This document shows positions 1 to 64,000 of a DNA stretch of 64,000 nt, in pieces. How positions within the stretch are numbered: position 1 is the stretch's first letter; every line of letters begins with the position of its first letter. The stretch is taken from assembly GCA_026645935.1 (NCBI GenBank), contig JAPKMP010000004.1, forward strand, positions 44,047 through 108,046, given 5' to 3'. Below the pieces are notes generated by a model. The model made no database searches. It was not told the origin of the DNA and saw only the letters and a list, made by a program, of their open reading frames with translations. Source of the DNA: Candidatus Villigracilaceae bacterium (GTDB lineage Bacteria; Chloroflexota; Anaerolineae; Anaerolineales; Villigracilaceae). A program made the translations under genes and the position numbers.

Positions 1-616
1 CAGTGGCGTCGCGGATGAATTGCGGCAGGATGCGCTTGACGAACAGCCATGCGATTGTCATGGTCAGCGGCGTGATGCCCGTCATCCAGAGCGGGAAGGC
101 GGTCTTGCCTGATGCCACAAAAATCGAAAACAAAATGGAGGCGATGACGACAAGAATCAGCAGTGGGGCATAGGCGATGATCAATATCTTCCTGTGCCGC
201 TGGATCATACCGGCAATGATCTGCTGAGACTCGTCTGCGACCATGTTCAACGCTTTGACGTATTCGCCCATGTAGAAAAAAGTTCCATGCACGAACGCGC
301 CGATCATGGAAGCAATTGCAAACAGCAGGAAAACGACAAGCCTGAGATTTTGATCTGTGCCTGCCAATCCCTGATAAACCTGCCAGAAACCGGCGAGCAC
401 CAGAGGAGTGGCAAACACGCCAAGCAGTGCGCCCCACATCATCCTTTGGGGAGAGTGGGTGACCATTCTCTCCGAATCGGAGAGCAGTTTTTGAAATGGC
501 TTCAGGCGGGGATAATCGTCCGGGTTGACCTTGCCTGCAAGCAGGAGAACGTCGCCAATTGCATAGATAAATGCGCCTGACACGGCAAGCAAACCGGTAA
601 TTTGAAGAATGCTCAC
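1..616 (-). CDS. integral membrane protein, function unknown (3' end runs off the left edge)
   Basis: Own minus-strand translation. GTG at 616-614 has GAGG about 9 nt upstream, then VSILQITGLLAVSGAFIYAIGDVLLLAGKVNPDDYPRLKPFQKLL... stays open to position 1 with several hydrophobic helices. It is not in the ORF track. The + ORF 194-580 is its antisense shadow. Confidence 0.6.
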   Translation of the reverse strand, partial: MSILQITGLLAVSGAFIYAIGDVLLLAGKVNPDDYPRLKPFQKLLSDSERMVTHSPQRMMWGALLGVFATPLVLAGFWQVYQGLAGTDQNLRLVVFLLFAIASMIGAFVHGTFFYMGEYVKALNMVADESQQIIAGMIQRHRKILIIAYAPLLILVVIASILFSIFVASGKTAFPLWMTGITPLTMTIAWLFVKRILPQFIRDAT

Positions 617-651
617 AATCTGAAAACCTCGCAACCCATAAAATTTAGTTA

Positions 652-672
652 AGACTAAATATATTTTAGTCT
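652..672. promoter_or_regulatory. candidate operator palindrome in a divergent promoter region
   Basis: agactaaa-tatat-tttagtct has 8-bp arms and a 5-nt spacer, between the divergent starts at 616 (-) and 685 (+). The overlapping tagtctagccta (667-678) matches 9/12 positions of the DasR/NagR-type box TGGTCTAGACCA as I remember it. Confidence 0.3.
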
Positions 673-684
673 AGCCTAAAAAAT

Positions 685-1755
685 ATGTCAAGGGGCAAAA
701 TGCCTTACAATCGACTCATGTCCCTCTTTTCCGAGATTTCCGAACAGCCGGAGCGAATCAAATATCTGCTTACCTCCCAACGGAAAAATGTCGAGCGCAT
801 AGCTGGTGAGATCCAAAAGCGAAACATTGAATATATTTTTCTCACCGCGCGAGGAACATCGGATAATGCCGGGCGGTATGCCAATTATCTGCTTGGCGCA
901 ATGAACGGACTCCCGCTGGCGCTGGCGACGCCTTCATTATTTACGTATTACAAAAAGCCGCCCAAATTAATAAATGCGCTGGTCGTCGGAATTTCGCAAT
1001 CGGGCAAGTCTCCGGATATTGTCAGCGTATTGGAGGAGGGAAAACGCCAGGGTTGCATGACTCTGGCGGTTACCAACGATGCCAAATCGCCGCTTGCGAG
1101 AACATCGGATTTCGTTCTCGATATTTATGCCGGGGAGGAAAAAGCGGTTGCCGCGACGAAAACGTATACAACCGAATTGACCGCGATTGCGATGCTTTCT
1201 GCGGCATTGAATGAAGATAAAAAAGCATGGAGCGAACTGGAGAAAATCTCCGTGTGGATGAAAGAAGCGTTGAAGCAAAGCAGTTTCATCGCAGAAGCAG
1301 TCCAACGCTACCGCTACATCGACCAGACCGTCGTGCTCGGACGAGGCTTCAATTACGCTACTGCGTTCGAATGGGCGTTGAAACTGAAGGAACTTACTTA
1401 CATCATCGCAGAGCCCTATTCCTCCGCCGATTTCGCGCACGGACCCATCGCCCTGGTCGAGAGCGGGTACCCGGTGTGCGCTGTCGCGGCGAGGGGCAAA
1501 GTTTTCAACTCCATGTTGGAAATGCTTAAGCGGCTCCATTCCGATATTTCCGCCGAATTGATCGTCATATCGAACGATAAAAGGGCGCTTTCACTGGCTC
1601 AAGTCCCGTTGAAGATTCCTATTGAGACGCCAGAATGGCTTTCTCCTTTGGTCGGTATTTTGCCGGCGCAATTGTTTGCATATCACCTGACAATTGCAAA
1701 AGGGTATGACACGGAACAGCCGCGGAGTATCCGAAAAGTGACCGAGACAAAGTAG
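685..1755 (+). CDS. SIS-domain sugar-phosphate isomerase/deaminase (GlmS isomerase-domain-like; FrlB/AgaS/NagB-II type)
   Basis: 356 aa with two SIS modules and the GISQSGKSPD loop. The C-terminal EQPRSIRKVTE resembles the GlmS tail. There is no glutaminase domain. Confidence 0.75.
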   Translation: MSRGKMPYNRLMSLFSEISEQPERIKYLLTSQRKNVERIAGEIQKRNIEYIFLTARGTSDNAGRYANYLLGAMNGLPLALATPSLFTYYKKPPKLINALVVGISQSGKSPDIVSVLEEGKRQGCMTLAVTNDAKSPLARTSDFVLDIYAGEEKAVAATKTYTTELTAIAMLSAALNEDKKAWSELEKISVWMKEALKQSSFIAEAVQRYRYIDQTVVLGRGFNYATAFEWALKLKELTYIIAEPYSSADFAHGPIALVESGYPVCAVAARGKVFNSMLEMLKRLHSDISAELIVISNDKRALSLAQVPLKIPIETPEWLSPLVGILPAQLFAYHLTIAKGYDTEQPRSIRKVTETK

Positions 1756-1816
1756 GGATAAGGCCGGTTTATTTTCTTAAAGATTATTCAACAAGGGGGG
1801 AAATGAAGCATAATGC

Positions 1817-2815
1817 ATGAAACCCCACCTCAGGAGCCGCATCATGCGCATTTGCGTTCTATCTGATGAAGAGATCAATTATTTCGACCCCTCGCCTTAT
1901 CTGACCGGGTACGATTGGAAGATGGTGACATTGACCGCGCCGGTCTTCGAAAAGATTCGAGCCCTCGCCGATTCGGGCGAATACGATGTTTATATGAACG
2001 TCTGCGAAGGATATGAATTCGAGGATCTGCAGGATGACGCTTTGGGATATCACGGCATCGAAGTCGTCCAGGCACTCGAGGCGCTCAACCTTCCCTTCAC
2101 CGGCGCGGACTCGCATTGCTTCGACCCGACGCGCGAAGAGATGCAAGCCGCAGCAGACGCGAACGGGATCGGGTTTGCGAAAGGGTACCGGGTGCATAAC
2201 GAGGCGGAAGCGGAGCGGCTTGTGAAGGACCTGCGTTATCCCGTCATGGTCAAGCATCCCAAAAGTTACGGCAGTACCGGCATGTTCAAGGAATCGCGCG
2301 CGGATACGCTCGAACAGGTATTGGCGCAAGTCAAACGAGTCTGCGCGGAATTCGGTGCGGCGCGCATGGAGGAATTCATCGTCGGGACGGAATACAACGT
2401 GCTTGTGGTCGATAACCCGAGAGACAAGGCGAATCCATTTGTTTACCCGCCTGCGCAATTGATCTTCCCCGATGGCGAAGAATTCTGGCATACCGACATC
2501 AAGTGGGATTACAACGTGCCATTCGATTTCAAGGAAGTGACCGAATCCGGATTGATAGCGCGTCTCCAGGATATGGGGATGCGCATGTTCCTCGCCATGG
2601 GAATTGCCGGATACGGCCGATGCGACATCCGCATGAATGATGCGGGGGAGTTGTTCATCCTGGAGATCAACCCCAATCCCGCCATCATGCTACCTCCCAA
2701 AGAATACGGTCCTGCGGATTATATGATCTTGTATGACCGGGATGGATACAAGGGTTTCTTCGACCGGATCATCGAGACGGCGTTCATCCGCCAAAAGATG
2801 CGGTCGGCAAAATAA
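1817..2815 (+). CDS. ATP-grasp enzyme, D-alanine--D-alanine ligase-like
   Basis: 332 aa with ATP-grasp-type motifs (VMVKHPKSYGSTGM, ILEINPNPAI). An alternative start MRICVLSDEE lies at 1847. Confidence 0.65.
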   Translation: MKPHLRSRIMRICVLSDEEINYFDPSPYLTGYDWKMVTLTAPVFEKIRALADSGEYDVYMNVCEGYEFEDLQDDALGYHGIEVVQALEALNLPFTGADSHCFDPTREEMQAAADANGIGFAKGYRVHNEAEAERLVKDLRYPVMVKHPKSYGSTGMFKESRADTLEQVLAQVKRVCAEFGAARMEEFIVGTEYNVLVVDNPRDKANPFVYPPAQLIFPDGEEFWHTDIKWDYNVPFDFKEVTESGLIARLQDMGMRMFLAMGIAGYGRCDIRMNDAGELFILEINPNPAIMLPPKEYGPADYMILYDRDGYKGFFDRIIETAFIRQKMRSAK

Positions 2816-2823
2816 ATCAAAAA

Positions 2824-2843
2824 GGATTCGCAGATGCGAATCC
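2824..2843. terminator. bidirectional intrinsic terminator between convergent genes
   Basis: ggattcgc-agat-gcgaatcc is an 8-bp stem flanked by an A-run upstream and TTTTTT downstream. Confidence 0.7.
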
Positions 2844-2863
2844 TTTTTTGTTTCTTTATGTGT

Positions 2864-3607
2864 TTACGGCTGACTGACCACAAGATTGTCGAATTGCGCC
2901 TCAGCATAGGGTTCCGCAGTTTCGAAGGAGATCGCGGCAAAGGCGATCGCGCCAGATGTCGAGCCGCCGGGGATGGTGGAGGCGGTTGCAACGACAGTGC
3001 CATTCACTTCGAGGATCAGTTCGCTGCCATTGCAAGTGGCGCGAATGTGATTGGCGGCATTGCCCTGTTTGACGGCGCCCGATGAAGTCCAATCCACAAG
3101 CGCGGTCATATTGCTGTCGGTAATGCTGCGGATGGTGTAGTACCCATCTCCGCTGATGGCAAGCATGTAACCGTCCACCGAGGTATCTTCGGCTTCGACG
3201 AGTCGGCAGGCTACGCCGAACCCGGCATTGTCGTTCGAAGGTCCCGCGATCATGGTCACATCCACATCGATGACCGTGTCGGCAAATTCGGAATTGCTCC
3301 TGCCCCATTGCCAGACATCGCCGGAAGACCGCACCACATAGACGCCGTTTTCGGTACCCGCGCTCCCATCATCGCTGGAATACTCTTCCATCTCTGCGCT
3401 ATCCGAACTGAAATCGTCGCTAATCAAAATATTAGCCGGGATTTGAGGGATTTCAATCTGCGGCTCCTCGGTAGCGGGCACAAAGGGCAGGCCCGGTGTG
3501 GGCGATTCTTCCCCGCCGCCGGGAATCAAACCCGAAACCGGGCAGGCACATGCCAGCAAGACGATCGCAGCGATAAGACCAAGGGTTAATTGATTTCTTT
3601 TGCTCAT
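2864..3607 (-). CDS. secreted protein or probable lipoprotein with a C-terminal beta-sandwich (LamG/DUF1080-like) domain
   Basis: 247 aa. It has an N-terminal signal peptide with LLAC, an acidic linker, then a beta-rich domain (GYMLAISGDGYYTIRS). Confidence 0.55.
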   Translation of the reverse strand: MSKRNQLTLGLIAAIVLLACACPVSGLIPGGGEESPTPGLPFVPATEEPQIEIPQIPANILISDDFSSDSAEMEEYSSDDGSAGTENGVYVVRSSGDVWQWGRSNSEFADTVIDVDVTMIAGPSNDNAGFGVACRLVEAEDTSVDGYMLAISGDGYYTIRSITDSNMTALVDWTSSGAVKQGNAANHIRATCNGSELILEVNGTVVATASTIPGGSTSGAIAFAAISFETAEPYAEAQFDNLVVSQP

Positions 3608-3669
3608 CTTTTCTCCTGTTTTATTGCGATTATAGTCATGTCATGCTTCATACCAAGAACCCTTTGGTA

Positions 3670-5118
3670 CTAGAATGGTCCATATTGAATGGCGACGCCG
3701 ATGGCAAGGAACATCAGCGAAGCAAGAATGACCCAGACCCACAGACCCATGACCCATCTCAGCCATTTTGGATAGGTCACAGCTGTCAGACCGAGACAGA
3801 TTAAAAGCACCGCGCTGGTGGGATAGGCGAGGTTCGAAAAGCCATCACCGAAGACGTAAGCAAGGACGGCCGTCTGACGCGTGACTCCGACCAGGTCTGC
3901 GAGAGGGACGAGGATGGGCATCAACAAAAAGGCTTTTGCCGAGCCGCTCGAGACAAAGAACTCAATGACAAGGGTGAGTCCGTAGATCAGGATCGCCGCT
4001 GTGAACGGGTTTGAGCCTTGAAATGCATGCGCTGCGTTATAAAGGATCGTGTCTAGGATTCCGCCCGACGCAATGATGTACTTGACGCTTGCCGCCATGA
4101 GGATCAACGGGATGGCGGGAGCGATTCCCGCCAAGCCTTCGCCTGCCGCCTTCCATGCGGCTTTTCCCACGCCGGAAATGAGTCCCGAGCCGATGCCCGC
4201 GATCAGAAACAGCAAACCGACAATTGGCAATGCCAGGTCGCTGATGACCGGGATGAATGGACCTGCAAATAGCGTCACGAAGATCGACGCGACACACACC
4301 AACAGAAAAATAATCGCAGGTGTGGTGCGCGGGTTTTCATGTGAAATCGCGTCAGCCGCAAAATGAGTGTACTTTGCGCGGGTGGCTTGTTCCTCTTCGT
4401 ATACAGGGGAGGCTTTGGCATTCGCCTCCACTTTGCGGGCATGGCGGGTGAGGAAGACAGCCAGCATTGCGTAGAAGAATATAAAGATGACGATACGATA
4501 ACCCGACCCCGAAAAGGCTGGCAGTTTGGCGATTCCCTGCGCCACGCCGATGGTGAAGGGGTTGGTGATGGCGGCGGAGAATCCCATGTTCGTCGCAAGA
4601 ATGGACATCCCCAGCCCCGTCAGTGTATCCCATCCGAGCGAGTACGCAAGCGCGATCATCAATGGAACGAGCGGCACGACCTCCTCGAAGATGCCGAAAA
4701 ATGCGCCGAGCGCCATATAGAAAAAGGTAATGACCAGCAACAAAAAATACTTCTGATTTTCGAACCGGCGCACGATACGCGCCAGCGCCGCCTTGAGGAT
4801 TCCGCTTTTATCCATGACGGCGAAGGCAATGCCGACCATCAGAATAAAAACCGTGATGACGATCACGGTCAAACCATCTGGACCGGTCACCAATTCGAGC
4901 GGGGCGATGAACCAGCGCCAGATGGGATAGTCCGGTTTCTCCGTAAATTCGAACGAGTCCGGGACGATGATTTCGCGCCCGTCCGCTTCCATCCGCTGAA
5001 ATTGGCCGGCTGGAACGACGAGTGTGAGAATTCCGGCGGCGATCATCAACGCCAGGAGGATGACCACCGATTGAATGAACGCCTTGCGGCTGATCTGCGC
5101 GCCTGACTTTTCTTCCAT
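3670..5118 (-). CDS. YfcC-family (DcuC-like) anion/amino-acid transporter
   Basis: Polytopic membrane ORF. The N-terminus MEEKSGAQISRKAFIQSVVILLALMIAAGILT is typical of YfcC proteins. I chose ATG 5118 because AAGGAG sits 8 nt upstream. The track start is 5136. Confidence 0.7.
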   Translation of the reverse strand: MEEKSGAQISRKAFIQSVVILLALMIAAGILTLVVPAGQFQRMEADGREIIVPDSFEFTEKPDYPIWRWFIAPLELVTGPDGLTVIVITVFILMVGIAFAVMDKSGILKAALARIVRRFENQKYFLLLVITFFYMALGAFFGIFEEVVPLVPLMIALAYSLGWDTLTGLGMSILATNMGFSAAITNPFTIGVAQGIAKLPAFSGSGYRIVIFIFFYAMLAVFLTRHARKVEANAKASPVYEEEQATRAKYTHFAADAISHENPRTTPAIIFLLVCVASIFVTLFAGPFIPVISDLALPIVGLLFLIAGIGSGLISGVGKAAWKAAGEGLAGIAPAIPLILMAASVKYIIASGGILDTILYNAAHAFQGSNPFTAAILIYGLTLVIEFFVSSGSAKAFLLMPILVPLADLVGVTRQTAVLAYVFGDGFSNLAYPTSAVLLICLGLTAVTYPKWLRWVMGLWVWVILASLMFLAIGVAIQYGPF

Positions 5119-5140
5119 AATCGATTCTCCTTTCATCCCT

Positions 5141-5536
5141 TTATGCGAGCGAGTTTATATAATCCAGCACAGACTTCGCTTCGTCGCCGCCCGCCTCGGC
5201 ATGGGCGATGAGCGGGATCCCATGCGGTCCCGGCGTTTTGAGCGCGTCGGGATAAGCAGTGAGTGCGGCTTTGACCACTTCCAACCTTCCAAGCATGGCG
5301 GCGGCGAAGATATCGAGCCGTGCGCCGTGTTCGAGAAGATAATTGGCGATTTTTTTATCGCCCATGTGGGATGCCGCGCCGAGCGCTGTTTCAAAATCGC
5401 CGCCGCCCCAATCCCAGGTCGCGTTGACGAGGGCGGGCTGTGCTTCGAGCATCTCCTTCACACGGGCAAAATTCCCATGTGCAACGCCTACAAATTCCTC
5501 CACAAGTTTCGATTCTAAAGCCGGTTTATTTTCCAT
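5141..5536 (-). CDS. ankyrin-repeat protein
   Basis: 131 aa with tandem ankyrin-like repeats (TALGAASHMGDKKIANYLLEHGARLD; AAAMLGRLEVVKAAL). Confidence 0.7.
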   Translation of the reverse strand: MENKPALESKLVEEFVGVAHGNFARVKEMLEAQPALVNATWDWGGGDFETALGAASHMGDKKIANYLLEHGARLDIFAAAMLGRLEVVKAALTAYPDALKTPGPHGIPLIAHAEAGGDEAKSVLDYINSLA

Positions 5537-5567
5537 GCGAATTCTCCATTAATAAAGATTGATCAAG

Positions 5568-5735
5568 TCACTTTCTGCGCGGTCTCAACCATCTTCCGCC
5601 CAGGACAAGCGAGATCAAAACAAATGCAACTGCCGCCCACGAGAAGATGGTGTTGTCGCTGGCGATGCCGATGACGAGGAAGATCATCCCGAGGATCAGC
5701 AGATAGCCGGATACCTTGCGTTTATTGATGTTCAT
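5568..5735 (-). CDS. small hydrophobic protein (55 aa), hypothetical
   Basis: Own translation: MNINKRKVSGYLLILGMIFLVIGIASDNTIFSWAAVAFVLISLVLGGRWLRPRRK. It has two hydrophobic helices and an AAGGA about 12 nt upstream. It is below the track's size cutoff. Confidence 0.35.
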   Translation of the reverse strand: MNINKRKVSGYLLILGMIFLVIGIASDNTIFSWAAVAFVLISLVLGGRWLRPRRK

Positions 5736-5761
5736 TCCGGTCGAATTCCTTGATAATTCTA

Positions 5762-7138
5762 TTATTGGTAAACCTTCACTTCGGAGTACGGGCTTGGGTT
5801 ATCAAACAAGCCTGAAGGGTTATCTCTCAAAGTCAACTCGAAGAAATCGATCAGGTAATTGTTCACGATCTCGGTCACGCGCTTTCCATTCAAAGGACCT
5901 TTAAGACCCAGTTGCGGCGCGATGGGTGAGAAGAGCGGCAGGTCGCTGAAATCGTAATGCCTCGTGCCGTCGATGACAATGACGCCGAGATTATTTTGAT
6001 TATGGGGATTGAACTCGCGAAAGAGGCGGTTATTTTTGCTGTCGGTTATATCCGCCCAAGCCTGCGAAAACATAAAGAAGGACGGCATGGGCAAACCGCT
6101 TTCGATGACTTCGGCGGAGACAGGACGCATGAACGGGTCCATGCCGAGGACGGATCGACAGCGCGAATCGATTCCGCAGAACTGGATCGCCGCGCCTCCA
6201 CCCGTCGAATGGCCGTATGCGCCGACCCGGGCTGAGTCCACGCTGGAGGCGAATGGGTTGCTGTCATCTGCAGACAAGATCAAATCCAGGGTGTGACTCA
6301 TATCGCCAGCCCATTGACCCGCAAGAATGCGCGCAACCTCTTCGTAGTTCGGGTCGTCTGCATCTGAGGGTAGGGCGTTCGGGTTGTTTGGCGCAATCGA
6401 CCCATCGGGGAAGACCGTGACGACCGCCCCATACGTGTGTTGAATTCCGATCACGATGTAGCCGTGACTGGCGAGTTCCAATGCCTGACCGGCGTTCTGC
6501 GCGTTGAATCCGTTCCAGCCGTGCGAGAACAATATGACAGGAAATTTTTCGGCGGAAGCTGCAACGTCCGCGTTCTTGTATGCGGGGATTTGCGCGAGTG
6601 CGAGATGATCGAGAAAGAAGGAGGGTAGATCGATGTATGTGGCAATGGCGGGAGCAAAGATATCGGCGCGTTCCATCCAGGAAGCGCGATCATCCGTCGC
6701 TTTGACGTCGGCGGGATACCAGACTTGAATCATGTATCGCCGCGGCTCGTCTTTGCCGGAGTAAAGTTCCCTGCGCGATTCATCCACCATTTCGAGGATC
6801 CGCGTTCCGACTTGAAAGGGTCCGCTTGGGGCGGGGATGCGGGGAACCGGCAGCAGAATGGGTAAAGCGGTCGAAACAGCGACCAGGACCAACGTCAGGT
6901 AGGAGGCGGTGGATTTCCAATCGCTTGTTCCGAAGATTTTTGTCAACGCGCTGATGGCAAGCAGGGATGCCAGCGCATAGAGCGGAATCATCTGCCAGCG
7001 GTAGCCTTCGACGGCGAAATGAATCAGCGTGACGAGAAGAGCCAGCGCGGGCAGGAGTCGAACGGCGAGGGGGCGCGGATGACTCCATGCAAGATACAGT
7101 GTCAAAAAAGACGGGATGAGAATTTCGAGGGGGCGCAT
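5762..7138 (-). CDS. membrane-anchored alpha/beta hydrolase (PAF-acetylhydrolase/lipase-like)
   Basis: 458 aa with about 4 N-terminal TM helices, then a hydrolase fold with the nucleophile elbow GHSTGG. Confidence 0.6.
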   Translation of the reverse strand: MRPLEILIPSFLTLYLAWSHPRPLAVRLLPALALLVTLIHFAVEGYRWQMIPLYALASLLAISALTKIFGTSDWKSTASYLTLVLVAVSTALPILLPVPRIPAPSGPFQVGTRILEMVDESRRELYSGKDEPRRYMIQVWYPADVKATDDRASWMERADIFAPAIATYIDLPSFFLDHLALAQIPAYKNADVAASAEKFPVILFSHGWNGFNAQNAGQALELASHGYIVIGIQHTYGAVVTVFPDGSIAPNNPNALPSDADDPNYEEVARILAGQWAGDMSHTLDLILSADDSNPFASSVDSARVGAYGHSTGGGAAIQFCGIDSRCRSVLGMDPFMRPVSAEVIESGLPMPSFFMFSQAWADITDSKNNRLFREFNPHNQNNLGVIVIDGTRHYDFSDLPLFSPIAPQLGLKGPLNGKRVTEIVNNYLIDFFELTLRDNPSGLFDNPSPYSEVKVYQ

Positions 7139-7779
7139 TACGAAATTGCCACACCCAGGACGGCAATGAAATGCGCCAGCGCGGCGAGCAAAACAAAAAT
7201 GTGCCAGACTTCATGGAAGCCGAAGACGCCGGGTTTGAAGTTGAAGATCTTGGTGATGTACACAACCGCGCCCAGGGTGTACGTGACGCCGCCGATGAGC
7301 ATCCAGACCAGCACCCAGACGGGAAGCGCGTTCAACATCTCGCCGATGGCGGTCATGCTCAACCAGCCCATCACGATGTAGATGCCCGCGTTGAGCCAGC
7401 GCGGCGCGCGGACGATGAATATTTTTACGACGATGCCGATAATGGCAAGAGACCAGATGATGCTCAACATGCCCCACTTCCAGAAACCATCGAAAGCGTT
7501 GACACAAAAGGGAGTATAGGTTCCGGCGATCAGGACATAAATGGCGGCATGGTCGATCTTGCGGAAGATTTCGAGCGCTTTATCTTTGACCTGCACCATG
7601 TGATAGGTGGCGCTGGCGGAGAACAAAAATACCAGGCTGACCCCATAGATGGCGAGTGAAATGATCTTGGCGGGCGTGCTCCAACCGACGATGAGCAGGG
7701 CGACCAGACCGATGAGAGCGAGGACCGCTCCCGCCCAATGCGTGAGGCTGTTGACAGGTTCGCGTAATTTCTTGAGCAT
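7138..7779 (-). CDS. hemolysin III / PAQR-family membrane protein
   Basis: 213 aa with 7 TM helices. Motifs are SATYH, DHAAIYVLIAGTYTP and HEVWHIFVLLAALAHF. There is a 1-nt stop/start overlap with the downstream hydrolase. Confidence 0.85.
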   Translation of the reverse strand: MLKKLREPVNSLTHWAGAVLALIGLVALLIVGWSTPAKIISLAIYGVSLVFLFSASATYHMVQVKDKALEIFRKIDHAAIYVLIAGTYTPFCVNAFDGFWKWGMLSIIWSLAIIGIVVKIFIVRAPRWLNAGIYIVMGWLSMTAIGEMLNALPVWVLVWMLIGGVTYTLGAVVYITKIFNFKPGVFGFHEVWHIFVLLAALAHFIAVLGVAIS

Positions 7780-8131
7780 GATATTTTCCTTTGAAAATGT
7801 ATTGTACCAAAGGAAAATATATTGCCGCTAAGCGGTGGGTGGAGTTAAGAGTAGCAATTGCCCCCTTCGCCGTCCTTCGACCGGCTCAGGACAAGCCATG
7901 GCGAAGGATATCCCTGGTCAAGTTATGTTGGCTATGTTCGGACCAAGCCGCAAGAACAAAACGCGAATTCCGCTAATCATGCGAATATTTCGCGGAATTC
8001 GTCGCATTCACGCCATTCGCATTAAGAATTTTCTCCCACTTGCCGGACGGCGGCACATCTCTTGCACATGAGTTGCCGTCAATTTTTAGGCTCTGTTGCA
8101 AAGAAGTCACAGAGCAATTCTCAAATTGATA

Positions 8132-8470
8132 TCAACTCCCCCACCATTGTAACAAGCCAAAGGAGAATTCACCTGCCTCCTCGTTCATACCCCGTTCCAC
8201 TCGTCCTGTTTGGACGCTGGCGGCAAGTTGCGACAGGATCTGTGGCGAGGCAAAACCATAGATCAACGCATCTTTGGCTGTTTCTGCGCTCAGGATCCAG
8301 GCGGTCAACCCGCCTACACCTACAAGCAGAAGTGTCCCCAGCCAGAAATTCAACTTTCTCAGATAATTTGGAAGGCGAATCTTGCGCCTGTTTCGGATGA
8401 TGCGCAGGACATCCGGGAGCAGACCACCCAGACAGCCAAACAGGAAAAGGGGTAAATCAAATGCAGGCAT
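8132..8470 (-). CDS. small two-TM membrane protein, hypothetical (third gene of the CHAT module)
   Basis: 112 aa with two hydrophobic helices separated by a basic loop (RIIRNRRKIRLPNYLRK). It starts 21 nt after the lipoprotein gene. Confidence 0.55.
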   Translation of the reverse strand: MPAFDLPLFLFGCLGGLLPDVLRIIRNRRKIRLPNYLRKLNFWLGTLLLVGVGGLTAWILSAETAKDALIYGFASPQILSQLAASVQTGRVERGMNEEAGEFSFGLLQWWGS

Positions 8471-8491
8471 GGTTCCTCCGTGAATCGTCGA

Positions 8492-9688
8492 TTAGTATCC
8501 GCTCAATACGAGGATGGGTAGGTTCGTTGCTTCCAGTTCGGCAAAAACCGCCTCTGCGTTGTCCGGGTTGAACGATTGGATATTGACCACAAACCTCTGG
8601 TAAGCCCTCAACTCATCTGCAATGGCAAAGGCAAGATCTGCAAGGCCGGGGATGCTCTCGTCATATACGAGAAAGATTTCCAGTTCGGTCGGATAGCCAG
8701 CCTCATCCAATAGCCTCCTCGCATTTTCCGTATCATAAGGGATCGAGCGCAAATCCAATGTCTCCCCATGTGCTTCGAATGCGCTGGGCATGGGAACATC
8801 AGGGAAGATTTGCCCCAACTTCACCCAATCGATAAAGTTAATGGCTGCTTCTGTAACGCGGAAATCCTCTGGCTGATCGGTTAGCCAGCGAAGACCCAAC
8901 ACAATGGGTTCAGGCAATGGGACCATCGGCAAGCCCTGGCTACGCAAAATCAGGTTGGCGCTCTGGATTTGCCGCACCTGGTCCATTGACTCGATGGGAC
9001 CAATCATCTGTTCAAAATCAACTTCCACGCCCGGAGGAAAACCAAAGAAACCCTCTGCTTGTTCGCGGAACTCGTTCGTCACCGCATAAGCGGCCAGGCC
9101 GGGATGGACTTCGAACACCTGGTCGGGCTGGTCAGTGGGTGTCACCTCTGCCACTCCTTCAGAACTGAGAACAACAGCCACTTCCAATTCACGATACTCG
9201 ATAATCGTAACCATAGTTCCCTTGAAGACGACGCTGGCCGGCAAGGTCACAGCCCGAATGCCGCAGTTGTTCAATAGCCAGGTGGAAGCGTTTGTGCAAC
9301 CTTGTCCCGTTGTACCCTTTGGGCAGGTCGTGATCGCTTCGCTTAGAACGCCTGCGGAACTTTGTTGAAATACATAAACGGTGCAGGTATTGCTGGGATA
9401 ATCCTTCCTCATCTTACCCTGACCATTTGAATCAGTAGTGACATAACCGTTGACCACGATCTTTTTCCAGGTATTGGTCAAAAGATCCACCTGCGATGTA
9501 GAAATCGTCGAGCCCCACACTTTGTTGTACAAACCGTATCGCTGCGCCTCCCATCCTGTTTTGGTGACCTGCACACCGGGCTGGGGAGCCGGACCGCACC
9601 CACCCGTCAGAGCAAAGATGACGATCAACATCAGCCAGAGAATTGCCCGGTGTAGATCGAAATCGCGCCGTTGAATTTGATTTTTCAT
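8492..9688 (-). CDS. lipoprotein, hypothetical, with a C-terminal segment resembling family-5 solute-binding proteins
   Basis: 398 aa with a signal peptide and lipobox LTGGC. The C-terminal NARRLLDEAGYPTELEIFLVYDES...IADELRAYQRFVVNIQSF resembles an SBP_bac_5 segment. Confidence 0.55.
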   Translation of the reverse strand: MKNQIQRRDFDLHRAILWLMLIVIFALTGGCGPAPQPGVQVTKTGWEAQRYGLYNKVWGSTISTSQVDLLTNTWKKIVVNGYVTTDSNGQGKMRKDYPSNTCTVYVFQQSSAGVLSEAITTCPKGTTGQGCTNASTWLLNNCGIRAVTLPASVVFKGTMVTIIEYRELEVAVVLSSEGVAEVTPTDQPDQVFEVHPGLAAYAVTNEFREQAEGFFGFPPGVEVDFEQMIGPIESMDQVRQIQSANLILRSQGLPMVPLPEPIVLGLRWLTDQPEDFRVTEAAINFIDWVKLGQIFPDVPMPSAFEAHGETLDLRSIPYDTENARRLLDEAGYPTELEIFLVYDESIPGLADLAFAIADELRAYQRFVVNIQSFNPDNAEAVFAELEATNLPILVLSGY

Positions 9689-9744
9689 AATCAGGACTCC
9701 TTTCTCAATCCTTTATTACGAAAACATGCGCCTCAAAATCCGCC

Positions 9745-12384
9745 TCAGCCTGCCAGTCCCAAACGGGTCATTAACTTTCTCCACGCCGCTCCCAATCCTG
9801 TTTGTGGGAAGTGAAGTCCCACTGTGATTCCCACAACCAGCACGACCCCAACCAGCGCGGCGTCAAGTATGCTCCACCATTGTTCGAAGCAATTGACGAA
9901 TAAACCTGCCGAGGCGGACCCATCGAAACAGGCTTTGCCGGTTTCAATGGGAATGTTTTGATCGAAGGCAGCTTGCAAAACGGGATACAAGCTGTATTTA
10001 TTACTGATGGCCTCGCCTGGTTCGATGACGGAGGAAGCCAGCCACTGCGCGTTATCCAGGATGTAGGTTCCATCCCGTCCGGTCATCGCCTCGACCAGCA
10101 CTGGAGCCTGGATCAGTGCCAGCAAAACCGCCGTCAACATCAATCGCCTTCCCCAATTTAATTTGCCCAGCCTCCAACCAGCCTGCGGTTGATCCATCAG
10201 ACCGAGGTTTAATCCCAGTCCGGCAAGAAATGCCGCCGCGAGGAATCGCAGGAAAGTGTCAGCGCTCAAGCCAATTCCATTCAGCCAGGCTACAAATCCA
10301 TTGGCGAGGCAAAAGCCAAGCGCGCCAAGCAGAATGGAAAGCCCTCTGGATGGGTGGATTGAAGCGGCGGAGTGTTCCTGAAAATCCAGCAGGCGTAAAG
10401 GAACGGCCAAAACCATGCCATACACCAACCCCAGCCCGATGATGAATCCCCAATACGAATTGATCGCAAATTCGGTTCCCATTGGCTGGGCGTTGAAGAT
10501 GGCAAGAAATGCGCGGTAAATCGCCAAAGCCAGGCCTGCCCCGATTGCCCCACCGAAGGTCCAACGGTTAATCCGCGTACGATTGCGATGGATATGCTTC
10601 CGCGCCCGCCACCACCAGACTCCCGCCCGATCCGGGTATTGATCCAATTTCTGTGGCAGGTGTTTCGCAAACTCTGCATCGGCTTCTGCCAACGCCCCCA
10701 ATAGCATGGCTCGGCGCTGGCGTCGGAAGGCATTGTTTTTGAGTTCGAGAAGCGCCTCTTGAATTTTCGAAAAGACGATATCCGGTTGCACCGCGAGTAA
10801 TGCTAATGCGGCTGTCTGACTCGTTGACGAATTCGAATGGCCTGCCGCTATCCACGCCAGAGGGTTGATTTCATTCTTCGGCAATGGGTTGTCGGATAAA
10901 AAATCCAGTCCCAATGATTTTTCCGCCAGCCCGTTCTCCTCATCAGGTTCAAGGAATGACATTTTCTGAATCGATTCCAGCCATTTCAAACCCACCCTGC
11001 GAAGTTGCCGCACCCAATGCGCAGTCTCCTGATCAGTTTCGATGGCGGAATGGAGCAGGAGAACGGCATCCAGCGGGCCAAGGCTCAAAGAGTCACCCCC
11101 CAGTTTCAAAGTCTGTAATTGAAGCGGGTTGGCCGGGGCTTTCATCTGTACCCATCGCATCAAAACTTCGCTCAAGGCGGTATCCCTTTCGGATATTTTT
11201 TCCGCTTCCAGCCGCGCCTGTTCATCGGTTACTGGCGGGAAAATATTTCCGCCCGAATTCCGCAGGTAAAGCACTGGCGCGCCCCAATCCCGTTGCCTTG
11301 GGTCTTCGCGATGGATGGCCTTGCGGGCCTGCGTGACTGCTTCGTCAATGGTCAGCCCAGCGACGAGATATTCGTACAGTTTGGTGGCGAACAATTTTGT
11401 GAGATCGTCATAAATCGAATATTGCATTGCAACAACGGCGGGAATTCCACCGCGTAACAAAGCCATTGCGACACTGCTCCATTGCAGGAAGCGATCGCGT
11501 TCGCCTGACTCGCAGGCATCCAGCACGACCAAACGAATGTGACCCTCTGCCAGCAATCCGCTTAGGATTTCCGCTTGAACTTCCTCCGCCTTGTTATTCT
11601 CATCGGCAAGGATCAATGCTCCGTGCCCCTGTCCTTGGTTGCCGCCGTCCCTGAAAATTCCGTGACCGCTGAAATGGAATACATCTGCAGAATCTCGCAG
11701 GGCTTTCTGAATGGTATCCTGAGTGACTCCCAGTTCATCGTTTTCCAAATCAAAATCGGGGTGATACTCGGCTTTGACGCCATTGATCTCGCGCAGTTTC
11801 CCCTTAATGGCAGTTTGCTCATTTTCCAGGTCGAGTCTAGGGTATTTCTCGTAAGGTTCCGGGCTGGCCATAGCGATAATCACTCGTCGATTGGGGCTGG
11901 CACGAAAAGACGCGGCTGGAACCGAGATCGCCTCATGCCGGACGATGGAGATGCGAAAATCCAAAGCCCAATGGTCCTCAGGGACGATTTCGCCATCGTG
12001 TAGTTTTACCAGAGCATATTCCCAGGGCAGGAAAGCAAGTTCCTGCAGGAGCCGCAGGCGTATTCGCAATCCGTCGCCTTCCTGCAACCGGGCGAGACTG
12101 CTTTGATATAACTGGCGCGCATAGGGAGGCAGAATGATTTCTCCCAACCGCTGGGCGAGTTTCTCGAAGTCTTTGCGGGTGATTTGCCTGTCTGCTAAAT
12201 TCTTTCGCCACTTTTCGAGTTGATCCCAATCCCCGATGGCAACTTCCTCGTCGTGTTCCCCTTCTCCCACTGGCGAGTCGAAAATCCGCAAAGAGAATTT
12301 ACCCGGCCTTCCTCTTGTGTCTGGTTTGCTGTCGTTGATGGAGTCGGTGTAGATGACGAAGTCGCGATAGTTGCGGATGGACAT
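9745..12384 (-). CDS. CHAT-domain (caspase-like) protease fused to a HEAT-like region and a C-terminal polytopic membrane domain
   Basis: 879 aa. The catalytic dyad context is VFHFSGHG and RLVVLDACESGE. The middle is helical and HEAT-like. The last ~300 aa have about 6-7 TM helices and one ~70-aa Cys-containing loop. Confidence 0.8.
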   Translation of the reverse strand: MSIRNYRDFVIYTDSINDSKPDTRGRPGKFSLRIFDSPVGEGEHDEEVAIGDWDQLEKWRKNLADRQITRKDFEKLAQRLGEIILPPYARQLYQSSLARLQEGDGLRIRLRLLQELAFLPWEYALVKLHDGEIVPEDHWALDFRISIVRHEAISVPAASFRASPNRRVIIAMASPEPYEKYPRLDLENEQTAIKGKLREINGVKAEYHPDFDLENDELGVTQDTIQKALRDSADVFHFSGHGIFRDGGNQGQGHGALILADENNKAEEVQAEILSGLLAEGHIRLVVLDACESGERDRFLQWSSVAMALLRGGIPAVVAMQYSIYDDLTKLFATKLYEYLVAGLTIDEAVTQARKAIHREDPRQRDWGAPVLYLRNSGGNIFPPVTDEQARLEAEKISERDTALSEVLMRWVQMKAPANPLQLQTLKLGGDSLSLGPLDAVLLLHSAIETDQETAHWVRQLRRVGLKWLESIQKMSFLEPDEENGLAEKSLGLDFLSDNPLPKNEINPLAWIAAGHSNSSTSQTAALALLAVQPDIVFSKIQEALLELKNNAFRRQRRAMLLGALAEADAEFAKHLPQKLDQYPDRAGVWWWRARKHIHRNRTRINRWTFGGAIGAGLALAIYRAFLAIFNAQPMGTEFAINSYWGFIIGLGLVYGMVLAVPLRLLDFQEHSAASIHPSRGLSILLGALGFCLANGFVAWLNGIGLSADTFLRFLAAAFLAGLGLNLGLMDQPQAGWRLGKLNWGRRLMLTAVLLALIQAPVLVEAMTGRDGTYILDNAQWLASSVIEPGEAISNKYSLYPVLQAAFDQNIPIETGKACFDGSASAGLFVNCFEQWWSILDAALVGVVLVVGITVGLHFPQTGLGAAWRKLMTRLGLAG

Positions 12385-12716
12385 TTTGGCGCGATCCTGC
12401 TCCGCGCTGTAGCGATCAATAACGACCGTTTGAAGGGGAGATGTGCGGCTTAACTCTAAAATCCGACTGACCGTTTTCCCTGTAAGTACTATACATCAAG
12501 TTAAAAGACATTTCAATACTGTATTCTGGACATGTCGGTACCATAAACTTTTGGTTGGTTAATTTTCCCACTTTGGAGTTTATTTTTATGCTTTATTTGC
12601 ACGTTTTCTCTCACAAGGACCCTGCGGTCGATGCAGAAAACATGCTGAATATCATGGTTTTCTCCCACTATTTTAAAACCCCCCCCGCCCAGGGTACAGA
12701 GTCTCAATATGGGATT

Positions 12717-13274
12717 TCAACCTGCCGGGACTTGCAAAATCCCAACCGCCGCCATCACGCCCATTGCAGACATGAGCACGATGAGGAAGAAAAAGATTCC
12801 CAACACCCAGTTCAGCCATTTCTTCTCGGGGTGGTTGACCCAGTAGTAGAGCAAGCCTGCAAACAGGAACGCCTGCGGGACGATCTCGACATAGCTGAGG
12901 ATGGAGGTTGGGTAATTGGTGTAGAGAATGCCTTCGATGGAGCCGGGAGCCGCGCCAAAGGTGGAGAGGATTCCGAGGGCGGTCAGGACCCAGAACAGGA
13001 TCAGCCAGCCGTTTTTTCTCCCAAAGATGATCTCCCTCAGCGGATAGAACGCCAGCGCAAAGACGATGCCGCGTATCCATTGCAGACCGGGTCCCGCCGC
13101 CACCCAGGGACTGTCGGTGGGGCGCATGTAGTTCTCCAACGCGCCGGTGACGAAAACGTCTTCATAGTTCAGGAAGTTGAAGGCGAGGATGCCCATCAGG
13201 AAATATGTCAGCGTATGAGCCACGCTGGATTTGAGGATGAGACTTAGCAAGGAAGGTTGATTGGTGGTGTTCAT
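12717..13274 (-). CDS. polytopic membrane protein, hypothetical
   Basis: 185 aa with about 5 hydrophobic helices. I recognise no motif. Confidence 0.5.
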   Translation of the reverse strand: MNTTNQPSLLSLILKSSVAHTLTYFLMGILAFNFLNYEDVFVTGALENYMRPTDSPWVAAGPGLQWIRGIVFALAFYPLREIIFGRKNGWLILFWVLTALGILSTFGAAPGSIEGILYTNYPTSILSYVEIVPQAFLFAGLLYYWVNHPEKKWLNWVLGIFFFLIVLMSAMGVMAAVGILQVPAG

Positions 13275-13379
13275 ATTCTTTTCCTTTCATTTATTAGGAT
13301 ATGAGGTTTGGCAGGGGAGGACAAGTGAGGTTTGTCCCGGTTACTTGGTATTTTCAGACGTGTCAGGTCATTTATCAAG

Positions 13380-13408
13380 GTGACACTCACCAGCGAGGTG
13401 AGTGTCAC
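13380..13408. repeat. GTGAC-type hairpin element just downstream of the extended DsrE-like gene
   Basis: gtgacactcacc-agcga-ggtgagtgtcac is a 12-bp perfect stem. Related hairpins lie at 16773-16805 and 47959-47993. Confidence 0.6.
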
Positions 13409-13419
13409 TTTAGGTAGCG

Positions 13420-13776
13420 CTAGTATGCAAGCACTTGATCGGCTTCCACCGTCCAATCGCCGAGCAAGTCCATGCTGCCCCATTCTATTCCTTCGGTAAG
13501 GTCTTCGAGCCCGAGACCTCGGGCTTGACTGCATGTGCCTCAGGTGGCGACTTTGCCTTTCTTCACCAGTGACTTGACCATGCGTTCGACGTTGTAATAG
13601 CCGTCAGGCGTGGTTTGACCTTTGCGGGCGCAAAAGACTGCATCGGCGACCAAAAAGACTTGGACTTCGACGCCTTCACGCTTGACCAAATTCATGGCGT
13701 GACGAAGGGCGTTGTAGGGACGCTCGTTTCCGTAGGGGGCATCGTTGACGATGAATAGATATTTTTTGGCTTCCAT
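13420..13776 (-). CDS. DsrE/DsrF-like sulfur-relay family protein, candidate selenoprotein (in-frame TGA at 13542-13540)
   Basis: The track ORF stops after ...KKGKVAT. The same frame continues TGA-GTCSQARGLGLEDLTEGIEWGSMDLLGDWTVEADQVLAY-TAG. This restores the family-typical length of 118 aa and places TGA at the first Cys of the conserved CGTC..ARG motif. Confidence 0.6.
13508..13525 (-). promoter_or_regulatory. candidate bacterial SECIS hairpin
   Basis: On the mRNA, UGA is followed by 14 nt, then AGCCCGA-GGUC-UCGGGCU (7-bp stem, GGUC loop). The CGAGGUCUCG apex resembles the E. coli fdhF SECIS apex GCAGGUCUGC as I recall it. Confidence 0.5.
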
Positions 13777-13788
13777 TTTTGTTTCCTT

Positions 13789-15045
13789 TTATTGCATGGT
13801 TCGAGAAAACTCTTCGATGAGGGTGCAGGTGTCATGGAGAGCTTGTTCGGGATGAATTTGAAGCGCGAGGGTTTTACAACGTTCGAGAACAGTTGCCGAT
13901 GAGACCAGTTTTTCTAAAGCGCGAGCGAGGGTTTCGGGGTTGAACTGCTTGGGGTCGAGGGTGAGACCGATGCCGAGTCTTGCCACACGAGTAGCGGTAT
14001 CGGGTTGGTCATGCGCCATCGGGCGGATGACTTGTGGGATGCCCGCCGCAATTGCCTGTGCAGTTGTGCCAATGCCGCCGTGATGGACAAGCGCCAGCGC
14101 GCGCGGTAGAACCTTGCCAAACGGCACATAGCTGAAATGTTGAACGCCATCTGGCAGTTGAGCGGATAGTTGTTCGGGATGTTGTGTTAGTAGAATGCCG
14201 CGCTGACCGATCATCTGACAGGCGTATGCACAATCTTGAAAGAATTGCTCTCCGTGCTTCATGGCGGTGCCTGCTGTAAAAATGACCGGGGGACTGCCCT
14301 CGTTGAGGAAAGTTTCAAGATCGGGCGGAAGGGGTTCATCGTCTTGTTGCGGGTCATAAATGATGAAATCTGTCAGTTTCGTGTTGGGCGTCCAGTCCGC
14401 TTGCGGCTGGGCGAACCAGTTGGGGAACAAGCCGAGGTTCAGTTGCGGGGAGTGCATCCAGCCGCCAAAAATGCTTTGGATGGCGGGCAAGCCGAGGCTG
14501 AGCCTGAAGCGGTTGATGTTGGGGGCGAAGAGTTTATCGAGCAGGAGGGCGTCTATCAGGCGGAATAATCCGCGCACGAGGAAGGATGGTAATGGGATGG
14601 GGGATAGCGGAAAGTCGTGGACGCTGCGAAAGGCGGCGGGTTGTAAGTGGACGGTGATGAAGGGTATGCTGAGTTTTTCATGCGCAATATGTGCGGCGAA
14701 GAATTGTCCTTGCGCGATGAGAATGGTTTGGGAAGGGTCGAAGCTTGCGATGACTTGATAGGCGGGTTCCATGATGGGGAAGACGACGCGCTCAGCAAAG
14801 ACTTTGAAGCCTTTGTCGGGGCTCCAAAGATCGGGGTCTTGGATGATGGAACGGTAATCTTCGACGTTGCCCAGTCCGAAGAATTCGAGCCCGGCATCGC
14901 GCGCATGAGATTCGAAATACTGGCTGGTGATGAATGCAACGCGAAAGCCGCGTTCTTTTAATTGTTTGCCGATGGCGATGAATGGATACACATCTCCCGC
15001 GCTGCCGATGGTGCAGAGCAGAATTGTTTTCTCTGTTTTGGTCAT
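13789..15045 (-). CDS. GT1-family glycosyltransferase (UDP-glycosyltransferase/MGT-like)
   Basis: 418 aa with an N-terminal ILLCTIGSAGDVYPFIAIG and the C-terminal donor-binding motif HHGGIGTTAQAIAAGIPQVIRPMAHDQ. Confidence 0.8.
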   Translation of the reverse strand: MTKTEKTILLCTIGSAGDVYPFIAIGKQLKERGFRVAFITSQYFESHARDAGLEFFGLGNVEDYRSIIQDPDLWSPDKGFKVFAERVVFPIMEPAYQVIASFDPSQTILIAQGQFFAAHIAHEKLSIPFITVHLQPAAFRSVHDFPLSPIPLPSFLVRGLFRLIDALLLDKLFAPNINRFRLSLGLPAIQSIFGGWMHSPQLNLGLFPNWFAQPQADWTPNTKLTDFIIYDPQQDDEPLPPDLETFLNEGSPPVIFTAGTAMKHGEQFFQDCAYACQMIGQRGILLTQHPEQLSAQLPDGVQHFSYVPFGKVLPRALALVHHGGIGTTAQAIAAGIPQVIRPMAHDQPDTATRVARLGIGLTLDPKQFNPETLARALEKLVSSATVLERCKTLALQIHPEQALHDTCTLIEEFSRTMQ

Positions 15046-15078
15046 CCATACTCCTTTAAATCCTGGATTCCTAATTTC

Positions 15079-16302
15079 CTACTGCGCCACTTTTGCAGAT
15101 AGGACCAGCCACACTTCCATCTCTCCCTTGCCCTTTACACTGACAGCGCCGCGAGGCTCGCACACAAACTCCTCCTTGATCAGCTCATAGGTGGCTTGCG
15201 TGATCTGTACAGCGCCTCCCAAGCCATGCGACTCCATCCGGCTGGCAATATTGACCGCATCTCCCCATACGTCGTAGACAAATTTTCGACGACCGATCAC
15301 ACCCGCGATCATGGAACCTGAATTGATGCCAATGCGAAAACTAAGGCGCCGACCGTTGCGAAACGTATGAGTGGAAATATAGTCGCGCATCTCCATCGCC
15401 ATGTACACCAGAGCTTGCGCATGATCGAGACGTCCGCGCGGCACCCCGGAAGCGACCATATAACTATCCCCGATCGTTCTGATCTTTTCCACGCCGTATT
15501 TATCTAAGAGCGAATCGAAGAAAGAAAAGACCTCATTAAGCAGTTCGACCATTTCCACCGGCGGCAATTGCTCGGAAAGCGGAGTGAAGCCCACCATGTC
15601 TGCAAATAGAACGCTGGCTTCGTTAAAATGATCTGCGATCGTGCGGCTCTCATTTTTAAGAATGGCGGCGATCTCTTTCGGCAGGATGTTCAACAATAGC
15701 GTTTCGGACTTCTGTTGAAATGTATTTTTCTGACCGACAAAGTAAAAAACCATCATGAAAACCAACGAGCCGACCGCGAGAAGGTTCAGGGAAAAGAAGA
15801 AGATCACCAATGCAGTGGATAGGTTGTTGGTAAAACGTGCGTAGGGTTGTAAAAACCCGCTGAGAACAACAAGGATTGCAAAGGCAAGAAACCAGCGCGG
15901 CGCGCGGCGCGGTTCATCGAAGAGTAATGCGCCGAGGGGGCAGATCAGCGACCACAAAATGACGGCGCTGCCATTAACGAAACCGCCCAATGCTACCATC
16001 AGAAAAAAGGGCAGGAGCAGGATCAACGCCAGTTGACTGAAACGAAAAAAGCGATACTGGCGCGTCCGCCCAAAGTGAACGATGCTAATGAGGGAGATTA
16101 AGGAATAAGAGAGCGGGATCGCCCCGGCGAGCGGCTCGTCTGTGAAGACATATATCAAGCCCCATGCGATCCCCGCGACCATAAAGGGAATGGCGCAAAC
16201 GACCAATAGCGATTTTTGCAGGCGGATTTCGTCCTCGTCATCCGGGTCCGAGCCGATCCGTGCTATGGATGGAAGCATCTGTGCCATTATTTTCTGAATC
16301 AT
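15079..16302 (-). CDS. class III adenylate/guanylate cyclase with an N-terminal 6-TM domain
   Basis: 407 aa. Cyclase motifs are VLFADMVGFT, KIRTIGDSYMVASG and VWGDAVNIASRMES. Confidence 0.85.
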   Translation of the reverse strand: MIQKIMAQMLPSIARIGSDPDDEDEIRLQKSLLVVCAIPFMVAGIAWGLIYVFTDEPLAGAIPLSYSLISLISIVHFGRTRQYRFFRFSQLALILLLPFFLMVALGGFVNGSAVILWSLICPLGALLFDEPRRAPRWFLAFAILVVLSGFLQPYARFTNNLSTALVIFFFSLNLLAVGSLVFMMVFYFVGQKNTFQQKSETLLLNILPKEIAAILKNESRTIADHFNEASVLFADMVGFTPLSEQLPPVEMVELLNEVFSFFDSLLDKYGVEKIRTIGDSYMVASGVPRGRLDHAQALVYMAMEMRDYISTHTFRNGRRLSFRIGINSGSMIAGVIGRRKFVYDVWGDAVNIASRMESHGLGGAVQITQATYELIKEEFVCEPRGAVSVKGKGEMEVWLVLSAKVAQ

Positions 16303-16637
16303 GGGCTTTCTCCTTCACGCCATTAAAGATATCTCTTGTCTTTTCGCTTGTAATATAAAGTGCCCACGCTCATAAATTGCGCTTTCCGCTGGTGATTTGG
16401 CGCCACGCAATTTTTGACCGAGTGCGGTATAACAGGATTGAACGCGGATTTTCCAGATTTTTCCTTCGATGATTTCTATTTCAGCGGCAGATCGGCAAGT
16501 TCCCGCTGTTTAGACGGACAGTGTTTATCAGAGTATGAGCGGAAGACACAAGTGTGGACAAGGATCAGCGCATTTAGCTCGATCAGACAATTTCTTTCAT
16601 CAAGGGCACACATCAGGTGGTAGTCACCTTAGTTTCC

Positions 16638-16760
16638 TTATACTATTTTGACCTCTTCCTCGGACAACCCATAATATATCATCCCCGAATGGGGACAACT
16701 CATAGACCAGACCATCGATCCCCATCTCCGTGGACTCGATCTCGCGCTTGACCATTTCCT
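16638..16760 (-). pseudogene. orphan, disrupted copy of the Type IIG enzyme C-terminal tail (copy C)
   Basis: Minus-strand reading gives EMVKREIESTEMGIDGLVYEL, a ~20-nt insertion, then YGLSEEEVKIV-stop. There is no upstream ORF. It shares a 33-nt identical core (16728-16760) with the live gene end. Confidence 0.7.
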
Positions 16761-16772
16761 ACTCCTCCACCG

Positions 16773-16805
16773 AGGTGACAGTCACCTCCAAGGTGACTGT
16801 CACCT
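16773..16805. repeat. GTGAC-type hairpin element
   Basis: aggtgacagtcacct-cca-aggtgactgtcacct is a 15-bp perfect stem. Each arm is itself palindromic. Confidence 0.6.
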
Positions 16806-16914
16806 TTGTTCGACGATAGCAATCTCTTCCTCGCTCAACCCATACAACTCATACACCAGACCATCGATCCCCCCCATCCGTGGACTCGATCTCGCGCTTG
16901 ACCATTTCCTGCAC
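16800..16914 (-). pseudogene. orphan, frameshifted copy of the Type IIG enzyme C-terminal tail (copy B)
   Basis: It reads QEMVKREIESTDGG then, after a 1-nt slip in a 7-nt C run (G7 on the minus strand), IDGLVYELYGLSEEEIAIVEQR-stop. Stops lie immediately upstream. 36 nt are identical to 17113-17148. Confidence 0.7.
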
Positions 16915-17038
16915 TTTCCTCCAGGCGCGGTCACGTTGAAAGTGATTAGATGGATTGACATCTTGCTAATTTTTCAAGATTTGATAAAATCTCCCTGCCT
17001 CATTCAGGGTGCCCCCCTCACCCTGTTTGAGGCATTTT

Positions 17039-20000
17039 TTATTGTCCCTCCACAATCCGTATCTCTTCCTCACTCAACCCATACAACTCATAAACCAGAC
17101 GATCAATCGCCGCATCCGTGGACTCGATCTCGCGCTTGACCATTTCCTGTTCTTGCGGAGTTCTTGGGGCTTGCTTGTGTAATGCCAACATGCGCTCGAC
17201 CAGCGAGACCAGTTTGTCGTGCCGGGCTTTGTCGGCGGAGTCGTCGAAGTTGATTGGACGGATGGGAAAGGGAGATAAGTAATTGGTTTTGAACCTGAAA
17301 TATCCACCACGCAAGGTTGTGCCTGTATTAGATAGATACCACCAAAATGTTTTTGAGTTCATAACACCAAGAATGTACAACTTGTTTATGGGAAAGTTCT
17401 TTCTAACCACTAGACTGTAAACTTGAGTATTATGATACATTCCTTTAGGTGCTAAGGACATATTGCCACCTAAACTAATTTCTGGTGTAACAATCCGTTC
17501 AATCTCAAATACATTCATATCCCTGCTTCTATGACATGAATACCAATACTTAGGGTTGGTCTTTTGTCTTACGCGAATTTCAGTTAATTCTTTTTGATAT
17601 TCCTTAAGATATGCATAGCCTTTAGGAAATCTGCTTTTTAGTTCAGTCTCTTCTATTATCTTTGTTTTACCATCCGCTAACTTGTAAGGATAAATACAAT
17701 AATATGAGTTTGTAGGTTCTGAGTATCGATTTACATCCTCGCCTGTCAAAAAAGGTTTCACTAGACTGGATTCGATCTCTACACTTTGTTCTGCTCTTTC
17801 GGAGAATAATTTATAAATACCACCCTTCAACTCTTCCTCGAACTTTAGAACGTGAATATTATCAATCCCAGATTGTACGCCTACCAATATTTCTTCACAT
17901 ACATCGCCAAGTGTAAGAGGTTGTTTTGACAAGGTTGCTAGAATAGAAGGAACATTTTTCTTTGCTAAAGTCCACGGGGTATCAGAAAAATCTTTTAAGC
18001 TGTAAGTTGTAAAGTCATCTTCTGTTAATTTGAACAAGGTTGGTTGAATGTTAATAGCTGGAATGTTTTCGAACTCGTGATATTTGAATTGCTCTAAAGA
18101 CTCATTCCGTAAAAACAACAATCCTGTGTAAGTTGAAGCCTGGTCGAAAACTAAATTATTCCCGAAACTGATAAGTTTTTCGATTGCTAGTTTCTTGGTA
18201 AGAAAGCCTCGTAGACCTGACCCAAAATCAGAATTGATAAATTTATGAGGACAAATAAAACCTAATCGTCCATTTTGTTGTAAGAGTTTATAGGCTTTCT
18301 CAATGAAAAGTAGATATAAGTCAAATCGTTTGACTGCACTTTCATATTTTGAAGAAAAATATTCTATTTGATCGTTGTAGTTTTCCTGTAACCCCTGAAT
18401 TCTCAGGTACGGTGGATTTCCAATCACAGCATCGAAGCCGCCCTGAATGAACACCTGTGGAAAACCAGCTTTCCAGTTGAAGGCGTTCACGCGGTAGCGT
18501 TCTTCTTCGTCCACCAACATGGTCAATTGCCGCCCTTCGTAGTAATCATTGCCGATCAACGAGTTGCCGCATTTGATGTTCTTGCCCAAGTCTGGCAAGA
18601 CTCGCTCTTGGAACAACGCCAACTGCGAGCCGATGGTCTCGCGGCTTTCGCCTTCCAAGACCTTCAATAATAACGAGAGTTTGGTCACTTCCACGGCTTG
18701 CGGGTCAATGTCTACTCCGTAGATGTTGTTAAGCAGGATGTCTTTTTTCTTCGAGGTCGTTAGCCTATAGCCGTCTTTGGTTTGGAAGATAACCGGCTTC
18801 TTGCCCGTCGCCCATTTCTCAGGGTCGTGTTCCATGTACCATTTCAAATGCCAGTCCAGCAAATACTGATACGCCCCAAGCGGGAAGGTCCCAGACCCAC
18901 AAGCCGGGTCGAGCACGCGGATTTTTTCGGCTTCCTTGGGGGTCTTGCCTTCCAGCAACCTGCCTACCGTGTTCTCGACAATATACTCCACGATATAGGT
19001 CGGCGTGTAATACACCCCGCCCGCCTTGCGCACTTCGGGCTTTTCCTCCACCTTGGCGCGGTGTCCCGCCGTCAGGCGAATCACCTTGCCGAGGAAGCGT
19101 TCATACACCTGCCCTAAAATATCCGCCGGAATTTCGCGGAAGACATACGGGCTTTCAGGGTAATACAAATTCTTGATGATGTCCTTCAACGGCTTATCAT
19201 CGATCTTGAGGGTCAGGGTCAGCGTATCGGTCGGGCTGGAGGCATCTTTCTCTTCCGAAAAATGGAACAAGCCGGAGTTATATCTAGCGTCGGCTCGTTT
19301 GAATAACAGGCAGAGATTTTCATAAATATCCCCGCTTTCACCGATCTCTTTCAATTGTTCGTCCCGTTCCACGCCCCGGTCTTCGCAGATGCGCAGAAAG
19401 ACGATGCGGTCGATGATCATCTGCACGGCGTAGTTCAACTCGCGCACGTTCAGGCTTTCATTGCGTAAGGCAATATTATTTGCGAGCAGGTCGCGCCAGC
19501 GTTCGATCTCCGCCAGAAAGGCGTCGTCCACTTCGGCAGTGCCTTTTTTGAGCTTTGCGCTTTCAGCGAAGGCATCGAAGGAGCCCCGTAATACAGCATC
19601 TCGCGAGAAGATGCTTGCGATCTCGTCCCATTTTTCAACATAATCTTTATAGGAATACAATTTGACACGCCCCACTGAAGCCTTGTCTTTTTTATCGGGC
19701 TTGGCGCGGCAATCGTAAATGGCCAACTCTTCGAAATCCGAAAGGATACTGAGCGGCAGTTTTGCGCTCCAGGCATAACGGCGTAATTGAAAGGCGGGGT
19801 GAATATCCGTCTCGATCTTGACGGCGGGTTTCTTGGCTTCTAAAAAGAACTTTCTCTGCCCGCCGATGCGAAAGGCATAATCGGGCGCTTTATTTTCCCC
19901 TTCGATCTCCAGGCTATCTTCATGCACCACATCCTTGTACATCTCAGCATAGCCCTGTTTATTGAACACATCCCAACCGAGCGCCTCAAAGAACGGATCG

Positions 20001-20107
20001 AGGAACTCGCGCCGGAGTTGCGTCTCGTTGTACCTGCCGGAACGGTAGGTTTCGCGGTGTTCATCAAATCTTTGCACAAGTTGGCGGATGATGTCTGGGG
20101 CAGTCAT
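17039..20107 (-). CDS. Type IIG restriction-modification enzyme (fused PD-ExK nuclease, N6-adenine methyltransferase and specificity domain; MmeI/Eco57I-like)
   Basis: 1022 aa. The N-terminal nuclease context is PDYAF...FFLEAKKP. SAM motif I is VLDPACGSGTFP and motif IV is VIGNPPY. It has a long C-terminal TRD and the tail IDRLVYELYGLSEEEIRIVEGQ. Confidence 0.85.
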   Translation of the reverse strand: MTAPDIIRQLVQRFDEHRETYRSGRYNETQLRREFLDPFFEALGWDVFNKQGYAEMYKDVVHEDSLEIEGENKAPDYAFRIGGQRKFFLEAKKPAVKIETDIHPAFQLRRYAWSAKLPLSILSDFEELAIYDCRAKPDKKDKASVGRVKLYSYKDYVEKWDEIASIFSRDAVLRGSFDAFAESAKLKKGTAEVDDAFLAEIERWRDLLANNIALRNESLNVRELNYAVQMIIDRIVFLRICEDRGVERDEQLKEIGESGDIYENLCLLFKRADARYNSGLFHFSEEKDASSPTDTLTLTLKIDDKPLKDIIKNLYYPESPYVFREIPADILGQVYERFLGKVIRLTAGHRAKVEEKPEVRKAGGVYYTPTYIVEYIVENTVGRLLEGKTPKEAEKIRVLDPACGSGTFPLGAYQYLLDWHLKWYMEHDPEKWATGKKPVIFQTKDGYRLTTSKKKDILLNNIYGVDIDPQAVEVTKLSLLLKVLEGESRETIGSQLALFQERVLPDLGKNIKCGNSLIGNDYYEGRQLTMLVDEEERYRVNAFNWKAGFPQVFIQGGFDAVIGNPPYLRIQGLQENYNDQIEYFSSKYESAVKRFDLYLLFIEKAYKLLQQNGRLGFICPHKFINSDFGSGLRGFLTKKLAIEKLISFGNNLVFDQASTYTGLLFLRNESLEQFKYHEFENIPAINIQPTLFKLTEDDFTTYSLKDFSDTPWTLAKKNVPSILATLSKQPLTLGDVCEEILVGVQSGIDNIHVLKFEEELKGGIYKLFSERAEQSVEIESSLVKPFLTGEDVNRYSEPTNSYYCIYPYKLADGKTKIIEETELKSRFPKGYAYLKEYQKELTEIRVRQKTNPKYWYSCHRSRDMNVFEIERIVTPEISLGGNMSLAPKGMYHNTQVYSLVVRKNFPINKLYILGVMNSKTFWWYLSNTGTTLRGGYFRFKTNYLSPFPIRPINFDDSADKARHDKLVSLVERMLALHKQAPRTPQEQEMVKREIESTDAAIDRLVYELYGLSEEEIRIVEGQ

Positions 20108-20138
20108 GGATACGATTCCCTTTGGATTATTATAATCT

Positions 20139-20173
20139 TAGACCTGACAGGTTTCCAAAACCTGTCAGGTCTA
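20139..20173. repeat. perfect 16-bp-stem palindrome in the divergent RM/alaS-side control region
   Basis: tagacctgacaggttt-cca-aaacctgtcaggtcta. On the minus strand TTGGAA spans the loop, followed by an 18-nt spacer, TATAAT (20134-20129) and 21 nt to the RM ATG. Confidence 0.7.
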
Positions 20174-20181
20174 ATTCTCAG

Positions 20182-20190
20182 TGGTATAAT
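20182..20190 (+). promoter_or_regulatory. candidate extended -10 promoter (TGGTATAAT)
   Basis: TGGTATAAT ends 8 nt before the ATG at 20199, implying a nearly leaderless transcript. The same 9-mer recurs at 20442-20450. Confidence 0.35.
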
Positions 20191-20198
20191 CCCGCCCA

Positions 20199-20276
20199 AT
20201 GAAATCCAGCCTCAAGCCCGCCTCCGCTCGAGCCGCCGCCGCTACATGCGCGACCTGCAAACCTGCCACGGCTTGA
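20199..20276 (+). CDS. candidate Ala-rich leader peptide (25 codons) upstream of alaS
   Basis: Own translation: MKSSLKPASARAAAATCATCKPATA-stop. 9 of 25 codons are Ala, including GCC GCC GCC GCT. An intrinsic terminator starts 22 nt after the stop. It has no SD, but it may be leaderless. Confidence 0.3.
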   Translation: MKSSLKPASARAAAATCATCKPATA

Positions 20277-20297
20277 GACGGAACCGAGAGGAAATCC

Positions 20298-20329
20298 AGT
20301 CCCGAAACCGACAGGTTCGGGACTTTTTT
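20298..20329 (+). terminator. intrinsic terminator upstream of alaS
   Basis: agtcccgaaacc-gaca-ggttcgggact has an 11-12 bp stem with one bulge, followed by TTTTTT. Confidence 0.7.
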
Positions 20330-20340
20330 GTTAATAGTGT

Positions 20341-20429
20341 ATGTCATTCTGAGGGAGTGGCGCAAGGCGCTACGACCGAAGAATCTCGTTTTCTGGCGTA
20401 GAGACCCTTCGCTACGCTCAGGGTGACAT
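20341..20429. repeat. MITE/REP-like imperfect palindromic element (~89 nt)
   Basis: The termini atgtcattctgag and ctcagggtgacat are inverted (11/13). The internal arms cgaagaatctc and gagacccttcg are also roughly inverted. Confidence 0.5.
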
Positions 20430-20441
20430 GCTCAGGACGCT

Positions 20442-20450
20442 TGGTATAAT
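20442..20450 (+). promoter_or_regulatory. candidate extended -10 promoter for alaS (TGGTATAAT)
   Basis: TGGTATAAT lies 32 nt upstream of the alaS ATG. GGAG at 20473-20476 sits 6 nt before the ATG. Confidence 0.4.
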
Positions 20451-20482
20451 TCGCCAGCCATTTCAACACTTCGGAGTACTCC

Positions 20483-23254
20483 ATGACCAAAAAACTCACC
20501 GGCAACCAGATCCGCCAGGACTTCATCGACTTCTTCGTCGAACACGGACACACCGCCGTGCCTTCGATGTCGCTCGTCCCTGGCGGGGACTCCACGCTTC
20601 TCTTCACCAACTCCGGCATGGTGCAGTTCAAGGACGTCTTCCTCGGCACCGATAAAAAACCCTACACCCGCGCCGTCGACTCGCAGAAGTGCATGCGCGT
20701 GGCGGGCAAACACAATGACCTCGAGGATGTGGGCCGCGACGATACGCATCACACTTTTTTCGAAATGCTCGGCAACTGGTCATTCGGCGATTACTACAAA
20801 AAGGAAGCCATCGCCTGGTCATGGCAGTTGCTCACCGAAGTATGGGGCATCCCCAAAGATAAACTTTACGCGACCTGCTTCGAAGACGACAAGGGCGATA
20901 TCCCGCGCGACGACGAAGCCGCCGATGCGTGGAAAGCCCAGCCCGGAATGAATCCGGAGCATGTCTTGTTCTTCGGGCGCAAGGAAAACTTCTGGCAAAT
21001 GGCGGAGACCGGTCCCTGCGGTCCTTGCTCCGAAATTCACATCGACCTCGGCGAAGAACGCGACAACCTGCGCGGCACCGACCACCTTTGCGGCGTGAAC
21101 GGCGAATGCACGCGCTTCCTTGAACTGTGGAACAACGTTTTCATTCAATACAATCTCTTCGACGACGGACGCCTCGAACTGCTCCCTGCCAAACACGTCG
21201 ATACCGGCATGGGCTTCGAACGCATTGTCGCTGTTTTGCAGGGCGTCGATTCCAATTACAAGACCGATCTTTTCACTTCTTCTCTTGAAGTCCTGCGCTC
21301 GCTCACCGGTCACAGCGAAAAGGAAATGCTCGCGGATTTCACACCATATCGCGTCATCTGCGATCACGTGCGCTCGGCGGCGTTTCTCATCGCGGATGGA
21401 GTCGTTCCGGGCAACGCGGGCCGCAATTATGTTGCGCGCATGATCGTCCGCCGCGCGGCTCGCTTCGGATCGAAACTTGGACTCAATGAGCCTTTCCTTT
21501 CGAAGGTCGCTCAAGCTGTCATCGAACAATATGGCGATTTCTATCCGGAATTGAAAAAAGCCCAGCCTGCGATCATGGATAATTTGACTCGGGAAGAAGT
21601 CCGCTTCGCACGCACGGTCGAGGCGGGTACTAACCATTTGCAGAATCTACTCTCCAATCTCCAATCCTCCAATTCTCTGCTCTTGGATGGTCACAAAGCC
21701 TTCGACCTGTACGCCACCTACGGCTTGCCCTTCGAGATCTCCCGCGACATCGCCCGCGAACAGGGGCTCGACGTGGACGAAGCCGGTTTCAACGACGCGA
21801 AGGAACATCACGCCAAGGCTTCCGGTGGCGGTAAAGCCATGGGTAAACTCGGCGGTGAAGACGCTGAATTTTTCGCTGGCATTTTGAAAGACTTGCAAAC
21901 CAAGGGAAAACTTGGCAAGGATGGAGTGGAATACGATCCATACAACGGAACGGATATTTCCCGCTATTCGAATCTTGAAGTCCTGGCTCTCGTTGTGAAC
22001 GGTCGATTGGTTGAATCCGCTGAATTGGATGATCAAGTTGAAGTGATTCTGCCCAGGACCGGCTTCTACATCGAAGCGGGCGGTCAGGTGGACGATACGG
22101 GATACATCCGGTATCTCCCCTCTCCCTCTGGGAGAGGGGCCGGGGGTGAGGGCGGCTGGGAAATCGAAGTCACCGGTATGCGCCGCGCATCCGCGGGTGT
22201 CATCGTGCATATTGGAACGGTGATCTCCGGTCAGCCCAAGGTTGGCGATAAAGCGACGGCCGAAGTGGACATCGTCCGCCGCCACGACATCATGCGCAAC
22301 CACACAGCGACTCATTTGTTGCACAAGGCATTGCACGAGGTTTTGAGCGATCAAGCAAAACAGGCGGGTTCGCTTGTTGCGCCAACGCATCTGCGCTTCG
22401 ACTTCAACCACCCCGAAGCGATGACGCCCGAACAGGTCGAGCGCGTCGAACGCATGGTCAACGAAGCGATTGCGGCGGATATGCCCGTCGTTAAGGTGAC
22501 CAAGTCGCTGGACGAAGCCAAAAAGGAAGGCGCGATGGCGCTCTTCGGCGAGAAATACGGCGAGACTGTCCGCACCATTTCCATTCTTAGCTCCGCTGGG
22601 GGCTTAGCTCCCAACGAGCAAGAGAAGCATTCCTACGAGCTCTGCGGCGGCACTCACCTCGAACGCACGTCCGATATTGGCACATTCCTTATCGTCAGTG
22701 AAGGTTCGGCGGCGGCGGGTGTGAGGCGCATCGAAGCGGTCACGGGCCGCGGCGCGTATGATTTGATCCATAAGCGTTTCAAGACGTTGAAACATGCCGC
22801 GGCTTCCCTCAAGACTTCGCTGGATGAAATCCCTGCGCGCGTGGACGCATTACAAAATGAAATCTCTGAGTTGAAGAAGGAACTTGCCAACCTTAGATCG
22901 CAATCAGCGCTATCCACCTTCCACTCGCTGCTCTCCAACGTGCAAACCGTGAAGGATGTCAACATCCTCGGTGTGGAAATCCCGAATGCAGATGTTGACA
23001 CTCTTCGTTCGCTCGCTGATAAATTCCGCGAGAAACACCCTAAGAACGGCGCGGCGGTCTTTGTCTCCGGAGGGACTGTCATCGCCACCGCGACCGAAGA
23101 CGTGGTCAAACGGGGAGTCAATGCCGGGGATTTGATCACAGGCATCGGCGGGAAGGGAGGCGGGCGTCCGAATCTTGCACAGGGCAGCTTGAATGGAGAT
23201 GTCAAAGAATCGCTTTCAAAACTTCCGAAGGTGATTGAAGGAAAGTTGAAATAA
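20483..23254 (+). CDS. alaS: alanine--tRNA ligase
   Basis: 923 aa with a canonical AlaRS N-terminus (IRQDFIDFFVEHGHT, FTNSGMVQFK), the editing-domain HTATHLLH motif and a C-terminal DHHA1-like GGGRPNLAQG. Confidence 0.95.
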   Translation: MTKKLTGNQIRQDFIDFFVEHGHTAVPSMSLVPGGDSTLLFTNSGMVQFKDVFLGTDKKPYTRAVDSQKCMRVAGKHNDLEDVGRDDTHHTFFEMLGNWSFGDYYKKEAIAWSWQLLTEVWGIPKDKLYATCFEDDKGDIPRDDEAADAWKAQPGMNPEHVLFFGRKENFWQMAETGPCGPCSEIHIDLGEERDNLRGTDHLCGVNGECTRFLELWNNVFIQYNLFDDGRLELLPAKHVDTGMGFERIVAVLQGVDSNYKTDLFTSSLEVLRSLTGHSEKEMLADFTPYRVICDHVRSAAFLIADGVVPGNAGRNYVARMIVRRAARFGSKLGLNEPFLSKVAQAVIEQYGDFYPELKKAQPAIMDNLTREEVRFARTVEAGTNHLQNLLSNLQSSNSLLLDGHKAFDLYATYGLPFEISRDIAREQGLDVDEAGFNDAKEHHAKASGGGKAMGKLGGEDAEFFAGILKDLQTKGKLGKDGVEYDPYNGTDISRYSNLEVLALVVNGRLVESAELDDQVEVILPRTGFYIEAGGQVDDTGYIRYLPSPSGRGAGGEGGWEIEVTGMRRASAGVIVHIGTVISGQPKVGDKATAEVDIVRRHDIMRNHTATHLLHKALHEVLSDQAKQAGSLVAPTHLRFDFNHPEAMTPEQVERVERMVNEAIAADMPVVKVTKSLDEAKKEGAMALFGEKYGETVRTISILSSAGGLAPNEQEKHSYELCGGTHLERTSDIGTFLIVSEGSAAAGVRRIEAVTGRGAYDLIHKRFKTLKHAAASLKTSLDEIPARVDALQNEISELKKELANLRSQSALSTFHSLLSNVQTVKDVNILGVEIPNADVDTLRSLADKFREKHPKNGAAVFVSGGTVIATATEDVVKRGVNAGDLITGIGGKGGGRPNLAQGSLNGDVKESLSKLPKVIEGKLK
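22115..22152 (+). repeat. GC-rich palindromic element inserted in-frame in alaS
   Basis: ctcccctctccctctgggagaggggccgggggtgaggg has a 10-bp stem cccctctccc/gggagagggg. It encodes LPSPSGRGAGGEG inside the AlaRS body. A second copy is at 24510-24546. Confidence 0.7.
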
Positions 23255-23268
23255 GTTCGATTATTATG

Positions 23269-23294
23269 CAGGGTCACGACGTGCTGTGACCCTG
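23269..23294. terminator. hairpin between convergent alaS and the GH13 gene
   Basis: cagggtcac-gacgtgct-gtgaccctg is a 9-bp stem. Confidence 0.6.
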
Positions 23295-23298
23295 CGAT

Positions 23299-24936
23299 TT
23301 ACTTAACGATCATCCCGCCAAAGCCGTTCAAGCGAACGGCTTTTTGATCCAATTCTTCATTTCCCGATAATTTGAAAACGCATTCTGATGAATCAAGCGG
23401 GAATTCATTTTCCCTTTCATCGAAGTTCATCAGAACGATGCGCTCTTCGCTCGCTGTTTTGCGGATGAAACCCAAAACATTTTTCGGAAGCCCGTTCAAA
23501 AGTTCCAGCAAACCTTCCTGCATCGTGATGTTTTCCCGGCGAAATTTCAGCAAACGTTTGAACGTGTTCAGGAGCGAAGTTTCATCCGCGTTTTCCCGCT
23601 TCGCATTGACTGTTGGATAATTCGGATGCACCGGCAGCCAGGTCTTTTCTGCAACAGAAAACCCGGCGTTCCTGGATTCGTCCCATTGCATCGGCGTGCG
23701 GACTTCGTCTCGATTCACAGTCACGTCCATCAGGTCGAAGAAGAGGCGCGGCGCGAATGTGTATTTATGCGGGATCGGGTCGAGCGCGTTCTTGAATGGG
23801 AGGTCGAGGTTGGTCATGCCGAGCTCTTCGCCGTAATAGGTGCAGGGCACGCCGCGCACAGTGAATTGAAGCATGGCGAGAAGTTTTGCCTTGCGGATAT
23901 CGTCTCTCAGACGATGGATGCTCCGGCGTTTGTCAAGGTTGCTGAAGACATAGACCGGCATGAAAGGCGGCGAGAAATGCCTATCGATGTCTTCGATCAA
24001 GGCGCGGAAATATTCCGCAGTGAATTTGAATTGGAGCATCTCGAAATCGAAGACGAGGGTCAGGCCATCGTTTGTTTCTTCCCCGGCATATGTGCGGACG
24101 ACCTCCCGCGCCGCTGCAACCTCACCGACGGTGAGGATTTTGCCGAACTCATCGGTCAATTTTCGAAATTCTCTCGCCAGGTCGAAGGATTCAGGCTGGT
24201 CCTGCGAATATTTTGCTTTTTGCAGAAACCCGGAAGGATCGTTCGGCGTTGGCGCAAGCTTGAATGCGAAGGGATTGTCCCGGAATTCCTCATTCTTGTA
24301 AATGGTATTGAAGATGTCAAGGCGGTAACCATCCACGCCTTTGGCGAGCCAAAAGCGGGCGATGTCGAACATCGTCTTTTTGACTTCGGAGTTGCGCCAG
24401 TTCAGATCCGGTTGGAAGGGAAGAAAACTCGCCCAATAATATTGTCCGCGTTCCCCGGCGTAATGCCAGCCCGAGCCGCCGGTCATGCTCTGCCAGTTGT
24501 TTGGTTTTACCCTCACCCCCAACCCCTCTCCCAAAGGGAGAGAGGGACTGCGCCAAAGATACCAATTTGCTTTGGGATTATGCCGCGAAGACCTCGACTC
24601 CAAAAACCAGGGATGCTGGTCGGAGGTGTGATTGAGGACCAGATCGAAAACGATCTTCATCCCGCGCCGATGCGTCTCTTCGATCAGCTGCAAGGCATCC
24701 TCCATCGTACCGAACTCCGGGGCGGTGGAGAGATAATCCGAGACGTCGTAACCAAAGTCCCGTTGGGGTGAGGCGAAGAAAGGGGAGACCCAGATCGCCT
24801 CGAAACCGATATCCTTCAGATAATCCAGTTTTTGGATGATGCCCCTCAGGTCGCCGACGCCATCGCCGTTCGCGTCCATGAACGAACGGGGGTAGATTTG
24901 ATAGATCGTTGTTTTGTGATACCAGGGAATGGTCAT
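23299..24936 (-). CDS. GH13 alpha-glucosidase / oligo-1,6-glucosidase-like
   Basis: It starts at MTIPWYHKTTIYQIYPRSF. GH13 motifs are GFEAIWVSPF, DLVLNHTS and GVDGYRLD. The track's 646-aa version adds an implausible 101-aa leader that collides with the divergent vWA gene. Confidence 0.85.
   Translation of the reverse strand: MTIPWYHKTTIYQIYPRSFMDANGDGVGDLRGIIQKLDYLKDIGFEAIWVSPFFASPQRDFGYDVSDYLSTAPEFGTMEDALQLIEETHRRGMKIVFDLVLNHTSDQHPWFLESRSSRHNPKANWYLWRSPSLPLGEGLGVRVKPNNWQSMTGGSGWHYAGERGQYYWASFLPFQPDLNWRNSEVKKTMFDIARFWLAKGVDGYRLDIFNTIYKNEEFRDNPFAFKLAPTPNDPSGFLQKAKYSQDQPESFDLAREFRKLTDEFGKILTVGEVAAAREVVRTYAGEETNDGLTLVFDFEMLQFKFTAEYFRALIEDIDRHFSPPFMPVYVFSNLDKRRSIHRLRDDIRKAKLLAMLQFTVRGVPCTYYGEELGMTNLDLPFKNALDPIPHKYTFAPRLFFDLMDVTVNRDEVRTPMQWDESRNAGFSVAEKTWLPVHPNYPTVNAKRENADETSLLNTFKRLLKFRRENITMQEGLLELLNGLPKNVLGFIRKTASEERIVLMNFDERENEFPLDSSECVFKLSGNEELDQKAVRLNGFGGMIVK
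24510..24546 (-). repeat. GC-rich palindromic element inserted in-frame in the GH13 gene
   Basis: The minus strand reads ccctctctccctttgggagaggggttgggggtgaggg. It encodes SLPLGEGLGVRV between the conserved WYLWR and KPNNWQS blocks. It belongs to the same family as 22115-22152. Confidence 0.7.
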
Positions 24937-25222
24937 GGGTGAATAATCGGTTCTCAGGTATGTTTGTGGTTCTTCCGAAGTATGGCAGAATGAACCATAT
25001 CGTTTGATTGGGGGAACAATCCCCGCAGGCGATACGTCCATTATAAAAACAATTGGTGAGTAGCGGGAACTTCCAATCCGCAGAAGGAGGTCCCATGACC
25101 TGACATCACCCCGCCCCATGAAGAACAGCCGGACGCCGCCTGCTGGTCTTCCGTTCGTCCGCGCAGTTTGCGCTCTCATACGCAAACTCAAGACAATATT
25201 TTCCAAATTTGGAGAAGAGAAA

Positions 25223-26809
25223 ATGAACACCTTACGCAAAGCCTTTGGCTATTGTGCAGTTTTCCTGTTGGTGTTTCTCGCCGCATGCGGCGGGTCGCCA
25301 GCGACCGAAGCCCCCGCAACAGAAGCCGAATACTACGATTACGCTCCCGCCGCCACGGTAGCCGCTCCCATGGAGGAACAGCCCGCTTCCATCATTCCGC
25401 AAGGCGGCAATTACCCGGCTCCCACTGCAAACGCAAACAACGAGCCGTACGACATGTTCTTCGAAGACTATGGAGTCAATCCGTCCATTGATACCGAAGA
25501 CGACAACCTCTCCACGTTCGCATTGGATGTGGATACCGGCTCGTACACCGTCATGCGGAATTATCTCAACGACGGTTTCCTGCCGCCTTCCGAATCTGTG
25601 CGCGTGGAGGAATACATCAATTATTTCGATCAGGGGTATGGACTTCCATCCGAGCATCAGACCTTCAACATTTACATCGACGGCGGACCTTCGCCCTTCA
25701 CCCAAACCGAACGCTACGATATGCTCCGCATCGGGATTCAGGGATACGAGGTCCCGGACGAGGAGAGGAAAGATGCGTCTCTGACCTTTGTAATCGATGT
25801 CTCCGGTTCGATGGACATGGACAACCGCCTGGGTCTGGTCAAGCAATCGCTCGAAATGCTCGTCGAGCAGCTTCATCGCGATGATACGGTCAGCATCGTG
25901 GTTTATGGATCGGATGCGCGCATCGTTCTGGACCCGACACCTGGTTCGCAATCCGGACGGATTCTCTCCGCCATCTATTCGCTCCGCCCTGAAGGCGCGA
26001 CCAACGCCGAAGCCGGCCTGCGGCTCGGATACCGCATGGCGATGGAAGCCTATAATCCGGATGGAATCAACAGAGTGATCCTCTGCTCGGACGGCGTGGC
26101 AAACGTCGGCGAGACCGGACCCGATGCCATCCTCGAAGAGATCGACCATTTTGTCGAAGAGGGCATCACGCTCACCACCATCGGCTTCGGCATGGATAAT
26201 TACAACGACACACTGATGGAGCAACTCGCAGACAACGGCGACGGCTTCTATGCCTACGTGGACGACCGCGATGAAGCCCGCAAACTCTTTGTCGATGAGA
26301 TCACAGGAACATTACAGACCATTGCACTGGACGCCAAGGTGCAGGTGGAGTTCAATCCTGATGTGGTGAGGAACTACCGGCTCGTCGGTTACGAAAACCG
26401 CGATGTGGCAGATGAAGACTTCCGCGACAATGATGTGGATGCGGGCGAGATCGGGGCGGGTCATTCCGTGACGGCGTTGTACGAGGTCAAACTTTATCCC
26501 GAAGCCTATGGAAAGATCGCGACTGTGTTTATGCGTTGGGAGGACCCCGATACGCATCAAGTCATCGAGATTTCGCAGGATTATTACGCCGACCAACTCG
26601 GGCGCGATTTCCGCGAGACGGATCCCTTCTTTCAGCGCGCGGTAGTCGTTGCGGAATTCGCCGAGATTTTGAAAGGCAGTTACTGGGCGGAGGACAGCTC
26701 GCTCGATGATGTGTACGATGAAGCCCGCCGTATCGAAGACGACCTGCGCCGCGACGACGACATGGAAGAGTTTGTCGACCTCGTGAAGATGGCAAGACGC
26801 CTGTGGTGA
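25223..26809 (+). CDS. von Willebrand factor type A domain lipoprotein (YfbK-like)
   Basis: It starts at MNTLRKAFGYCAVFLLVFLAACGG (lipobox) with GGAGAAG upstream. The vWA MIDAS motif is DVSGSM. The C-terminus is long and conserved-looking. Confidence 0.8.
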   Translation: MNTLRKAFGYCAVFLLVFLAACGGSPATEAPATEAEYYDYAPAATVAAPMEEQPASIIPQGGNYPAPTANANNEPYDMFFEDYGVNPSIDTEDDNLSTFALDVDTGSYTVMRNYLNDGFLPPSESVRVEEYINYFDQGYGLPSEHQTFNIYIDGGPSPFTQTERYDMLRIGIQGYEVPDEERKDASLTFVIDVSGSMDMDNRLGLVKQSLEMLVEQLHRDDTVSIVVYGSDARIVLDPTPGSQSGRILSAIYSLRPEGATNAEAGLRLGYRMAMEAYNPDGINRVILCSDGVANVGETGPDAILEEIDHFVEEGITLTTIGFGMDNYNDTLMEQLADNGDGFYAYVDDRDEARKLFVDEITGTLQTIALDAKVQVEFNPDVVRNYRLVGYENRDVADEDFRDNDVDAGEIGAGHSVTALYEVKLYPEAYGKIATVFMRWEDPDTHQVIEISQDYYADQLGRDFRETDPFFQRAVVVAEFAEILKGSYWAEDSSLDDVYDEARRIEDDLRRDDDMEEFVDLVKMARRLW

Positions 26810-26823
26810 CGTGAAAAAACAAG

Positions 26824-26856
26824 ACTCACCCGGAAACTAAGGTTTCACGGGTGAGT
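26824..26856. terminator. hairpin between the convergent vWA gene and the ebo-like operon
   Basis: actcacccg...cgggtgagt is a 9-bp stem with a 15-nt loop. Confidence 0.5.
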
Positions 26857-27004
26857 TCGTCTTTAAAAGCAATCGGGATGCGGTTAACTTTGAAATCGCG
26901 GATTTATTTAATCCTTTTCCGCGCGCTTTGCGGTCTGCGCTCATCCGCGTCCCAAAATTAATTCTGGTTTTTTATGTTTAGACAGCGCAATCCGGGCAGG
27001 GAAT

Positions 27005-27901
27005 CTATTTGAAGAAAACAAAGGCGGTGATTATGATCAACTGCGCCAATGGATAATAACTGGCGTTATCGAACAATTTTGCCGCCATCCGCGCTTCCCT
27101 TTGCTTATTGAAAAGTTCGTATCCCGGTTTCAGCAGCAGAACCCCTCCCGCGGCGGCGCTGGCAAGCAGGTAAAGCCAGCCCAACCCGAGCGGCGAAGCC
27201 TGTGGGAGAAGCAGGCTGAAAATCACTGTAAAGCCCAGGGTCAGCAGAACAATGATCGCTGCGGTTTGAGTCCCGAGCTGCAGGGGAATCGTCTTGGCGT
27301 TGACCCGGCGATCCTCGGCTGTGTCGTTCCAATCCGCCGGAACATTTTGTCCGCCAATCTCCCAGAAGAATACCCAGGCGAGCACGAGCAGGACAAGTTG
27401 AAACGATGGATTGGGATCGACGACATAGATCGCCGAAATGGGTCCGCTCGATTTGACCAGTCCGCTGGCAAAGGTCCGCAGGTAGGTTACCTTTAGAAGA
27501 AGGCAATAGATCACCTCGAGGATCGCGGCCGCGATCAGGATGACGACGATGAACGGGTTCAACAGGTAGCAGCCGATAAGCGCCAGGACGAACCATCCTG
27601 CAAACCAAAGGATCCCGCTGCGATAACTCAATGCGTTCTGTGCCAGCGGATAGCGCAGGTCAGACGCCTCGACGGAATAACCGGCGTTGATTCCGCCCGC
27701 AAATTTTTCCTTATCCACGGCGATGCCGACCAGATCGTTGAGGGCGTAGATCGCCGTGTATGCGGCGAAGGCGGTAAAGATCGAAAGGAGAACGACCTGC
27801 CATTGAGGAAAATCTCCCAGCCACAACAGCGCGACAAAACCGGGCGTGGCAAGGTCCAATATCCCGTGCGTGGTGCGGGAAAGCGCGAAGAAACGTTTCA
27901 T
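27005..27901 (-). CDS. UbiA-family aromatic/cyclitol prenyltransferase (EboC-like)
   Basis: Polytopic membrane ORF. The first Asp-rich motif is ALNDLVGIAVDKEK and the second is NDTAEDRRVNAKT. I chose ATG 27901 because GGAGA lies 6 nt upstream. The alternative start 28006 lies 5 nt after the ubiG-like stop. Confidence 0.75.
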   Translation of the reverse strand: MKRFFALSRTTHGILDLATPGFVALLWLGDFPQWQVVLLSIFTAFAAYTAIYALNDLVGIAVDKEKFAGGINAGYSVEASDLRYPLAQNALSYRSGILWFAGWFVLALIGCYLLNPFIVVILIAAAILEVIYCLLLKVTYLRTFASGLVKSSGPISAIYVVDPNPSFQLVLLVLAWVFFWEIGGQNVPADWNDTAEDRRVNAKTIPLQLGTQTAAIIVLLTLGFTVIFSLLLPQASPLGLGWLYLLASAAAGGVLLLKPGYELFNKQREARMAAKLFDNASYYPLAQLIIITAFVFFK

Positions 27902-28011
27902 TGATTGTCTCCACAAATCATGTCGATGCAAACCGGCGGGCGATGCGATCTCCGGATCAATTGGGAGGACCGCTTCATGGATCCACGGACCCTGTTGCAG
28001 TGACATATAAA

Positions 28012-28719
28012 TTATTTCTTTTTGAAATGCGCCATGTAGTTCACGTCTTCTTTATCTGGGGCGACCTTCCAACTGCGGGCGAGGGGATTGTACATCAGAC
28101 TGGCGAGACGCACGAACTCCAAACCGGCTTCGCGATTCCAGGCTTTCAATTCAACCGGGCGGATCAATTTGGAGTAGGTGTGTGTGCCGCGGGGTAAAAG
28201 GCGCAAAATATATTCGCCGCCGACTATCGCAAACAAAAATGCCTTGAGTGTGCGGTTGATGGTCGAAAAGAAGGCGAAACCGCCCGGCTTCAACGCTTGG
28301 GCGCAAGCCGCCACCACTTTGCCGGGTTCCGGCACATGCTCCAGCATTTCCATGCAGGCCACTGCGTCGAACATACCCGCCTGGTTGCCGGCGAATGCTT
28401 CCGTGCTTTCATACCGGTAGTCGATGTTCAATCCCTGTTGTTGAGCGTGTCTTCGGGCGACTTGAAGCGACGCCTCGGACAGGTCCAGGCCTGTCACTTG
28501 CGCCCCGGCTTTTGCCAGCGCCTCAGAGAGGATTCCGCCCCCGCATCCCACATCCAGGATTTTTGGGTTCGGAGTCGGAATCCTCTCCATGATGAACTTC
28601 GTCCGCAAAGGGTTGATGGTATGGAGAGTTCCCATCTCGCCTTTGGGATCCCACCAGATTTGCGAGACCCGGTCGAACTTGTCGATTTCCCTGTTGTCGG
28701 CGTTATCAAACGTGGTCAT
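28012..28719 (-). CDS. ubiG: UbiG-type class I SAM-dependent O-methyltransferase
   Basis: 235 aa, alignable by eye along its whole length with E. coli UbiG. Shared blocks are WWDPKGEMGTLHTINPLR, ILDVGCGGGILSE, CMEMLEHVPEP and GTHTYSKLIRPVEL. Confidence 0.75.
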   Translation of the reverse strand: MTTFDNADNREIDKFDRVSQIWWDPKGEMGTLHTINPLRTKFIMERIPTPNPKILDVGCGGGILSEALAKAGAQVTGLDLSEASLQVARRHAQQQGLNIDYRYESTEAFAGNQAGMFDAVACMEMLEHVPEPGKVVAACAQALKPGGFAFFSTINRTLKAFLFAIVGGEYILRLLPRGTHTYSKLIRPVELKAWNREAGLEFVRLASLMYNPLARSWKVAPDKEDVNYMAHFKKK

Positions 28720-29833
28720 AGTTTATGGCGATCCAATCCTCTAAATTCTTGACTGCGAACTCGATCTCGTCCGTTTTGATATCGTTCAGGAACACGCAAT
28801 CGCCGATCCCACGCGGCATCGGGACGCGCTGGAGTCCGTTTCGGTGGTAGGTGCGCTCCGTCAGCGAAGCCCAGAGCAGTTCCGGGTCCAGAAGCGAGGC
28901 GTCGAGTTCGTATCCCAACGAAACGACCAGGCGGAAGATGCGCTCCGTCTCTTCGTCCGATAAAAGATTCCTGCCGCTCGCGATTACTGCCGAGAGTAGG
29001 ATGTCGAATAATACCGCCTCGCCGTGGAATAAATGGGCTTCGTGGCGGGTTTCGAGGCCGTAACTGAACGTATGCCCGAAATCCACTCTGCGCGCCAATT
29101 CCTCTTCGAATAGATTGGGCTGTAATTCATCGATCATTCCGTCGATCGCGCGGTCGAGGATGACGCCGCCTTCCTCGTCCTGAAAATGCGCATCGACGCT
29201 TCGCGCCCCGTGAATCTCGAGCAGGTCGAACAATCCCGCATCTTTGATGACCGCCAGTTTGATGATCTCGCATACCCCGTTCAGGATGTGGCGGCGCGGC
29301 AGGGTCTTCAGGAAGGATTTATCGAGAAGGACTTTTTGCGGGGGATGAAACGCTCCCAGGCGGTTCTTGCTCCCGTTGAAATTGATTCCGGTCTTGATGC
29401 CGATCGATGCGTCGACATATCCCATTAGGGTGGTCGGCACTTTGATATGCGGGACGCCGCGGCGATAGTTCGCCGCCACGAAGCCGGCCACATCGGTCAG
29501 CACGCCACCCCCGATGGCGATGATCGGTTCGTCCCTGCGGTGGATCGGGAAGGAATCCAATTCACGCAAAAAATAAAGATGGTGTTCCAGGGTCTTGTTC
29601 TCTTCGCCGCCGGGAAAGGTGACGATCTTTGCCTCGATGTGATGGTGTGAAAAATAGTTTCGAATTTCTACGGAGAAGTGCCTCTCCACATTTTCGTCCA
29701 CCACCACGAATCGGCGGGCGTCTTCTATTCGGCCCACCGAGAGAAGCGCCCAATTCTGCGGATGGAACAGGTCCGAGGTATTGATGACCTCGTATTCGAT
29801 CGTGTGTTGATATGTGACTCGTCTTTTGCTCAT
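28706..29833 (-). CDS. sugar-phosphate cyclase of the 3-dehydroquinate synthase superfamily (EboD/EEVS-like)
   Basis: It starts at MSKRRVTYQH. It has the GGGVLTDVAGFVAA nucleotide loop, metal/His motifs (DFGHTFSYGLE, HGEAVLFD) and RHILNGVCEIIK. There is a 14-nt overlap with the ubiG-like start. Confidence 0.75.
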   Translation of the reverse strand: MSKRRVTYQHTIEYEVINTSDLFHPQNWALLSVGRIEDARRFVVVDENVERHFSVEIRNYFSHHHIEAKIVTFPGGEENKTLEHHLYFLRELDSFPIHRRDEPIIAIGGGVLTDVAGFVAANYRRGVPHIKVPTTLMGYVDASIGIKTGINFNGSKNRLGAFHPPQKVLLDKSFLKTLPRRHILNGVCEIIKLAVIKDAGLFDLLEIHGARSVDAHFQDEEGGVILDRAIDGMIDELQPNLFEEELARRVDFGHTFSYGLETRHEAHLFHGEAVLFDILLSAVIASGRNLLSDEETERIFRLVVSLGYELDASLLDPELLWASLTERTYHRNGLQRVPMPRGIGDCVFLNDIKTDEIEFAVKNLEDWIAINYDHV

Positions 29834-29840
29834 TCTTACT

Positions 29841-30320
29841 CTAAATGATCCGTTTCCAATTGGGTTTTGCTTCCAAAACACGCCTGGCAAGCGCCTGCGC
29901 CAGTTCAAGGCTGTGGTTCTTGTAATTGCCGCATTGCGCGATGTTGGCGTAGGGCACTTCGCTTGCGGCGAGAACATCGTTCAGTATTTTTTCATACACG
30001 TCATGGACGGCTTGCATACGCCCTTCGTTGAAAAGGATAAGATAAAATCCGGTCTGGCATCCCATCAGGCCGAGGGAGATGAAATTTTTCGGCATGTATT
30101 TTTGAAAACCCCATAAAAGAAAATGCTCGAAGGAGTGCATTTCTGTGGACGAAAGAAAAACGGAATTCGGCTCATTGATGCGCAGGTCGACGGAATACAC
30201 CACGTCGCCGGAGGGTCCCGGCGTTGCGGCGCGTAATTTGACGTGCGGAGCCTTCAGCAGTCGGTGGTCCAATTCCCCGACCGTCCCAGCCTCCCAGCCG
30301 AGTTGGGCAAAATCCATCAT
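29841..30320 (-). CDS. luxS: S-ribosylhomocysteine lyase (LuxS family)
   Basis: 159 aa. HSFEH matches HTLEH, MGCQTGFY holds the catalytic Cys and QCG holds the third metal ligand. All align with B. subtilis LuxS as I recall it. Confidence 0.8.
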   Translation of the reverse strand: MMDFAQLGWEAGTVGELDHRLLKAPHVKLRAATPGPSGDVVYSVDLRINEPNSVFLSSTEMHSFEHFLLWGFQKYMPKNFISLGLMGCQTGFYLILFNEGRMQAVHDVYEKILNDVLAASEVPYANIAQCGNYKNHSLELAQALARRVLEAKPNWKRII

Positions 30321-30363
30321 GACTCTCTCCTATAAATTCACGCGCGTAGGGCGCGATCATGGT

Positions 30364-31605
30364 TTACACGAATTGCGACAAATGCTTGTAGCTATCGTTC
30401 AGCGCCTTTTCCCAGGAGGCGACGTGATGATACAGTTCGACGGACGCATACCCCGAGAAGCCGTTGTCGGTCAGCGCCTTGAAACTTGCGGCGAAATCCA
30501 TCGTCCCTTCGCCGGGAATCTCGTGAAAGTGGACGATGCCTGTCAGGGTGTTCGCGACCATTTTATCCATCAAGAGTTTACCGTTACTGTCTTTGGTGCT
30601 TCGCAGGTAAATGATGATCGGACGGGCGCGTTCCAGCACGTCGTAGGTCAAACCGGGGACGGAGATAAGATAGACGAAAATTTCGCTCTCGAATGGGGAC
30701 TGACCCGCAAAAAGGTTGTTATAGTCCACGAAGGCGGGGTCGGTGGTAATGTTTACCGAGCCAAGAATCGATTCGATGCGTTTCTTCTGTCTTGCATCTG
30801 GCAGTTCGTCGTGGAAGTAAATCGGGTGGTCGCAGTCTACCAAAAGGTAATCTGCCGATTCGGGGAAGTAGATCAGATACCTGGCGAAGTTCAGATCCAT
30901 TTTGAGGCTGTCCGCCCATTTGACCAGTTTCAAGTTGTAACCTTCCTGTGAATCGGATACGTGCAGGAATTTGGCGCGTTTCGCGGCCCTGCCCAGGGCT
31001 TCGAGGTAATTCGTCTCGGAACAGTAATTGTGATTCAGGTCAAGGTGCAGTTGAAAGCGGTTGGAGCCGACTTCATCCACCAAGCTCATGCCCTGTTCCA
31101 GCGTTTCGATGTACATGCCGGGTTCGGGTTCGATCAGAAGCGTGATGTCCTCGTCCTCGCGCAATTCCTTCAAACATTGATGGACGCTGTCCACAAGCAA
31201 TTCGCGCGGATCGACCAACGGATTGCTGACGTGCTCATCGCGGATGAAGCCGCTTCCGAACGTGACGAGGGGCACATCCAACGCCCGGGCAACGTGGATC
31301 CCGCGCTTCACAAGGTCGATGCGGCGTTTCCTTCCGGCGAGGTCGGGACTCATGAGCGAAGGTTCATGCGGACGCTGGGGAGTGAAAAAATGCGATGCGG
31401 TCGAAACACAGGCGGCGGTCACTTCCAATGAGTCCAGTTTCTTTTTGACTGCGGCAAGATATTCACTTGTGATATCGAAGGGGTTGAACTGGTCGCGGTG
31501 GAAGGAAAGTTCCACGCCGGGGTAACCTGCCTTGTCCACTTCTTCGATGGATCGCAGGAAATCGAGGTTGGTCAAGCCAAATGTGCTGTAACTGAGTTTG
31601 ATCAT
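30364..31605 (-). CDS. xylose-isomerase-like TIM-barrel protein (sugar-phosphate isomerase/epimerase family; EboE-like) with a large insertion
   Basis: 413 aa. Typical blocks are GYPGVELSF, PLVTFGSGF, LLIEPEPG, LHLDLNH and HFHEIPGEG. About 150 extra residues lie between HVSDSQ and HFHE. Confidence 0.65.
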   Translation of the reverse strand: MIKLSYSTFGLTNLDFLRSIEEVDKAGYPGVELSFHRDQFNPFDITSEYLAAVKKKLDSLEVTAACVSTASHFFTPQRPHEPSLMSPDLAGRKRRIDLVKRGIHVARALDVPLVTFGSGFIRDEHVSNPLVDPRELLVDSVHQCLKELREDEDITLLIEPEPGMYIETLEQGMSLVDEVGSNRFQLHLDLNHNYCSETNYLEALGRAAKRAKFLHVSDSQEGYNLKLVKWADSLKMDLNFARYLIYFPESADYLLVDCDHPIYFHDELPDARQKKRIESILGSVNITTDPAFVDYNNLFAGQSPFESEIFVYLISVPGLTYDVLERARPIIIYLRSTKDSNGKLLMDKMVANTLTGIVHFHEIPGEGTMDFAASFKALTDNGFSGYASVELYHHVASWEKALNDSYKHLSQFV

Positions 31606-31834
31606 TCAAAACGCTCCAAACAGAAAACCTGTCCGGTTGGGGGCAGGCAGAGGTCTTTCACCTCCGGCTGGCAATTCGCGATTTTACCATCGCTTGTGAA
31701 GTATTGGACTTTCCTATTTGCAAAGATTCAGACACAACGCTCCCTCCATGGGTAGCGGTGAAGACGTTCGCCACAAAAACGACATGATGGAGTTCTTATC
31801 TGTTGGCGATGGCTGTCGCTTGGGTTTAAAAACG

Positions 31835-31862
31835 GAGTCCGAAGTCTCCAGACTTCGGACTC
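31835..31862 (-). terminator. intrinsic terminator of the ABC importer operon
   Basis: gagtccgaagtc-tcca-gacttcggactc is a 12-bp stem followed on the minus strand by TTTTT. Confidence 0.75.
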
Positions 31863-31902
31863 TCTGTTTGGAACTCCCAAGCTTGAAACTTCCGGGAATA
31901 TT

Positions 31903-33585
31903 TTACTGCTTAAACTTCCAATTCTGCACGCCCCAGCTCATGCTGCCCCAGGTGTTGAGTGTATACCCTTCAAGGCTGTCGGCGATTCCGTAATTATCCT
32001 GGAAGAGATAAAGATAGACCTGCGGCAGGTCGTCGATCACTGCCTGACCGATTTCGCAGTACGCGGCTTTGCGTGTTTCGATGTCGAAGCTTGTACCGGC
32101 GGTTTCGAGCGCCGCATCCACATCCTCATTCACCCAGCGGAAGTAGTTACCGCCGGTGGGGTTGTCTGCGGAGGGGATGCGCGAGGAATGATAGGCGTCG
32201 AAGTTGTAACTCTGCGGCTCGGTGGTGAAGCCGCGGTCGAAGATCAGCATGTCGTAATCGCCGATCATGCGCGGAGAGTTATCCTCGAATGTGCCGAAGA
32301 TGATCGAGAAATCATAGTTCTGGATGCGCGCCTCGATGCCGACGGCTTTCAGGTTCTCGACGATGAACTCCTCGGTAAGTTGCAGCGGGTCGAAGGCCGT
32401 ATATCCCTGAAGTTCAAGAGAGAGGCGGGTTCCATCCTCTGCGTGCATCGCGCCTTTTGCAACACGGATGCCGTCAGCGCCCATCTCCCATCCGGCTTCG
32501 TCCAGCAATTTGTTCGCGGCTTCCACATCGAATCCGTACTTGCGCGGAAGTTTGCACTTGTACCAGCCGTAAGCGAACGGGTTGGTCGAATCGCCGACGC
32601 TTCCCTGCAAGACATCCTGTTGCAGCGATTCGTAATTGATGGCATGGGCGATCGCCTGTCGCACGCGGATATCGCCCAGGATCGGGTGCGGCGCGGCGGC
32701 GGACGGATCGCCATCGAAAGGCGCGCTCAAGTTGAAATCGATGGCCATATTCCAGATGCCGGGGATGAGATATTGCTGGGCGACTCCCTTCAATAATTCA
32801 TCGTAATCGACTTTGAATTCGCCGGGCCACAAATGAACATGACCGTCCCCATTCAACATCATCGCGGTTTGTGCGGCAGGTTCGGGGACGATCTCGAATA
32901 CGATACTGTCGAGATATGGTTTTCCCTCTTCGAAGTAATTCGGGTTGCGGGTCATCGTGATGCGTTTGCCCGATTCCCAATTGCTGACGATGAACGGTCC
33001 GGCCGTTACAGGCGCGCGGTTCCATTCCCAATTTGCCATTTCCTCCGGGGCGCCTGTGGCATGGCGCGGGAATAAACCGTAGGCAAATTGATCGAGATAA
33101 CCGGGATAGGGTTCTGAGTAGGTGAGGATGGTCGTCAGATCGTCGGGCGTTTCGACGTTCGCGATCAAATCGAATCCGCTCGTGCCGACCAATGCGCCGG
33201 AGTTCGGATTCGAAAGCACCTCGATTGTGAAGCGCACATCGTCCGAAGTCAGCGGCTCGCCGTCGGACCATTTCAGGTCAGCCATCAGCTTCCATGTCAC
33301 GGTCAGGTGGTCATCCGAGATCACGGGCAAGCCTTCTGCAAGCACCGGCACAAAATTTCCGGTCTCATCGATGGTGACCAAACCCGTCATCGAAGTGGCG
33401 TCTGCCGCCTGCCGGACGATCGCCGCATCTGCCAGATAGAAATTCAATGTAGCCGGTTCTTCGGGCAGGATGAGGACGGCTGTCCCGCCTCCGCCCCCGC
33501 CGGATGCCGGTTCTTCACCCCCGGTTCCGCATCCGCTGAGGACGAACCCCAATATAACGAACAGTGTGAACAGTTTGAGTTTCAT
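31903..33585 (-). CDS. ABC transporter substrate-binding lipoprotein, family 5 (peptide/nickel type)
   Basis: It starts at MKLKLFTLFVILGFVLSGCG (lipobox, GGAG upstream). It has typical SBP_bac_5 blocks (KWSDGEPLTSDDV, NKLLDEAGW). Confidence 0.85.
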   Translation of the reverse strand: MKLKLFTLFVILGFVLSGCGTGGEEPASGGGGGGTAVLILPEEPATLNFYLADAAIVRQAADATSMTGLVTIDETGNFVPVLAEGLPVISDDHLTVTWKLMADLKWSDGEPLTSDDVRFTIEVLSNPNSGALVGTSGFDLIANVETPDDLTTILTYSEPYPGYLDQFAYGLFPRHATGAPEEMANWEWNRAPVTAGPFIVSNWESGKRITMTRNPNYFEEGKPYLDSIVFEIVPEPAAQTAMMLNGDGHVHLWPGEFKVDYDELLKGVAQQYLIPGIWNMAIDFNLSAPFDGDPSAAAPHPILGDIRVRQAIAHAINYESLQQDVLQGSVGDSTNPFAYGWYKCKLPRKYGFDVEAANKLLDEAGWEMGADGIRVAKGAMHAEDGTRLSLELQGYTAFDPLQLTEEFIVENLKAVGIEARIQNYDFSIIFGTFEDNSPRMIGDYDMLIFDRGFTTEPQSYNFDAYHSSRIPSADNPTGGNYFRWVNEDVDAALETAGTSFDIETRKAAYCEIGQAVIDDLPQVYLYLFQDNYGIADSLEGYTLNTWGSMSWGVQNWKFKQ

Positions 33586-33666
33586 CTCTTCTCCTTTTTG
33601 TAGTGCGGGTTTGTAACCCGCCGGACGTTCCTGCATTGTAATCGTCAGGCTGAAAGCCTGACCTAC

Positions 33667-34569
33667 TCACTCCGTATGAATCACGTACGGATCGAACGCG
33701 TCGCGCAAACCATCCCCGATGTAGTTGATCGACATGACTGTGATGAAGATCATCAAGCCGGGATAGAATGCCAGCCAGGGTGCGCGGAAAACCTGGTTTT
33801 GCGCTGTCGACAGGATGCTTCCCCAGGTCGGCGTGGGCGGCTGGACGCCGAAGCCCAAATAACTCAAGCCTGATTCCGTGATGATCGCGGAAGCCATTTG
33901 CAATGTCCCGCTGACGAGAATGGGTCCGATACAATTCGGCAGGATATGGCGCAGGATGATGCGGGCGCTGCTTCCACCCAGTGCGCGCGAGGCGGAGACA
34001 AATTCCTTTTCGCGCAGGACGAGAAAAAGTCCGCGCACGAGACGGGCGGGCCACATCCATGATAGGGCGGCGATGATAATGATCACCACGAACACGCTGT
34101 TTTGTAAAATGTACAACTGTTGTTCGCGTAAAAACGCGCCGAGGAGGATCAGCACGAAGATGGTGGGGAAGGTCAGAAAGGCATCTGTGATGCGCATCAG
34201 TGCGGAATCGATCCAACCGCCGAAATATCCGCTCAATGCGCCAACGAGGACTCCCAGCGAAATGGATAAAAACGTGGATATCAACCCGACGGAAAGGGAG
34301 ACACGACCGCCATACAGGATTCTCGTGAAAACGTCGCGTCCGAGTTCATCGGTGCCAAACCAATGCTGGAGGCTGGATTTTTGAAACATCTGGGTCGGAT
34401 TCTGCTCGGTCGGCTCGTATGGAGTAAGGTCGGCAAGAACCGAGAACAGAACGAGCAGCGCGAGAACCGCTATCGCAACGCCAGCCAGTTTATGTTTGAA
34501 AAAACGGCGCGTGATCAGGGCTGCCATGCTTTGCTCGCGGATGGAGAGAGTGGATTCGATCTCACTCAT
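33667..34569 (-). CDS. ABC transporter permease (DppC/OppC-like)
   Basis: 300 aa with 6 TM helices and the EAA-type loop ASRALGGSSARIILRHILPN. Confidence 0.85.
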   Translation of the reverse strand: MSEIESTLSIREQSMAALITRRFFKHKLAGVAIAVLALLVLFSVLADLTPYEPTEQNPTQMFQKSSLQHWFGTDELGRDVFTRILYGGRVSLSVGLISTFLSISLGVLVGALSGYFGGWIDSALMRITDAFLTFPTIFVLILLGAFLREQQLYILQNSVFVVIIIIAALSWMWPARLVRGLFLVLREKEFVSASRALGGSSARIILRHILPNCIGPILVSGTLQMASAIITESGLSYLGFGVQPPTPTWGSILSTAQNQVFRAPWLAFYPGLMIFITVMSINYIGDGLRDAFDPYVIHTE

Positions 34570-35536
34570 ATTTCACCTGCGGATTGAGCCATCCGTATGC
34601 GAGGTCTGCAATGATATTGCAGACGATGATCAGGATGGCGGTCAGCATGACAACGCCGAGCAGCACCGGGTAATCGCGTCCTTTTGCCGCATCCCAGAAG
34701 AGTCGTCCCATACCGGGCCAGGAAAAGATGGTTTCCACAAAAAGCGCGCCTGCGAACAAACTTGGCAGGTCGAGCGCAATCAATGTCACCAGGGGCAGGA
34801 TCGCATTACGGAGCGCGTGTTTGTAATACACCCAGCGGTCTGCGAGCCCCTTCGCCCGCGCGGTGCGGATGTAATCCTCATGCAGGACATCCAGCATGCT
34901 TGACCGCAGAAAACGCGAATACCAGGCGATCCATCCCAGGCTCAATGCGGTGACCGGCAGGATGAGATGCCAGAGCGTATCCAACAAATCGCCTTCCCGC
35001 CCGCGCGAGTTCATCCCGCCGACGGGGAAGAGCGGGTCGCCTGTGAATGGATTTTTTATCGTGACGTAAAAAATGACGATCAGTCCCAGCCCCAGCCAGT
35101 AGACCGGAATTGCCTGACCGACAAACGTGACGGTCGTCATCGTGTAATCGAAGGGCGAATACGGCTTGCGCGCGGAAAGAATACCGATGGGTATGGCGAA
35201 CAGCAAAGTTACAAGGAACGATGCGCCGACCAAAATCAATGTGTTCGGTACGCGTTCACTGATCATCTCCGAAACCGGACGGCGGAATTTGATTGACTCG
35301 CCGAGGTCTCCGTTCAACATTCCCCCAAGCCACCTGCCGTACTGGACGGGCAGGGGATCGTTCAACCCGAGCTGTTCCTCGATGGCTTCGAGCTGTTCCT
35401 TGGAAATATTCGGGTTGCGCCGCGCAGCGGTCAACGGACCGCCCGGCGCGGCGCGCACCATCAGGAACAACAAAATGCTGATGATGAAGAGGATGGGAAC
35501 GGTTTGCAATAACCTGCGCAGGGCGTAGGTTCTCAT
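34562..35536 (-). CDS. ABC transporter permease (DppB/OppB-like)
   Basis: 324 aa with an N-terminal MRTYALRRLLQTVPILFIISILLF and the loop TARAKGLADRWVYYKHALRNA. There is an 8-nt overlap with the next permease. Confidence 0.85.
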   Translation of the reverse strand: MRTYALRRLLQTVPILFIISILLFLMVRAAPGGPLTAARRNPNISKEQLEAIEEQLGLNDPLPVQYGRWLGGMLNGDLGESIKFRRPVSEMISERVPNTLILVGASFLVTLLFAIPIGILSARKPYSPFDYTMTTVTFVGQAIPVYWLGLGLIVIFYVTIKNPFTGDPLFPVGGMNSRGREGDLLDTLWHLILPVTALSLGWIAWYSRFLRSSMLDVLHEDYIRTARAKGLADRWVYYKHALRNAILPLVTLIALDLPSLFAGALFVETIFSWPGMGRLFWDAAKGRDYPVLLGVVMLTAILIIVCNIIADLAYGWLNPQVKYE

Positions 35537-37126
35537 TTACGCCTCGAATGCGATTTTGCCGTTCACCATGGTCATGACCGGTTTTGCTTCCATGATGTTC
35601 TTCGGGTCTAGCGCGAACAGGTCGTGCGAGAACAACACAAGATCGGCAAGATAACCTTCCCTGAGCTGTCCCTTTTCGTTTTCCATGAATTCTGCATACG
35701 CCGCGTCCCGGGTGTAACCTATGATCAGTTCTTCGAGCGTCAGATTTTGAGATGGATTGCTGTCATCCCATTTTTCGCGGTTCAACCCTACATGCAAGTT
35801 GATCATCGGATCGAACGGCGCAACGGGCCAATCGCTCCCAAAGGCGATCTGGTTGCCTGCATTTAGAATTTCGCGCCATGCGAACGACAGGTGCCAGCGT
35901 CCTGTCCCGACTCGTGTGGGCCATACATCCCCTTCCTTGAGGCTGAACGGCGAATGGCTGGTCTGCATCGACGGCAGGACCCCCAATTGCTTGAAACGGG
36001 GGATATCACTCGGATGAATCACTTCGATATGCTCGATGCGATGGCGGCTGTCGCGCTTCCCGTTCGACTTTTGAACCGCCTCGTACCCATCGAGCGTTCG
36101 TCTCACCGCGCCGTCGCCGCAGCAGTGGACGAAGATCTGCAATCCCATTTTGTCGCACAGCGCCGCCATACGGGTGAAATGCTCGAGCGAATAAATGCCT
36201 TCGGGCTTGGCGTCTGGATTATCGGCATACGGCTCGACAGTGAGAGCGGTGTACGATTCCCAGACCCCATCCATGAAAAATTTTGCCGCGCCGCCGCGCA
36301 CGAACTCGCCTCTGACCTGTGCCATCTCGGCGGCTTCCTTTAGCATATCTTCGGTCGTCTCCGGCTTGACGTGATAAGGTTCATAAACCCGCACCGTCAT
36401 CTCGCCCGCATCTTCGACGGCGGCATAGGTCATCAGTTCTTCCATGTCGCCGTTCATGTTATGGACGCTGGTGACACCGCAGGCGTTCATGCGCGCCATG
36501 GTCATTTTTAGAAGTTCGCGTTTACGGGCTTCACCCGGTTCGGGAATCAAATCCGAAACCAACCTCATCGCAGTTTCGCGCAATTCGCCGATGGCGAATC
36601 CACTCTCGTCACGGACGATGACCCCGTTGCCTTCCGCTTCCTTCCCCGGCTGGAGGATGCCGGCCATTTCCAGCGCCTTTGTGTTCGCCCATGAAGTGTG
36701 ACCGTCGTAGGCATTGATGTAAATGGGCTTATCCGCGATGATGGCGTCCAATTCGTGGCGGTTATGGATGATGTCGTACTTTACACCCCGCCCATCCACC
36801 CAGTCAGCGGTCTTATTTTCCGATTCGAATGTCAGCAGTACTTTTCTTACGTCATCCAGGTTTTTTACATCGTATACCTGCGCTCCACCCATCGAAATGG
36901 ATCCCCACAACAGATGAAAATGTGAGTCGATGAAACCCGGCGTGACTGTGCGCCCCATTCCATCCATGACCCGGGTGTTTCCATCCTTAAAAACGTTTGC
37001 GCCTTCATTCATTCCCACAAAGACGATGCGATTTCCCCTGACAGCCACTGCCTCAGCCTGCGGCATGTCCTTGTTGCTGGTAAATACCTTCGCGTTCTCG
37101 ACGATGAAATCTGCCGGGGTAACCAT
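35537..37126 (-). CDS. amidohydrolase-family metallohydrolase (Amidohydro_3 / YtcJ-like)
   Basis: 529 aa with GFIDSHFHLL metal-binding His residues. The stop abuts the permease start (35536/35537). Confidence 0.75.
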   Translation of the reverse strand: MVTPADFIVENAKVFTSNKDMPQAEAVAVRGNRIVFVGMNEGANVFKDGNTRVMDGMGRTVTPGFIDSHFHLLWGSISMGGAQVYDVKNLDDVRKVLLTFESENKTADWVDGRGVKYDIIHNRHELDAIIADKPIYINAYDGHTSWANTKALEMAGILQPGKEAEGNGVIVRDESGFAIGELRETAMRLVSDLIPEPGEARKRELLKMTMARMNACGVTSVHNMNGDMEELMTYAAVEDAGEMTVRVYEPYHVKPETTEDMLKEAAEMAQVRGEFVRGGAAKFFMDGVWESYTALTVEPYADNPDAKPEGIYSLEHFTRMAALCDKMGLQIFVHCCGDGAVRRTLDGYEAVQKSNGKRDSRHRIEHIEVIHPSDIPRFKQLGVLPSMQTSHSPFSLKEGDVWPTRVGTGRWHLSFAWREILNAGNQIAFGSDWPVAPFDPMINLHVGLNREKWDDSNPSQNLTLEELIIGYTRDAAYAEFMENEKGQLREGYLADLVLFSHDLFALDPKNIMEAKPVMTMVNGKIAFEA

Positions 37127-37216
37127 GTCTCAGCTCCTTGTGATGTATGGCTTGATAATACATTATCTAGGACGTGCGGGCAAGAGAAACTTCCTGTCTG
37201 GTATATAATTTCGCCC

Positions 37217-38287
37217 ATGACCGAGAAACGGAATGTGGTCGTTGCCATGTCCGGCGGCGTGGATTCGTCTGTCGCGGCGGCAATGTTAAAGGAACAGGGT
37301 TACGATGTGACCGGGATGATGCTGCGTTTGTGGAGCGAGCCTGGCAAAGAGGACTCGAACCGCTGCTGTACGCCCGACTCGATGGCGCAGGCGCGGCGCG
37401 TGGCGGGGATTCTAGATATTCCTTTCTATGTGGTGGATGCGAAGGATGTCTTCCGGGAAACGGTGGTGCAATATTTCCTGGATGGGTATGCAAAAGGCGG
37501 GACGCCGAATCCGTGCCTGATCTGCAACCGCCAGATCCGCTGGACGTTTTTATTGAATCATGCTCTGGCGTTGGGGGCTGAGTTTATGGCGACTGGTCAT
37601 TATGTTCGGATAAAGAAATATGAAAGAGGAAAGAGTGAATTATTTAGGGCGGTGGATCACTTGAAAGACCAGTCGTATGTGTTGCATGTGTTGGGACAGG
37701 AAAAGTTGAAGCATGCGCTCTTTCCAGTGGGGGATTATCCCAAACCCGAGATTCGTGCAATTGCCGAGCGATTTGGCTTGCCGACAGCTTCGCGTAAAGA
37801 CTCGCAGGACTTGTGTTTTTTGGCTGGGGAGGATTACCGGAACTTTCTTCAGCGTAATGCGCCGGAGATGTTGAAGCCCGGGGCAATTGAAACGCCCGAT
37901 GGAAACGTGATCGGCAGGCATAATGGACTGGCAAACTACACTATCGGTCAGCGCAAGGGATTGGGAGTCGCTTCGCCTGTACCGCTTTACGTGATTACGA
38001 AACACGCGTCACGCAACACCTTAATCGTTGGCACACAGGATCAGATGGGTGCGACAGAGTTGATCGCGCACAATGTTAACTGGGTGAGCGGGGAGATTCC
38101 ACCCGAGCCTTTCCGGGCGGAAGTAAAAACCCGTTACACGGCAAAGGAAGTTCCGGCGTGGGTAAGGCCTTTGGACGGTGACCAGGCTAAGGTCACGTTC
38201 GATGCGCCTGTGCGGGATGCGACGAAGGGTCAGGCGGCGGTATTTTACGTGGAGGAGAAAATGCTCGGCGGTGGTATCATCCAATAA
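37217..38287 (+). CDS. mnmA: tRNA 2-thiouridine(34) synthase
   Basis: 356 aa with the PP-loop VVAMSGGVDSSVAA, NPCLICN and DSQDLCFL. Confidence 0.95.
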   Translation: MTEKRNVVVAMSGGVDSSVAAAMLKEQGYDVTGMMLRLWSEPGKEDSNRCCTPDSMAQARRVAGILDIPFYVVDAKDVFRETVVQYFLDGYAKGGTPNPCLICNRQIRWTFLLNHALALGAEFMATGHYVRIKKYERGKSELFRAVDHLKDQSYVLHVLGQEKLKHALFPVGDYPKPEIRAIAERFGLPTASRKDSQDLCFLAGEDYRNFLQRNAPEMLKPGAIETPDGNVIGRHNGLANYTIGQRKGLGVASPVPLYVITKHASRNTLIVGTQDQMGATELIAHNVNWVSGEIPPEPFRAEVKTRYTAKEVPAWVRPLDGDQAKVTFDAPVRDATKGQAAVFYVEEKMLGGGIIQ

Positions 38288-38375
38288 AGGGTTCTGCGCG
38301 TAGCCAGAATAATGCGGTTGAATAATTTATCGTGAAAATGAAGTTGATGATTACTTTGAATACAAGGAGAATTGT

Positions 38376-40286
38376 ATGAACTATCGAATTGAGTCATTGA
38401 TGTCGGCCCGGTTGTTCGTTGCGCCGCAATATGCCGACGACCGGGTGTATTTTTTGAGCAACCTCTCGGGGCATTTGAGTTTGTACGCCATGTATCACGG
38501 CGGGAGCGTGCCGGAACCACTGCTTCCGCCCGATATTGCCCTGCAAAACCCGGAGTTGATCGGCGGGCATTCGTTCTATGCTTTTCCGGAATTCAATAAG
38601 ATCCTGGTGATGATCGACCGCAACGGAGATGAGAATTACCAGCCGATGTTGATCGGCATGGACGGAGGTTTTCCCGAGCCAGCATTCGATAATTATTTCG
38701 AGAAGTATCGCGTGCATTTGGGCGAGTGCGACAGGAAAAAAGGAATTGTGTATCTCGCCGCGGAGAGACGTGACAAGCCATGGAACGAGTTGTATCGCAG
38801 CGATTTGAAGGCCAATAAACTGACCTTGATTGCCGAGAACGAATTCGGTTTCGGCGTGACAGACCACTCGCCGGATCATAACCGCTTACTGCTTGGGACA
38901 GGCTATTCGGCGGGCGACGGCGTTCTTTGTTTGTGGAACAAGGGGCAGATGGGTGTGTTGTATGGCAAACTGATGGAGGATCGAAAGCCCGGGGAGGAAG
39001 TTCCATTGAACGGCTTGGGCGGCGCGGTCTTCTCGCCGAGCGGCAAAGGCACGATCGTTACATCTTCCGTATTCGATGATGCCTACAGCCTCAGTTTCAT
39101 CGATTTCAAAAAACCCGGCGTAATGACGCCAGTCAAGTTGAAAGGCGTTGTGCATCAGGGCATCGGCGAAATGGAAAACATTACCCATGCCATGGGCGAC
39201 CGCTATATTGTCACCTACAATATAGACGGCTGCTCGTGGGCGTACGAAGGCGTCTTCGATGAATCCAAATTGACAATGAACCTCAAGCATGTCCTGGTCG
39301 GGAGGGAACCTTTCGAGAGCGGCGTGCTCGAACATATCGACCACGACAAGGTAGAGGATATTTACACCGTCTCGTTTTCCACGGCGGTTTCTCCCACGCA
39401 GATCTACACCATCGAAGGCGCAAAGCGGAGGGACCTGTTCCGCCATACCAACGAGAAGATTTTGGGAATCCCCGAGGAATTGCTTTCAAAGGGAGAGGAC
39501 GCCTCTTTCCCGACCCATGACGGGTTGCGGGTCTCTGCGCGGCTTTATCTTCCCGCGAAATCGCTCGGGTACAAAGGTCCGCGCCCGGTGGTGTATTACA
39601 TCCACGGCGGGCCGCAAAGCCAGGAGCGGCCGAACTTCGCATGGTTCTCGATGCCGCTGATTCAATTCCTCACCCTGCGCGGATTTGCCGTCTTCGTGCC
39701 GAACGTCCGCGGCTCGTCGGGTTACGGCCTCTCTTACATGAAACGCGTCGACCGCGACTGGGGCGGCTTGGACAGACTCGACCATGTCCACGCGATGACG
39801 AGGGTTTTACCGAAGGATAAACGACTCGATGTGAATCGCGCCGCGGTGGTCGGACGCTCCTACGGCGGTTACATGACGCTGATGCAGGCGGCTTTACACC
39901 CCGATTTGTGGAAAGCCTCCTGCGACATGTTCGGTCCGTACGACCTGGTCACTTTCTCTGAACGAATACCCGAAACATGGAAGCCGTATTTCAAACTTGC
40001 CATCGGCGACCCGGAGAAACCCGAAGAACGAAAAGACCTGCTGGAGCGCTCGCCGAAGACTCACCTGCACAATATGACCGCTCCGATGCTCGTCATTCAG
40101 GGCCGAAACGATCCGCGGGTGGTAGCGGCAGAGTCGGAGGATTTGGTCCGCGAGTTGAAGGCAAAGGGCAAGCCCATCGAACTGCTTGTCTTCGAGAATG
40201 AAGGCCACGATGTATTGAAATACGAGAACCGTGTGGCCTGCTACAACGCCATCACCGATTTCTTCGCGAAACTTCTTAACCCATGA
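38376..40286 (+). CDS. S9-family serine peptidase (prolyl oligopeptidase/acylaminoacyl peptidase-like)
   Basis: 636 aa with an N-terminal beta-propeller-like region and a C-terminal alpha/beta hydrolase. The nucleophile is GRSYGGYM and the tail is GHD. Confidence 0.8.
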   Translation: MNYRIESLMSARLFVAPQYADDRVYFLSNLSGHLSLYAMYHGGSVPEPLLPPDIALQNPELIGGHSFYAFPEFNKILVMIDRNGDENYQPMLIGMDGGFPEPAFDNYFEKYRVHLGECDRKKGIVYLAAERRDKPWNELYRSDLKANKLTLIAENEFGFGVTDHSPDHNRLLLGTGYSAGDGVLCLWNKGQMGVLYGKLMEDRKPGEEVPLNGLGGAVFSPSGKGTIVTSSVFDDAYSLSFIDFKKPGVMTPVKLKGVVHQGIGEMENITHAMGDRYIVTYNIDGCSWAYEGVFDESKLTMNLKHVLVGREPFESGVLEHIDHDKVEDIYTVSFSTAVSPTQIYTIEGAKRRDLFRHTNEKILGIPEELLSKGEDASFPTHDGLRVSARLYLPAKSLGYKGPRPVVYYIHGGPQSQERPNFAWFSMPLIQFLTLRGFAVFVPNVRGSSGYGLSYMKRVDRDWGGLDRLDHVHAMTRVLPKDKRLDVNRAAVVGRSYGGYMTLMQAALHPDLWKASCDMFGPYDLVTFSERIPETWKPYFKLAIGDPEKPEERKDLLERSPKTHLHNMTAPMLVIQGRNDPRVVAAESEDLVRELKAKGKPIELLVFENEGHDVLKYENRVACYNAITDFFAKLLNP

Positions 40287-40561
40287 CCCTCCCTGTGATA
40301 GTGCTCGGGTTGACGATGGCGTTTTTGCTCGGCTCCCTTTTTCATGCCTTGCGTGGAGGAGGGGGCTGGCGTTTCCTATTCTCGCTCTTCTTGAGCGCGT
40401 TGGGATTTGCCCTTGGACAATTTGCAGGCTGGTGGTTCGGCTTTGTGCTTTACGCCGTCGGCTCGCTGGATGTCGGCGCTGGAGCGATCGGCAGCATCGC
40501 CTTTCTCATCCTCGGCGACTGGTTGAGTCGCATCAGACCTCAGGAGAAAAGCGGGGTATAA
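40283..40561 (+). CDS. small membrane protein, hypothetical
   Basis: 92 aa with 3 hydrophobic helices. It has an ATGA start/stop overlap with the peptidase gene. Confidence 0.45.
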   Translation: MTLPVIVLGLTMAFLLGSLFHALRGGGGWRFLFSLFLSALGFALGQFAGWWFGFVLYAVGSLDVGAGAIGSIAFLILGDWLSRIRPQEKSGV

Positions 40562-40605
40562 TCCCCGCCCGTTGTCAATCCAGCTTGAAAGCGAGCCAAA
40601 CATAA

Positions 40606-41247
40606 ATGGAATTCATCAACAACGTGATCGACCTTTTCCTTCATCTCGATGAATATCTTCAGGAGATCATCGTCAATTACGGCGCGTGGACGTACGGCAT
40701 CCTGTTCGTTGTTATCTTTATAGAAACGGGTTTGGTGATCATGCCGTTCCTCCCCGGCGACTCCCTGCTCTTTGCCGCCGGGACGTTTGCGGCACTCGGT
40801 TCGTTCAATGTCTGGGGCTTGATTGGCCTGCTGATTGTTGCGGCCGTCCTCGGCGACGCGGTCAATTACTTCATCGGTCATTATCTAGGCGAGCGGGCTT
40901 ACAACATCAAGTGGATCAAAAAGGAATATCTTGACAAGACCCATGCCTTCTTCGAGAAACACGGCGGGAAAGCCATCTTCCTCGCCCGTTTCGTCCCCAT
41001 CGTGCGCACCTTCGCTCCCTTTGTGGCGGGCATCGGGCGTATGTCCTATGCCTATTTCGCCACATATAACGTCGTTGGCGGCGTGACCTGGGTGTTCGTT
41101 TTTACTCTCCTTGGTTATTTCTTCGGCAATATCCCTTTCGTCAAGAAGAACTTTGAACTGGTCATCATCGTCATTATCTTGGCCTCCGTCCTGCCGATGA
41201 TCCTCGAATGGTCGAAGCACCGCAATGAGAAAAAAGCGGCATTATAA
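40606..41247 (+). CDS. DedA-family membrane protein
   Basis: 213 aa with the DedA motif FLPGDSLLFAAG and GGKAIFLARFVPIVRTFAPFVAG. Confidence 0.85.
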   Translation: MEFINNVIDLFLHLDEYLQEIIVNYGAWTYGILFVVIFIETGLVIMPFLPGDSLLFAAGTFAALGSFNVWGLIGLLIVAAVLGDAVNYFIGHYLGERAYNIKWIKKEYLDKTHAFFEKHGGKAIFLARFVPIVRTFAPFVAGIGRMSYAYFATYNVVGGVTWVFVFTLLGYFFGNIPFVKKNFELVIIVIILASVLPMILEWSKHRNEKKAAL

Positions 41248-41250
41248 GAA

Positions 41251-41934
41251 TTGAAGACAGCAGGCAAAAGAGGTATTTATAACTTGGATCATATTGAACT
41301 GACGAACGTCGAAGAGGCTCTGCTCGAGCAAGAGACCCTGGCGGAAAAAATGGAACTGGTCATTCAAAAGCTCCCACCCGATGAAGTGACCTTGGTGGAA
41401 ATTATGGATATTGTCGGAACTGACAGCCTGATGTTGTTGACAATTTTCATGTCCCTGATTTTCCTTGTGCCGGTTTCGATTCCGGGTGTCAGCACCGTCT
41501 TTGGCACCGGGATTTTACTTATCGGTATCACACATCTCTTTGCCCGTCATCTCTGGTTGCCGAAATTCATCGCCCACCGCAGGCTCTCTTCGTCCAAACT
41601 GGCAGACGGGTTTCGCCGCGCCATTGTCTGGCTGCACCGGGTGGAAAAACTCAGTAAGCCGCACCGTTTAAGCAGGCTTACAGCTGAAGGCAAAATGACC
41701 ACCTTTAATAACCTGGCTTTCATCCTTGCCTCCCTTTTACTCATGGCGCCATTCGGTTTCATTCCATTCAGCAACACCCTGCCCGCTTTGGCGCTTATCT
41801 TTCTTTCGCTTGGCATGATGGAGCGCGACGGCGGCGCAGTCGTTTTGGGTCATTTCTCGAACATTGCCACCATCGCCTACTTTGGCTTTCTCATCGCGGG
41901 CGGCGGTTGGTCCATCAGTCAATTGCTTGGTTAA
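41251..41934 (+). CDS. ExoD-family exopolysaccharide synthesis membrane protein
   Basis: 227 aa with a TTG start in the track. ExoD-like features are VSIPGVSTVFG, PFSNTLPALALIFLSLGMMERDGG. Confidence 0.65.
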   Translation: MKTAGKRGIYNLDHIELTNVEEALLEQETLAEKMELVIQKLPPDEVTLVEIMDIVGTDSLMLLTIFMSLIFLVPVSIPGVSTVFGTGILLIGITHLFARHLWLPKFIAHRRLSSSKLADGFRRAIVWLHRVEKLSKPHRLSRLTAEGKMTTFNNLAFILASLLLMAPFGFIPFSNTLPALALIFLSLGMMERDGGAVVLGHFSNIATIAYFGFLIAGGGWSISQLLG

Positions 41935-41941
41935 ATGGCGG

Positions 41942-41969
41942 CAGGTCAGGCAAACCCTGACCTGTTTTT
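41942..41969 (+). terminator. intrinsic terminator after the ExoD-family gene
   Basis: caggtcagg-caaac-cctgacctg is a 9-bp stem followed by TTTTT. Confidence 0.7.
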
Positions 41970-41970
41970 C

Positions 41971-42330
41971 ATGAAATACCTCGCCATTCTTTTTACTCTT
42001 TTTATCATCTTTGTCGTCGTCCTCGCAGACCTTGATGCCTTTCCGCCCCACGCCCGCAAGTTGTATGATTTTCCAAATGGAGACAAGGTCGGGCACCTCA
42101 TCCTCTTTGGACTGCTCAATTTTTTCCTCACCTCAGCCCTTCTCTTTCGCTTCCCTCTTAGCCGGGGGCGGGTTGCCCTTTCCGTGGGTCTGATCCTCAT
42201 CCTGGCCATCGCCGCCGAAGAATTCTCGCAGCAGTATTTTGCAGCACGGACGTTTGACCTGGCGGATCTGTCAGCAAGTTATATTGGTGCGTTTGTCGGG
42301 GGTTGGATTGCATGGAGGTTTATAAAATAA
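41971..42330 (+). CDS. VanZ-family membrane protein
   Basis: I moved the start to MKYLAILFTLF (41971) because the track start 41935 would translate through the terminator hairpin. VanZ motifs are DKVGHLILFGLL and EEFSQQYF..RTFDLADL. Confidence 0.75.
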   Translation: MKYLAILFTLFIIFVVVLADLDAFPPHARKLYDFPNGDKVGHLILFGLLNFFLTSALLFRFPLSRGRVALSVGLILILAIAAEEFSQQYFAARTFDLADLSASYIGAFVGGWIAWRFIK

Positions 42331-42334
42331 AAAT

Positions 42335-42372
42335 CTTCCCTCTTTCTATTTGTGATAGAAGAAAGAGGGAAG
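42335..42372. terminator. hairpin between convergent genes
   Basis: cttccctctttct...agaaagagggaag is a 13-bp stem, extendable with a bulge. Confidence 0.65.
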
Positions 42373-42402
42373 ACGAAAGAAACGGGGATTTATCAGTAGA
42401 AA

Positions 42403-44943
42403 CTAACGGATGATCCCCAGCATTCTCGGATACCAATACCACAACACGTTCGCAGCGGGTTTGCTGTTTATGGATGTGGATTTATCCTGCAGGGCGACCG
42501 GCATGAAGTATCCCCTGCTGACGAACCCCGAAACCCAGGGACGCACATTGACAGCGCTTAGCAAGGCTTCGTAAATATCCGCCTGCGCTTGCAGGCTCAA
42601 AGGCACCGATGGTATGTCTGCGTTCGGCCTCGACAATGCGTTGAAATCGAGGCATCCGCCTGCCCCGTTTGCGACACAGCCGCTTGCCGCGTCGCCTGCG
42701 GCCGGATACGATGCGGCAATGATGACCGGCTTATTACCCAGCAGCGAGACCAGCGGGGCGATCTCATTATCGAGCAGCCTCCCGGCTTCGTTGACATAAT
42801 CGGTTTTCGTTGCAGTGGAACTGGTGGCAATGGGAACGGACCACAACAGATAGATACCATCCACGTCTCGCAGGAAATTCACAGGGGACATGATGGTGGA
42901 TTTATCATACGGCAGCGCCCAAAGAACCTGTCCTTTGAAGTGATTGCGCACTTCTGCGATGATGCCGCGCCATTGCGCCTCTGCATCTGCCGGGACGTTT
43001 GACGGAGTGCCATCGGGGAGAAGTCCACCCGGCAGGGACGGTGTTACCCATTCCCCGCCGAGGATGATGGACTGCGCGCCGGATTGGGCGGCAAGGTCTG
43101 CATAATTGACGAGAAAGGCGCGATATCTTGTGAACCAACTTTGCCACCAGGAGGCATCGCGGGGGGCGTTTCTCCAGAATTGCGTGCTTGCAGAGACGCT
43201 TGTATCCGTGGAGGGCGGGAAATGCGGCGTGGGGAAGAGAACGGGATTCAGACCATTATCCCTTGCCTGCGATACCATGATGGCGGTGTCGATCCAAAGG
43301 GGGTCCTGACCCGGCTGTGTCGCAAAACGCAATGGAGAAATGCTCGATACACTCCACGAAGGGGTGAGGACTGCGAGGTTTGCCCCGATGGCCTTGGTAT
43401 TGGCGAAGGTCTGCCAGGCGTAATAACTGAAATTCGGACGGAATGTCGACTGGTATTCGACGCCTGCAACGAAACCGACAGCGCGCGGCGTGATGGCGCT
43501 CCCGACCAGAGGCAGGGTTTCTGGATTCTCGAACCACTTCCAAGAATTCACGCTGTCAACAAGGTCCTGCCCAAGCAGGCTGGTTGTCGTCTGTCTTCCC
43601 GCCGGGGAAATGCCAACGGTCTGGTTGTCGTCCGCGCTGCCGCATTGGCCGTTGCGGCAATAGCGGTAGGAGAATGAGCCGTAGAAATTCAACGGGCTGT
43701 AAAGCTGATAAGCCCAGCGCGTGCTTCCGCTGACAATGCCGAGGGGCCACATTGGAATCGGCTCGGTCCAGCCGAATATGTTGAATTGTATATAAATGAT
43801 ATCCGCTGCCGGGGTGACAGAGGGAATGCTGACCTCGAACAGGATCGGGCCCGATTCCTTCGAAACCAGCCACGTCTGGACGTGGTCGTCGAGAGTGACA
43901 TCCTCTGCGGGGACGATGAAATCGCGGAGCACCCATTTCCCCTGGGCGTCATGCTCCGCATTCCAATAACCATCGCCGAGCGTGTACTTGTACTGGATAT
44001 GCGCGCCCACCGGCAGGCCGAGCGTGTAGGTGTAACGTCCATCGGATTGAAGCGCCATGATCGGCATGCGGTCGGTCACAACGTTCACGCCTCCCTGCAG
44101 GTCTGCGAAGGTATTCCCCAATTGAAGGATATTGCCGGCAATGCGGACCGGAACGCCGGGAACGGTATCCTCTGGAACGGAAACTCGAAAGGTCACGTTT
44201 ACGAGACGTGTCGGTGTCATGTACAGATCCACGAGGGTGGCTTTGCCCTCTTCGACGCGCGCGCCCTGCTGGAACGGTAGGTGGAGCCCATCCATGCTGT
44301 AGGCAACAAGTTGATGCACCCCGATGGGAAGGCCTGTCAATTCGAACCGCCCCTGCGAATCGGTGATGAATTGGATTCCTCCGGCTGTGACAAGGATATT
44401 GGGAATCGGCGACCTTGAGTCAGCGTTATAGATCTGCCCGAGGATCGAACTGGCAGGTCGTCCGGTGATCTTATCGGTCCAATCAGCGACAATATCCTGC
44501 ACTTCGGTGGAGGTCGCCACATTATGCAAACGATAGCGGATGGCTCCACCGTATGTGGTGTCTTCCGCGATTTGTGTGCTGCCAATAACGCGCACGTAAC
44601 GATATTTAATGACAGAATTGACCATCACAGGGATCGCCCCAGAATATGTGGTGGCATCGCGCGGACTTAATGTATATTGCGTCGGTCGGAGGGGTAATCC
44701 CGTGACCTCATCCAAAACGAGCACAGCGATTGTCTCGCCCGGCTGGAGCGCCTCGGGGATGGTCACGACAAAAGTAACTTGAGCCGCAGGGTAGGGCGTA
44801 TTGGTTGCAATGATCCGCTCGGGTGTGGCTGTGGCAGGATTGCCGGGAGGATTGAACAGGGAGATTGTGCAAGCCTGCCCGGCAATGACGAGAATCAATG
44901 CCGCATATAACCAGCGTCGCGCCGGAATGGATGAATTAACCAT
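42403..44943 (-). CDS. large secreted multidomain protein (carboxypeptidase-regulatory-like and carbohydrate-binding-like modules; C-terminal glycosidase-like region)
   Basis: It starts at MVNSSIPARRWLYAALILVIAGQA (GGAG upstream), which avoids overlap with tatC. It has a CarboxypepD_reg-like segment (ILVTAGGIQFITDSQGRFELTGLPIGVHQL). The function call is weak. Confidence 0.5.
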   Translation of the reverse strand: MVNSSIPARRWLYAALILVIAGQACTISLFNPPGNPATATPERIIATNTPYPAAQVTFVVTIPEALQPGETIAVLVLDEVTGLPLRPTQYTLSPRDATTYSGAIPVMVNSVIKYRYVRVIGSTQIAEDTTYGGAIRYRLHNVATSTEVQDIVADWTDKITGRPASSILGQIYNADSRSPIPNILVTAGGIQFITDSQGRFELTGLPIGVHQLVAYSMDGLHLPFQQGARVEEGKATLVDLYMTPTRLVNVTFRVSVPEDTVPGVPVRIAGNILQLGNTFADLQGGVNVVTDRMPIMALQSDGRYTYTLGLPVGAHIQYKYTLGDGYWNAEHDAQGKWVLRDFIVPAEDVTLDDHVQTWLVSKESGPILFEVSIPSVTPAADIIYIQFNIFGWTEPIPMWPLGIVSGSTRWAYQLYSPLNFYGSFSYRYCRNGQCGSADDNQTVGISPAGRQTTTSLLGQDLVDSVNSWKWFENPETLPLVGSAITPRAVGFVAGVEYQSTFRPNFSYYAWQTFANTKAIGANLAVLTPSWSVSSISPLRFATQPGQDPLWIDTAIMVSQARDNGLNPVLFPTPHFPPSTDTSVSASTQFWRNAPRDASWWQSWFTRYRAFLVNYADLAAQSGAQSIILGGEWVTPSLPGGLLPDGTPSNVPADAEAQWRGIIAEVRNHFKGQVLWALPYDKSTIMSPVNFLRDVDGIYLLWSVPIATSSTATKTDYVNEAGRLLDNEIAPLVSLLGNKPVIIAASYPAAGDAASGCVANGAGGCLDFNALSRPNADIPSVPLSLQAQADIYEALLSAVNVRPWVSGFVSRGYFMPVALQDKSTSINSKPAANVLWYWYPRMLGIIR

Positions 44944-44980
44944 ATTCTTCTCCTCTATGGACTTGCGCTTCGTTCGTGCC

Positions 44981-45901
44981 CTAGCCTGCGCCTGTCCCTT
45001 CAACAGGGTCCTGAGCCTCGGCCTGGTTCTTCCTCCGCCCTGCGTAGGCGATATAACTCAAGCCGATGCTGATGAAGTATAACAAAATCATGGGAATCAT
45101 CACCAAACCCATATTGACCGGATCGACGGTGGGCGTGATCGCCGCTGCAAGCACGGCGATGATGACCACTGCCAACCGCCACTGCTCGGCAAGGAATTTT
45201 GGTTTGACGAAGCCGATGGACGTCAGCACATAGATCACGAGAGGGAATTCGAAGAAAAGCCCGATCCATAGCATCAGCCCCGTAACGAAGGCAAAGTATT
45301 CCCGGGCCGCCCAGAACTCGGCGATCGTTGTGAATCCCCCAAGGAAGGGTAGTGCCGCGGGGAGCAGGACGTAGAACGTAAACGCCATCCCCGCCAGAAA
45401 AAGCATGTAAGCGAGGGGAATGCCCGCCAGCCCCATCTTCTTTTCTCGAGACCATAAGCCCGGCGCAACAAAGAGCCAGAGTTCAAAGGATATGTAGGGG
45501 AAGGCTGCCGCAATTCCCACCATCATTGCCACGCGCATGAAAACGCCAATCTCTTCCGTCACCTGGATGGCTTGTAGCTTTTCGAGTCCGCCGATGGGGA
45601 TCGCCAGGAATTCCATGACGGGCACGGCCGCCCAAAATGCAGCGATGACCGTGACCGTCAGGACACCGACCGAACGCAGGAGATGTTTGCGGAATACATC
45701 GATGTGGTCGAGCAGACTGTTGCGTGAATCGGATTGACTTGCAACCCTGGCAAAAATTTCACCGATGGGAGTATCGACAGGGTCGGAATTGAGGAAGTCG
45801 ATGAATCGCCGCACCGCCCGGAACGGAGACGCAATGATATTGAAAACCAGGCGGAAGGGGAAGGCGATCGCTCGCCAGACTCCCGTAAAAAACTTACGCA
45901 T
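44981..45901 (-). CDS. tatC: twin-arginine translocase subunit TatC
   Basis: 306 aa with 6 TM helices and typical TatC blocks (HIDVFRKHLLRS, FELWLFVAPGL, PTVDPVN). It has an N-terminal extension of about 60 aa. Confidence 0.9.
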   Translation of the reverse strand: MRKFFTGVWRAIAFPFRLVFNIIASPFRAVRRFIDFLNSDPVDTPIGEIFARVASQSDSRNSLLDHIDVFRKHLLRSVGVLTVTVIAAFWAAVPVMEFLAIPIGGLEKLQAIQVTEEIGVFMRVAMMVGIAAAFPYISFELWLFVAPGLWSREKKMGLAGIPLAYMLFLAGMAFTFYVLLPAALPFLGGFTTIAEFWAAREYFAFVTGLMLWIGLFFEFPLVIYVLTSIGFVKPKFLAEQWRLAVVIIAVLAAAITPTVDPVNMGLVMIPMILLYFISIGLSYIAYAGRRKNQAEAQDPVEGTGAG

Positions 45902-46283
45902 CGTTCTTTGTTTCGCCTTCTGATTCCCTGCCCGGTTTCAAGTTTTCACTTTCCGTTTGCTTGTTGCCGATCATTTGATTGGAGCGGTCGTCGAAGTCCG
46001 GAGCGACGAATTTGGAATAATGATTGTGCTGTTTCAGTTCCCTTCGAATTTCTTCGTCCGTCTTTTGCATTTCCAAATTGGCTTCTTTCATCAGATTGCC
46101 AGGTAGATTTCTGATCTCGTTCGTGGTGCTTCGCATCACGCGCCAGATATCGGATTTTATAAATTTGTTCAGCCAACGCCCGACCGTTTTACCCGCCTTC
46201 TGCATGTCCTTCGGACCGAGGATGAGCAGGGCAATGATAAAAATAAAGACAAGTTCGGGCATGCCGATGCCGAGGATTTCCAT
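45894..46283 (-). CDS. tatA: twin-arginine translocase TatA/TatB-family subunit
   Basis: 129 aa starting MEILGIGMPELVFIFIIALLILGPKDMQKAGKTVGRW. There is an 8-nt overlap with tatC. Confidence 0.85.
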   Translation of the reverse strand: MEILGIGMPELVFIFIIALLILGPKDMQKAGKTVGRWLNKFIKSDIWRVMRSTTNEIRNLPGNLMKEANLEMQKTDEEIRRELKQHNHYSKFVAPDFDDRSNQMIGNKQTESENLKPGRESEGETKNDA

Positions 46284-46745
46284 TTATTGCGATTCCAATT
46301 TTGTTTCCTGGGGAAGTTCCCTGTTCAAGATCTGCCGGATTTCCTGCTCATGATCCACGAGCGTTCCAAGCACTCCGTTGACGAACCGCGCGGTTGAATC
46401 CGAGCCGAAGAGTTTTGCAAGTTCCACTGCCTCATTGATGGCAACCTTGACCGGCGTTTCACCCGAGACGGCGAATTCCCAGCAGGCCATGCGCAGGATG
46501 TTTCTGTCGATGGCGGCGACCTGATCCATGGGCCATTCCGGCGCGTATTTTGCGATCACCTTGTCGAGCGGCTCTCGCAGGGGCATGACCCCGAAGACGA
46601 TACCCCTGGCAAACTCGGCGAGTTCCGGCGGCAGTGTGGTTTCTTCAAGACGCGTCCTTAATACTTCTCCGGGTTGATGTGTGGAAAGATCGATCTCGTA
46701 TAACACCTGCAAGGCAAGCGAGCGCGCCCGGGTTCGAGGTTTCAT
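46284..46745 (-). CDS. nusB: transcription antitermination factor NusB
   Basis: It starts at MKPRTRARSLALQVLYEIDL, avoiding overlap with asp23. It has the NusB block INEAVELAKLFG. Confidence 0.9.
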   Translation of the reverse strand: MKPRTRARSLALQVLYEIDLSTHQPGEVLRTRLEETTLPPELAEFARGIVFGVMPLREPLDKVIAKYAPEWPMDQVAAIDRNILRMACWEFAVSGETPVKVAINEAVELAKLFGSDSTARFVNGVLGTLVDHEQEIRQILNRELPQETKLESQ

Positions 46746-46749
46746 GCAA

Positions 46750-47097
46750 TCATGCCTCGTCCCCTTCGAAATCGATATCTTCGACATGGACGTTCACTTC
46801 CCCGGCTTCCATGCCGACCATTTCCTGAATCGACCGCGCCACGTTCTGTTGGACGTTTCGCCCCACCTCGCGGATGTTGACGCCATCCTTGAGAATCAGA
46901 AACAGGTCCACATAAACGACATTATCCTTCGCTTCGATCCGGACCCCGTCGCTTTGTCCCCGGCGAAAGAGCCGGTTCACGCCTCCGCTGACGGGTGCCA
47001 GGCGGCTGACGCCGGTCACTTCCAACGCGGCAAGACTGGCGATGGTCGTCAGAACTTCCGGCGAGACCGTTGTTTTTCCTTGCATATCTTCAGTCAT
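46750..47097 (-). CDS. Asp23/Gls24-family stress protein
   Basis: 115 aa with TVSPEVLTTIASLAALEVTGVSRL. This is the conserved asp23(yqhY)-nusB arrangement. Confidence 0.85.
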   Translation of the reverse strand: MTEDMQGKTTVSPEVLTTIASLAALEVTGVSRLAPVSGGVNRLFRRGQSDGVRIEAKDNVVYVDLFLILKDGVNIREVGRNVQQNVARSIQEMVGMEAGEVNVHVEDIDFEGDEA

Positions 47098-47163
47098 TCT
47101 TGCTCCTGTTTTTTATATCGGCGAGCCAATGGCGTTCGAGAACGCCGGCTGGACGGGTCCGGT

Positions 47164-47922
47164 TTACATCATCGCCATGCCGCCGTCCACGCCGAGGACT
47201 TGACCGGTGATGAATGCGGCTCCATCCGATGCAAGGAAGGACGCGGCGTACGCGACTTCATCGACGGTGCCTTTGCGGGCGAGCGGCACGAGTTTCAACG
47301 CGGCTTCAAGCGTCTCAGGCGACATCGCGTCGAGGATTTCCGTGTCGATGAATCCCGGCGCAATGGCATTGACGGTAATATGGCGCGCGGCAATTTCGCG
47401 CGCCAGAGCTTTGGTGAATGCGATCTGCCCGCCTTTCGAAGCGGAGTAATTCGTCTGCCCGGGGTTGCCCATCTGTCCGGCGACCGAAGCCATGTTGATG
47501 ATCCGTCCCATCCGTTTTCGCATCATGTGTTTGACGGCGGCTTTCGAACAGTTGAATGTGCTCTTTAGGTTTGTGCTGATCACCGCATCCCAGTCGGTTT
47601 CGGGCATCATCATGATGAGTTTATCGCGGGTGATTCCCGCATTATTGACGAGGATGCTCAGATCGCCGAAGGTTTCGATGGCAAATTTGATCAATGCCTC
47701 GGCTTGTTTGAAATCGGAGACATCCGCCTGGAAGGCGGCGGCTTTCCCGCCCTTCTCTTGAATTTTCTTAACCACTTCCTCTGCGGCTTCGGGCGACTTG
47801 TTGTAATTGACCACCACCGACGCGCCGCGCTCTGCGAACTCGAGCGCAATGGCGCGGCCGATTCCCCGCGACCCGCCTGTGACGACGGCGACCTTGTTTT
47901 CCAGTGAAAGGTTGAATGCCAT
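47164..47922 (-). CDS. fabG: 3-oxoacyl-[acyl-carrier-protein] reductase
   Basis: 252 aa SDR with TGGSRGIGRAIA, NNAGITRD and YSASKGG. Confidence 0.85.
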   Translation of the reverse strand: MAFNLSLENKVAVVTGGSRGIGRAIALEFAERGASVVVNYNKSPEAAEEVVKKIQEKGGKAAAFQADVSDFKQAEALIKFAIETFGDLSILVNNAGITRDKLIMMMPETDWDAVISTNLKSTFNCSKAAVKHMMRKRMGRIINMASVAGQMGNPGQTNYSASKGGQIAFTKALAREIAARHITVNAIAPGFIDTEILDAMSPETLEAALKLVPLARKGTVDEVAYAASFLASDGAAFITGQVLGVDGGMAMM

Positions 47923-47958
47923 TAAGATTCTCCTGCTGCAAAATTATACTTCATATAG

Positions 47959-47993
47959 AAAGTGACGGTCGCCTCGAGGGTGACCGTCACTTT
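47959..47993 (-). terminator. GTGAC-type hairpin directly after the DUF1461 gene stop
   Basis: aaagtgacggtc...gaccgtcacttt is a 12-bp stem plus an inner cctcgagg palindrome. It belongs to the same family as 13380-13408 and 16773-16805. Confidence 0.55.
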
Positions 47994-48655
47994 TACCGGG
48001 TTTTCAATCCAACCGCGAGCGCCGCTCCGCCTCCGAGCGCGAAGACCGCCATGAAAATGACCGCGTCCTGCCAGAAGCGGATCGGGAAGAGCCGGATGAG
48101 CGTGTCGGAATAATAGAAGAGCCATGAGTCGCCTTCGAAGAAAAGGGAATGGAACCAGGAGAAGAATGCCCAAAATATATCCGGGTTGAGCAGGATGCCC
48201 GCCGCGGCGATGAGCGCCAATATAGCGGCAAACCCGATCATCCAAAGTCCGCCGCGGCGGAGGGCGTTGAAATATTCGGGTAGGGCTTTGATTCTCCAAA
48301 AGAGAAATAGGAAAATTATGAGAATTGCAAGCGAGACGTACCAGGTTTTCAATGCACCTTGCACAACGCTTTTGACATCCTCCATGTGACTGAGCTCGCG
48401 ATAGCCGTAGATGGGACTCCCGTCGTCGAATTTCAATTCAGCCAGATAGGAGATGTCCGCGTCGTTGACGAGATATTCCACCGAAGGCTTCGCCCATTTC
48501 AGGCGGTCTTCTTTTGTAAAGTCATATTCATCGTTCGGGAAGTACGGCATGTTGTATTCGACGGTGTAATACAAAGGGGTGAGCATGACCCGCAGGGCGA
48601 ACCCAATGAGCGCGAAAGGCACAGCGAGAGAAACGAGATAGGAGAGGGATTTCAC
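47993..48655 (-). CDS. TIGR01906/DUF1461-family integral membrane protein (Lit-like)
   Basis: The family-like block is YRELSHMEDVKSV, flanked by TM helices. I prefer GTG 48655, which forms a GTGA overlap with the upstream stop. The track ATG is at 48715. Confidence 0.55.
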   Translation of the reverse strand: MKSLSYLVSLAVPFALIGFALRVMLTPLYYTVEYNMPYFPNDEYDFTKEDRLKWAKPSVEYLVNDADISYLAELKFDDGSPIYGYRELSHMEDVKSVVQGALKTWYVSLAILIIFLFLFWRIKALPEYFNALRRGGLWMIGFAAILALIAAAGILLNPDIFWAFFSWFHSLFFEGDSWLFYYSDTLIRLFPIRFWQDAVIFMAVFALGGGAALAVGLKTR

Positions 48656-50205
48656 TGCAGGAATTCCAACCCGCCCTGTAAAACGAACTTTACGACCATA
48701 TCGTTGACGATCCACTCGATGGGGGCGAGGTCGTCGGTAAAGACAGTCGTCCTTTCGTAGCCGGGTTTCAGGTGGGTATACGTGGAGGACATGGTCGCGA
48801 CAAGCAAAGGATTCAGGCTGGCATCCTGGGCAAGGTGTTGAAGGTTGGCGAGAAAAGCGTCGGGAGTTGTCGGTTGTTTGGTCGCGAAGAGCATCGTGTT
48901 CAAGGTGCCGGGGATGTCCATGATGTGAATGGAGGGGAAGACCTGCGACATGGTCGTGGCGAGTCCGTCGATGAGGCGGCGATCTCCGGGCGTGGAACCG
49001 ACATTGAGGGTCAGGACCCCGTCATCGGTCAGGTGGGAGGCGCAGATGGTGAAAAATTCCAGTGTCGTCATGTGGGGCGGGATGTACGGCGGGCGGTACG
49101 CGTCCACGCCGATGATGTCGTACTTTTCGGGGGACCTTTCGAGGTTCAACCTTCCATCGCCGATGAATACGTTCAAGTTCGGAGAAGCCATGTGGAAATA
49201 TTCGTAGCCGACTTCCACGATCTTTCCGTCGAGTTCGTAGCCATCGATCTGCAGATCATCGCCGTAAACGATTGTCGCCTGGCGGGCTGCCGTCCCTGCG
49301 GCAAGCCCGATGATCGCCATTTTGTGAACGTCGTCTGGTGAACGGTTTTCGTAGAAATACGGTCCGACCAAAAATTGCTCCCAGGGTCCGTTGTAGTAAA
49401 GAACATCTGGGTGATAGATGGAATGAACCCCCTGCCCGTCGTTGAGCCGCAGGAGGGTGTATCCGTTCTGCTCCTGCACCTGGATGTAGTTGTATTCAGA
49501 CTCGGTCTCGTAGACCTGACCGGTATTGTTCTTGAGCGATTGGTTCGCGAAGATGACCGCGATGACCGCAAGTAAAACGGGCATCCACATCAGTTTGAAC
49601 ATTTCCTTTCTGCCGGCAAATATTCCCAAGCCCGCCAAAGCAACGAACAGCAGGAAGCAGCCAAAGAATAAGAATGTTTTTGTCGTGCCGATGGTGGGGA
49701 TGAAAACAAGCGTGGGAAGGAACGTCCCGATGAAAGAACCGAGAGTGGAGACCGCATAAATCTGCCCGGAGATCTGCCCGGCTTTGCTCGTATCGTCCAC
49801 CGAGAGGCGGATGGCGTAGGGCGAGATCATCCCGAGCAGGGTGATGGGAACGATGAAGAGAATCAATACGACGATGAACGACCCTGCAAGAATGCCGACG
49901 CTCAAGGCTTCGAACGCATCCGCCGCGGACCGGAGGACGGGCACAGCGGCATAGGGGACCAACCCAATTGTGAATGCCGCCCATGCGAGGATGCGATACA
50001 TTGCGAGCGGAGTCGGATTCCGATCCGCCCATTTTCCGCCGAGGAAGTAACCCAGGGTGAGATAGATGAGGATGAGACCGATGATGCTCGCCCAGACGAG
50101 ATTGCTCGTACCGAAGACATTGCCGATGAGGCGTCCCGCCGCGAGTTCGGCTGCGAGCGTGGTCATGCCGGAGATGAAGACAGTGAAGAGTAGGTAGCGT
50201 TTCAT
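48652..50205 (-). CDS. fused membrane domain/spermidine synthase-like aminopropyltransferase
   Basis: It starts at MKRYLLFTVFISG. It has about 7 N-terminal TM helices and a C-terminal spermidine-synthase fold (MAIIGLAAGT, YDIIGVDAY). Confidence 0.7.
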   Translation of the reverse strand: MKRYLLFTVFISGMTTLAAELAAGRLIGNVFGTSNLVWASIIGLILIYLTLGYFLGGKWADRNPTPLAMYRILAWAAFTIGLVPYAAVPVLRSAADAFEALSVGILAGSFIVVLILFIVPITLLGMISPYAIRLSVDDTSKAGQISGQIYAVSTLGSFIGTFLPTLVFIPTIGTTKTFLFFGCFLLFVALAGLGIFAGRKEMFKLMWMPVLLAVIAVIFANQSLKNNTGQVYETESEYNYIQVQEQNGYTLLRLNDGQGVHSIYHPDVLYYNGPWEQFLVGPYFYENRSPDDVHKMAIIGLAAGTAARQATIVYGDDLQIDGYELDGKIVEVGYEYFHMASPNLNVFIGDGRLNLERSPEKYDIIGVDAYRPPYIPPHMTTLEFFTICASHLTDDGVLTLNVGSTPGDRRLIDGLATTMSQVFPSIHIMDIPGTLNTMLFATKQPTTPDAFLANLQHLAQDASLNPLLVATMSSTYTHLKPGYERTTVFTDDLAPIEWIVNDMVVKFVLQGGLEFLQ

Positions 50206-50290
50206 GGGGAAAGTATAAAGGCTTGCCTTGAGTTTGTCGAAGGGATGCAAGATGGTGAATCGTGATTGGGGAAGGTTGAATGGTTGTGAT

Positions 50291-52096
50291 TTACTTCAAC
50301 GTGCTGACATCATACCCATAATGTTCAAGATAATCCACGATCTTTTGGCGGATCTGGTCTTCCGGCGGGAGAAGCGCGGAATCGCAGGGCGCGGTGTGAC
50401 CTGTAACCCCGCCGGTCTTCCACGTGACATCCTGGACGTTCAGGACGTACCATTTCTGGCAGACGATGACCTGCACGCTTTTGATCTGGTAGAAAGGCGG
50501 CTTGATCTTCTTTGGCGACCCGGCGGTAATGCTGATGATCTCCCTCAGCGGGGGCGGCTCTTCGTTTAACAGGGACACGCCCGTCATCCATTCGGGCTGT
50601 TTTACGCCGAGATAATCGAGAAGCGTAACGGGCAGGTCGATGATCTGGGCGTTGTTCCTGCGGGAACCGGCGTGTTCCCCGTTCGGGAAGCGGAATATGA
50701 GCGGGATGCGCGAGTTGACAACATAACGATAGCCGTGGTCGGTGTAGATGACCAGGATGGTATCGTCCAATTTACCGGATTCTTCGAGGTAGGTATAAAT
50801 CTCGCGAACGTGATCGTCGAAATTCCGAATCGACTGCTTATATAGTTCCACATCCCATTCTTCCTCTCCATTCAGGGATTCGGTCGCGGAGCTTTTATCG
50901 TCCGAGCCGAAATGCGGACCGTGCGTGTTCATGAAGTGGGAAAAGATGAACAACGGTCTGTCCGATCCTGCCAGCAAGGCGATGATCTCATCCTTGCGTT
51001 CGGCGTCGGTGAGGCGGGCGGATGGGTTGTTAACCTGCTTGAAGGGATTCTCCATCTCTTTAACATAGAAGATGTGAAGAAGCCGCTGGCTGATCCTTTC
51101 CGCGACGATCTGGATGAAGTAGGCGGAGGGGGTATTTCCCAAAACAGGTTCGAGGGAATCCAACAGGGGAATTTCAATGGATTGGCCGTTTACGATCTCG
51201 AAGCCGCCCGCGATGTTCACCTTCCTCGCATCCACATAAGATGGGGCGCCGATCTCCACTGTTTTGTATCCCGCGTTTTTCAAGATTCCGGGCAGGTGCT
51301 TGAACGAGTCTTCGTCGGAGAGAATATCCGGGTAGCGATAGATCTTGACTTCGGCAGGCTCCCTGCCGGTCAAGACGGAGGTCGTAGACCCGGTCGTGCT
51401 GGAGGAATTGGGGTAGGCGTTCTCAGCAACGAGCGATGTTTTCAGTAATTCAGCAAGGAAGGGTGTGGTGTCCTCCTCGAAACCGTAGGCGGAGAGATAC
51501 CTTACGCTCAAACCGTCTGCGCCGATGATGATGATGTTCGGATGGTTGGAGGATGAAGCAAGCGGGTCGAGATCGAATCCCTTCGCGGAGGCGTTTCGGG
51601 AGAAATGGATCGAGAAAATCGCAACTGTCGAAACTGCGAGCAGGCTCAAGGTCAGGAGAGAGGCGCGACTCGAGAGTCTCTGCCGCCTGACGATTTTATA
51701 CATCCAATAAAAGATGAGGGTGAGCAATACGGCGTAGAGGATGCGCCAGAAGCCGGAGGCGGTTACGATGCCGATCTCGAAAAGAGTGTAGGTGAAATTG
51801 TCGAGCATGACCAGCACAGTGACCGAAAACATGAGCGCGGCAGGGACACAACCGAGCGCTTTCCATCTTCGGGCGGGATAGGCGAGAAGCAGCAGGAAAG
51901 CGATGAGGATAAATGAAAATACGCCGCCAGTGACGAATAAGACCTTGAGTTTCTCGAAAAACGAAAGGATGGACAGGGAGGAGGATTGTGTGACGAAGAA
52001 CAGCCATTCCATGAGCGCGTGGAAATAGGCGGCGAGGACGGCGAGGTTGAAGAATAAAGGTAAGCCGATTGCAGATTTGGAACGGTTTGATCTCAT
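50291..52096 (-). CDS. membrane-anchored sulfatase/alkaline-phosphatase-superfamily transferase (LtaS/phosphoglycerol-transferase-like)
   Basis: 601 aa with 5 N-terminal TM helices, then NIIIIGADGLS, TGSTTSVLTG and IYTDHGY. Confidence 0.7.
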   Translation of the reverse strand: MRSNRSKSAIGLPLFFNLAVLAAYFHALMEWLFFVTQSSSLSILSFFEKLKVLFVTGGVFSFILIAFLLLLAYPARRWKALGCVPAALMFSVTVLVMLDNFTYTLFEIGIVTASGFWRILYAVLLTLIFYWMYKIVRRQRLSSRASLLTLSLLAVSTVAIFSIHFSRNASAKGFDLDPLASSSNHPNIIIIGADGLSVRYLSAYGFEEDTTPFLAELLKTSLVAENAYPNSSSTTGSTTSVLTGREPAEVKIYRYPDILSDEDSFKHLPGILKNAGYKTVEIGAPSYVDARKVNIAGGFEIVNGQSIEIPLLDSLEPVLGNTPSAYFIQIVAERISQRLLHIFYVKEMENPFKQVNNPSARLTDAERKDEIIALLAGSDRPLFIFSHFMNTHGPHFGSDDKSSATESLNGEEEWDVELYKQSIRNFDDHVREIYTYLEESGKLDDTILVIYTDHGYRYVVNSRIPLIFRFPNGEHAGSRRNNAQIIDLPVTLLDYLGVKQPEWMTGVSLLNEEPPPLREIISITAGSPKKIKPPFYQIKSVQVIVCQKWYVLNVQDVTWKTGGVTGHTAPCDSALLPPEDQIRQKIVDYLEHYGYDVSTLK

Positions 52097-52145
52097 AAGG
52101 TCGGCATATTTTACCCCCTTGTGTATTCGGCAGACCTTGGAAGTC

Positions 52146-52775
52146 TTACACCTTTTCCCCGATCACCATCACCAGCGTGCTTGAGTTCAATTCCATTGTT
52201 TTAACTTCGACCTGGAACCCCGATCTGCCGAACGGCTCTGCCATTCTTTTCATCAGCGCTTCATTCAGGCTTTCGGGAGTTTCCCCGGTCACTTTGTATA
52301 GCCATTTGAGAAATCCATTGGAGGGAAATGCCGCAGGCAGGACGACCAGTTTGCCCGGATTTGCAAGCACGCGGCGAATCTCCTTGAGTGTACGCAGATC
52401 GAAGATGTATTCGCTCGGGAATGTGGAAACGACGGTATCGAACGAGTGTGTGTCAAATGGCAGGGACTGGGCGAGTCCGCGCGCGAGTTTGTGATTTGCG
52501 CCGAGGCGGCGGCTGGCGAGATTCCCCATCTGGGTGGATTCATCCAACCCGGCAGGATCCAGCCCCCGGTCACGCAAGAAGCGCTGCAAGTGTCCGGGTC
52601 CATGACCCAGCTCGAGGATGCGAGTCCCTTCGATGTACGGAAAGACGCTGAAGACCCAGTCCTTCCACTGCCCGAAGGAGACGATCCATGCCACGAGGTC
52701 ATAGGTGAAAGCAAAGGGATGATAGAGTAAGAAATAAAAAAAGCGCATGAAGCGACGCATGGCACGGAAACGCAA
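52146..52775 (-). CDS. class I SAM-dependent methyltransferase
   Basis: 209 aa with motif I ILELGHGPGHL. Confidence 0.7.
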   Translation of the reverse strand: MRFRAMRRFMRFFYFLLYHPFAFTYDLVAWIVSFGQWKDWVFSVFPYIEGTRILELGHGPGHLQRFLRDRGLDPAGLDESTQMGNLASRRLGANHKLARGLAQSLPFDTHSFDTVVSTFPSEYIFDLRTLKEIRRVLANPGKLVVLPAAFPSNGFLKWLYKVTGETPESLNEALMKRMAEPFGRSGFQVEVKTMELNSSTLVMVIGEKV

Positions 52776-52842
52776 CGACCCTTGTCGTTCCAGGGGTCAA
52801 AAGCCTTCTGACTCTTGACGCTGAATTCTTAACGAAACAAAA

Positions 52843-52871
52843 CGAGGGTTTGACTCATCGTCAAACCCTCG
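52843..52871 (-). terminator. intrinsic terminator after the YtxH gene
   Basis: cgagggtttga-ctcatcg-tcaaaccctcg is an 11-bp stem followed on the minus strand by TTTTGTTT. Confidence 0.7.
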
Positions 52872-52884
52872 CAGGTCATATGAA

Positions 52885-53229
52885 TTACACGGGTGTGGGC
52901 TCGTCGCCCTTCTTGGTCTTGCGCACGGCATCGAGGGCGCTTTTGCCGCGTTCTTTGACCTCGGCGGCAAGTTGTTCGGCGCGCACCTTGGCTTCGTGGG
53001 CGAGTTCCTCGGCGCGGGCCCGGGCTTCCTTGGCGGCGGCTTCGGCGCGGGCGTAAGCTTCTTCGGCAGACATCTTCGCCTTGTCGCGCAATTCGATGGA
53101 TTTATCCTTGATCAATGCGCGAGTCTCTTCGCCTGATTGCGGGGCAAAGAGCAGCGCGACGACGGCGCCAGTCAGCCCGCCGACGATAAATCCTACAAGA
53201 AAGGCTCCAAATTCATCACGGTCAGACAT
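52885..53229 (-). CDS. YtxH-domain protein
   Basis: 114 aa with FLVGFIVGGLTGAVVALLFAPQSGEETR, then an Ala/Glu/Lys-rich helix. Confidence 0.8.
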   Translation of the reverse strand: MSDRDEFGAFLVGFIVGGLTGAVVALLFAPQSGEETRALIKDKSIELRDKAKMSAEEAYARAEAAAKEARARAEELAHEAKVRAEQLAAEVKERGKSALDAVRKTKKGDEPTPV

Positions 53230-53264
53230 GGTATTTCTCCTTTTGAGTCAGATGGGAATCAATT

Positions 53265-53732
53265 TTATTTAGGTTTTATACCCAACAATTCTAACATACG
53301 CTTCAAGCCGGCCAGATAACCATTCAGCTTGATAACCGGTTCAACGACATTCTCGCCTAAAAACTCGGCCGTGCCCCTTAACGTGTTCACTGTTTCGCTG
53401 GTGGCGTGCAGGATCGGGCGGACTTCATTCTGCAGAAGGTTGATCAGGCTGGCAAGTTGGACGATCAGCACGATGAGCGCAACCCCGATGACAAGCGTTT
53501 CGAGCGCGACAACGATGATAAAGACATCGCGGATCCTGTCGGTGGGGGTGGTTGGCTGGAGCAGGAAATAGATCGCCACGCCGAGCAAGGCGACCAGCAG
53601 GACAACGACGGCGATGATGCCCGCCATCATCAGTTTTTGTTTGCGATCCTGCTCGCGCAGCTCCGCCAATTGTTCAGGGGTCAACGAGGGGGAAGGTTCG
53701 GAAGCGGTTTCAGCGGGGAGGGGCGTTGCCAT
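53265..53732 (-). CDS. DUF948-like membrane protein
   Basis: 155 aa with two TM helices, then a coiled segment. It is paired with ytxH as in Firmicutes. Confidence 0.5.
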   Translation of the reverse strand: MATPLPAETASEPSPSLTPEQLAELREQDRKQKLMMAGIIAVVVLLVALLGVAIYFLLQPTTPTDRIRDVFIIVVALETLVIGVALIVLIVQLASLINLLQNEVRPILHATSETVNTLRGTAEFLGENVVEPVIKLNGYLAGLKRMLELLGIKPK

Positions 53733-54036
53733 GAATTCATTATAGCAGATTCAGGATTCAGAAAAAAGTTGGAGTGAATGAATTCCGGCGCCTCGTCCCC
53801 GTGCCGGACTCGATTCCGTCCATTGGGTTGCAGCTTCATCCCCGGCAATTCCATCCCATGTCTGACGGTTTCCACAAACCCTCCGAGGCAACGACTTCAT
53901 GCCCCGTTGAGCGAAGTTGTTTTGCCAGAACGCCGCCGACAAATTCCGTTGCACCTGTAACGAATATCTCGTTTTACTTTCCGCTGAATTGTGGATGGTT
54001 TTACTCCACATATCATCGTGATTCCCTTGACTCCCC

Positions 54037-54077
54037 CTACCGACGGTAGTACACTAATCCTACCTACCGTTCGGTAG
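54037..54077. promoter_or_regulatory. twin palindromic operator candidates upstream of the TetR gene
   Basis: ctaccg-a-cggtag (54037-54049) and ctaccg-tt-cggtag (54064-54077) share the same half-site, 27 nt apart centre to centre. The second ends 12 nt before the ATG. Confidence 0.55.
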
Positions 54078-54089
54078 GGAAGGAGATCC

Positions 54090-54650
54090 ATGACCAGAGA
54101 CGACGTTCTCGATGCCGCCGCCCAGGTGTTCAGGCAGAAGGGATTCCACGGCGCGTCCATGTCCGATATCGCTGCCGCAGTGAACGTTCAAAAGGCGAGC
54201 CTCTATCATCATGTCTCATCCAAACAGGAGATTTTGCTCGAACTATTGGAGCGGGCGTTGCAGATCCTGACCGTCCGAATCTCCACAGTCGCCGGGCAGA
54301 ACGATCCCGCAGATAAAAAATTACGTCAAATGATCAGGGTTTACCTGCAATTGCTGGCGGAGAACGCGGACCTTTCCTCCGTCCTTCTGTTCGAACACCG
54401 CTCGCTCGATAAAAAATCGCACACCCGCCACGTCCCTCAACGCGACAAGTTCGAGGCGCTCTGGCGGGGTGTTCTTAATGAAGGCGTGCGAGCGAAGGTC
54501 TTCGATATGAAGGATATCGGCCTGACCGTTCGCGCTTTGATGGGGGTGATGAACTGGACTCTCACCTGGTATCACCCCGGCGGCGGGAAAACAATCGACC
54601 AGATCGCCGATGAATATGCCGACCTTATCCTGAACGGGTTGTTGAAGTAG
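54090..54650 (+). CDS. TetR/AcrR-family transcriptional regulator (FadR-like by context)
   Basis: 186 aa with the HTH FHGASMSDIAAAVNVQKASLYHHVSSKQEIL. It is the first gene of the beta-oxidation operon. Confidence 0.85.
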   Translation: MTRDDVLDAAAQVFRQKGFHGASMSDIAAAVNVQKASLYHHVSSKQEILLELLERALQILTVRISTVAGQNDPADKKLRQMIRVYLQLLAENADLSSVLLFEHRSLDKKSHTRHVPQRDKFEALWRGVLNEGVRAKVFDMKDIGLTVRALMGVMNWTLTWYHPGGGKTIDQIADEYADLILNGLLK

Positions 54651-54689
54651 ACGGGTTTCCGGATCGATATTTGAAAGGAGAAAAGAAGA

Positions 54690-55784
54690 ATGTATTCCTT
54701 TGAACCAAATGAAGAACAACAAATGTTGATGGATGCTGTGGGGAAGTATGCTGCGAACGACCTGCGCGCCGCGGCGCACGACGCCGAAGAAAGCCGCGAA
54801 CTGCCCAGGAAGCTCATCGGCAAAGGCTGGGAGCTCGGCTTGCTGCAAGCCTCCACACCCGAAGCGTACGGCGGCTTCGGTGAGCGCTCCGCGGTCACCG
54901 GCGCGCTGGCGGTCGAGGAAATGGCGTTCGGCGATCTCGCGGGCGCTCTCGCTGTGATGACCCCTTCCTTGTTCGCAACTCCCATTTTGCTCGGCGGCAG
55001 CGAAGAGCAAAGACAGGAATATCTTCCGAACATTGTCGGAGGTGAATGGGCGCCGTACACAGCCGCGCTCATTGAGTACACATTCGACTTCGACCCGAAT
55101 GCACTCCGCACCACCGCAAAGGTCGAGGGCGACGGCTATGCTCTCAACGGGGAAAAAGCATTCGTCCCGTTCGCCAAGGATGCAGAGGCGATGATCGTGT
55201 ACGCAAATCTCAACGGTGTCACGCAGGGATTCATCGTCCCGAAAGATGCGGCGGGATTATCCATCGGCGAACGCGAGAAGTTGATGGGATTGAATGCGCT
55301 GCCGCTCCATCGTGTCAAACTGGATAATGTGAAGGTTCCCGCGACGAATCGACTCGGCGGCGCCCCGGGTCACGACTTCGGCTTGGTCCTGTCTGCGATG
55401 CGTGTTGCCTCCGCCTCAGCCGCTTTGGGGGTTGCGAAAGCCTCTTTCGAATATTCAAAGAACTACGCAAAAGAACGCGAAGCCTTCGGGGTGAAGATCG
55501 CGCAAAAACAGGCGGTCGCTTTCATGCTGGCAGAGATGGTGACTGAGATCGAGTCCATACGGCTACTGACCTGGGAAGCCGCCTGGAAACTCGATACCAA
55601 CAAGGAAGACTCCTGTGTCGCGGCTTATCTCGCCTTCACCGGTGCATGCGATATGGCGATGATGGTCACTGACCGCGGCGTGCAAATTCTCGGAGGCCAC
55701 GGCTACATCCGCGAGCACCCTGTCGAGTTGTTCATGAGGAACGGCCGCGGTTTCCCGATGCTTTTAGGACTCGCAATTGTCTAG
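54690..55784 (+). CDS. acyl-CoA dehydrogenase-family protein lacking the usual catalytic glutamate (probable non-catalytic partner subunit)
   Basis: 364 aa with an ACAD fold. The C-terminus reads GGHGYIREHPVELFMRNGRGFPMLLGLAIV with no YEGT-type Glu. The alternative IVD-type Glu position reads SAMR. Confidence 0.65.
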   Translation: MYSFEPNEEQQMLMDAVGKYAANDLRAAAHDAEESRELPRKLIGKGWELGLLQASTPEAYGGFGERSAVTGALAVEEMAFGDLAGALAVMTPSLFATPILLGGSEEQRQEYLPNIVGGEWAPYTAALIEYTFDFDPNALRTTAKVEGDGYALNGEKAFVPFAKDAEAMIVYANLNGVTQGFIVPKDAAGLSIGEREKLMGLNALPLHRVKLDNVKVPATNRLGGAPGHDFGLVLSAMRVASASAALGVAKASFEYSKNYAKEREAFGVKIAQKQAVAFMLAEMVTEIESIRLLTWEAAWKLDTNKEDSCVAAYLAFTGACDMAMMVTDRGVQILGGHGYIREHPVELFMRNGRGFPMLLGLAIV

Positions 55785-55858
55785 CGATTCTTTCCTCTTT
55801 CTTCTTCCATGGCTCAACAAAGATGAAGAAGAAGGAAAAGATGCCAAGGAGATAACTA

Positions 55859-57118
55859 ATGACCATAGAATTTGAAGCGCCCAAACCCATCGCCCAGATG
55901 CAGATGATGCTGCAGACCGTCGCGGAAAATATGATGAGGTCCGTTTCGCGCGATTTCGACGAAAACGAGCATGCGATCCCCTGGGATTACGTTGAATTCA
56001 TGCACACTGCCATGAAAGCGGCTGGCGGCGGCGGAGGCTTGACTGTCACGGAAGGTAAACCGAAAGAAGGCGCCGAAAAGCGTCCGCCCATTGGTTATCA
56101 GCGGCTGGCGGCGCAGATCGAAATGCTCTCCTGGGGCGATGTGGGTTTTTATCTAGTCACCCCTGGCGGAGGTTTGGGGGCTGCGGCTGTTGTTGCGGCT
56201 GGCTCCCCGGAGCAAAAAGCCAAGTTCCTCACCCGTTTCAATGAAGAGAAGCCGACCTTCGCCGCGATGTGCATGACCGAGCCGGGGGCGGGTTCCGATA
56301 CTTCCGCGATTCGCGCGCGTGCCGTGCTGGATGAAAAGTCCAACGAATGGGTGATCAACGGTGAGAAGATCTTCGTCACTGCGGGAGATAAATCCTTCAA
56401 CGAGTATGAAAAATTCGGCAAGGGATTCATTGTTGTGTGGGCAAGCATCGATCCTTCAGCTGGACGGGCTGGGATGCGAGCCTTTGTCGTCGAAGCAGGG
56501 ACGCCCGGCGTGAAGGTAACCAAGCTTGAGCATAAACTCGGTATCCGCGCAAGCGATACGGCTTCGATCTCTCTCGTAGATGCGCGGGTTCCGTTCGAAA
56601 ACCTGCTCGGCAAACCGACCGTTGAAAAGACAACGACCGGATTCAAAGGGGCAATGGCAACCTTCGATGCGACCCGGCCCCTCGTGGCGGCGTCTGGTTT
56701 GGGCGTGGCAAGAGCCGCGCTCGAATTCCTCAAAGAGAAATTGATGGAGAACGGAGTGCAGATCCGCTATGGAATGCCGCGGAACAAGCTGACTTCGATC
56801 GAAAAAGATGTGATCGACATGGAGATCCAATTGCGCTCTGCCTGGTTATTGGTCCTGAAGGCGGTCTGGATGGCGGATAACAAGAAACCCAACGCTCTCG
56901 AATCGTCGATGAGCAAGGTGCGCGCGGGCGATGTGGTCACGAAGATCACGCAGAAGGCCGTGGAGATCATGGGACCTCTCGGATACAGCCGCGAATTCCT
57001 ATTGGAGAAATGGTTCCGCGACGCGAAGATCACGGATATCTATGAAGGCACGGGGCAGATCAATCGGCTCGTGGTGGCACGGCAGATTTTGGGTTACAGC
57101 GGAAGCGAATTGCGATAG
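55859..57118 (+). CDS. acyl-CoA dehydrogenase
   Basis: 419 aa with CMTEPGAGSD and the C-terminal FRDAKITDIYEGTGQINRLVVAR, which carries the catalytic Glu. Confidence 0.85.
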   Translation: MTIEFEAPKPIAQMQMMLQTVAENMMRSVSRDFDENEHAIPWDYVEFMHTAMKAAGGGGGLTVTEGKPKEGAEKRPPIGYQRLAAQIEMLSWGDVGFYLVTPGGGLGAAAVVAAGSPEQKAKFLTRFNEEKPTFAAMCMTEPGAGSDTSAIRARAVLDEKSNEWVINGEKIFVTAGDKSFNEYEKFGKGFIVVWASIDPSAGRAGMRAFVVEAGTPGVKVTKLEHKLGIRASDTASISLVDARVPFENLLGKPTVEKTTTGFKGAMATFDATRPLVAASGLGVARAALEFLKEKLMENGVQIRYGMPRNKLTSIEKDVIDMEIQLRSAWLLVLKAVWMADNKKPNALESSMSKVRAGDVVTKITQKAVEIMGPLGYSREFLLEKWFRDAKITDIYEGTGQINRLVVARQILGYSGSELR

Positions 57119-57207
57119 CAGTTGAAGGTTGAATGTTCAAGGCTGAAGGTTTTTCTGGCTATTAAACCTTCGACAAGAAACTTTAAACCTGCAACTAAAG
57201 GAGAACC

Positions 57208-59589
57208 ATGAAATACCACATTCACAAAGCCGTCGTCATCGGCTCGGGGACAATGGGTGCGGCGATTGCGGCTCACCTGGCGAATATCGGCGTGCCAGTG
57301 ACGCTGCTGGATATTGTCCCGAACGACTCGCCCGATAAAGACAAGATCGTCAGGGAGGGCTGGGACCGATGCCTGAAGGCGCGCCCCGCCAATTTGATGG
57401 CGAAGGATTTGGAAACCTTTGTTACGCTTGGCAACCTTGAGGAGGATTTTGATTCGATTGCCGAAGCGGATTGGATCTGCGAAGCCATCATCGAGAATTT
57501 GAAGATCAAGCAGGATCTGATGATGCGCATCGACGAAGTCCGCAAGCCGAACGCGATCGTCACAACGAACACGTCGGGCATCCCCGTCCATTCGATTGCG
57601 GAAGGGCGCTCGAAAGAATTCAAGAAACATTTTCTCGGCACGCACTTTTTCAATCCGCCGCGCTATTTGAAACTGCTGGAGATCATCCCAACGGCGGATA
57701 CATCCAAGGAAGTCGTCGAGTTCTTCAACCACTTCGGGGAATATCGCCTGGGCAAGGGAATCGTGCTCTGCAAGGACACGCCGAACTTTATCGGCAACCG
57801 GGTCGCGTTCGGCACGGGCGCATTCGCGATGGATTTCATCCTCGAAAATGGATACACCGTGGATGAAGTGGATGCGCTTACGGGGTCTTTGATGGGCCGA
57901 CCAAAGACGGCAACTTTCCGTTTGATCGACCTGGTCGGCGTGGACGTCTGGCATCACGTCGGGGCGAACCTCGCGCCGCTGATCCCGCATGACGCGCTCG
58001 GGCAGAAATATCTCGCCGCCGAAAAGCCGAAGAAATTGATGGACACCCTGCTCGAACGCAAGTGGCTGGGCAATAAAACCAAAGTCGGATTTTACAAGGA
58101 GGTGCGCGGAGAGGACGGAAAGAAGGAATTTTATTCTCTCGATCTCATGACAATGGAACACGTCCCGGCGACCAAGCCGCGTTTCGACTCGGTCAAGGCG
58201 GCGAAGGATGTCGAGGGATTGGGCGACAGGCTCAAGGTCATGCTCGAGGCGGATGATAAGGCAGGGAAACTCGTCAGAGCATTGACCTATCAAAGTCTCC
58301 AATATGTTTCTTCGATCATCCCCGAAGTCGCAGACACCCCGAAGCCGGTCGATGACGCCGTCTGCTGGGGCTTCATGCATGAGGCGGGTCCATTCGAGAC
58401 ATGGGACATGCTCGGCGTAAAGGAGACCGTCAAGCGCATGAAAGCGGAGGGCTATCCTGCCGCGAAGTGGGTGGAAGAGATGTTGAAAGCGGGCGTCGAA
58501 ACCTTCTATCAATACAAGGGAGAAAACAAGATCGGAGTATATGACGTCGTCAAAAAGAAATATGCGAAATTGAAACAGCCCGAGGGTTTTGTGTTGTTGA
58601 AAGAATTGCGCGGCACGAAGAAGGAAATGAGTAAGAACGCCGGCGCGACATTGTTCGATATTGGCGACGGCGTGGGGCTGGTGGAATTCCACACGAAGAT
58701 GAATGCGCTCGACGATGATATTTTTGCAATTGCGACGGAAGCGATCGACCGCCTCGATAGCGACTTCGACGGGCTGGTGATCGGCAATGAAGGCGAGCAC
58801 TTCAGCGCAGGCGCGAACCTGTTCATGGTCGTGGTTGCGGCGCAGCAGGGAATGTGGGATCAATTGGAACTGGCGGTCCGCAAATTGCAGGATATGAATA
58901 TGCGGATGCGGTATTCGCCGAAACCGATCGTGGTGGCTCCGGTTGGATATGCATTTGGGGGCGGTTGCGAGATCACCATGCATGCCTCGCGCATTGTCGC
59001 GGCATCCGAGACTTATATCGGGTTGGTCGAACTCGGCGCCGGGGTCATCCCGGCAGGCGCAGGGACAAAGGAGATCATGAGGCGCATCATCAACCCGGCG
59101 ATGAAGACCGAAAATGCCGAGGCGTTCCCGTTCATTCAACGCGCATTCCTGCAAATTGGACAGGCAAAGGTCGCCACTTCCGCTGAAGAGGCGCGGACGA
59201 TGGGAATCCTTGGTCCGCAGGACCGGGTCGTGATTAACCGCGATCATCTGCTGACCGAAGCCAAGAAAGAAGTCCTGCATATGATCTCGTCCGGCTATAA
59301 ACCGCCCGCGCCTGAATTGATCTATGCGCCGGGGCGCGACATGTACGGCGCGATGAAGATCGGCGCGTGGAGTTTCAGGGAAGGCAAATACATCAGCGAC
59401 TACGACGCGCACATCGCCTCCAAACTTGCGTATGTGATGGCCGGCGGTTGTCTTTCGAAGCCGACCTGGGTGAGCGAAGGATACATCCTGGATCTGGAAC
59501 GGGAAGCGTTCCTGTCGCTTTGCGGTGAAGAGAAGACGCAGGCGAGGATGTGGTCGCTGCTGCAGACGGGGAAGCCGTTGAGGAATTAG
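57208..59589 (+). CDS. 3-hydroxyacyl-CoA dehydrogenase / enoyl-CoA hydratase fusion (FadN/FadB-like)
   Basis: 793 aa with an N-terminal Rossmann motif VVIGSGTMGAAIAAHLA and a C-terminal crotonase-like region (FSAGANL). Confidence 0.85.
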   Translation: MKYHIHKAVVIGSGTMGAAIAAHLANIGVPVTLLDIVPNDSPDKDKIVREGWDRCLKARPANLMAKDLETFVTLGNLEEDFDSIAEADWICEAIIENLKIKQDLMMRIDEVRKPNAIVTTNTSGIPVHSIAEGRSKEFKKHFLGTHFFNPPRYLKLLEIIPTADTSKEVVEFFNHFGEYRLGKGIVLCKDTPNFIGNRVAFGTGAFAMDFILENGYTVDEVDALTGSLMGRPKTATFRLIDLVGVDVWHHVGANLAPLIPHDALGQKYLAAEKPKKLMDTLLERKWLGNKTKVGFYKEVRGEDGKKEFYSLDLMTMEHVPATKPRFDSVKAAKDVEGLGDRLKVMLEADDKAGKLVRALTYQSLQYVSSIIPEVADTPKPVDDAVCWGFMHEAGPFETWDMLGVKETVKRMKAEGYPAAKWVEEMLKAGVETFYQYKGENKIGVYDVVKKKYAKLKQPEGFVLLKELRGTKKEMSKNAGATLFDIGDGVGLVEFHTKMNALDDDIFAIATEAIDRLDSDFDGLVIGNEGEHFSAGANLFMVVVAAQQGMWDQLELAVRKLQDMNMRMRYSPKPIVVAPVGYAFGGGCEITMHASRIVAASETYIGLVELGAGVIPAGAGTKEIMRRIINPAMKTENAEAFPFIQRAFLQIGQAKVATSAEEARTMGILGPQDRVVINRDHLLTEAKKEVLHMISSGYKPPAPELIYAPGRDMYGAMKIGAWSFREGKYISDYDAHIASKLAYVMAGGCLSKPTWVSEGYILDLEREAFLSLCGEEKTQARMWSLLQTGKPLRN

Positions 59590-59675
59590 TTGTTGGTTCA
59601 AGGTTGAATGTTGGAAGGTTGAAAGTAAAAAACTTGAAACCTTTAAGCTTAGACCTGTAACCCAAGGAGAGACTT

Positions 59676-60860
59676 GTGACTATACGAGATGCTGTTATCG
59701 TTAGCGCCGCCCGAACCCCTGTAGGCAAAGCCAAACGGGGGGGGCTTGCAACCGTCCGTCCTGACGAGATGGGCGCAACGGTCATCAAAGAATTATTGAA
59801 TCGGACACCGAACCTGGACCCCGCCCAGATCGAAGATGTGGTTTTGGGATGCGCGTTCCCTGAAGGCGAGCAGGGAATGAATTTCGCGCGCACGATTTCG
59901 ATCAGAGCAGGGCTTCCCGACAGCGTGCCTGCCGAAACCATCAACCGCTATTGTTCGTCGGGTGTACAGTCCATAGCGCATGTGGCGAACGCGATCCAAG
60001 CCGGGCAGATCGAGATCGGGATCGGCGGCGGCGTGGAGTCGATGTCCATGGTGCCGATGATGGGCTACAAATTCTCGCCCAACCCGCAGTTCGCAATGGA
60101 ATTGCCGCATTACTACACCAATATGGGACTCACTGCCGAGAATGTCGCTGTGAAGTATGGAATCACCCGCGAGCAGCAGGATGAATTCGCGCTTCATTCC
60201 AACCTGAAAGCTGCCCGGGCGGTGGATAGCGGACTCTTTGACCCCGAACTGGTTCCGATCGATGTCGAAGTCAACGAATACGTGGACGGCAAATCGGTCA
60301 AACGCACATTCGCGGTCAAACGCGATGAAGGTCCGCGCGGCGACTCGACCCTTGATGGGCTTGCCAAGCTCAAGCCTGCATTCAAGGATGGAGGCACGGT
60401 CACTGCGGGAAATGCGTCGCAGATGTCCGATGGCGCGGCGGCAGTGATGGTCATGTCTGCAGAGAAAGCCTCGGAATTGGGATTAAGCCCATTGGCCAGA
60501 TTCGTCTCGTTTACCGTGGGAGGCGTCCCGCCCGAGTTGATGGGGATCGGACCGGTCGTGGCGATTCCCAAAGCGTTAAAACTTGCGGGGTTATCGCTCA
60601 ACGATATCAACCTGATCGAGCTGAACGAAGCCTTCGCCGCGCAGGGGCTTGCCGTGATGCAAACGCTGGAAATCGATCCCGAGAAAGTCAACGTCAACGG
60701 AGGCGCAATTGCGCTTGGGCATCCGCTTGGCTGCACCGGCTCCAAACTCACCACACAGTTGATCTATGAAATGGGACGGCGCAAATCGAAATACGGCATG
60801 GTCACAATGTGCATTGGCGGCGGCATGGGCGCGGCGGCGGTGTTTGAAAATTTGCAGTAA
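59676..60860 (+). CDS. fadA: acetyl-CoA C-acyltransferase (thiolase)
   Basis: 394 aa with a GTG start and AAGGAG upstream. It has NRYCSSGVQ (active Cys), NEAFAAQ and GHPLGCTGS. Confidence 0.9.
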   Translation: MTIRDAVIVSAARTPVGKAKRGGLATVRPDEMGATVIKELLNRTPNLDPAQIEDVVLGCAFPEGEQGMNFARTISIRAGLPDSVPAETINRYCSSGVQSIAHVANAIQAGQIEIGIGGGVESMSMVPMMGYKFSPNPQFAMELPHYYTNMGLTAENVAVKYGITREQQDEFALHSNLKAARAVDSGLFDPELVPIDVEVNEYVDGKSVKRTFAVKRDEGPRGDSTLDGLAKLKPAFKDGGTVTAGNASQMSDGAAAVMVMSAEKASELGLSPLARFVSFTVGGVPPELMGIGPVVAIPKALKLAGLSLNDINLIELNEAFAAQGLAVMQTLEIDPEKVNVNGGAIALGHPLGCTGSKLTTQLIYEMGRRKSKYGMVTMCIGGGMGAAAVFENLQ

Positions 60861-60869
60861 GATTACCGG

Positions 60870-62417
60870 ATGAGTTATGTCAAGAAGGCGCTGGAGCGGC
60901 TCGGTCGTTTGAAGGTCGACCAGGTATTGGGCACTTTGATTGTTCTTTTGGGAGCCGCTCTGCGTCTGAGGCAATACTTTGTCAACCGCTCCTTGTGGGT
61001 GGATGAAGCCAGCCTTGCCCTGAACATCGTAGAACGTACATTTTCTTCATTATTGCTTCCATTGGATTACGATCAGGGGGCGCCGATAGGTTTTTTGTTC
61101 ATTGAGAAATTGCTCGTTTCGGTTTTCGGAAATGAAGACTACATTCTCCGCCTCTTTCCTCTGTTTTCAGGCATCCTGGCACTCCTATTGATCCATCGCA
61201 TTGCACTCAATGTCATGGGGAGTTTTGGGTTGTTTTCTGCATTGCTGTTCTCAGCCTCGCATACCATGATTTATTATTCTTCCGAGCTGAAACAATATTC
61301 CAGCGACGTCATGATTGGATTGCTCCTTGTGTATCTTGCATCCTTGTGTATGGCGGAAGGGGCGCACCTGCGGAACATCATTTTATTAGGTTTTGCGGGC
61401 TTTATATCCATTCTTGTCTCGCATCCGTCCATTTTCTTCCTTCCGGCGATCGGCTTTCTGCTGGTCATCCAAAAATGGATGGAAAGGGATTTTCGTCAGG
61501 TGCGCTGGCTGATCGGTGCAGGTATTTCATGGATATTGGTATTCTTATCTACCTATCTGATATCTTTACAGTATCTGACTGGCAATGAATATCTTCAGGA
61601 ATATTGGGGCGCTCATTACGCCCCCCTGCCCCCATGGGAACACTTGGATTGGTACCGAAGAGTTGCCCTGTATCTGGTTCCCCCTGTCATCCCTTCTTAT
61701 TTTCCGCTATTCAACCTGAATCTTGATCAGGAAATACTGATTTCAAGTTGTCTCATACTGTTCCTTATCGGAATTTTGCCGCTTAGCAAACGGAATATTA
61801 AATTGGCCGCACTGATGTTGTTTCCAATATTACTGACGTTCGTCGCGTCTGTGCTAAACCGTTATCCGATGGGCGACAGGTTTTTACTCTTTTGGTTTCC
61901 GTTCTTTCTGTTATTTTTTGGGGAGGGTTTGCGCCGTATATACATGATGACAGCCCGATACAGCCCAAAATCGGGCGCATTGATCTACGGCGTGTTGTCC
62001 ATCACGATGTTGTGGACACCGCTTTCAGCCGCCTATGAGAATGCTATTAATCCACCGATGGGTGAGGACATAAAACCCGTTTTAGCATACATTCATGAAC
62101 ACAAGGAGGAGAAAGATGTTATTTATGTTCACAACGGCAGTGTTACGCCATTTTATTTTTATGCTCCGTCCTTTGGATTCGACGATGAATATATTTTTGT
62201 CGCGGAAAAGTCGCGGAACATCAAGCGTTTTACTATTGATGTGATCGAATTACAAGGAATCGATAGGGTTTGGTTCGTTTTTTCGCATGTCGTAAGCTGC
62301 GATTGCGATGGCGACAGGGTGCAGGCTCATCTACGTATCATAGACGAATATGGTGTTCCGATAGACAGCTTCGAAGCTGTCAAAGCCGCCGCATATCTAT
62401 ATGATATGACTCCATGA
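60870..62417 (+). CDS. GT-C-fold membrane glycosyltransferase (GT39/ArnT-like)
   Basis: 515 aa with about 11 TM helices. The N-terminal LRLRQYFVNRSLWVDEASLA is typical of PMT_2-type proteins. The C-terminal domain is soluble. Confidence 0.5.
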   Translation: MSYVKKALERLGRLKVDQVLGTLIVLLGAALRLRQYFVNRSLWVDEASLALNIVERTFSSLLLPLDYDQGAPIGFLFIEKLLVSVFGNEDYILRLFPLFSGILALLLIHRIALNVMGSFGLFSALLFSASHTMIYYSSELKQYSSDVMIGLLLVYLASLCMAEGAHLRNIILLGFAGFISILVSHPSIFFLPAIGFLLVIQKWMERDFRQVRWLIGAGISWILVFLSTYLISLQYLTGNEYLQEYWGAHYAPLPPWEHLDWYRRVALYLVPPVIPSYFPLFNLNLDQEILISSCLILFLIGILPLSKRNIKLAALMLFPILLTFVASVLNRYPMGDRFLLFWFPFFLLFFGEGLRRIYMMTARYSPKSGALIYGVLSITMLWTPLSAAYENAINPPMGEDIKPVLAYIHEHKEEKDVIYVHNGSVTPFYFYAPSFGFDDEYIFVAEKSRNIKRFTIDVIELQGIDRVWFVFSHVVSCDCDGDRVQAHLRIIDEYGVPIDSFEAVKAAAYLYDMTP

Positions 62418-62504
62418 CTAAAAGGGGGCTGTGATATGCTTAAATGAAAACACCTTCTTTGCCAGTAAATAAGATACAACTATCAAATAACAAAGGAGAT
62501 ACTT

Positions 62505-62831
62505 ATGGCTCTTACAATCGAAACCCTCATGTCCAAAATGCCTGGCGCGTTCATTCCTGAGAAGGCGGCGGGGCTGGATGCCGTGATCCAGTTCAAGTTC
62601 ACCGGCGCCGAGGCGGGAGAATGGCATGCGACAATCAAGGATGGCAAGTGCGAAGTTGCAAAGGGGATGCACGCCTCCCCAAAGATGACCCTGACCGCCG
62701 ATTCCGCCGATTACATCAAGATCTTCACCGGCGAGATCGATGGGATGAAAGCGTTCATGGAAGGCAAGCTCAAATTGGCAGGCGACCTGAACCTGGCAAT
62801 GAAATTGACGCAGATGTTCAAGATCAGGTAA
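62505..62831 (+). CDS. SCP2 sterol/lipid-carrier domain protein
   Basis: 108 aa with DAVIQFKFTG...WHATIKDGKCEV...MTLTADSADYIKIFTGEIDGMKAFMEGKLKLAGDLNLAMKL. Confidence 0.8.
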   Translation: MALTIETLMSKMPGAFIPEKAAGLDAVIQFKFTGAEAGEWHATIKDGKCEVAKGMHASPKMTLTADSADYIKIFTGEIDGMKAFMEGKLKLAGDLNLAMKLTQMFKIR

Positions 62832-62848
62832 GAAGCGTGTAAAATTCA

Positions 62849-62873
62849 ACCCGTCATCGTCGGGATGACGGGT
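62849..62873 (+). terminator. intrinsic terminator after the SCP2 gene
   Basis: acccgtcatc-gtcgg-gatgacgggt is a 10-bp stem followed by TTATTGTTTT. Confidence 0.7.
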
Positions 62874-62897
62874 TTATTGTTTTAAGAGGAGATAATT

Positions 62898-63674
62898 ATG
62901 GATTTACCGGCTTTTCAGAATTGGTTTTCTACAGCGCTTGCAGTAATATGTTTCATAGGAGTGCCGGCACTGGGTTTTTTGGGGTGGATCGTCTCCGGGA
63001 TGCTGGACAACAAACGGCAGGAAAAGAAACGGGCGGAGATTGAAGCGCTCCGGCAGCGCGGAGTTATGGCGCCCGCCATTGTCATATCCGCCCGCGACGG
63101 GATGGAACGAAATATTCACGGCAGAAAAGAACGGCAGATCAAATATGAAGTGGATGTGCTGCCGGAGGGTCGCGCTTCATTCCGTCAAGCCTTTGACCAT
63201 TGGACGGAAAAGAGGGGTTTCACCGCCGTTATGGGTCAATTGGTCGGGGAGGCAGGGCGAAGGATATGGGTGACTTACGATCCGAATGACCCGGGTCAGA
63301 TGTTGTTCGAGCATTATGACGAGGAGCATGGGAAGATCGTTGGCGAGCAGGAATTGGATGCGCGCCGCATGGAATTTAATAAATTAACAGAATGCAACGA
63401 TGACCTGAAACGTCGCGGCGAACAGGCTGAGGCGGTCATTGTCAAGGTGGATGATTTGAACCTTCCCTATCCGCGGAAAAAATCACGGGCGGTGCATATT
63501 CATTTTGACATCATGCGGAGAAATGGACCTGCTTTCCGCGCGGAAGGCGATGTATTGATCGCGGACTCTGCGCTGGAAAAATATTCCGCCGGAAAAACCG
63601 TCTACGTCCGCTTTGACCCGCAGAACCCCAAATGGGCGATATTGGATTCAGAGCGGAACAGGTCTTTGAAATAA
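62898..63674 (+). CDS. membrane-anchored hypothetical protein (DUF3592-like repeats)
   Basis: 258 aa with one N-terminal TM helix, then two beta-rich modules. Confidence 0.45.
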   Translation: MDLPAFQNWFSTALAVICFIGVPALGFLGWIVSGMLDNKRQEKKRAEIEALRQRGVMAPAIVISARDGMERNIHGRKERQIKYEVDVLPEGRASFRQAFDHWTEKRGFTAVMGQLVGEAGRRIWVTYDPNDPGQMLFEHYDEEHGKIVGEQELDARRMEFNKLTECNDDLKRRGEQAEAVIVKVDDLNLPYPRKKSRAVHIHFDIMRRNGPAFRAEGDVLIADSALEKYSAGKTVYVRFDPQNPKWAILDSERNRSLK

Positions 63675-63690
63675 GCTCACAGGAGAATAG

Positions 63691-64000
63691 ATGATAACCA
63701 TTCTCAGGACAAATTCTGATAACCCGGATTTTGTCGGACTCGTCCGGCATCTCGATGCGGAACTTGCCGAACGAGACGGGGAGCAGCATTCCTTCTATGC
63801 CCAATTCAACAAGATCGCGATGATCAGGCATGTGGTCGTTGCCTATCAGGACGGTCAACCTGTGACTTGCGGGGCGATCAAGGAATACGAGCCGGGAACG
63901 ATGGAGGTGAAGCGAATGTTCACTTTCCCTGCAAACCGGGGAATGGGAATCGCTGCAAGGGTACTTGCCGAATTGGAAGCATGGGCGGCGGAAATGGATT
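63691..64000 (+). CDS. GNAT-family N-acetyltransferase (3' end off the right edge)
   Basis: ATG 63691 has AGGAG upstream. The sequence is MITILRTNSDNPDFVGLVRHLDAELAERDG...VKRMFTFPANRGMGIAARVL (acetyl-CoA loop). Confidence 0.75.
   Translation, partial: MITILRTNSDNPDFVGLVRHLDAELAERDGEQHSFYAQFNKIAMIRHVVVAYQDGQPVTCGAIKEYEPGTMEVKRMFTFPANRGMGIAARVLAELEAWAAEMD

What the first reader, a model, noticed from the sequence alone, without database searches (positions are those of the whole stretch)
8132..12384. Three-gene module: CHAT caspase-like protease fused to a polytopic membrane domain, with an SBP-derived lipoprotein and a small two-TM protein
Seen in the sequence: three co-oriented genes have 56-nt and 21-nt gaps. 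A visibly AT-rich promoter region lies upstream; line 12541-12600 counts 18/60 G+C by hand, while most of the window is above one half. Gene 1 has an N-terminal cytoplasmic CHAT domain with an intact His/Cys dyad (FHFSGHG, VLDACESGE). It continues with a HEAT-like helical region and about 6-7 TM helices with one ~70-aa Cys-containing outside loop. Gene 2 is a lipoprotein (LTGGC) whose C-terminus looks like a fragment of a family-5 peptide-binding protein. Gene 3 is a 112-aa two-TM protein with a strongly basic loop. The module lies about 4.7 kb from a Type IIG RM enzyme on the same strand. Established knowledge: CHAT proteases act as effectors in several prokaryotic conflict and cell-death systems, and as orthocaspases in multicellular bacteria. 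Inference: an extracytoplasmic sensor (lipoprotein plus outside loop) may gate a cytoplasmic caspase-like protease. This would be a transmembrane signalling or abortive-infection-type module. I do not recognise this architecture as a described system.
Basis: partly seen in the sequence, partly recalled or inferred. Interest (0 to 1): 0.7.

Follow-up and report, generated by a model that had tools for sequence, protein, structure and literature searches.

The report
Membrane caspase-like protease three-gene module
A conserved three-gene operon in an Anaerolineales bacterium encodes a membrane-embedded caspase-like protease, a surface lipoprotein and a tiny membrane protein; that tiny protein belongs to a larger uncharacterised family often found beside caspase-like proteases and anti-phage genes, which suggests an undescribed cell-death or defence switch.

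Summary
Three co-oriented minus-strand genes (gaps 56 and 21 nt) encode:
- g1: an 879-aa protein with an N-terminal CHAT protease, a HEAT-like helical region, six TM helices and a 67-aa two-Cys outer loop. His241 and Cys291 are invariant in 53 homologues.
- g2: a probable lipoprotein whose C-terminus is a fragment of a family-5 solute-binding protein.
- g3: a 112-aa protein with two TM helices.

The order g1-g2-g3 is kept in at least 8 other loci, down to 34% g1 identity. All named records are Anaerolineales, and the module is sporadic.

The new result concerns g3. It belongs to an unannotated family of about 490 clusters. Members also sit beside three other caspase-superfamily architectures, and beside patatin, SIR2, TIR and kinase genes of the defence type. 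In one g1 clade that lacks g3, a patatin phospholipase occupies its slot in one locus. Other g1 relatives carry an inserted STAND NTPase, or a neighbouring cytoplasmic C11 peptidase.

My best reading (about 0.45) is an envelope-sensing protease and membrane-effector conflict module. It is analogous to the EACC1-caspase system but is not demonstrably a member of it. A HetF-like developmental role is the main rival. No function has been shown.

The parts
12488..12516 (-). Promoter-like site (TTGAAA-17-TATAGT, 10/12) inside a 31% GC stretch, about 100 nt upstream of g1
   Evidence: This is a consensus match only, and such sites are no more frequent here than in shuffled sequence.
9745..12384 (-). 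g1: 879-aa CHAT protease, HEAT-like helical region and six-TM membrane domain
11269..12159 (-). CHAT (caspase-fold) domain of g1, residues 76-372, predicted cytoplasmic
   Evidence: Pfam PF12770, E 2.9e-28. Foldseek hits to SAVED-CHAT 8tl0, Csx29 8eex and separase 5fby.
11662..11664 (-). Codon of catalytic His241 (FHFSGHG)
   Evidence: Invariant in 53 homologues; coordinates
11512..11514 (-). Codon of catalytic Cys291 (VLDACESGE)
   Evidence: Invariant in 53 homologues; coordinates
10585..11223 (-). All-helical HEAT-like linker region of g1, residues 388-600, ending in a basic stretch (7 K/R in residues 586-606) just before TM1
   Evidence: AF2 secondary structure; HEAT_2 hits in 4 of 14 family members; charge count
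9763..10581 (-). Six-TM membrane domain of g1, residues 602-874
   Evidence: No Pfam or PDB sequence relative.
9889..10089 (-). Predicted extracytoplasmic loop of g1, residues 766-832, with Cys819 and Cys832. It is long and Cys-containing only in g1 homologues that are followed by g3.
8492..9688 (-). g2: 398-aa probable lipoprotein. It has a signal peptide and Cys31, an N-terminal domain with four Cys in conserved motifs (Cys142 invariant in nine homologues), and a C-terminal fragment of a family-5 SBP (about residues 250-398, nt 8495-8941).
8132..8470 (-). g3: 112-aa two-TM protein. TM1 is residues 5-22 (GCLGGLLPD), the basic loop 23-40, TM2 41-62 (VGGLTAW), an amphipathic region follows at 63-86, then a variable linker and a conserved C-terminal L..WW motif.

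Best explanation
The three genes form one operon. It encodes a membrane-embedded, caspase-like proteolytic switch of the 'biological conflict' (regulated cell-death or defence) type.

Shown:
- g1 has an intact CHAT protease at an N-terminus that lacks a signal peptide. A helical HEAT-like region joins it to a six-TM domain with one structured outer loop.
- g2 is a probable lipoprotein with a remnant of a family-5 SBP.
- g3 is a very well conserved two-TM protein.
- The three genes are inherited together.

Inferred:
- g2 and the outer loop of g1 detect an envelope-level cue.
- The TM and HEAT-like part transmits this cue to the cytoplasmic CHAT domain.
- The activated protease cleaves a dedicated partner.

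The most likely partner is g3. Its family is repeatedly paired with caspase-superfamily proteases, and its slot is taken by a patatin phospholipase in one locus of the g1 clade that lacks it. Processing of g3 would convert it into a membrane-disrupting oligomer. Processing in its conserved basic cytoplasmic loop is plausible. This would parallel the proteolytic licensing shown for EACC1, Pepco and bacterial gasdermins.
For: Operon and conservation. The gaps are 56 and 21 nt. The same gene order is found in L001, L003, L007, L008, L009, L011, L056 and L057 at 34-74% g1 identity.

Active protease. The Pfam CHAT match, the invariant His241/Cys291 and the fold matches to SAVED-CHAT, Csx29 and separase all agree.

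Topology. There are six TM helices, basic flanks on the cytoplasmic side, and a 67-aa loop with two Cys.

Link between g3 and proteases outside the g1 family:
- g3 overlaps the start of a soluble 1035-aa CHAT protein in L014. The same arrangement is seen in L023, L028 and L035.
- CHAT proteins of about 430 aa lie next to g3 in L043, L042 and L033.
- A caspase-HEAT protein precedes g3 in L012. Its best NCBIfam match is 'caspase, EACC1-associated type' (E 4e-13).

Other effector-type neighbours of g3:
- patatin in L016 and L021;
- a SIR2 with a full-length PADLOC match (E 1e-112), a TIR-TM protein, a PD-T4-6-like kinase and a Mokosh-like helicase.

Slot replacement. L055 reads C11, a 381-aa gene, g1, g2 and then patatin, with no g3.

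Conflict-system hallmarks in g1 relatives. P0069 has a STAND NTPase inserted between the CHAT and membrane parts. A cytoplasmic C11 peptidase is adjacent in 5 of 12 g1 loci.

Loop and g3. The long Cys-containing outer loop is present in all 8 analysed g1 proteins that are followed by g3. It is absent in the 3 that are not.

Precedent. EACC1 is cleaved by its caspase and then forms pores (bioRxiv 10.1101/2025.11.14.688446).
Against: - No function has been tested.
- The wider g3 family is not strictly linked to proteases or defence. Some members lie beside IGPS/MoaC, amine oxidase, TrkA, methyltransferase or LacI genes.
- If the basic loop of g3 is cytoplasmic, its conserved C-terminal half is outside the cell. 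Only the 18-residue loop would then be within reach of a cytoplasmic protease.
- The module has the same GC as the host (53%). It lies in a chromosomal position shared with close relatives near alaS, and it was not found on viral contigs or plasmids. It does not look like a mobile defence island.
- PADLOC recognises only the CHAT domain, weakly.
- The three g3-less g1 loci form one clade. The loop/g3 correlation may therefore reflect a single evolutionary event.
Confidence: 0.45

Rival explanations
1. The module is a HetF-like developmental or cell-envelope regulatory protease of filamentous bacteria. g1 would be a membrane-anchored CHAT protease that degrades a specific regulator, as HetF degrades PatU3 and works with the divisome. 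g2 and g3 would be envelope partners or anchors, and the module would have no role in conflict.
For: - The best NCBIfam match of g1 is 'cell division protein HetF' (E 3e-10).
- HetF also has an N-terminal CHAT domain followed by a membrane segment, and it acts in a filamentous bacterium (PMC8406250; PMC9457339).
- The module has host-like GC and a syntenic chromosomal position near alaS in close relatives.
- In L056 the lipoprotein-maturation gene lgt directly follows g3.
- Some distant g3 homologues lie among housekeeping genes.
Against: - The HetF match covers only the CHAT domain, at 39 bits against a cut-off of 1200.
- HetF has one TM helix and TPRs, not six TM helices.
- The family is sporadic.
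- Relatives carry STAND NTPase, patatin and C11 additions.
- g3 homologues recur beside unrelated caspase-like proteases and PADLOC-type defence genes.
Confidence: 0.25
2. g3 is the membrane sensor or anchor rather than the effector. This is the model first proposed for EACC1. g3, perhaps with g2, would sense a membrane perturbation and activate the CHAT domain. The protease would then act on other cytoplasmic targets, on an accessory protease such as C11 (a cascade like SAVED-CHAT to PCaspase), or on g1 itself.
For: - g3 is the most conserved component and has Gly-rich TM helices. This is the feature that led Kaur et al. to propose a sensor role for EACC1 (PMC7159879).
- The predicted topology puts its conserved C-terminal half outside the cell, next to g2 and the g1 outer loop.
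- The long outer loop of g1 co-occurs with g3.
- Cytoplasmic C11 peptidases are frequent neighbours.
- The closest solved fold is SAVED-CHAT, which activates a second protease (bioRxiv 10.1101/2023.06.23.546230).
Against: - For EACC1 itself, experiments showed that it is the cleaved pore-forming effector, not the sensor.
- Patatin, a classical effector, takes the place of g3 in L055.
- The window has no C11 gene.
- g3 homologues also lie beside soluble enzymes that seem to need no membrane sensor.
Confidence: 0.2
3. The module is a nutrient- or peptide-sensing or transport-related membrane complex. g2 would still bind a peptide-like ligand, and g1 would couple ligand sensing to proteolysis of a metabolic regulator.
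For: g2 retains a region related to family-5 SBPs. Homologues of g2 in L005, L006 and L055 carry a recorded Pfam SBP_bac_5 hit.
Against: - Only about 130 of the roughly 500 residues of an SBP are recognisable.
- The N-terminal half of g2 is an unrelated Cys-containing domain.
- No ABC permease or ATPase genes belong to the module.
- The distribution is sporadic.
Confidence: 0.07

Closest known systems
EACC1-caspase two-gene 'membrane-associated conflict system' (System 4 of Kaur, Burroughs, Iyer and Aravind 2020, PMC7159879; mechanism in Evans et al. 2025, bioRxiv 10.1101/2025.11.14.688446)
   Same: - A small (about 110-120 aa), strongly conserved, Gly-rich hydrophobic protein is paired with a protein that has an N-terminal caspase-superfamily protease.
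- The C-terminal part of that protease protein is variable. It is often TM-containing and sometimes combines TM helices with an extracellular binding-protein domain.
- The system is found preferentially in multicellular or filamentous bacteria.
- The caspase next to a g3 homologue in L012 matches the 'EACC1-associated' caspase model best.
   Different: - g3 is predicted to have two TM helices and to be all-helical. EACC1 is described as having one TM helix with alpha+beta extensions and beta-strand-mediated assembly.
- No NCBIfam, Pfam or PADLOC model links g3 to EACC1.
- g3 is the 3' gene here, not the 5' gene.
- The protease is of the CHAT type (16 bits on the EACC1-type caspase model).
- The binding-protein module is a separate lipoprotein gene.
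- I could not obtain an EACC1 sequence for a direct comparison.
HetF of Anabaena (membrane-anchored CHAT protease; NCBIfam NF045509)
   Same: Both have an N-terminal CHAT domain with a His/Cys dyad followed by a membrane anchor. Both hosts are filamentous. HetF is the best-scoring NCBIfam model for g1.
   Different: - The similarity is restricted to the CHAT domain (39 bits against a cut-off of 1200).
- HetF has one TM helix and a TPR domain.
- HetF has no g2 or g3 partners.
- HetF acts in cell division and heterocyst development, with PatU3 as its substrate.
SAVED-CHAT / PCaspase cascade and Craspase (Csx29 TPR-CHAT) of type III CRISPR systems
   Same: These are the closest solved folds to the g1 protease domain (8tl0, E 1.8e-7; 8eex). 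They are sensor-gated CHAT proteases that cleave dedicated partners. The frequent C11 neighbour of g1 relatives recalls the two-protease cascade.
   Different: g1 has no SAVED domain and no CRISPR or cOA context. Its presumed regulatory part is a membrane domain plus a lipoprotein.
Bacterial gasdermin-protease and Pepco-protease modules
   Same: The logic is the same: a protease gene next to a small latent membrane-disrupting protein.
   Different: g3 has no similarity to gasdermin or Pepco. It appears to be a constitutive two-TM protein rather than a soluble precursor.
DdvA (transmembrane anti-sigma factor with a TPR-CHAT domain, PMC11506125)
   Same: It is a CHAT domain coupled to transmembrane signalling in a defence context, and it is a weak fold match (8rw5).
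   Different: In DdvA the CHAT domain is periplasmic with an incomplete active site, there is a single TM helix, and the output is release of an ECF sigma factor.

Membership tests
CHAT domain / clan CD caspase-fold peptidases (Pfam PF12770) | Profile match above the curated threshold | tested here: met
   99.6 bits against a cut-off of 24, residues 76-372
CHAT domain / clan CD caspase-fold peptidases (Pfam PF12770) | Catalytic His-Cys dyad present and conserved | tested here: met
   His241 and Cys291 are invariant in 53 homologues
CHAT domain / clan CD caspase-fold peptidases (Pfam PF12770) | Caspase/separase-type fold | tested here: met
   The AF2 model (pLDDT 87.6) gives Foldseek hits to SAVED-CHAT, Csx29, separase and caspases
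CHAT domain / clan CD caspase-fold peptidases (Pfam PF12770) | Proteolytic activity | not testable with these tools
   Needs biochemistry
HetF (NCBIfam NF045509, equivalog) | Full-length match at or above the 1200-bit cut-off | tested here: not met
   39.1 bits, and only model positions 104-392 of 836 are matched
HetF (NCBIfam NF045509, equivalog) | Architecture of CHAT, one TM helix and TPR | tested here: not met
   g1 is CHAT, a HEAT-like region and six TM helices. The HetF architecture is taken from PMC8406250.
EACC1-caspase two-gene system | A small EACC1 protein: one conserved TM helix with a Gly patch and alpha+beta extensions | tested here: inconclusive
   g3 is of similar size and has Gly patches. 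However, it has two predicted TM helices and an all-helical, low-confidence model, and it hits no named model. No EACC1 sequence was available for a profile comparison.
EACC1-caspase two-gene system | An adjacent protein with an N-terminal caspase-superfamily protease and a variable, often TM-containing, C-terminal part | tested here: met
   g1; description in PMC7159879
EACC1-caspase two-gene system | The protease belongs to the 'caspase, EACC1-associated type' (NF047832, cut-off 140 bits) | tested here: not met
   g1 scores 16.3 bits. The truncated caspase next to the g3 homologue in L012 scores 49.3 bits, which is its best hit but below the cut-off.
EACC1-caspase two-gene system | The small gene lies 5' of the protease gene | tested here: not met
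   In the window the order is g1-g2-g3. The 5' position is seen only in the L014-type pairs.
Family-5 solute-binding proteins (Pfam PF00496) | Profile match above threshold over a two-lobe SBP of about 500 aa | tested here: not met
   The window g2 scores 18.4 bits against 32.4 over 74 residues. The family profile aligns only about 130 residues to PDB SBPs. g2 is therefore derived from an SBP but is not a complete one.
Family-5 solute-binding proteins (Pfam PF00496) | Genomic association with ABC permease and ATPase genes | tested here: not met
   There are none in or next to the module
Known anti-phage systems in PADLOC-DB v2 | Component profiles of a described system | tested here: not met
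   The only hit is a weak SAVED_CHAT match to the CHAT domain (E 3.8e-8). g2 and g3 have no hits.
CATRA / CATASP (caspase-TPR ternary system with a small protein; Burroughs and Aravind 2020) | Sequence membership of the small protein (CATASP) | not testable with these tools
   The paper and the sequences are not held. The L014-type pair of g3 and a CHAT protein with a long C-terminal region makes this comparison worth doing.

The most novel reading that the evidence does not exclude
g3 would define a new, fairly widespread family (about 490 clusters at 50% identity) of small two-TM, holin-like death effectors. Caspase-superfamily proteases would license them by cleavage in the conserved cytoplasmic loop. 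g1 and g2 would be the first example of an 'outside-in' immune sensor: an extracytoplasmic lipoprotein and loop detect an envelope event, such as phage adsorption or envelope damage, and switch on a cytoplasmic caspase-like protease across the membrane.
Probability: 0.2. Interest if true: 0.8.

Novelty: new variant of a known kind. Interest (0 to 1): 0.6.

Why it matters
Modules that pair a protease with an effector are emerging as a dominant logic of prokaryotic immunity, with clear parallels to caspase/gasdermin signalling in animals. If this reading is right, the locus adds two things.

- A new small membrane protein family, absent from Pfam, NCBIfam and PADLOC, that recurs beside at least four different caspase-superfamily architectures and beside SIR2, TIR and patatin genes.
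- An architecture in which a caspase-like protease is wired directly to a polytopic membrane domain and an extracellular lipoprotein. That suggests activation by a signal from outside the cell rather than by cytoplasmic phage components.

The finding also bears on regulated cell death in filamentous, multicellular bacteria (Chloroflexota), where HetF is so far the only characterised membrane CHAT protease.

Tried and rejected
Searches that failed or found nothing:
- The search for related loci with alignments of the g1 C-terminal region (A2, A3) failed, because no stretch was conserved enough. The single genome scan and the single metagenome scan were therefore run with g3 alignments.
- The profile search with the g1 C-terminal region returned only 10 proteins, because hydrophobic words saturated the candidate list.
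- I tried to reach EACC1 sequences through supplements and through a caspase search in plasmids. I found only an unrelated Pantoea caspase next to a Ppl defence gene.
- The CATRA/CATASP paper is not held.
- There are no g1 or g3 relatives on viral contigs, and no g3 relatives on plasmids.
- The window has no C11 peptidase.

Comparisons that gave no result:
- Neighbours of g3 with no Pfam hit (L022 485 aa, L034 347 aa, L020 381 aa) are not CHAT relatives by hhalign.
- The g3 model has no PDB fold match.
- The g1 membrane domain has no PDB sequence relative.

Ideas rejected:
- g2 as a functional ABC-transporter SBP. Only a fragment is present and there are no transporter genes.
- g3 as a SLATT, gasdermin or holin Pfam member. 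There are no consistent hits.
- Linkage to the RM gene as meaningful. It is not conserved.

Full report
**1. What is in the sequence**

The minus strand carries three ORFs:
- g1, 9745-12384, 879 aa;
- g2, 8492-9688, 398 aa;
- g3, 8132-8470, 112 aa.

The gaps between them are 56 and 21 nt. The 332-nt region upstream of g1 is 43% GC, against 53% for the window and for the module. The best sigma-70-like match in the area (TTGAAA-17-TATAGT, minus strand, 12516-12488) lies inside this stretch. Such matches are no more frequent in this region than in shuffled sequence.

Exact copies of all three proteins are on record from Anaerolineales (Chloroflexota) MAGs. There g1 is annotated only as 'CHAT domain-containing protein' and g3 as 'hypothetical protein'.

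**2. g1**

*Protease domain.*
- Pfam CHAT matches residues 76-372 (E 2.9e-28).
- The motifs FHFSGHG and VLDACESGE place the dyad at His241 and Cys291. Both are invariant in an alignment of 53 full-length homologues.
- An AF2 model built on that alignment is confident (pLDDT 87.6, pTM 0.84).
- Its best PDB fold matches are the SAVED-CHAT filament, Csx29 of Craspase, separase, caspases and, weakly, DdvA.

*Helical and membrane parts.*
- Residues 388-600 are all-helical. Some family members hit HEAT_2 (4 of 14).
- Hydropathy and the model agree on six TM helices: 602-630, 635-658, 679-701, 708-728, 741-764 and 833-857.
- The N-terminus has no signal peptide.
- The stretch before TM1 has 7 K/R and no acidic residue, and the C-terminal tail is basic.
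- The likely topology is therefore protease inside the cell and loop 766-832 (Cys819, Cys832) outside.
- The membrane domain has no Pfam or PDB sequence relative.

**3. g2**

g2 starts with a signal peptide that ends in LTGGC (Cys31). This lipobox is imperfect, but homologues have canonical ones such as LLAGC, IVGC and LGAC. A domain follows that contains four Cys (102, 122, 131, 142) in conserved motifs; Cys142 is invariant across the nine aligned sequences.

The C-terminal third gives only a sub-threshold SBP_bac_5 hit in the window protein. A profile of nine homologues does hit many family-5 SBPs in the PDB, over about 130 residues (best 6tfq, E 3e-6). The g2 homologues in L005, L006 and L055 have recorded Pfam SBP_bac_5 hits. 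g2 is therefore derived from an SBP, but it is not a complete binding protein. No ABC transporter genes accompany it.

**4. g3**

g3 has two hydrophobic helices: residues 5-22 with GCLGGLLPD, and residues 41-62 with VGGLTAW. They flank a loop with 8 K/R and no acidic residue. After them come a conserved amphipathic segment (KDALIYGFASPQILSQLA), a variable linker and a conserved C-terminal L..WW motif.

The AF2 model is all-helical but of low confidence (pLDDT 64), and it has no PDB fold match. Neither Pfam, NCBIfam nor PADLOC recognises it. Among 75 diverse relatives, only 7 weakly touch DUF4257.

**5. Conservation of the module**

The g1 family has about 75 full-length clusters (850-915 aa, 32-98% identity). 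All named ones are from Anaerolineae or Anaerolineales.

The order g1-g2-g3 is seen in L001, L003, L007, L008, L009, L011, L056 and L057, at 34-74% g1 identity. Four short contigs show g2-g3 with the upstream part cut off. g3 is the best conserved of the three: 46-48% identity where g2 is 26-39%.

One clade (L005, L006, L055) has g1-g2 but no g3. In that clade the outer loop of g1 is short (26-36 aa) and free of Cys. All eight analysed g1 proteins that are followed by g3 have a loop of 67-74 aa with 2-6 Cys. The g3-less loci form a single clade, so this is suggestive but may reflect one event.

**6. Additions and variants**

- A clostripain-type C11 peptidase without a signal peptide lies next to the module in L001, L003, L006, L011 and L055, that is in 5 of 12 g1 loci. 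The window has none.
- In L055 a patatin phospholipase follows g2, in the position where g3 lies elsewhere. In L021 a patatin follows g3.
- P0069 (1219 aa) is a g1 relative with an nSTAND/AAA_16 NTPase inserted between the CHAT and membrane parts.
- The flanking genes are otherwise not conserved.
- In the close relative L057 the module also lies near alaS. The intervening genes there include a PLD-type (DrmC-like) protein, instead of the RM enzyme, cyclase and glycosyltransferase of the window. The proximity to the RM gene is therefore not a conserved feature.

**7. The g3 family beyond g1**

An exhaustive profile search finds 489 clusters at E ≤ 1e-3 and 170 at E ≤ 1e-10. Most are 100-140 aa. 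A few have very long Pro- and charge-rich linkers before the terminal WW motif.

Pattern-based scans gave 8 loci in 185,579 species genomes and 32 metagenome loci. I count about 31 distinct contexts that do not involve g1. In eight of them a caspase-superfamily gene is directly adjacent:
- a soluble 1035-aa CHAT protein whose start overlaps the end of g3 (L014, a MAG labelled Spartobacteria, and L023, L028, L035);
- CHAT proteins of about 430 aa (L043, L042, L033);
- a caspase-HEAT protein (L012), whose best NCBIfam hit is 'caspase, EACC1-associated type'.

Other neighbours are:
- patatin (L016);
- a SIR2 with a full-length PADLOC match (L019/L020, E 1e-112);
- a TIR-TM protein (L052);
- a Zn-ribbon kinase-TPR protein resembling PD-T4-6 (L026/L027);
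- a Mokosh-like helicase (L044).

Several contexts look like housekeeping, however: methyltransferase, TrkA, IGPS/MoaC, amine oxidase and LacI. Elsewhere in the fetched loci, CHAT genes not adjacent to a g1 or g3 gene are rare; my local CHAT profile found one such gene and the gene calls show one more. The adjacency is therefore far above chance. It amounts to about four independent protease architectures, not eight independent events.

**8. Comparison with known systems**

[quoted passage not shown] It pairs a small constant protein that has a Gly-rich TM segment with a protein that has an N-terminal caspase-superfamily domain. About 50 alternative C-terminal parts are known for the latter, a third of them with TM helices and some with TM helices plus an extracellular binding-protein domain (PMC7159879).

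EACC1 has since been shown to be cleaved by its caspase, with the C-terminal fragment forming membrane pores (bioRxiv 10.1101/2025.11.14.688446).

g3 resembles EACC1 in size, conservation, Gly patches and partners. It differs in three ways:
- it has two predicted TM helices;
- its model is all-helical;
- no model links the two families.

I could not obtain EACC1 or CATASP sequences, so membership is unresolved and I do not claim it.

HetF is the closest characterised membrane CHAT protease. It shares only the CHAT domain with g1 (39 bits against a cut-off of 1200) and has a different architecture.

**9. Interpretation**

*Shown:*
- a conserved operon;
- an intact protease predicted to face the cytoplasm;
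- a six-TM domain with a structured outer loop;
- a lipoprotein with an SBP remnant;
- a small membrane protein whose family recurs with caspase-like proteases and defence-type genes.

*Inferred:*
- g2 and the outer loop sense an envelope cue and gate the protease.
- g3 is the protease's dedicated membrane effector, or alternatively its co-sensor.

I give the conflict-module reading about 0.45. The HetF-like developmental reading gets 0.25, the g3-as-sensor variant 0.2, and a nutrient-sensing reading less than 0.1.

Arguments for caution:
- the composition is host-like and the position chromosomal;
- there are no phage or plasmid copies;
- part of the g3 family has mixed neighbourhoods;
- there are no functional data at all.

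**10. Verdict**

The exact architecture and the g3 family appear undescribed in the libraries and literature I could search. The logic, however, is that of known protease-plus-small-effector conflict systems. I therefore rate it a new variant of a known kind, with interest 0.6.

Noticed in passing
window 17039-20107 (-): A 1022-aa Type IIG restriction-modification enzyme (HSDR_N, Eco57I/MmeI methylase and TaqI_C domains). Its GC is 45.6% against 53% for the window, so it looks horizontally acquired. It is absent from the corresponding position in the close relative L057.
   Followed up: partly
window 15079-16302 (-): A 407-aa protein with a hydrophobic, multi-TM N-terminal half and a class III adenylate/guanylate cyclase domain (E 3e-60). 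It lies between the RM gene and the module.
   Followed up: no
window 12717-13274 (-): A 185-aa polytopic membrane ORF with no Pfam hit, co-oriented and 332 nt upstream of g1. It is not conserved next to g1 in the other loci examined.
   Followed up: partly
L001 12516-13793; L003 6726-7952; L006 5441-6688; L011 ~4607-5845; L055 6473-7699: A cytoplasmic clostripain-type (Peptidase_C11) gene lies next to the g1 module in 5 of 12 g1 loci, on either side of it. In L006 and L055 a conserved 381-aa gene with no Pfam hit separates it from g1. This may be a second protease in a cascade. The window has no such gene.
   Followed up: partly
P0069 (1219 aa); fragments P0159, P0160: These are g1 relatives with an nSTAND1/AAA_16 NTPase inserted between the CHAT domain and the HEAT-like and six-TM part. 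The layout resembles an NLR.
   Followed up: partly
L055 12996-14177: A patatin-like phospholipase directly follows g2 in a g1 clade that lacks g3. Patatins also follow g3 in L016 and L021.
   Followed up: partly
g3 family profile (A8) against PDB 3jc8 PilC: The g3 profile matches both internal repeats of the type IV pilus platform protein PilC (GspF family) at equivalent positions. The shared pattern is the motif GE.GG.LD..L.RLA.Y followed by a TM helix, and the whole-sequence E-value is 1.8e-5. It could be remote homology or convergence of a Gly-rich helix plus a TM helix.
   Followed up: partly
L014 7893-13422: In a MAG labelled Spartobacteria, the g3 homologue and its CHAT partner lie next to a divergently oriented ECF sigma factor, a Metal_resist-domain protein and a protein with a TonB-dependent receptor Plug domain. 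The g3 family therefore extends outside Chloroflexota.
   Followed up: no
window 20483-23254 (+) and L057 31-2775: alaS lies near the module in both the window and the 73%-identical relative. The genes between alaS and g1 differ: RM, cyclase, GT28 and DsrE in the window, against three small ORFs and a PLDc_2 gene in L057. The interval behaves as a variable region.
   Followed up: partly
window 61001-63000: A second stretch of low GC (about 46%) with strong AT skew, near the end of the window. I did not examine it.
   Followed up: no
L056 13336-14082: The prolipoprotein diacylglyceryl transferase gene (lgt) directly follows g3 in one distant module. This is notable because g2 is a predicted lipoprotein.
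   Followed up: no

What the first reader, a model, noticed from the sequence alone, without database searches (positions are those of the whole stretch)
13420..13776. In-frame TGA at the conserved CxxC cysteine of a DsrE-like protein, followed by an fdhF-like hairpin: candidate selenoprotein
Seen in the sequence: the annotated 78-aa ORF ends ...KKGKVAT-TGA. The same frame stays open for 39 more codons (GTCSQARGLGLEDLTEGIEWGSMDLLGDWTVEADQVLAY-TAG), giving 118 aa. Stand-alone DsrE-family proteins as I remember them are about 115-120 aa with a C-terminal ...V.VCGTC.DARG...EG...M..LA.W...AD.V..F. The TGA therefore falls exactly on the first Cys of that CGTC motif, giving U-G-T-C, a classical UxxC redox arrangement. 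Fourteen nt after the UGA the mRNA forms AGCCCGA-GGUC-UCGGGCU. Its apex CGAGGUCUCG closely resembles the E. coli fdhF SECIS apex GCAGGUCUGC, at similar spacing. From memory, DsrE-like selenoproteins have been reported in metagenomic selenoproteome surveys. I cannot verify that here, and I do not know whether it has been seen in this lineage. The gene appears to be the last in an operon of membrane cyclase, GT1 glycosyltransferase and DsrE, with a 12-nt gap to the GT1 gene.
Basis: partly seen in the sequence, partly recalled or inferred. Interest (0 to 1): 0.68.

Follow-up and report, generated by a model that had tools for sequence, protein, structure and literature searches.

The report
Mis-annotated DsrE/YchN-type selenoprotein gene
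A small sulfur-carrier-like gene that databases cut short at an internal TGA almost certainly reads that TGA as selenocysteine, making it a new member of an already described selenoprotein family rather than a new kind of thing.

Summary
The ORF at 13540-13776 (-) stops at TGA after 78 codons. The same frame runs 39 more codons to TAG at 13420-13422. The 118-aa product covers the whole Pfam DsrE domain.

Comparative evidence for selenocysteine is strong:
- All 81 homologous genes with an in-frame stop at this column (about 70 Anaerolineae/Chloroflexota species) use TGA, never TAA or TAG.
- 69 of 71 distinct genes have exactly 39 downstream codons, and these are under purifying selection (dN/dS about 0.22).
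- Homologues without TGA have Cys at this column, which is also the catalytic Cys78 of TusD.
- The hairpin after the TGA fits the published bacterial SECIS model. It is conserved with compensatory changes and is broken in true Cys forms.

It is not new in kind: "DsrE-like, PF02635, UxxC" has been a listed prokaryotic selenoprotein family since 2004-2005, and selenocysteine decoding is known in Chloroflexi.

The cyclase-GT1-DsrE arrangement in the window is not conserved. The recurrent neighbours in relatives are an ArsR-family regulator and a sulfide:quinone-reductase-like flavoprotein.

I could not test whether this genome carries the selenocysteine machinery. Interest is modest (0.3).

The parts
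13420..13776 (-). Full-length gene for a 118-aa DsrE/YchN-family selenoprotein: ATG 13776-13774, Sec-UGA at codon 79, true stop TAG 13422-13420.
   Evidence: Translation. With U replaced by C it matches Pfam DsrE PF02635 over profile positions 1-115 of 116 at 69.5 bits, against 44.1 bits for the 78-aa stub. E. coli YchN (1JX7) aligns over residues 5-118, E = 9.4e-20.
13540..13542 (-). In-frame UGA, codon 79: predicted selenocysteine, first residue of the U-G-T-C motif.
   Evidence: All 81 homologous genes with a stop at this column use TGA (0 TAA/TAG), while their terminal stops are TGA 35 / TAA 29 / TAG 19. The column is Cys in Cys forms, in YchN and at TusD Cys78.
13508..13525 (-). SECIS-type hairpin AGCCCGA-GGUC-UCGGGCU within the coding sequence: 7-bp stem, GGUC loop at 13518-13515, loop starting 21 nt after the UGA.
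   Evidence: MFE -12.0 kcal/mol. It meets all four published bSECIS constraints. In 71 orthologues the core stem is about 99% paired; pair 21-32 is CG 46 / UA 19 / UG 5 / AU 1 with none broken; loop G25 and G26 are invariant; no shuffle of 500 reaches the covariation score. The stem is broken in true Cys forms.
13531..13533 (-). Cys82 codon (TGC), the resolving partner in the UxxC motif.
   Evidence: Invariant in the protein alignments. Columns T10 and G11 are invariant in the 71-sequence DNA alignment.
13630..13632 (-). Cys49 codon (TGC), a third Cys conserved in this subfamily but absent from YchN.
   Evidence: Invariant in alignments A1, A2 and A4. YchN has Ala at the aligned position.
13783..13787 (-). 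Shine-Dalgarno-like AAGGA about 7 nt upstream of the ATG, inside the 12-nt gap after the GT1 gene.
   Evidence: Read directly from the sequence.
13380..13408 (-). Strong 12-bp hairpin starting 12 nt after the true TAG stop, with no U-tract. It may mark the 3' end of the transcript or stabilise it.
   Evidence: MFE -22.9 kcal/mol, z = -6.35, 0 of 200 shuffles fold as well. The T-tract-based terminator scan did not call it.
13789..15045 (-). Upstream co-directional GT1-family glycosyltransferase gene (local context only).
   Evidence: Pfam EryCIII-like_C, Glyco_transf_28 and UDPGT. An orthologue lies upstream of the DsrE gene only in L022 and L046 besides the window.

Best explanation
The gene at 13420-13776 (-) encodes a 118-residue YchN-type member of the DsrE/TusD sulfur-carrier fold. 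The catalytic cysteine is replaced by selenocysteine (U79), giving the motif U-G-T-C.

**Decoding.** Shown by comparison: the UGA is retained and read through, and an RNA hairpin downstream is under selection. Inferred: the hairpin starts 14 nt downstream and presents a G-G apical loop 21 nt after the UGA. It recruits SelB-GTP-Sec-tRNA(Sec) to the ribosome, so that Sec is inserted instead of termination. Gene callers that treat TGA as stop report a 78-aa stub.

**Function (inferred only).** U79 sits where a beta-strand ends and a helix begins, which is the position of TusD/DsrE Cys78. There it would accept a sulfane sulfur, or possibly selenium, as a Se-S adduct, or form a selenenylsulfide with Cys82. 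The protein would then act as a persulfide carrier or small redox protein. In relatives the commonest genomic partners are an ArsR-family regulator immediately upstream and a sulfide:quinone-reductase/flavocytochrome-c-like flavoprotein immediately downstream. This points to sulfide or persulfide handling or stress response. The window copy lacks that context.
For: **Read-through product is a complete domain.** The Pfam DsrE score rises from 44.1 bits (78 aa, profile positions 1-72) to 69.5 bits (118 aa, positions 1-115 of 116).

**Stop-codon specificity.** All 81 homologous genes with an in-frame stop at the column, from about 70 species-level genomes sharing 57-83% protein identity with the window gene, use TGA. 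The same genes terminate with TGA 35 / TAA 29 / TAG 19.

**Downstream coding constraint.** 69 of 71 distinct genes have exactly 39 codons after the TGA. Median dN/dS is 0.22 downstream and 0.14 upstream. Third-codon-position entropy is 1.44, against 0.75 and 0.61 for first and second positions.

**Sec/Cys pair.** Verified TGC codons occupy the same column in L093, L095, L088, L089 and L091. YchN CKTC aligns with UGTC. A profile alignment places the column on TusD Cys78.

**The hairpin is under RNA-level selection.**
- Compensatory changes link the Ala-codon wobble position to the middle base of the Gly/Glu/Val codon: C:G 46, U:A 19, U:G 5, A:U 1, none broken.
- The covariation score is 0.197 against 0.112 in shuffles (0 of 500 reach it), and it drops when partners are slid.
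- The synonymous third positions C30 and G33 are fixed in 70 of 71 and 71 of 71 Sec forms.
- In the Cys form L095 the peptide is still ARGLGQ, but the codons are CTG and GGA and the stem is broken.

**bSECIS model fit.** The window hairpin meets the published criteria: 4-nt GGUC loop, 7-bp stem, 21-nt spacing, -12.0 kcal/mol. 69 of 71 orthologues fold at -7.5 kcal/mol or lower. The loop GGUC is the same as in E. coli fdhF.

**TGA is an ordinary stop in this genome.** It ends 8 of 43 long ORFs in the window.

**Fold.** The AlphaFold2 model of the Cys homologue P0007 has pLDDT 94.6. The Cys aligned with U79 lies at a strand-to-helix junction. The best structural match is YchN (TM 0.89-0.91), followed by DsrEFH and TusBCD.

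**Genomic context.** An ArsR-family gene lies upstream in 22 loci and an SQR/FCSD-like flavoprotein lies downstream in 22 loci, mostly on the same strand (21 of 24 and 21 of 22 gene copies). This includes Cys forms.

**Literature.** DsrE-like (PF02635, UxxC) is a listed selenoprotein family. SelB genes have been reported in Anaerolineales.
Against: - No tRNA-Sec, SelA, SelB or SelD was found in the 64-kb window or in about 0.9 Mb of related loci. The Sec machinery of this genome is therefore unverified.
- Rfam has no matching family.
- The hairpin lacks the bulged U of the E. coli fdhF element.
- In isolation the 66-nt fold is not better than shuffles (z = -1.0).
- No experimental evidence exists for selenium incorporation or for any activity of this subfamily. 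The function of YchN itself is unknown.
- The ArsR/SQR-like context is absent from the window and from its closest relatives.
Confidence: 0.87

Rival explanations
1. The TGA is a genuine stop. The gene is a truncated 78-aa DsrE fragment or a pseudogene, and the downstream 39 codons are a decaying remnant.
For: Every public gene call using the standard code stops there: 74 of the best 120 protein clusters are 76-82 aa. Two relatives carry extra premature stops: L026 has a TAG, and L065 has a TGA and a TAA.
Against: - A remnant would not keep exactly 39 codons in 69 of 71 genes, with dN/dS 0.22 and third-position-dominated variation, across genomes sharing only 57-83% identity.
- A remnant would not restrict the stop to TGA in 81 of 81 cases.
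- A 78-aa product lacks the catalytic CxxC and the last third of the fold.
Confidence: 0.03
2. The UGA is read through, but not as selenocysteine. The hairpin stimulates near-cognate or suppressor decoding (Trp or Cys), or a Sec-like tRNA carries another amino acid.
For: The Sec machinery could not be shown for this genome. Downstream RNA structures can promote stop-codon read-through (general knowledge). Cys forms of the same protein are evidently functional.
Against: - The hairpin fits the specific bSECIS constraints, with an invariant GG in a small apical loop at the right spacing.
- The recoded position is the catalytic Cys, the classical site of Sec/Cys exchange. The same family and motif are already catalogued as a selenoprotein.
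- SelB is reported in Anaerolineales.
Confidence: 0.07
3. The lineage uses an alternative genetic code in which TGA is a sense codon (table 4/25-like), as suggested by database proteins with W at this position.
For: The closest 'full-length' database entries (P0001-P0006) have Trp at the column.
Against: - P0002 is an artefact of code-4 gene calling. Under table 11 its DNA has TGA at the column, and its true terminal TGA was also read as W (...VYWW).
- TGA terminates 8 of 43 long ORFs in the window and 35 of 83 of the homologous genes themselves.
Confidence: 0.01

Closest known systems
DsrE-like selenoprotein family (Pfam PF02635, UxxC). First reported in Desulfovibrio vulgaris and in Sargasso Sea metagenomes. 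The example listed in the 2026 review is WP_014524487.1.
   Same: Same Pfam domain. Same U-x-x-C motif. Sec-UGA followed by a small stem-loop with G in the apical loop.
   Different: The described members are from Deltaproteobacteria and marine metagenomes. This one belongs to a large Anaerolineae/Chloroflexota clade. I could not retrieve the prototype sequence, so direct orthology was not tested. I found no publication describing the Anaerolineae clade or its ArsR/SQR-like neighbourhood, but I could not query curated databases such as BSepDB.
E. coli YchN (PDB 1JX7), a stand-alone DsrE-family protein of unknown function.
   Same: Full-length homology (E = 9.4e-20 for the single sequence, 1.3e-27 for the profile). 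The length is the same to within one residue: 118 aa here, 117 in YchN. YchN's C-K-T-C aligns with U-G-T-C. The Cys-homologue model superposes at TM 0.89-0.91 and 1.4 A rmsd.
   Different: YchN has Cys rather than Sec and lacks the subfamily-specific Cys49, which is Ala in YchN.
TusD (TusBCD) and DsrE (DsrEFH) sulfur-relay subunits.
   Same: Same fold (TM 0.84-0.85). The U79 column aligns with the persulfide-carrying Cys78 of TusD.
   Different: - Sequence similarity is weak: the NCBIfam TusD score is 29.6 bits against a cut-off of 89.25.
- No TusB/TusC or DsrF/DsrH partner genes lie nearby.
- TusD and DsrE have a single Cys, not CxxC.
E. coli fdhF SECIS element.
   Same: Identical GGUC apical loop closed by an A-U pair, located within the coding sequence shortly after the UGA.
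   Different: The loop begins 21 nt after the UGA rather than 18 nt. The stem sequence differs and there is no bulged U. Most relatives carry a 6-nt CGGGNU loop (mainly CGGGCU) instead.
YedF (TusA/SirA + DsrE-like domain with CGxC), linked to selenium utilisation by comparative genomics.
   Same: A DsrE-like domain with a CGxC-type motif, proposed to act in Se-related redox chemistry.
   Different: YedF is a two-domain Cys protein that co-occurs with SelD. The window protein is single-domain, contains Sec, and has no TusA domain or neighbouring TusA gene.

Membership tests
Bacterial selenoprotein gene (Sec-UGA + bSECIS) | In-frame UGA aligned with Cys in homologues (Sec/Cys pair). | tested here: met
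   Verified TGC codons at the same column in L088, L089, L091, L093 and L095. YchN CKTC aligns with UGTC.
Bacterial selenoprotein gene (Sec-UGA + bSECIS) | TGA-containing orthologues in other organisms, with conserved coding sequence on both sides of the TGA. | tested here: met
   TGA in 81 of 81 genes. 69 of 71 have exactly 39 downstream codons. dN/dS is 0.22 downstream and 0.14 upstream.
Bacterial selenoprotein gene (Sec-UGA + bSECIS) | bSECIS model: apical loop of 3-9 nt, upper stem of 4-16 bp, G in the first two loop positions, 16-37 nt between UGA and loop, MFE at or below -7.5 kcal/mol (PMC13188914). | tested here: met
   Window hairpin: loop GGUC (4 nt), 7-bp stem, 21-nt spacing, -12.0 kcal/mol. 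69 of 71 orthologues fold at -7.5 or lower. G25 and G26 are invariant.
Bacterial selenoprotein gene (Sec-UGA + bSECIS) | The hairpin is maintained by selection on RNA structure (covariation). | tested here: met
   Pair 21-32: CG 46 / UA 19 / UG 5 / AU 1, none broken. Pair 18-35: GC 44 / AU 8 / UA 1. No shuffle of 500 reaches the score. The stem is lost in Cys forms through synonymous changes.
Bacterial selenoprotein gene (Sec-UGA + bSECIS) | The genome encodes selA, selB, selC (tRNA-Sec) and selD. | not testable with these tools
   Only 64 kb of the genome is visible. No tRNA genes at all are in the window, and no tRNA-Sec or SelA/SelB/SelD signature motifs are in the window or in 91 related loci. 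The literature reports SelB in Anaerolineales SAGs and in A. thermophila.
Bacterial selenoprotein gene (Sec-UGA + bSECIS) | Selenium is incorporated at the UGA position (75Se labelling or mass spectrometry). | not testable with these tools
   This needs an experiment.
DsrE-like selenoprotein family (PF02635, UxxC) | Pfam DsrE domain above the gathering threshold. | tested here: met
   69.5 bits against a cut-off of 22.7, over profile positions 1-115 of 116.
DsrE-like selenoprotein family (PF02635, UxxC) | Sec in a UxxC redox motif. | tested here: met
   U79-G-T-C82. The motif is listed as UxxC in PMC1088965 and PMC13188914.
DsrE-like selenoprotein family (PF02635, UxxC) | Direct alignment or orthology with the published prototype (D. 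vulgaris; WP_014524487.1). | not tested
   The prototype sequence could not be retrieved with the available tools.
TusD/DsrE sulfur-relay subunit (TusBCD/DsrEFH) | Equivalog-level sequence match. | tested here: not met
   TIGR03012 scores 29.6 bits against a cut-off of 89.25. NF001237 scores 26.4 against 92.
TusD/DsrE sulfur-relay subunit (TusBCD/DsrEFH) | Adjacent partner subunits (TusB/TusC or DsrF/DsrH). | tested here: not met
   No further DsrE-family genes were found among the annotated window neighbours or the recurrent neighbour clusters of relatives.
TusD/DsrE sulfur-relay subunit (TusBCD/DsrEFH) | Catalytic Cys78 position occupied by a nucleophile. | tested here: met
   The profile alignment puts the U/C column on TusD Cys78, although the match is weak (E = 0.022). 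The fold match has TM 0.85.

The most novel reading that the evidence does not exclude
The Anaerolineae-wide clade (at least 70 species, almost all with Sec) may be an undescribed selenoprotein subfamily. In this reading it acts as a Se-based persulfide acceptor or carrier for an SQR-like flavoprotein, under an ArsR/BigR-type persulfide-sensing repressor. That would be the first selenocysteine component of a bacterial sulfide-detoxification or persulfide relay. Frequent and recent Sec-to-Cys switches in the clade would offer a natural experiment on why Sec is kept.
Probability: 0.2. Interest if true: 0.5.

Novelty: new member of a known kind. Interest (0 to 1): 0.3.

Why it matters
**Annotation.** This gene and dozens of orthologues are deposited as 76-82-aa 'DsrE family protein' stubs, or as code-4 artefacts with Trp at the Sec position. 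This includes the copy in a complete Anaerolineales genome. Correcting them restores the catalytic UxxC site.

**Biology.** The gene adds a widespread, well-supported selenoprotein to Anaerolineae. Its neighbourhood (ArsR-type regulator plus SQR-like flavoprotein) gives a testable hint about the unknown function of YchN-type DsrE proteins.

**Limits.** It does not change what is known about selenocysteine decoding or about the catalogue of selenoprotein families.

Tried and rejected
- **Rfam.** Neither the gathering search nor the permissive search gave a SECIS family hit, only chance-level matches. Rfam appears to have no model for this element.
- **Sec machinery in the sequence I held.** ARAGORN on the window, and ARAGORN plus signature-motif scans for SelA (SGDKLLGGPQ-type), SelD (GxGC/UGCK) and SelB (GH[VI]DHGKT) on the window and 91 loci, found nothing. 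This says nothing about the rest of the genome.
- **Window genes.** Pfam annotation of 20 window genes found no sel genes.
- **Second selenoprotein in the window.** The scan for TGA-split ORFs left only the DsrE gene as credible. The candidates at 7973-8571 look non-coding or unconvincing.
- **Structure of the window protein itself.** I modelled the Cys homologue P0007 instead.
- **Alternative genetic code.** Considered and rejected.
- **Functional GT1/cyclase-DsrE operon.** GT1 orthologues lie upstream only in L022 and L046. This looks like local synteny, not a conserved module.
- **Literature.** Haft & Tolstoy 2025 (PMC12013261) and the BSepDB supplements were not available. I could not check whether the Anaerolineae members are already catalogued.

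Full report
**1. The observation**

On the minus strand an ATG at 13776 opens a 78-codon ORF ending ...KKGKVAT, followed by TGA at 13542-13540. The same frame stays open for 39 more codons (GTCSQARGLGLEDLTEGIEWGSMDLLGDWTVEADQVLAY) to TAG at 13422-13420.

The hairpin AGCCCGA-GGUC-UCGGGCU lies at 13525-13508, 14 nt after the UGA. It is the core of the predicted fold. The upstream GT1 gene ends 12 nt before the ATG. All stated facts are correct.

The hairpin on its own is not statistically remarkable: the 66-nt fold has z = -1.0. Everything therefore depends on comparative evidence.

**2. The read-through product is a complete domain**

With Cys in place of the UGA, the 118-aa product matches Pfam DsrE (PF02635) over profile positions 1-115 of 116 at 69.5 bits. 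The 78-aa stub covers only positions 1-72 at 44.1 bits.

The closest solved structure is E. coli YchN (1JX7, 117 aa). It aligns end to end (E = 9.4e-20), and its C-K-T-C lies on U-G-T-C. A profile of the family also aligns the U/C column with Cys78 of TusD, the persulfide-carrying residue, although that match is weak (E = 0.022).

I modelled a Cys-containing homologue, P0007 (62-63% identical to the window protein), with AlphaFold2. The model has pLDDT 94.6. The equivalent Cys sits at the end of a beta-strand and the start of a helix. The model superposes on YchN at TM 0.89-0.91, and on DsrE and TusD at TM 0.84-0.85.

**3. Relatives**

- A protein search returned 3328 hits. Of the best 120 clusters, 74 are 76-82 aa long, meaning they are cut at the same place. 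These include entries named 'DsrE family protein [Anaerolineales bacterium]'.
- The nearest 'full-length' entries have Trp at the column. I fetched the DNA of one of them, P0002. The Trp is TGA read under genetic code 4, and the true terminal TGA was also read as Trp.
- A scan of one genome per GTDB species gave 574 relatives. I examined the best 80, which are almost all Anaerolineae/Chloroflexota MAGs.
- Across these, plus loci holding identical or near-identical proteins, 81 genes have an in-frame stop at exactly this column, and all 81 use TGA. The terminal stops of the same genes are TGA 35, TAA 29 and TAG 19.
- Only the three most distant genes (L088, L089, L091) have TGC at the column.
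- TGA is an ordinary stop in the window, ending 8 of 43 long ORFs. A reassigned genetic code is therefore excluded.

**4. The downstream codons are translated**

Of 71 distinct TGA-containing genes, 69 have exactly 39 codons after the TGA. Median pairwise dN/dS is 0.22 downstream and 0.14 upstream. Variation is concentrated at third codon positions, with entropies of 0.75, 0.61 and 1.44 for positions 1, 2 and 3.

**5. The hairpin is a SECIS-type element under selection**

I aligned 71 sequences from the UGA onward without gaps.

- The core stem (columns 19-23 pairing with 30-34) is paired in about 99% of cells.
- Pair 21-32 occurs as C:G (46), U:A (19), U:G (5) and A:U (1), and is never broken.
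- Pair 18-35 occurs as G:C (44), A:U (8) and U:A (1).
- Pair 19-34 includes two C:G swaps.
- Loop bases G25 and G26 are invariant.
- No shuffle of 500 reaches the observed covariation score, and the score falls when partners are slid.

Column 21 is the wobble base of an Ala codon. Column 32 is the middle base of a Gly/Glu/Val codon. The protein therefore changes Gly to Glu to Val in step with a silent change 11 nt upstream. Coding constraint cannot explain this.

A natural control exists. Verified Cys forms close to the Sec forms have a broken stem (P0007 = L093 and P0011 = L095, both TGC). In L095 the peptide is still ARGLGQ, but Leu is CTG and Gly is GGA. In Sec forms these codons end in C in 70 of 71 sequences (CTC/ATC/TTC, column 30) and in G in 71 of 71 (GGG/GAG/GTG, column 33).

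The window hairpin meets every constraint of the published bacterial SECIS model: a 4-nt GGUC loop, a 7-bp stem, G in the first loop positions, 21 nt between UGA and loop, and -12.0 kcal/mol. Of the orthologues, 69 of 71 fold at -7.5 kcal/mol or lower. They use either the GGUC loop (23) or a CGGGNU loop (46).

The E. coli fdhF element, fetched for comparison, has the same GGUC loop 18 nt after its UGA.

**6. What could not be shown**

The window has no tRNA genes. Neither the window nor about 0.9 Mb of related loci contains a tRNA-Sec or SelA/SelB/SelD signature motifs. No Rfam family matches.

Chloroflexi carry the Sec-decoding trait. Anaerolineales single-cell genomes and Anaerolinea thermophila encode SelB. 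Dehalococcoidia can have more than 45 selenoprotein genes.

**7. Function**

Nothing is known experimentally for YchN-type proteins. The following points are the available evidence:

- Sec sits at the TusD/DsrE catalytic position.
- It has a resolving Cys three residues later.
- A third Cys, Cys49, is specific to this subfamily.

I infer a (per)sulfide or selenide carrier, or a small redox protein that cycles through a selenenylsulfide.

Neighbour clustering over the related loci gives the only contextual hint. An ArsR-family HTH gene lies immediately upstream in 22 loci. A Pyr_redox_2/FCSD_central flavoprotein, resembling sulfide:quinone reductase, lies about 114 nt downstream in 22 loci. Most copies are on the same strand as the DsrE gene, and these loci include Cys forms. 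Chromate transporter, PadR and P-type ATPase genes recur less often.

The window's subclade has lost this context. Its cyclase-GT1-DsrE arrangement is shared only with L022 and L046 and looks like local synteny.

A strong hairpin (-22.9 kcal/mol, z = -6.35) follows the true TAG stop, not the TGA. This is consistent with the longer gene.

**8. Comparison with what is known, and novelty**

'DsrE-like protein, PF02635, UxxC' is an established prokaryotic selenoprotein family. It was reported in Desulfovibrio vulgaris and in the Sargasso Sea (2 sequences, with a SECIS figure), and it appears in the 2026 review table.

The window gene meets the family's stated features: the domain, the motif, and a Sec-UGA followed by a stem-loop. 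It is not a TusD or DsrE orthologue, because its scores are far below the equivalog cut-offs and no partner subunits are nearby.

It is therefore a new, currently mis-annotated member of a known kind. Two aspects are possibly undescribed: the size and near-universal Sec usage of the Anaerolineae clade, and its ArsR/SQR-like neighbourhood. I could not check curated databases for these.

**9. Verdict**

My confidence that this is a real Sec-encoding gene is about 0.87. The function is an inference. Interest is 0.3: a solid annotation correction with a modest functional lead, but not a surprise to specialists.

Noticed in passing
window 13380-13408 (-): A 12-bp perfect hairpin (GUGACACUCACC/GGUGAGUGUCAC, 5-nt loop) starts 12 nt after the true TAG stop. 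MFE is -22.9 kcal/mol and z = -6.35. It has no U-tract, so the terminator scan missed it. It may be a transcript 3' end or a stabiliser.
   Followed up: partly
L093 4663-6855; also L027, L047, L049, L058, L063, L067, L069, L072, L075 and L088: A recurrent three-gene arrangement: an ArsR-family HTH regulator, then the DsrE (Sec or Cys) gene, then an SQR/flavocytochrome-c-like Pyr_redox_2 flavoprotein, mostly on one strand. A small 4Fe-4S protein is sometimes inserted. This suggests a sulfide/persulfide-response module.
   Followed up: partly
P0001-P0006; L092 721-1080: Public protein collections hold 'full-length' versions of this selenoprotein with Trp at the Sec position. In P0002 there are also Trp residues past the true stop (...VYWW). 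The cause is that short metagenome contigs were gene-called with genetic code 4.
   Followed up: yes
L026 (gene around 6001-6345) and L065 (gene around 6001-6351): Two relatives carry extra premature stops besides the Sec-TGA. L026 has a TAG 8 codons before the end. L065 has a TGA and a TAA in the N-terminal half. These are likely pseudogenes or assembly errors.
   Followed up: partly
L093 and L095 compared with Sec forms such as L041 and L064: Sec and Cys forms are interleaved among close relatives. This implies repeated and recent Sec/Cys switches within the clade, with rapid decay of the hairpin after the switch to Cys.
   Followed up: partly
window 9745-12384 (-), 15079-16302 (-), 17039-20107 (-): The gene neighbourhood is a mixed bag. 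It holds a CHAT-domain protein with a multi-pass membrane C-terminus, a membrane-anchored class III adenylate/guanylate cyclase, and a 1022-aa Eco57I/MmeI-type fused restriction-modification enzyme. None has an evident link to the selenoprotein.
   Followed up: no
window 37217-38287 (+): An MnmA-type tRNA 2-thiouridylase lies 24 kb away. In E. coli MnmA is the end-point of the TusBCD relay. Here no Tus partners are nearby, and the distance argues against a link.
   Followed up: no
L001-L010, downstream of the DsrE gene (for example L001 10419-16338): In the closest complete genome the selenoprotein gene converges on a conserved block: DUF1858, VIT1, cytochrome c, Ni_hydr_CYTB, cupin and a Crp-family regulator. 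This block is absent from the window.
   Followed up: no

What the first reader, a model, noticed from the sequence alone, without database searches (positions are those of the whole stretch)
27005..31605. Ebo-like five-gene operon with LuxS and a UbiG-type methyltransferase: candidate pathway to an unknown prenylated, methylated carbocyclic lipid
Seen in the sequence: five minus-strand genes are packed head to tail. The gaps are 43 nt and 7 nt, then a 14-nt overlap, then 5-110 nt depending on the start chosen. The operon is bounded by the upstream operon's terminator (31835-31862) and a convergent hairpin (26824-26856). The five products are as follows. (1) A xylose-isomerase-like TIM barrel with about 150 extra residues between HVSDSQ and HFHEIPGEG. 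(2) A LuxS retaining every catalytic and metal residue I can place (HSFEH, MGCQTGFY, QCG). (3) A sugar-phosphate cyclase of the dehydroquinate-synthase superfamily. (4) A methyltransferase alignable end to end with E. coli UbiG. (5) A UbiA prenyltransferase whose first Asp-rich motif reads NDLVGIAVD, with Gly where the family normally has Asp. Established knowledge: TIM barrel + DHQS-like cyclase + UbiA is the EboE/EboD/EboC core of the ebo cluster, whose product has not been chemically defined. LuxS and UbiG are not part of that cluster, and EboA, EboB and EboF are absent here. Inference: this is a variant pathway making a prenylated, O-methylated cyclitol or aromatic. LuxS might clear the SAH-derived by-product of the methyltransferase, or it might supply the C5 dione DPD as a building block.
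Basis: partly seen in the sequence, partly recalled or inferred. Interest (0 to 1): 0.72.

Follow-up and report, generated by a model that had tools for sequence, protein, structure and literature searches.

The report
Mobile operon for a cyclitol-derived prenyl lipid
Five tightly packed genes form a conserved, horizontally mobile module that most likely turns the sugar phosphate sedoheptulose-7-phosphate into a prenylated, O-methylated, quinone-like membrane lipid, apparently using a repurposed LuxS-type enzyme, and no paper held in the searchable library describes the pathway.

Summary
In detail: five minus-strand genes sit at the stated coordinates with the stated spacing. The order is TIM barrel, LuxS-like, cyclase, UbiG-type methyltransferase, UbiA prenyltransferase.

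This order recurs in 60 of 80 species-level genomes. The other 20 loci are mostly cut short by a contig end. No flanking gene family is shared by more than 7 loci.

Exactly these five genes sit as a 54% GC island in Mycobacterium szulgai and M. angelicum. The module also occurs in Legionellales and Rhodanobacteraceae.

The "Ebo-like" label is only an analogy:
- EboB and EboF are absent.
[quoted passage not shown] It is neither AroB nor EboD.
- The TIM barrel is a ketose-3-epimerase-like fold with a ~140-residue insertion.

In several lineages the TIM barrel and the LuxS-like protein are fused into one polypeptide. One variant lacks the methyltransferase but keeps LuxS. This argues that LuxS processes the cyclitol rather than recycling SAH.

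Best model: S7P → EEV → enolisation and dehydration by TIM plus LuxS-like → hydroxyquinol head group → prenylation → UbiG-type O-methylation.

The closest precedent is the sesquiterpene quinone BE-40644. The product itself is inferred, not shown.

The parts
30364..31605 (-). Xylose-isomerase-like TIM barrel of the ketose-3-epimerase type, with a ~140-residue alpha/beta insertion at about residues 221-356. It is the first gene of the operon.
   Evidence: PF01261 at 119 bits. The nearest PDB sequences are the TM0416 ketose 3-epimerase, L-ribulose 3-epimerase and IolI. The AF2 model has pLDDT 94.7. Foldseek finds ketose 3-epimerases (TM0416), UlaE, IolI and the QuiC1 dehydroshikimate dehydratase, with target TM-scores of 0.78-0.84 for TM0416, UlaE and IolI; QuiC1 matches through its barrel domain only (query TM 0.51, target TM 0.35). 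All matches cover the barrel only. E161, D189, H215 and E390 are invariant in 63 homologues.
29841..30320 (-). Non-canonical LuxS-like metalloenzyme. Its metal ligands and catalytic Glu and Cys are retained, but the canonical Asp-x-Ser-Pro loop is replaced.
   Evidence: PF02664 at 109 bits, but below all ten NCBIfam LuxS equivalog cut-offs. D77, S79 and P80 (E. coli numbering) are invariant in 5 reference LuxS. In this family they are Ser, Gly/Ala and Leu, with Asp in 0 of 75 members. In other lineages the domain is fused to the TIM barrel.
28706..29833 (-). [quoted passage not shown]
   Evidence: ValA (4P53) scores 306 bits and DDGS (5TPR) 244 bits, against 142 bits or less for true DHQS. The residues that separate EEVS from DDGS, Asp281 (VDFGH) and His360 (YHRNG), are both of the EEVS type, and they are conserved in distant variants. 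The aroB model scores 224 bits against a cut-off of 305.
28012..28719 (-). UbiG-type SAM-dependent O-methyltransferase.
   Evidence: TIGR01983 UbiG scores 260 bits against a cut-off of 103. It aligns over residues 5-234 with E. coli UbiG, 4KDC, at 253 bits. The aligned region includes the segment NR..K..L.A.VG.EYILR..P.GTH.
27005..27901 (-). UbiA-superfamily intramembrane prenyltransferase. An alternative upstream start lies at 28006.
   Evidence: PF01040 at 83 bits. No NCBIfam subfamily cut-off is passed and there is no PDB sequence hit. Family conservation begins at Met36. The motifs are NDLVGxxxD and NDTxED, the latter matching DxxxD.
31606..31834 (-). 5' leader and promoter region of the operon.
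   Evidence: This is a 229-nt non-coding stretch between the neighbour's terminator and the TIM start codon. It has no Rfam match, and no sigma-70-like site was found on this strand.
31835..31862 (-). Intrinsic terminator of the upstream peptide-ABC-transporter operon, which insulates the five genes.
   Evidence: A 12-pair stem with 7 GC pairs followed by a T run.
26823..26856 (.). Hairpin between the convergent UbiA and vWA genes, probably a bidirectional terminator.
   Evidence: It folds at -22.8 kcal/mol on the plus strand and -25.9 kcal/mol on the minus strand, with T-rich tails.

Best explanation
The five genes form a self-contained biosynthetic module for a membrane-bound, prenylated and O-methylated derivative of a C7 cyclitol. 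The product is most likely an aromatised hydroxyquinol/benzoquinone head group.

Proposed steps:
1. The EEVS-type cyclase converts sedoheptulose-7-phosphate to 2-epi-5-epi-valiolone (EEV). The family is assigned by sequence and fingerprint; the activity is inferred.
2. The ketose-3-epimerase-like TIM barrel and the LuxS-like metalloenzyme act together on this alpha-hydroxy-ketone. Both folds catalyse metal-assisted enolisation next to a carbonyl. LuxS additionally performs carbonyl migration and beta-elimination. Two beta-eliminations plus tautomerisation would give 5-(hydroxymethyl)benzene-1,2,4-triol, which is EEV minus 2 H2O. This step is inferred.
3. UbiA attaches an isoprenoid chain (family shown; substrate inferred).
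4. The UbiG-type enzyme methylates the hydroxyl next to the quinol oxygen. This gives a methoxy-(hydroxy)methyl-prenyl-benzoquinol with the same ring substitution pattern as demethoxyubiquinol (inferred).

This route would need neither chorismate nor O2.
For: Conservation as a unit:
- The same gene order occurs in 60 of 80 species-level loci.
- No flanking gene family is shared by more than 7 loci.
- Exactly the five genes form a 54% GC island between the Rv0986-88-like and grcC2-like genes of M. szulgai and M. angelicum, whose flanks are 62-70% GC. All five are intact.
- The module is also present in Legionellales, Rhodanobacteraceae and other lineages.

Cyclase: EEVS-type by score and by both fingerprint residues.

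Methyltransferase: UbiG equivalog-level match and an end-to-end alignment to 4KDC.

TIM barrel: a ketose-3-epimerase-like fold with an intact metal site, and IolI and a dehydroshikimate dehydratase among its structural neighbours.

TIM and LuxS-like: fused into one polypeptide, in operon order, in at least six representative proteins (P0123, P0132, P0135, P0140, P0153, P0182). Two further fusion proteins found with P0123 (P0271, P0272) sit in loci where the fusion is followed by the cyclase and UbiA.

Precedent: BE-40644, an isoprenoid quinone, is made from S7P via an EEVS, dehydration and a UbiA-superfamily prenyltransferase (PMC5133447 section 3.7; PMC3280531; bioRxiv 10.1101/2020.02.06.932020).
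Against: - No product has been observed. Aromatisation, the regiochemistry and the prenyl chain length are all inferred.
- The LuxS-like protein keeps every catalytic and metal residue, plus H11 and R39, so S-ribosylhomocysteine lyase activity is not excluded.
- Loss of the Asp-x-Ser-Pro loop also occurs in other LuxS-like proteins of unknown function. Its role in homocysteine binding rests on my own recollection of the B. subtilis structures.
- The TIM barrel's nearest relatives are epimerases and isomerases rather than dehydratases.
- UbiA enzymes can also form ethers or act on non-aromatic acceptors.
- EEVS cannot be told apart from 2-epi-valiolone synthase with the data in hand.
Confidence: 0.55

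Rival explanations
1. The product is a non-aromatic, gadusol- or 4-deoxygadusol-like methoxy-cyclohexenone that is then prenylated, giving a membrane-anchored UV screen or antioxidant. The LuxS-like enzyme would supply the enolisation and dehydration that MT-Ox or DDGS provide elsewhere.
For: An EEVS plus a methyltransferase is the gadusol logic in vertebrates (PMC4426668). EEV minus one H2O has the formula of desmethyl-4-deoxygadusol. The cyclase is close to both EEVS and DDGS.
Against: - The methyltransferase is a UbiG equivalog-level match, not a MysB or MT-Ox type.
- There is no oxidoreductase domain.
- Many carriers come from dark habitats such as groundwater, sludge and an EGSB reactor, judging by the record titles.
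- A second enolising enzyme would be redundant for a single dehydration.
Confidence: 0.2
2. The LuxS gene encodes a genuine S-ribosylhomocysteine lyase. It either removes the SAH-derived by-product of the methyltransferase or supplies DPD as a building block. The other four genes build the lipid.
For: All catalytic and metal residues, H11 and R39 are conserved. The Pfam LuxS score is far above threshold.
Against: - In several lineages the LuxS-like domain is fused to the TIM barrel, not to Pfs. Canonical methyl-cycle fusions are Pfs-LuxS.
- Variant L085 has no methyltransferase in the core but keeps the TIM-LuxS fusion.
- The Asp-x-Ser-Pro loop, invariant in five reference LuxS, is replaced in 75 of 75 family members.
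- No kinase or C-C bond-forming enzyme is present to use DPD.
- No Pfs gene travelled with the mycobacterial island.
Confidence: 0.12
3. The operon is a member of the ebo (thallusin-type) cluster family.
For: It shares three fold classes with ebo: a TIM barrel, a DHQS-superfamily cyclase and a UbiA enzyme. It also shares the logic of cyclitol, then aromatic, then prenylation (bioRxiv 10.64898/2026.05.21.724671).
Against: - The core genes eboB and eboF are absent from the operon and from the five-gene mycobacterial island.
- The cyclase is EEVS-type and uses S7P, whereas EboD uses mannose-6-P (PMC12904256).
- No EboE or EboC model appears among the NCBIfam hits.
- Chloroflexota is not among the phyla the preprint names as carrying the ebo core.
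Confidence: 0.03
4. The adjacency is ordinary primary metabolism: aroB, luxS, ubiG and ubiA happen to lie together.
For: Automatic annotation would name the genes this way. The aroB model gives 224 bits.
Against: - The aroB score is below its cut-off of 305, and the protein scores twice as high against ValA as against any DHQS.
- The block is conserved across phyla while its flanks vary.
- It was transferred as a unit into Mycobacterium, a genus I know to use menaquinone rather than ubiquinone.
- No other ubi genes are among the 20 window neighbours scanned.
Confidence: 0.02

Closest known systems
BE-40644 pathway of Actinoplanes sp. A40644 (sesquiterpene quinone)
   Same: Both use an EEVS to convert sedoheptulose-7-P to 2-epi-5-epi-valiolone. 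The cyclitol is then dehydrated, and a UbiA-superfamily enzyme prenylates it. The product is an isoprenoid quinone (PMC5133447 section 3.7; PMC3280531).
   Different: - I know of no LuxS-like enzyme or UbiG-type O-methyltransferase in that pathway, and I could not read the primary papers.
- BE-40644 is a strain-specific actinomycete antibiotic cluster linked to mevalonate genes.
- This module is a compact 4-5-gene operon kept in about 188 species-level genomes and in several phyla.
ebo cluster (eboA-F; thallusin/saccharoquinoline)
   Same: Both combine a xylose-isomerase-like TIM barrel, a DHQS-superfamily cyclase and a UbiA prenyltransferase. In both, a cyclitol is turned into an aromatic ring and then prenylated.
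   Different: - EboB (TatD-like), EboF (phosphatase) and EboA are absent here.
- EboD cyclises mannose-6-P to a C6 cyclitol, whereas the cyclase here is an EEVS-type C7 enzyme.
- LuxS-like and UbiG-like genes are not part of ebo.
- The ebo ring incorporates aspartate to form a quinoline.
Ubiquinone biosynthesis (UbiA, UbiG)
   Same: Both use a UbiA-family prenylation and a UbiG-type O-methylation of a prenylated polyhydroxybenzene. The predicted ring pattern equals that of demethoxyubiquinol, except that CH2OH replaces CH3.
   Different: - The head group would come from a sugar-phosphate cyclitol, not from chorismate via 4-hydroxybenzoate.
- There are no UbiD/X, UbiE, UbiH/F/I or UbiU/V/T genes.
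- No hydroxylases are needed.
Gadusol and mycosporine pathways (EEVS + MT-Ox; DDGS + O-MT)
   Same: Both pair an S7P cyclase with an O-methyltransferase acting on an enolised cyclitol (PMC4426668).
   Different: Those pathways have no prenyltransferase, TIM barrel or LuxS-like enzyme, and they use a different methyltransferase family.
Canonical LuxS (S-ribosylhomocysteine lyase) and Pfs-LuxS fusions
   Same: The fold, the metal site (His, His, Cys) and the catalytic Glu and Cys are the same. The chemistry is carbonyl migration plus beta-elimination on a polyhydroxy carbonyl compound.
   Different: - The Asp-x-Ser-Pro loop is lost.
- The protein is always adjacent to, or fused with, a TIM barrel and an EEVS rather than Pfs.
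- It scores below all NCBIfam LuxS cut-offs.

Membership tests
ebo cluster | Presence of the core genes eboB (TatD-like hydrolase) and eboF (alkaline-phosphatase family) together with eboC and eboE. | tested here: not met
   The operon has only five genes, none with a TatD or PF01663 domain. The mycobacterial island holds only these five. The 20 window neighbours scanned with Pfam include no TatD or PF01663 protein.
ebo cluster | [quoted passage not shown] | tested here: not met
   The best relatives are ValA EEVS at 306 bits and DDGS at 244 bits, and the EEVS fingerprint residues D281 and H360 are present. No EboD sequence was available for a direct comparison.
ebo cluster | The TIM barrel and the UbiA enzyme belong to the EboE and EboC subfamilies. 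| tested here: inconclusive
   No EboE or EboC model appears among the NCBIfam hits, even at E<=10. I could not confirm that such models are in the release, and I had no reference sequences.
3-dehydroquinate synthase (AroB) | Scores above the aroB equivalog cut-off and is closest to true DHQS. | tested here: not met
   TIGR01357 scores 224 bits against a cut-off of 305. True DHQS structures score 142 bits or less, against 306 bits for ValA.
[quoted passage not shown] | Active-site fingerprint that separates EEVS from DDGS: Asp281 and His360 in ValA numbering. | tested here: met
   VDFGH and YHRNG align with ValA VDFGH and KHRDG, whereas DDGS has IAYGH and LTRDG. Both residues are conserved in the family and in distant variants. 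Only 2 of the 14 published fingerprint sites could be checked, and 2-epi-valiolone synthase is not excluded.
[quoted passage not shown] | Converts sedoheptulose-7-phosphate to 2-epi-5-epi-valiolone. | not testable with these tools
   This needs an enzyme assay.
UbiG O-methyltransferase | Passes the UbiG equivalog model and aligns over the full length with a solved UbiG. | tested here: met
   TIGR01983 scores 260 bits against a cut-off of 103. 4KDC scores 253 bits over residues 5-234.
UbiG O-methyltransferase | Acts within a ubiquinone pathway on polyprenyl-hydroxyphenol or demethylubiquinol. | tested here: not met
   No other ubi genes are in the operon, among the 20 window neighbours scanned, or in the mycobacterial island. 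Whole genomes could not be searched.
Canonical LuxS (S-ribosylhomocysteine lyase) | Metal ligands and the catalytic Glu and Cys. | tested here: met
   H54, E57, H58, C83 and C128 (E. coli numbering) are present in 75 of 75 family members.
Canonical LuxS (S-ribosylhomocysteine lyase) | The Asp-x-Ser-Pro loop before the catalytic Cys, and a score above the curated LuxS cut-offs. | tested here: not met
   The loop is invariant in 5 reference LuxS. Here it reads Ser-x-Gly/Ala-Leu, with Asp in 0 of 75 members. The best NCBIfam LuxS score is 120 bits against a cut-off of 208.
Canonical LuxS (S-ribosylhomocysteine lyase) | Works with Pfs in the activated methyl cycle. | tested here: inconclusive
   The context is always TIM plus EEVS, and fusions are to the TIM barrel rather than to Pfs. 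Whether Pfs is present elsewhere in these genomes could not be checked.
UbiA prenyltransferase superfamily | Pfam UbiA domain and two Asp-rich motifs. | tested here: met
   PF01040 scores 83 bits. The second motif, DxxxD, is intact. In the first motif the central Asp is Gly in this lineage but Asp in the Legionellales and L085 copies. No defined subfamily cut-off is passed.
Ketose 3-epimerase-like TIM barrels (PF01261) | TIM-barrel fold with a Glu/Asp/His/Glu metal site. | tested here: met
   The AF2 model has pLDDT 94.7. Foldseek gives target TM-scores of 0.78-0.84 to TM0416, UlaE and IolI. E161, D189, H215 and E390 are invariant. The ~140-residue insertion has no counterpart in these structures.

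The most novel reading that the evidence does not exclude
The module is a previously unrecognised route to a ubiquinone-like benzoquinone that needs neither chorismate nor O2. The ring is built from sedoheptulose-7-phosphate through a cyclitol. A LuxS-fold enzyme, working with or fused to a ketose-epimerase-like TIM barrel, has been repurposed as a cyclitol isomerase/dehydratase. The resulting methoxy-prenyl-benzoquinol would serve as a membrane electron carrier in Anaerolineales and in other carriers. These carriers often encode the module next to anaerobic-respiration genes: nirS, a NorB-like gene, NiFe hydrogenase, or HemN with Fnr.
Probability: 0.25. Interest if true: 0.9.

Novelty: new variant of a known kind. 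Interest (0 to 1): 0.74.

Why it matters
If the model holds, it matters in four ways.
- It adds a third biosynthetic logic for isoprenoid quinone head groups, from a sugar-phosphate cyclitol. The other two are chorismate-derived (ubiquinone, menaquinone, plastoquinone) and polyketide-derived.
- It does so in Anaerolineales, a group whose members recur in wastewater-sludge and groundwater metagenomes, going by the record titles of the loci found here. Their membrane redox chemistry appears, to my knowledge, to be little studied.
- It would give the LuxS fold a second, non-quorum-sensing catalytic role. That would caution against reading every "luxS" annotation as AI-2 potential.
- The module is small, self-contained and horizontally mobile. 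It occurs in two culturable mycobacteria, M. szulgai DSM 44166 and M. angelicum DSM 45057, so the hypothesis can be tested directly by lipidomics, gene deletion or heterologous expression.

Tried and rejected
- **First AF2 run.** The TIM barrel with 12 close homologues gave pLDDT 51 and was discarded. A 63-sequence alignment built after the fusion-protein search gave pLDDT 94.7.
- **The insertion domain.** The Foldseek hits cover only the barrel, so its fold remains unassigned.
- **Regulatory elements.** An Rfam scan of 26500-32200 found no riboswitch or leader, only a sub-threshold chance miRNA match. The sigma-70 scan found no promoter on the operon strand.
- **UbiA against solved structures.** No sequence-level hit.
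- **TIM protein against the plasmid collection.** No match.
- **Papers not held.** The primary EEVS fingerprint, EboD and sugar-phosphate-cyclase papers (PMC5400686, PMC11567786, PMC3127856) were unavailable. Only two of the 14 fingerprint sites could therefore be checked, and the gene content of the BE-40644 cluster could not be compared.
- **LuxS residues that bind homocysteine.** A literature search found nothing usable.
- **Organism names.** The cluster look-up added none for the divergent variants.
- **Ideas considered and dropped.**
  - A glycerol-1-phosphate dehydrogenase with DGGGP-synthase-like ether-lipid reading was dropped because G1PDH scores only 26 bits.
  - Protocatechuate from DHQ via an AsbF-like dehydratase was dropped because the cyclase is not a DHQS.
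  - A futalosine-like use of a 5-substituted ribose was dropped because no mqn genes are present.

Full report
**1. The observation**

- TIM barrel, 30364-31605.
- LuxS-like, 29841-30320, after a 43-nt gap.
- Cyclase, 28706-29833, after a 7-nt gap when the internal Met is used as the start.
- Methyltransferase, 28012-28719, with a 14-nt overlap.
- UbiA, 27005-28006, after a 5-nt gap, or 27005-27901 after a 110-nt gap.

Conservation across 54 homologues begins at Met36 of the long UbiA ORF, so 27901 is the likelier start.

The terminator of the upstream peptide-transporter operon at 31835-31862 is found. The hairpin at 26823-26856 folds at -23 to -26 kcal/mol.

GC content across the operon (52-55% in the 2-kb windows that span it) is that of the surrounding DNA. 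The neighbours are unrelated housekeeping genes: AlaRS, an alpha-amylase, a vWA protein, a peptide ABC transporter, an amidohydrolase and MnmA. The 229-nt leader has no Rfam match.

**2. Conservation**

The window's TIM protein is 83-100% identical to more than 120 protein clusters from Anaerolineales and other Chloroflexota metagenome-assembled genomes.

A scan of one genome per species found 188 relatives, of which the best 80 loci were kept. A tblastn search with the five window proteins shows the order TIM, LuxS, cyclase, methyltransferase, UbiA in 60 loci. The other 20 are mostly cut short by a contig end.

Among those 60 loci, no flanking gene family recurs in more than 7. The five genes, not a larger neighbourhood, are therefore the conserved unit.

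**3. Horizontal mobility**

Two isolate genomes carry the operon: Mycobacterium szulgai DSM 44166 and M. angelicum DSM 45057. It lies on contigs of 131 kb and 696 kb.

There it is a 54% GC block in DNA whose flanks are 62-70% GC. It sits exactly between homologues of an ABC ATPase, a MacB/FtsX permease and a CrtC-lipocalin protein on one side and a polyprenyl synthase on the other. From my own knowledge this is the Rv0986-Rv0988 / grcC2 neighbourhood of M. tuberculosis.

All five genes are intact. They are 92-98% identical between the two species and about 70-76% identical to the nearest Anaerolineales copies. The transferred unit is exactly the five genes, which argues that they suffice for the function.

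**4. The cyclase**

It is not AroB. The aroB model scores 224 bits against a cut-off of 305.

[quoted passage not shown] It scores 244 bits to the Anabaena desmethyl-4-deoxygadusol synthase (5TPR). It scores at most 142 bits to any true dehydroquinate synthase.

Two active-site positions are reported to separate bacterial EEVS from DDGS (PMC4426668, citing Kean 2014). Both are of the EEVS type here:
- Asp in VDFGH, where DDGS has IAYGH.
- His in YHRNG, where ValA has KHRDG and DDGS has LTRDG.

Both residues are conserved across the family and in distant variants. The substrate is therefore most likely sedoheptulose-7-phosphate and the product a C7 ketocyclitol. I could check only these two of the 14 fingerprint sites, and I cannot exclude a 2-epi-valiolone synthase.

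**5. The methyltransferase and the prenyltransferase**

The methyltransferase passes the UbiG equivalog model, 260 bits against a cut-off of 103. It aligns over residues 5-234 with E. coli UbiG (4KDC) at 253 bits. The aligned region includes the segment that I recall as UbiG's membrane-interaction region. This points to a prenylated polyhydroxy-aromatic substrate.

The UbiA protein belongs to PF01040 but to no defined subfamily. Its best NCBIfam hits, all weak, are the generic UbiA-like polyprenyltransferase models. 4-Hydroxybenzoate prenyltransferase, geranylgeranylglycerol-phosphate (ether-lipid) prenyltransferase and MqnP follow at similar low scores. It has no sequence-level PDB hit.

Its first motif reads NDLVG(x3)D in the Anaerolineales, Mycobacterium and Rhodanobacteraceae copies. 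The second motif, DxxxD, is intact.

**6. The TIM barrel**

By sequence, the nearest solved proteins are the Thermotoga ketose 3-epimerase TM0416, an L-ribulose 3-epimerase and IolI. In TM0416 the motifs flanking the insertion are 3 residues apart, against 143 here.

A first AF2 model from a shallow alignment was useless. A 63-sequence alignment gave pLDDT 94.7 and pTM 0.90.

Foldseek matches the barrel to several structures. Target TM-scores are 0.78-0.84 for TM0416, UlaE and IolI:
- ketose 3-epimerases;
- UlaE;
- the isomerase Art22;
- IolI;
- the TIM domain of 5HMQ, which I recall to be the Pseudomonas QuiC1 dehydroshikimate dehydratase; it matches at query TM 0.51 and target TM 0.35 because the target carries a second domain.

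The metal site (E161, D189, H215, E390) is invariant. All these enzymes abstract a proton next to a carbonyl on a metal-bound sugar or cyclitol. The insertion is a confidently predicted alpha/beta subdomain with no assigned relative.

**7. The LuxS-like protein**

It keeps the metal ligands, the catalytic Glu and Cys, H11 and R39. However, the loop Asp-x-Ser-Pro just before the catalytic Cys is replaced. That loop is invariant in E. coli LuxS and in four solved LuxS from other phyla. In this family it reads Ser-x-Gly/Ala-Leu, with Asp in 0 of 75 members.

From my own recollection of the B. subtilis complexes, this loop contacts the homocysteine moiety. I could not verify that in the held literature.

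The decisive evidence came from a search of 1.84 billion representative proteins. Six representative proteins are single polypeptides with an N-terminal homologue of this TIM barrel and a C-terminal LuxS-like domain, in operon order: P0123, P0132, P0135, P0140, P0153 and P0182. Canonical LuxS fusions in the same list are to Pfs, the SAH nucleosidase. A follow-up search with P0123 found two more fusion proteins, P0271 and P0272.

Gene neighbourhoods of the fusion proteins and of more distant relatives:
- A Legionellales genome has TIM-LuxS fusion, cyclase, methyltransferase, UbiA and an MFS transporter, with overlapping stop and start codons.
- Locus L085 has a FabH/FabA/KS/ACP set, a radical-SAM/SPASM gene, then the fusion, the cyclase and UbiA, with no methyltransferase.
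- Further five-gene copies occur in a Rhodanobacteraceae genome, next to divergent HemN and a Crp/Fnr regulator, and in two unnamed lineages.
- One copy is split by a transposase.

The invariant core is therefore TIM, LuxS-like, EEVS-type cyclase and UbiA. LuxS is tied to the TIM barrel and the cyclase, not to the methyltransferase.

**8. Mechanism**

Shown:
- family membership of all five proteins;
- the EEVS fingerprint;
- conservation and transfer of the block as a unit;
- the TIM-LuxS fusion.

Inferred:
- EEV has a C1 ketone, hydroxyls at C2-C4 and a leaving group (the tertiary OH) at C5. This is the same functional-group layout as ring-opened S-ribosylhomocysteine, which has a C1 carbonyl, three hydroxyls and a C5 thioether.
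- A LuxS-type enzyme (carbonyl migration plus beta-elimination) and an epimerase/dehydratase-type TIM barrel could together remove two waters and aromatise EEV to 5-(hydroxymethyl)benzene-1,2,4-triol without any redox cofactor.
- Prenylation ortho to a phenolic OH, followed by UbiG-type methylation of the neighbouring hydroxyl, would give a ring substituted like demethoxyubiquinol.

The precedent is BE-40644. It is an isoprenoid quinone made from S7P through an EEVS, dehydration and a UbiA-superfamily prenyltransferase (PMC5133447 section 3.7; PMC3280531; bioRxiv 10.1101/2020.02.06.932020).

**9. Comparison with ebo**

The ebo comparison is an analogy, not membership.
- The ebo core is eboB, C, E and F. 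EboD makes a C6 cyclitol from mannose-6-P. A 2026 preprint assigns ebo to thallusin, with aspartate incorporated into a quinoline ring (bioRxiv 10.64898/2026.05.21.724671; PMC12904256).
- Here EboB and EboF are absent, the cyclase is EEVS-type, and no Ebo model is hit.

**10. Prior knowledge**

The only mention I found is a table of ORFs next to nirS in a Chloroflexi genome. It lists "xylose isomerase-like, LuxS, EEVS, UbiG, UbiA" without comment (PMC8756737). Full-text searches combining LuxS, EEVS, prenyltransferase and quinone found nothing else.

**11. Verdict**

The feature is real, strongly conserved and mobile. It is best filed as a new variant of cyclitol-derived meroterpenoid or isoprenoid-quinone pathways, with an apparently new role for the LuxS fold. 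The product and the individual steps after the cyclase remain inferred.

Noticed in passing
L057 10001-14512 (Mycobacterium szulgai DSM 44166) and L065 (M. angelicum DSM 45057): The complete five-gene operon forms a 54% GC island in DNA whose flanks are 62-70% GC. It is inserted between Rv0986-88-like genes and a grcC2-like polyprenyl synthase. All genes are intact and about 70-76% identical to Anaerolineales copies. These are the only cultured carriers seen.
   Followed up: partly
P0123, P0132, P0135, P0140, P0153, P0182, P0271, P0272; loci L083-L085: These are single polypeptides that fuse the TIM barrel to the LuxS-like domain. P0135 lacks the large insertion. The Legionellales version is followed by the cyclase, the methyltransferase, UbiA and an MFS transporter.
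   Followed up: yes
L085 4712-13684: A variant cluster: KAS III, two FabA/ApeI-like dehydratases, a ketosynthase, ACP, a phosphopantetheinyl transferase and a radical-SAM/SPASM gene, followed by the TIM-LuxS fusion, the cyclase and UbiA. It has no methyltransferase. A NorB-like oxidase and a multicopper oxidase lie nearby. L089 also has a radical-SAM/SPASM gene directly upstream of the TIM gene, and a transposase between the TIM and LuxS genes.
   Followed up: no
L087 5566-12500 (Rhodanobacteraceae MAG); L086; PMC8756737 SURF MAG 42: Copies of the operon repeatedly lie beside anaerobic or respiratory genes: divergent HemN plus a Crp/Fnr regulator, NiFe hydrogenase maturation genes, and nirS. 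This may be chance, or it may hint at a role under anoxia.
   Followed up: no
P0133, P0138, P0139, P0142-P0144, P0196 (representative search): Many LuxS-like proteins outside this operon also lack the canonical Asp before the catalytic Cys. P0196 carries a ~310-residue N-terminal extension of unassigned family (I did not scan it). There seems to be a wider, uncharacterised non-canonical LuxS-like group.
   Followed up: no
window 16001-20107: A low-GC stretch, 44.6-47.9% against about 54% elsewhere, holds a 1022-aa Eco57I/MmeI-like fused restriction-modification enzyme at 17039-20107 on the minus strand. It is probably a horizontally acquired defence gene.
   Followed up: no
L072 (binned as 'uncultured Dokdonella') 8113-21222: This is a 68% GC copy of the operon, 55-70% identical to the window's. 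It has a divergent Rieske-plus-FAD oxidoreductase upstream and an HMG-CoA reductase/GHMP-kinase fusion about 4.5 kb downstream. The Rhodanobacteraceae hit P0317 suggests the gammaproteobacterial assignment is genuine.
   Followed up: partly
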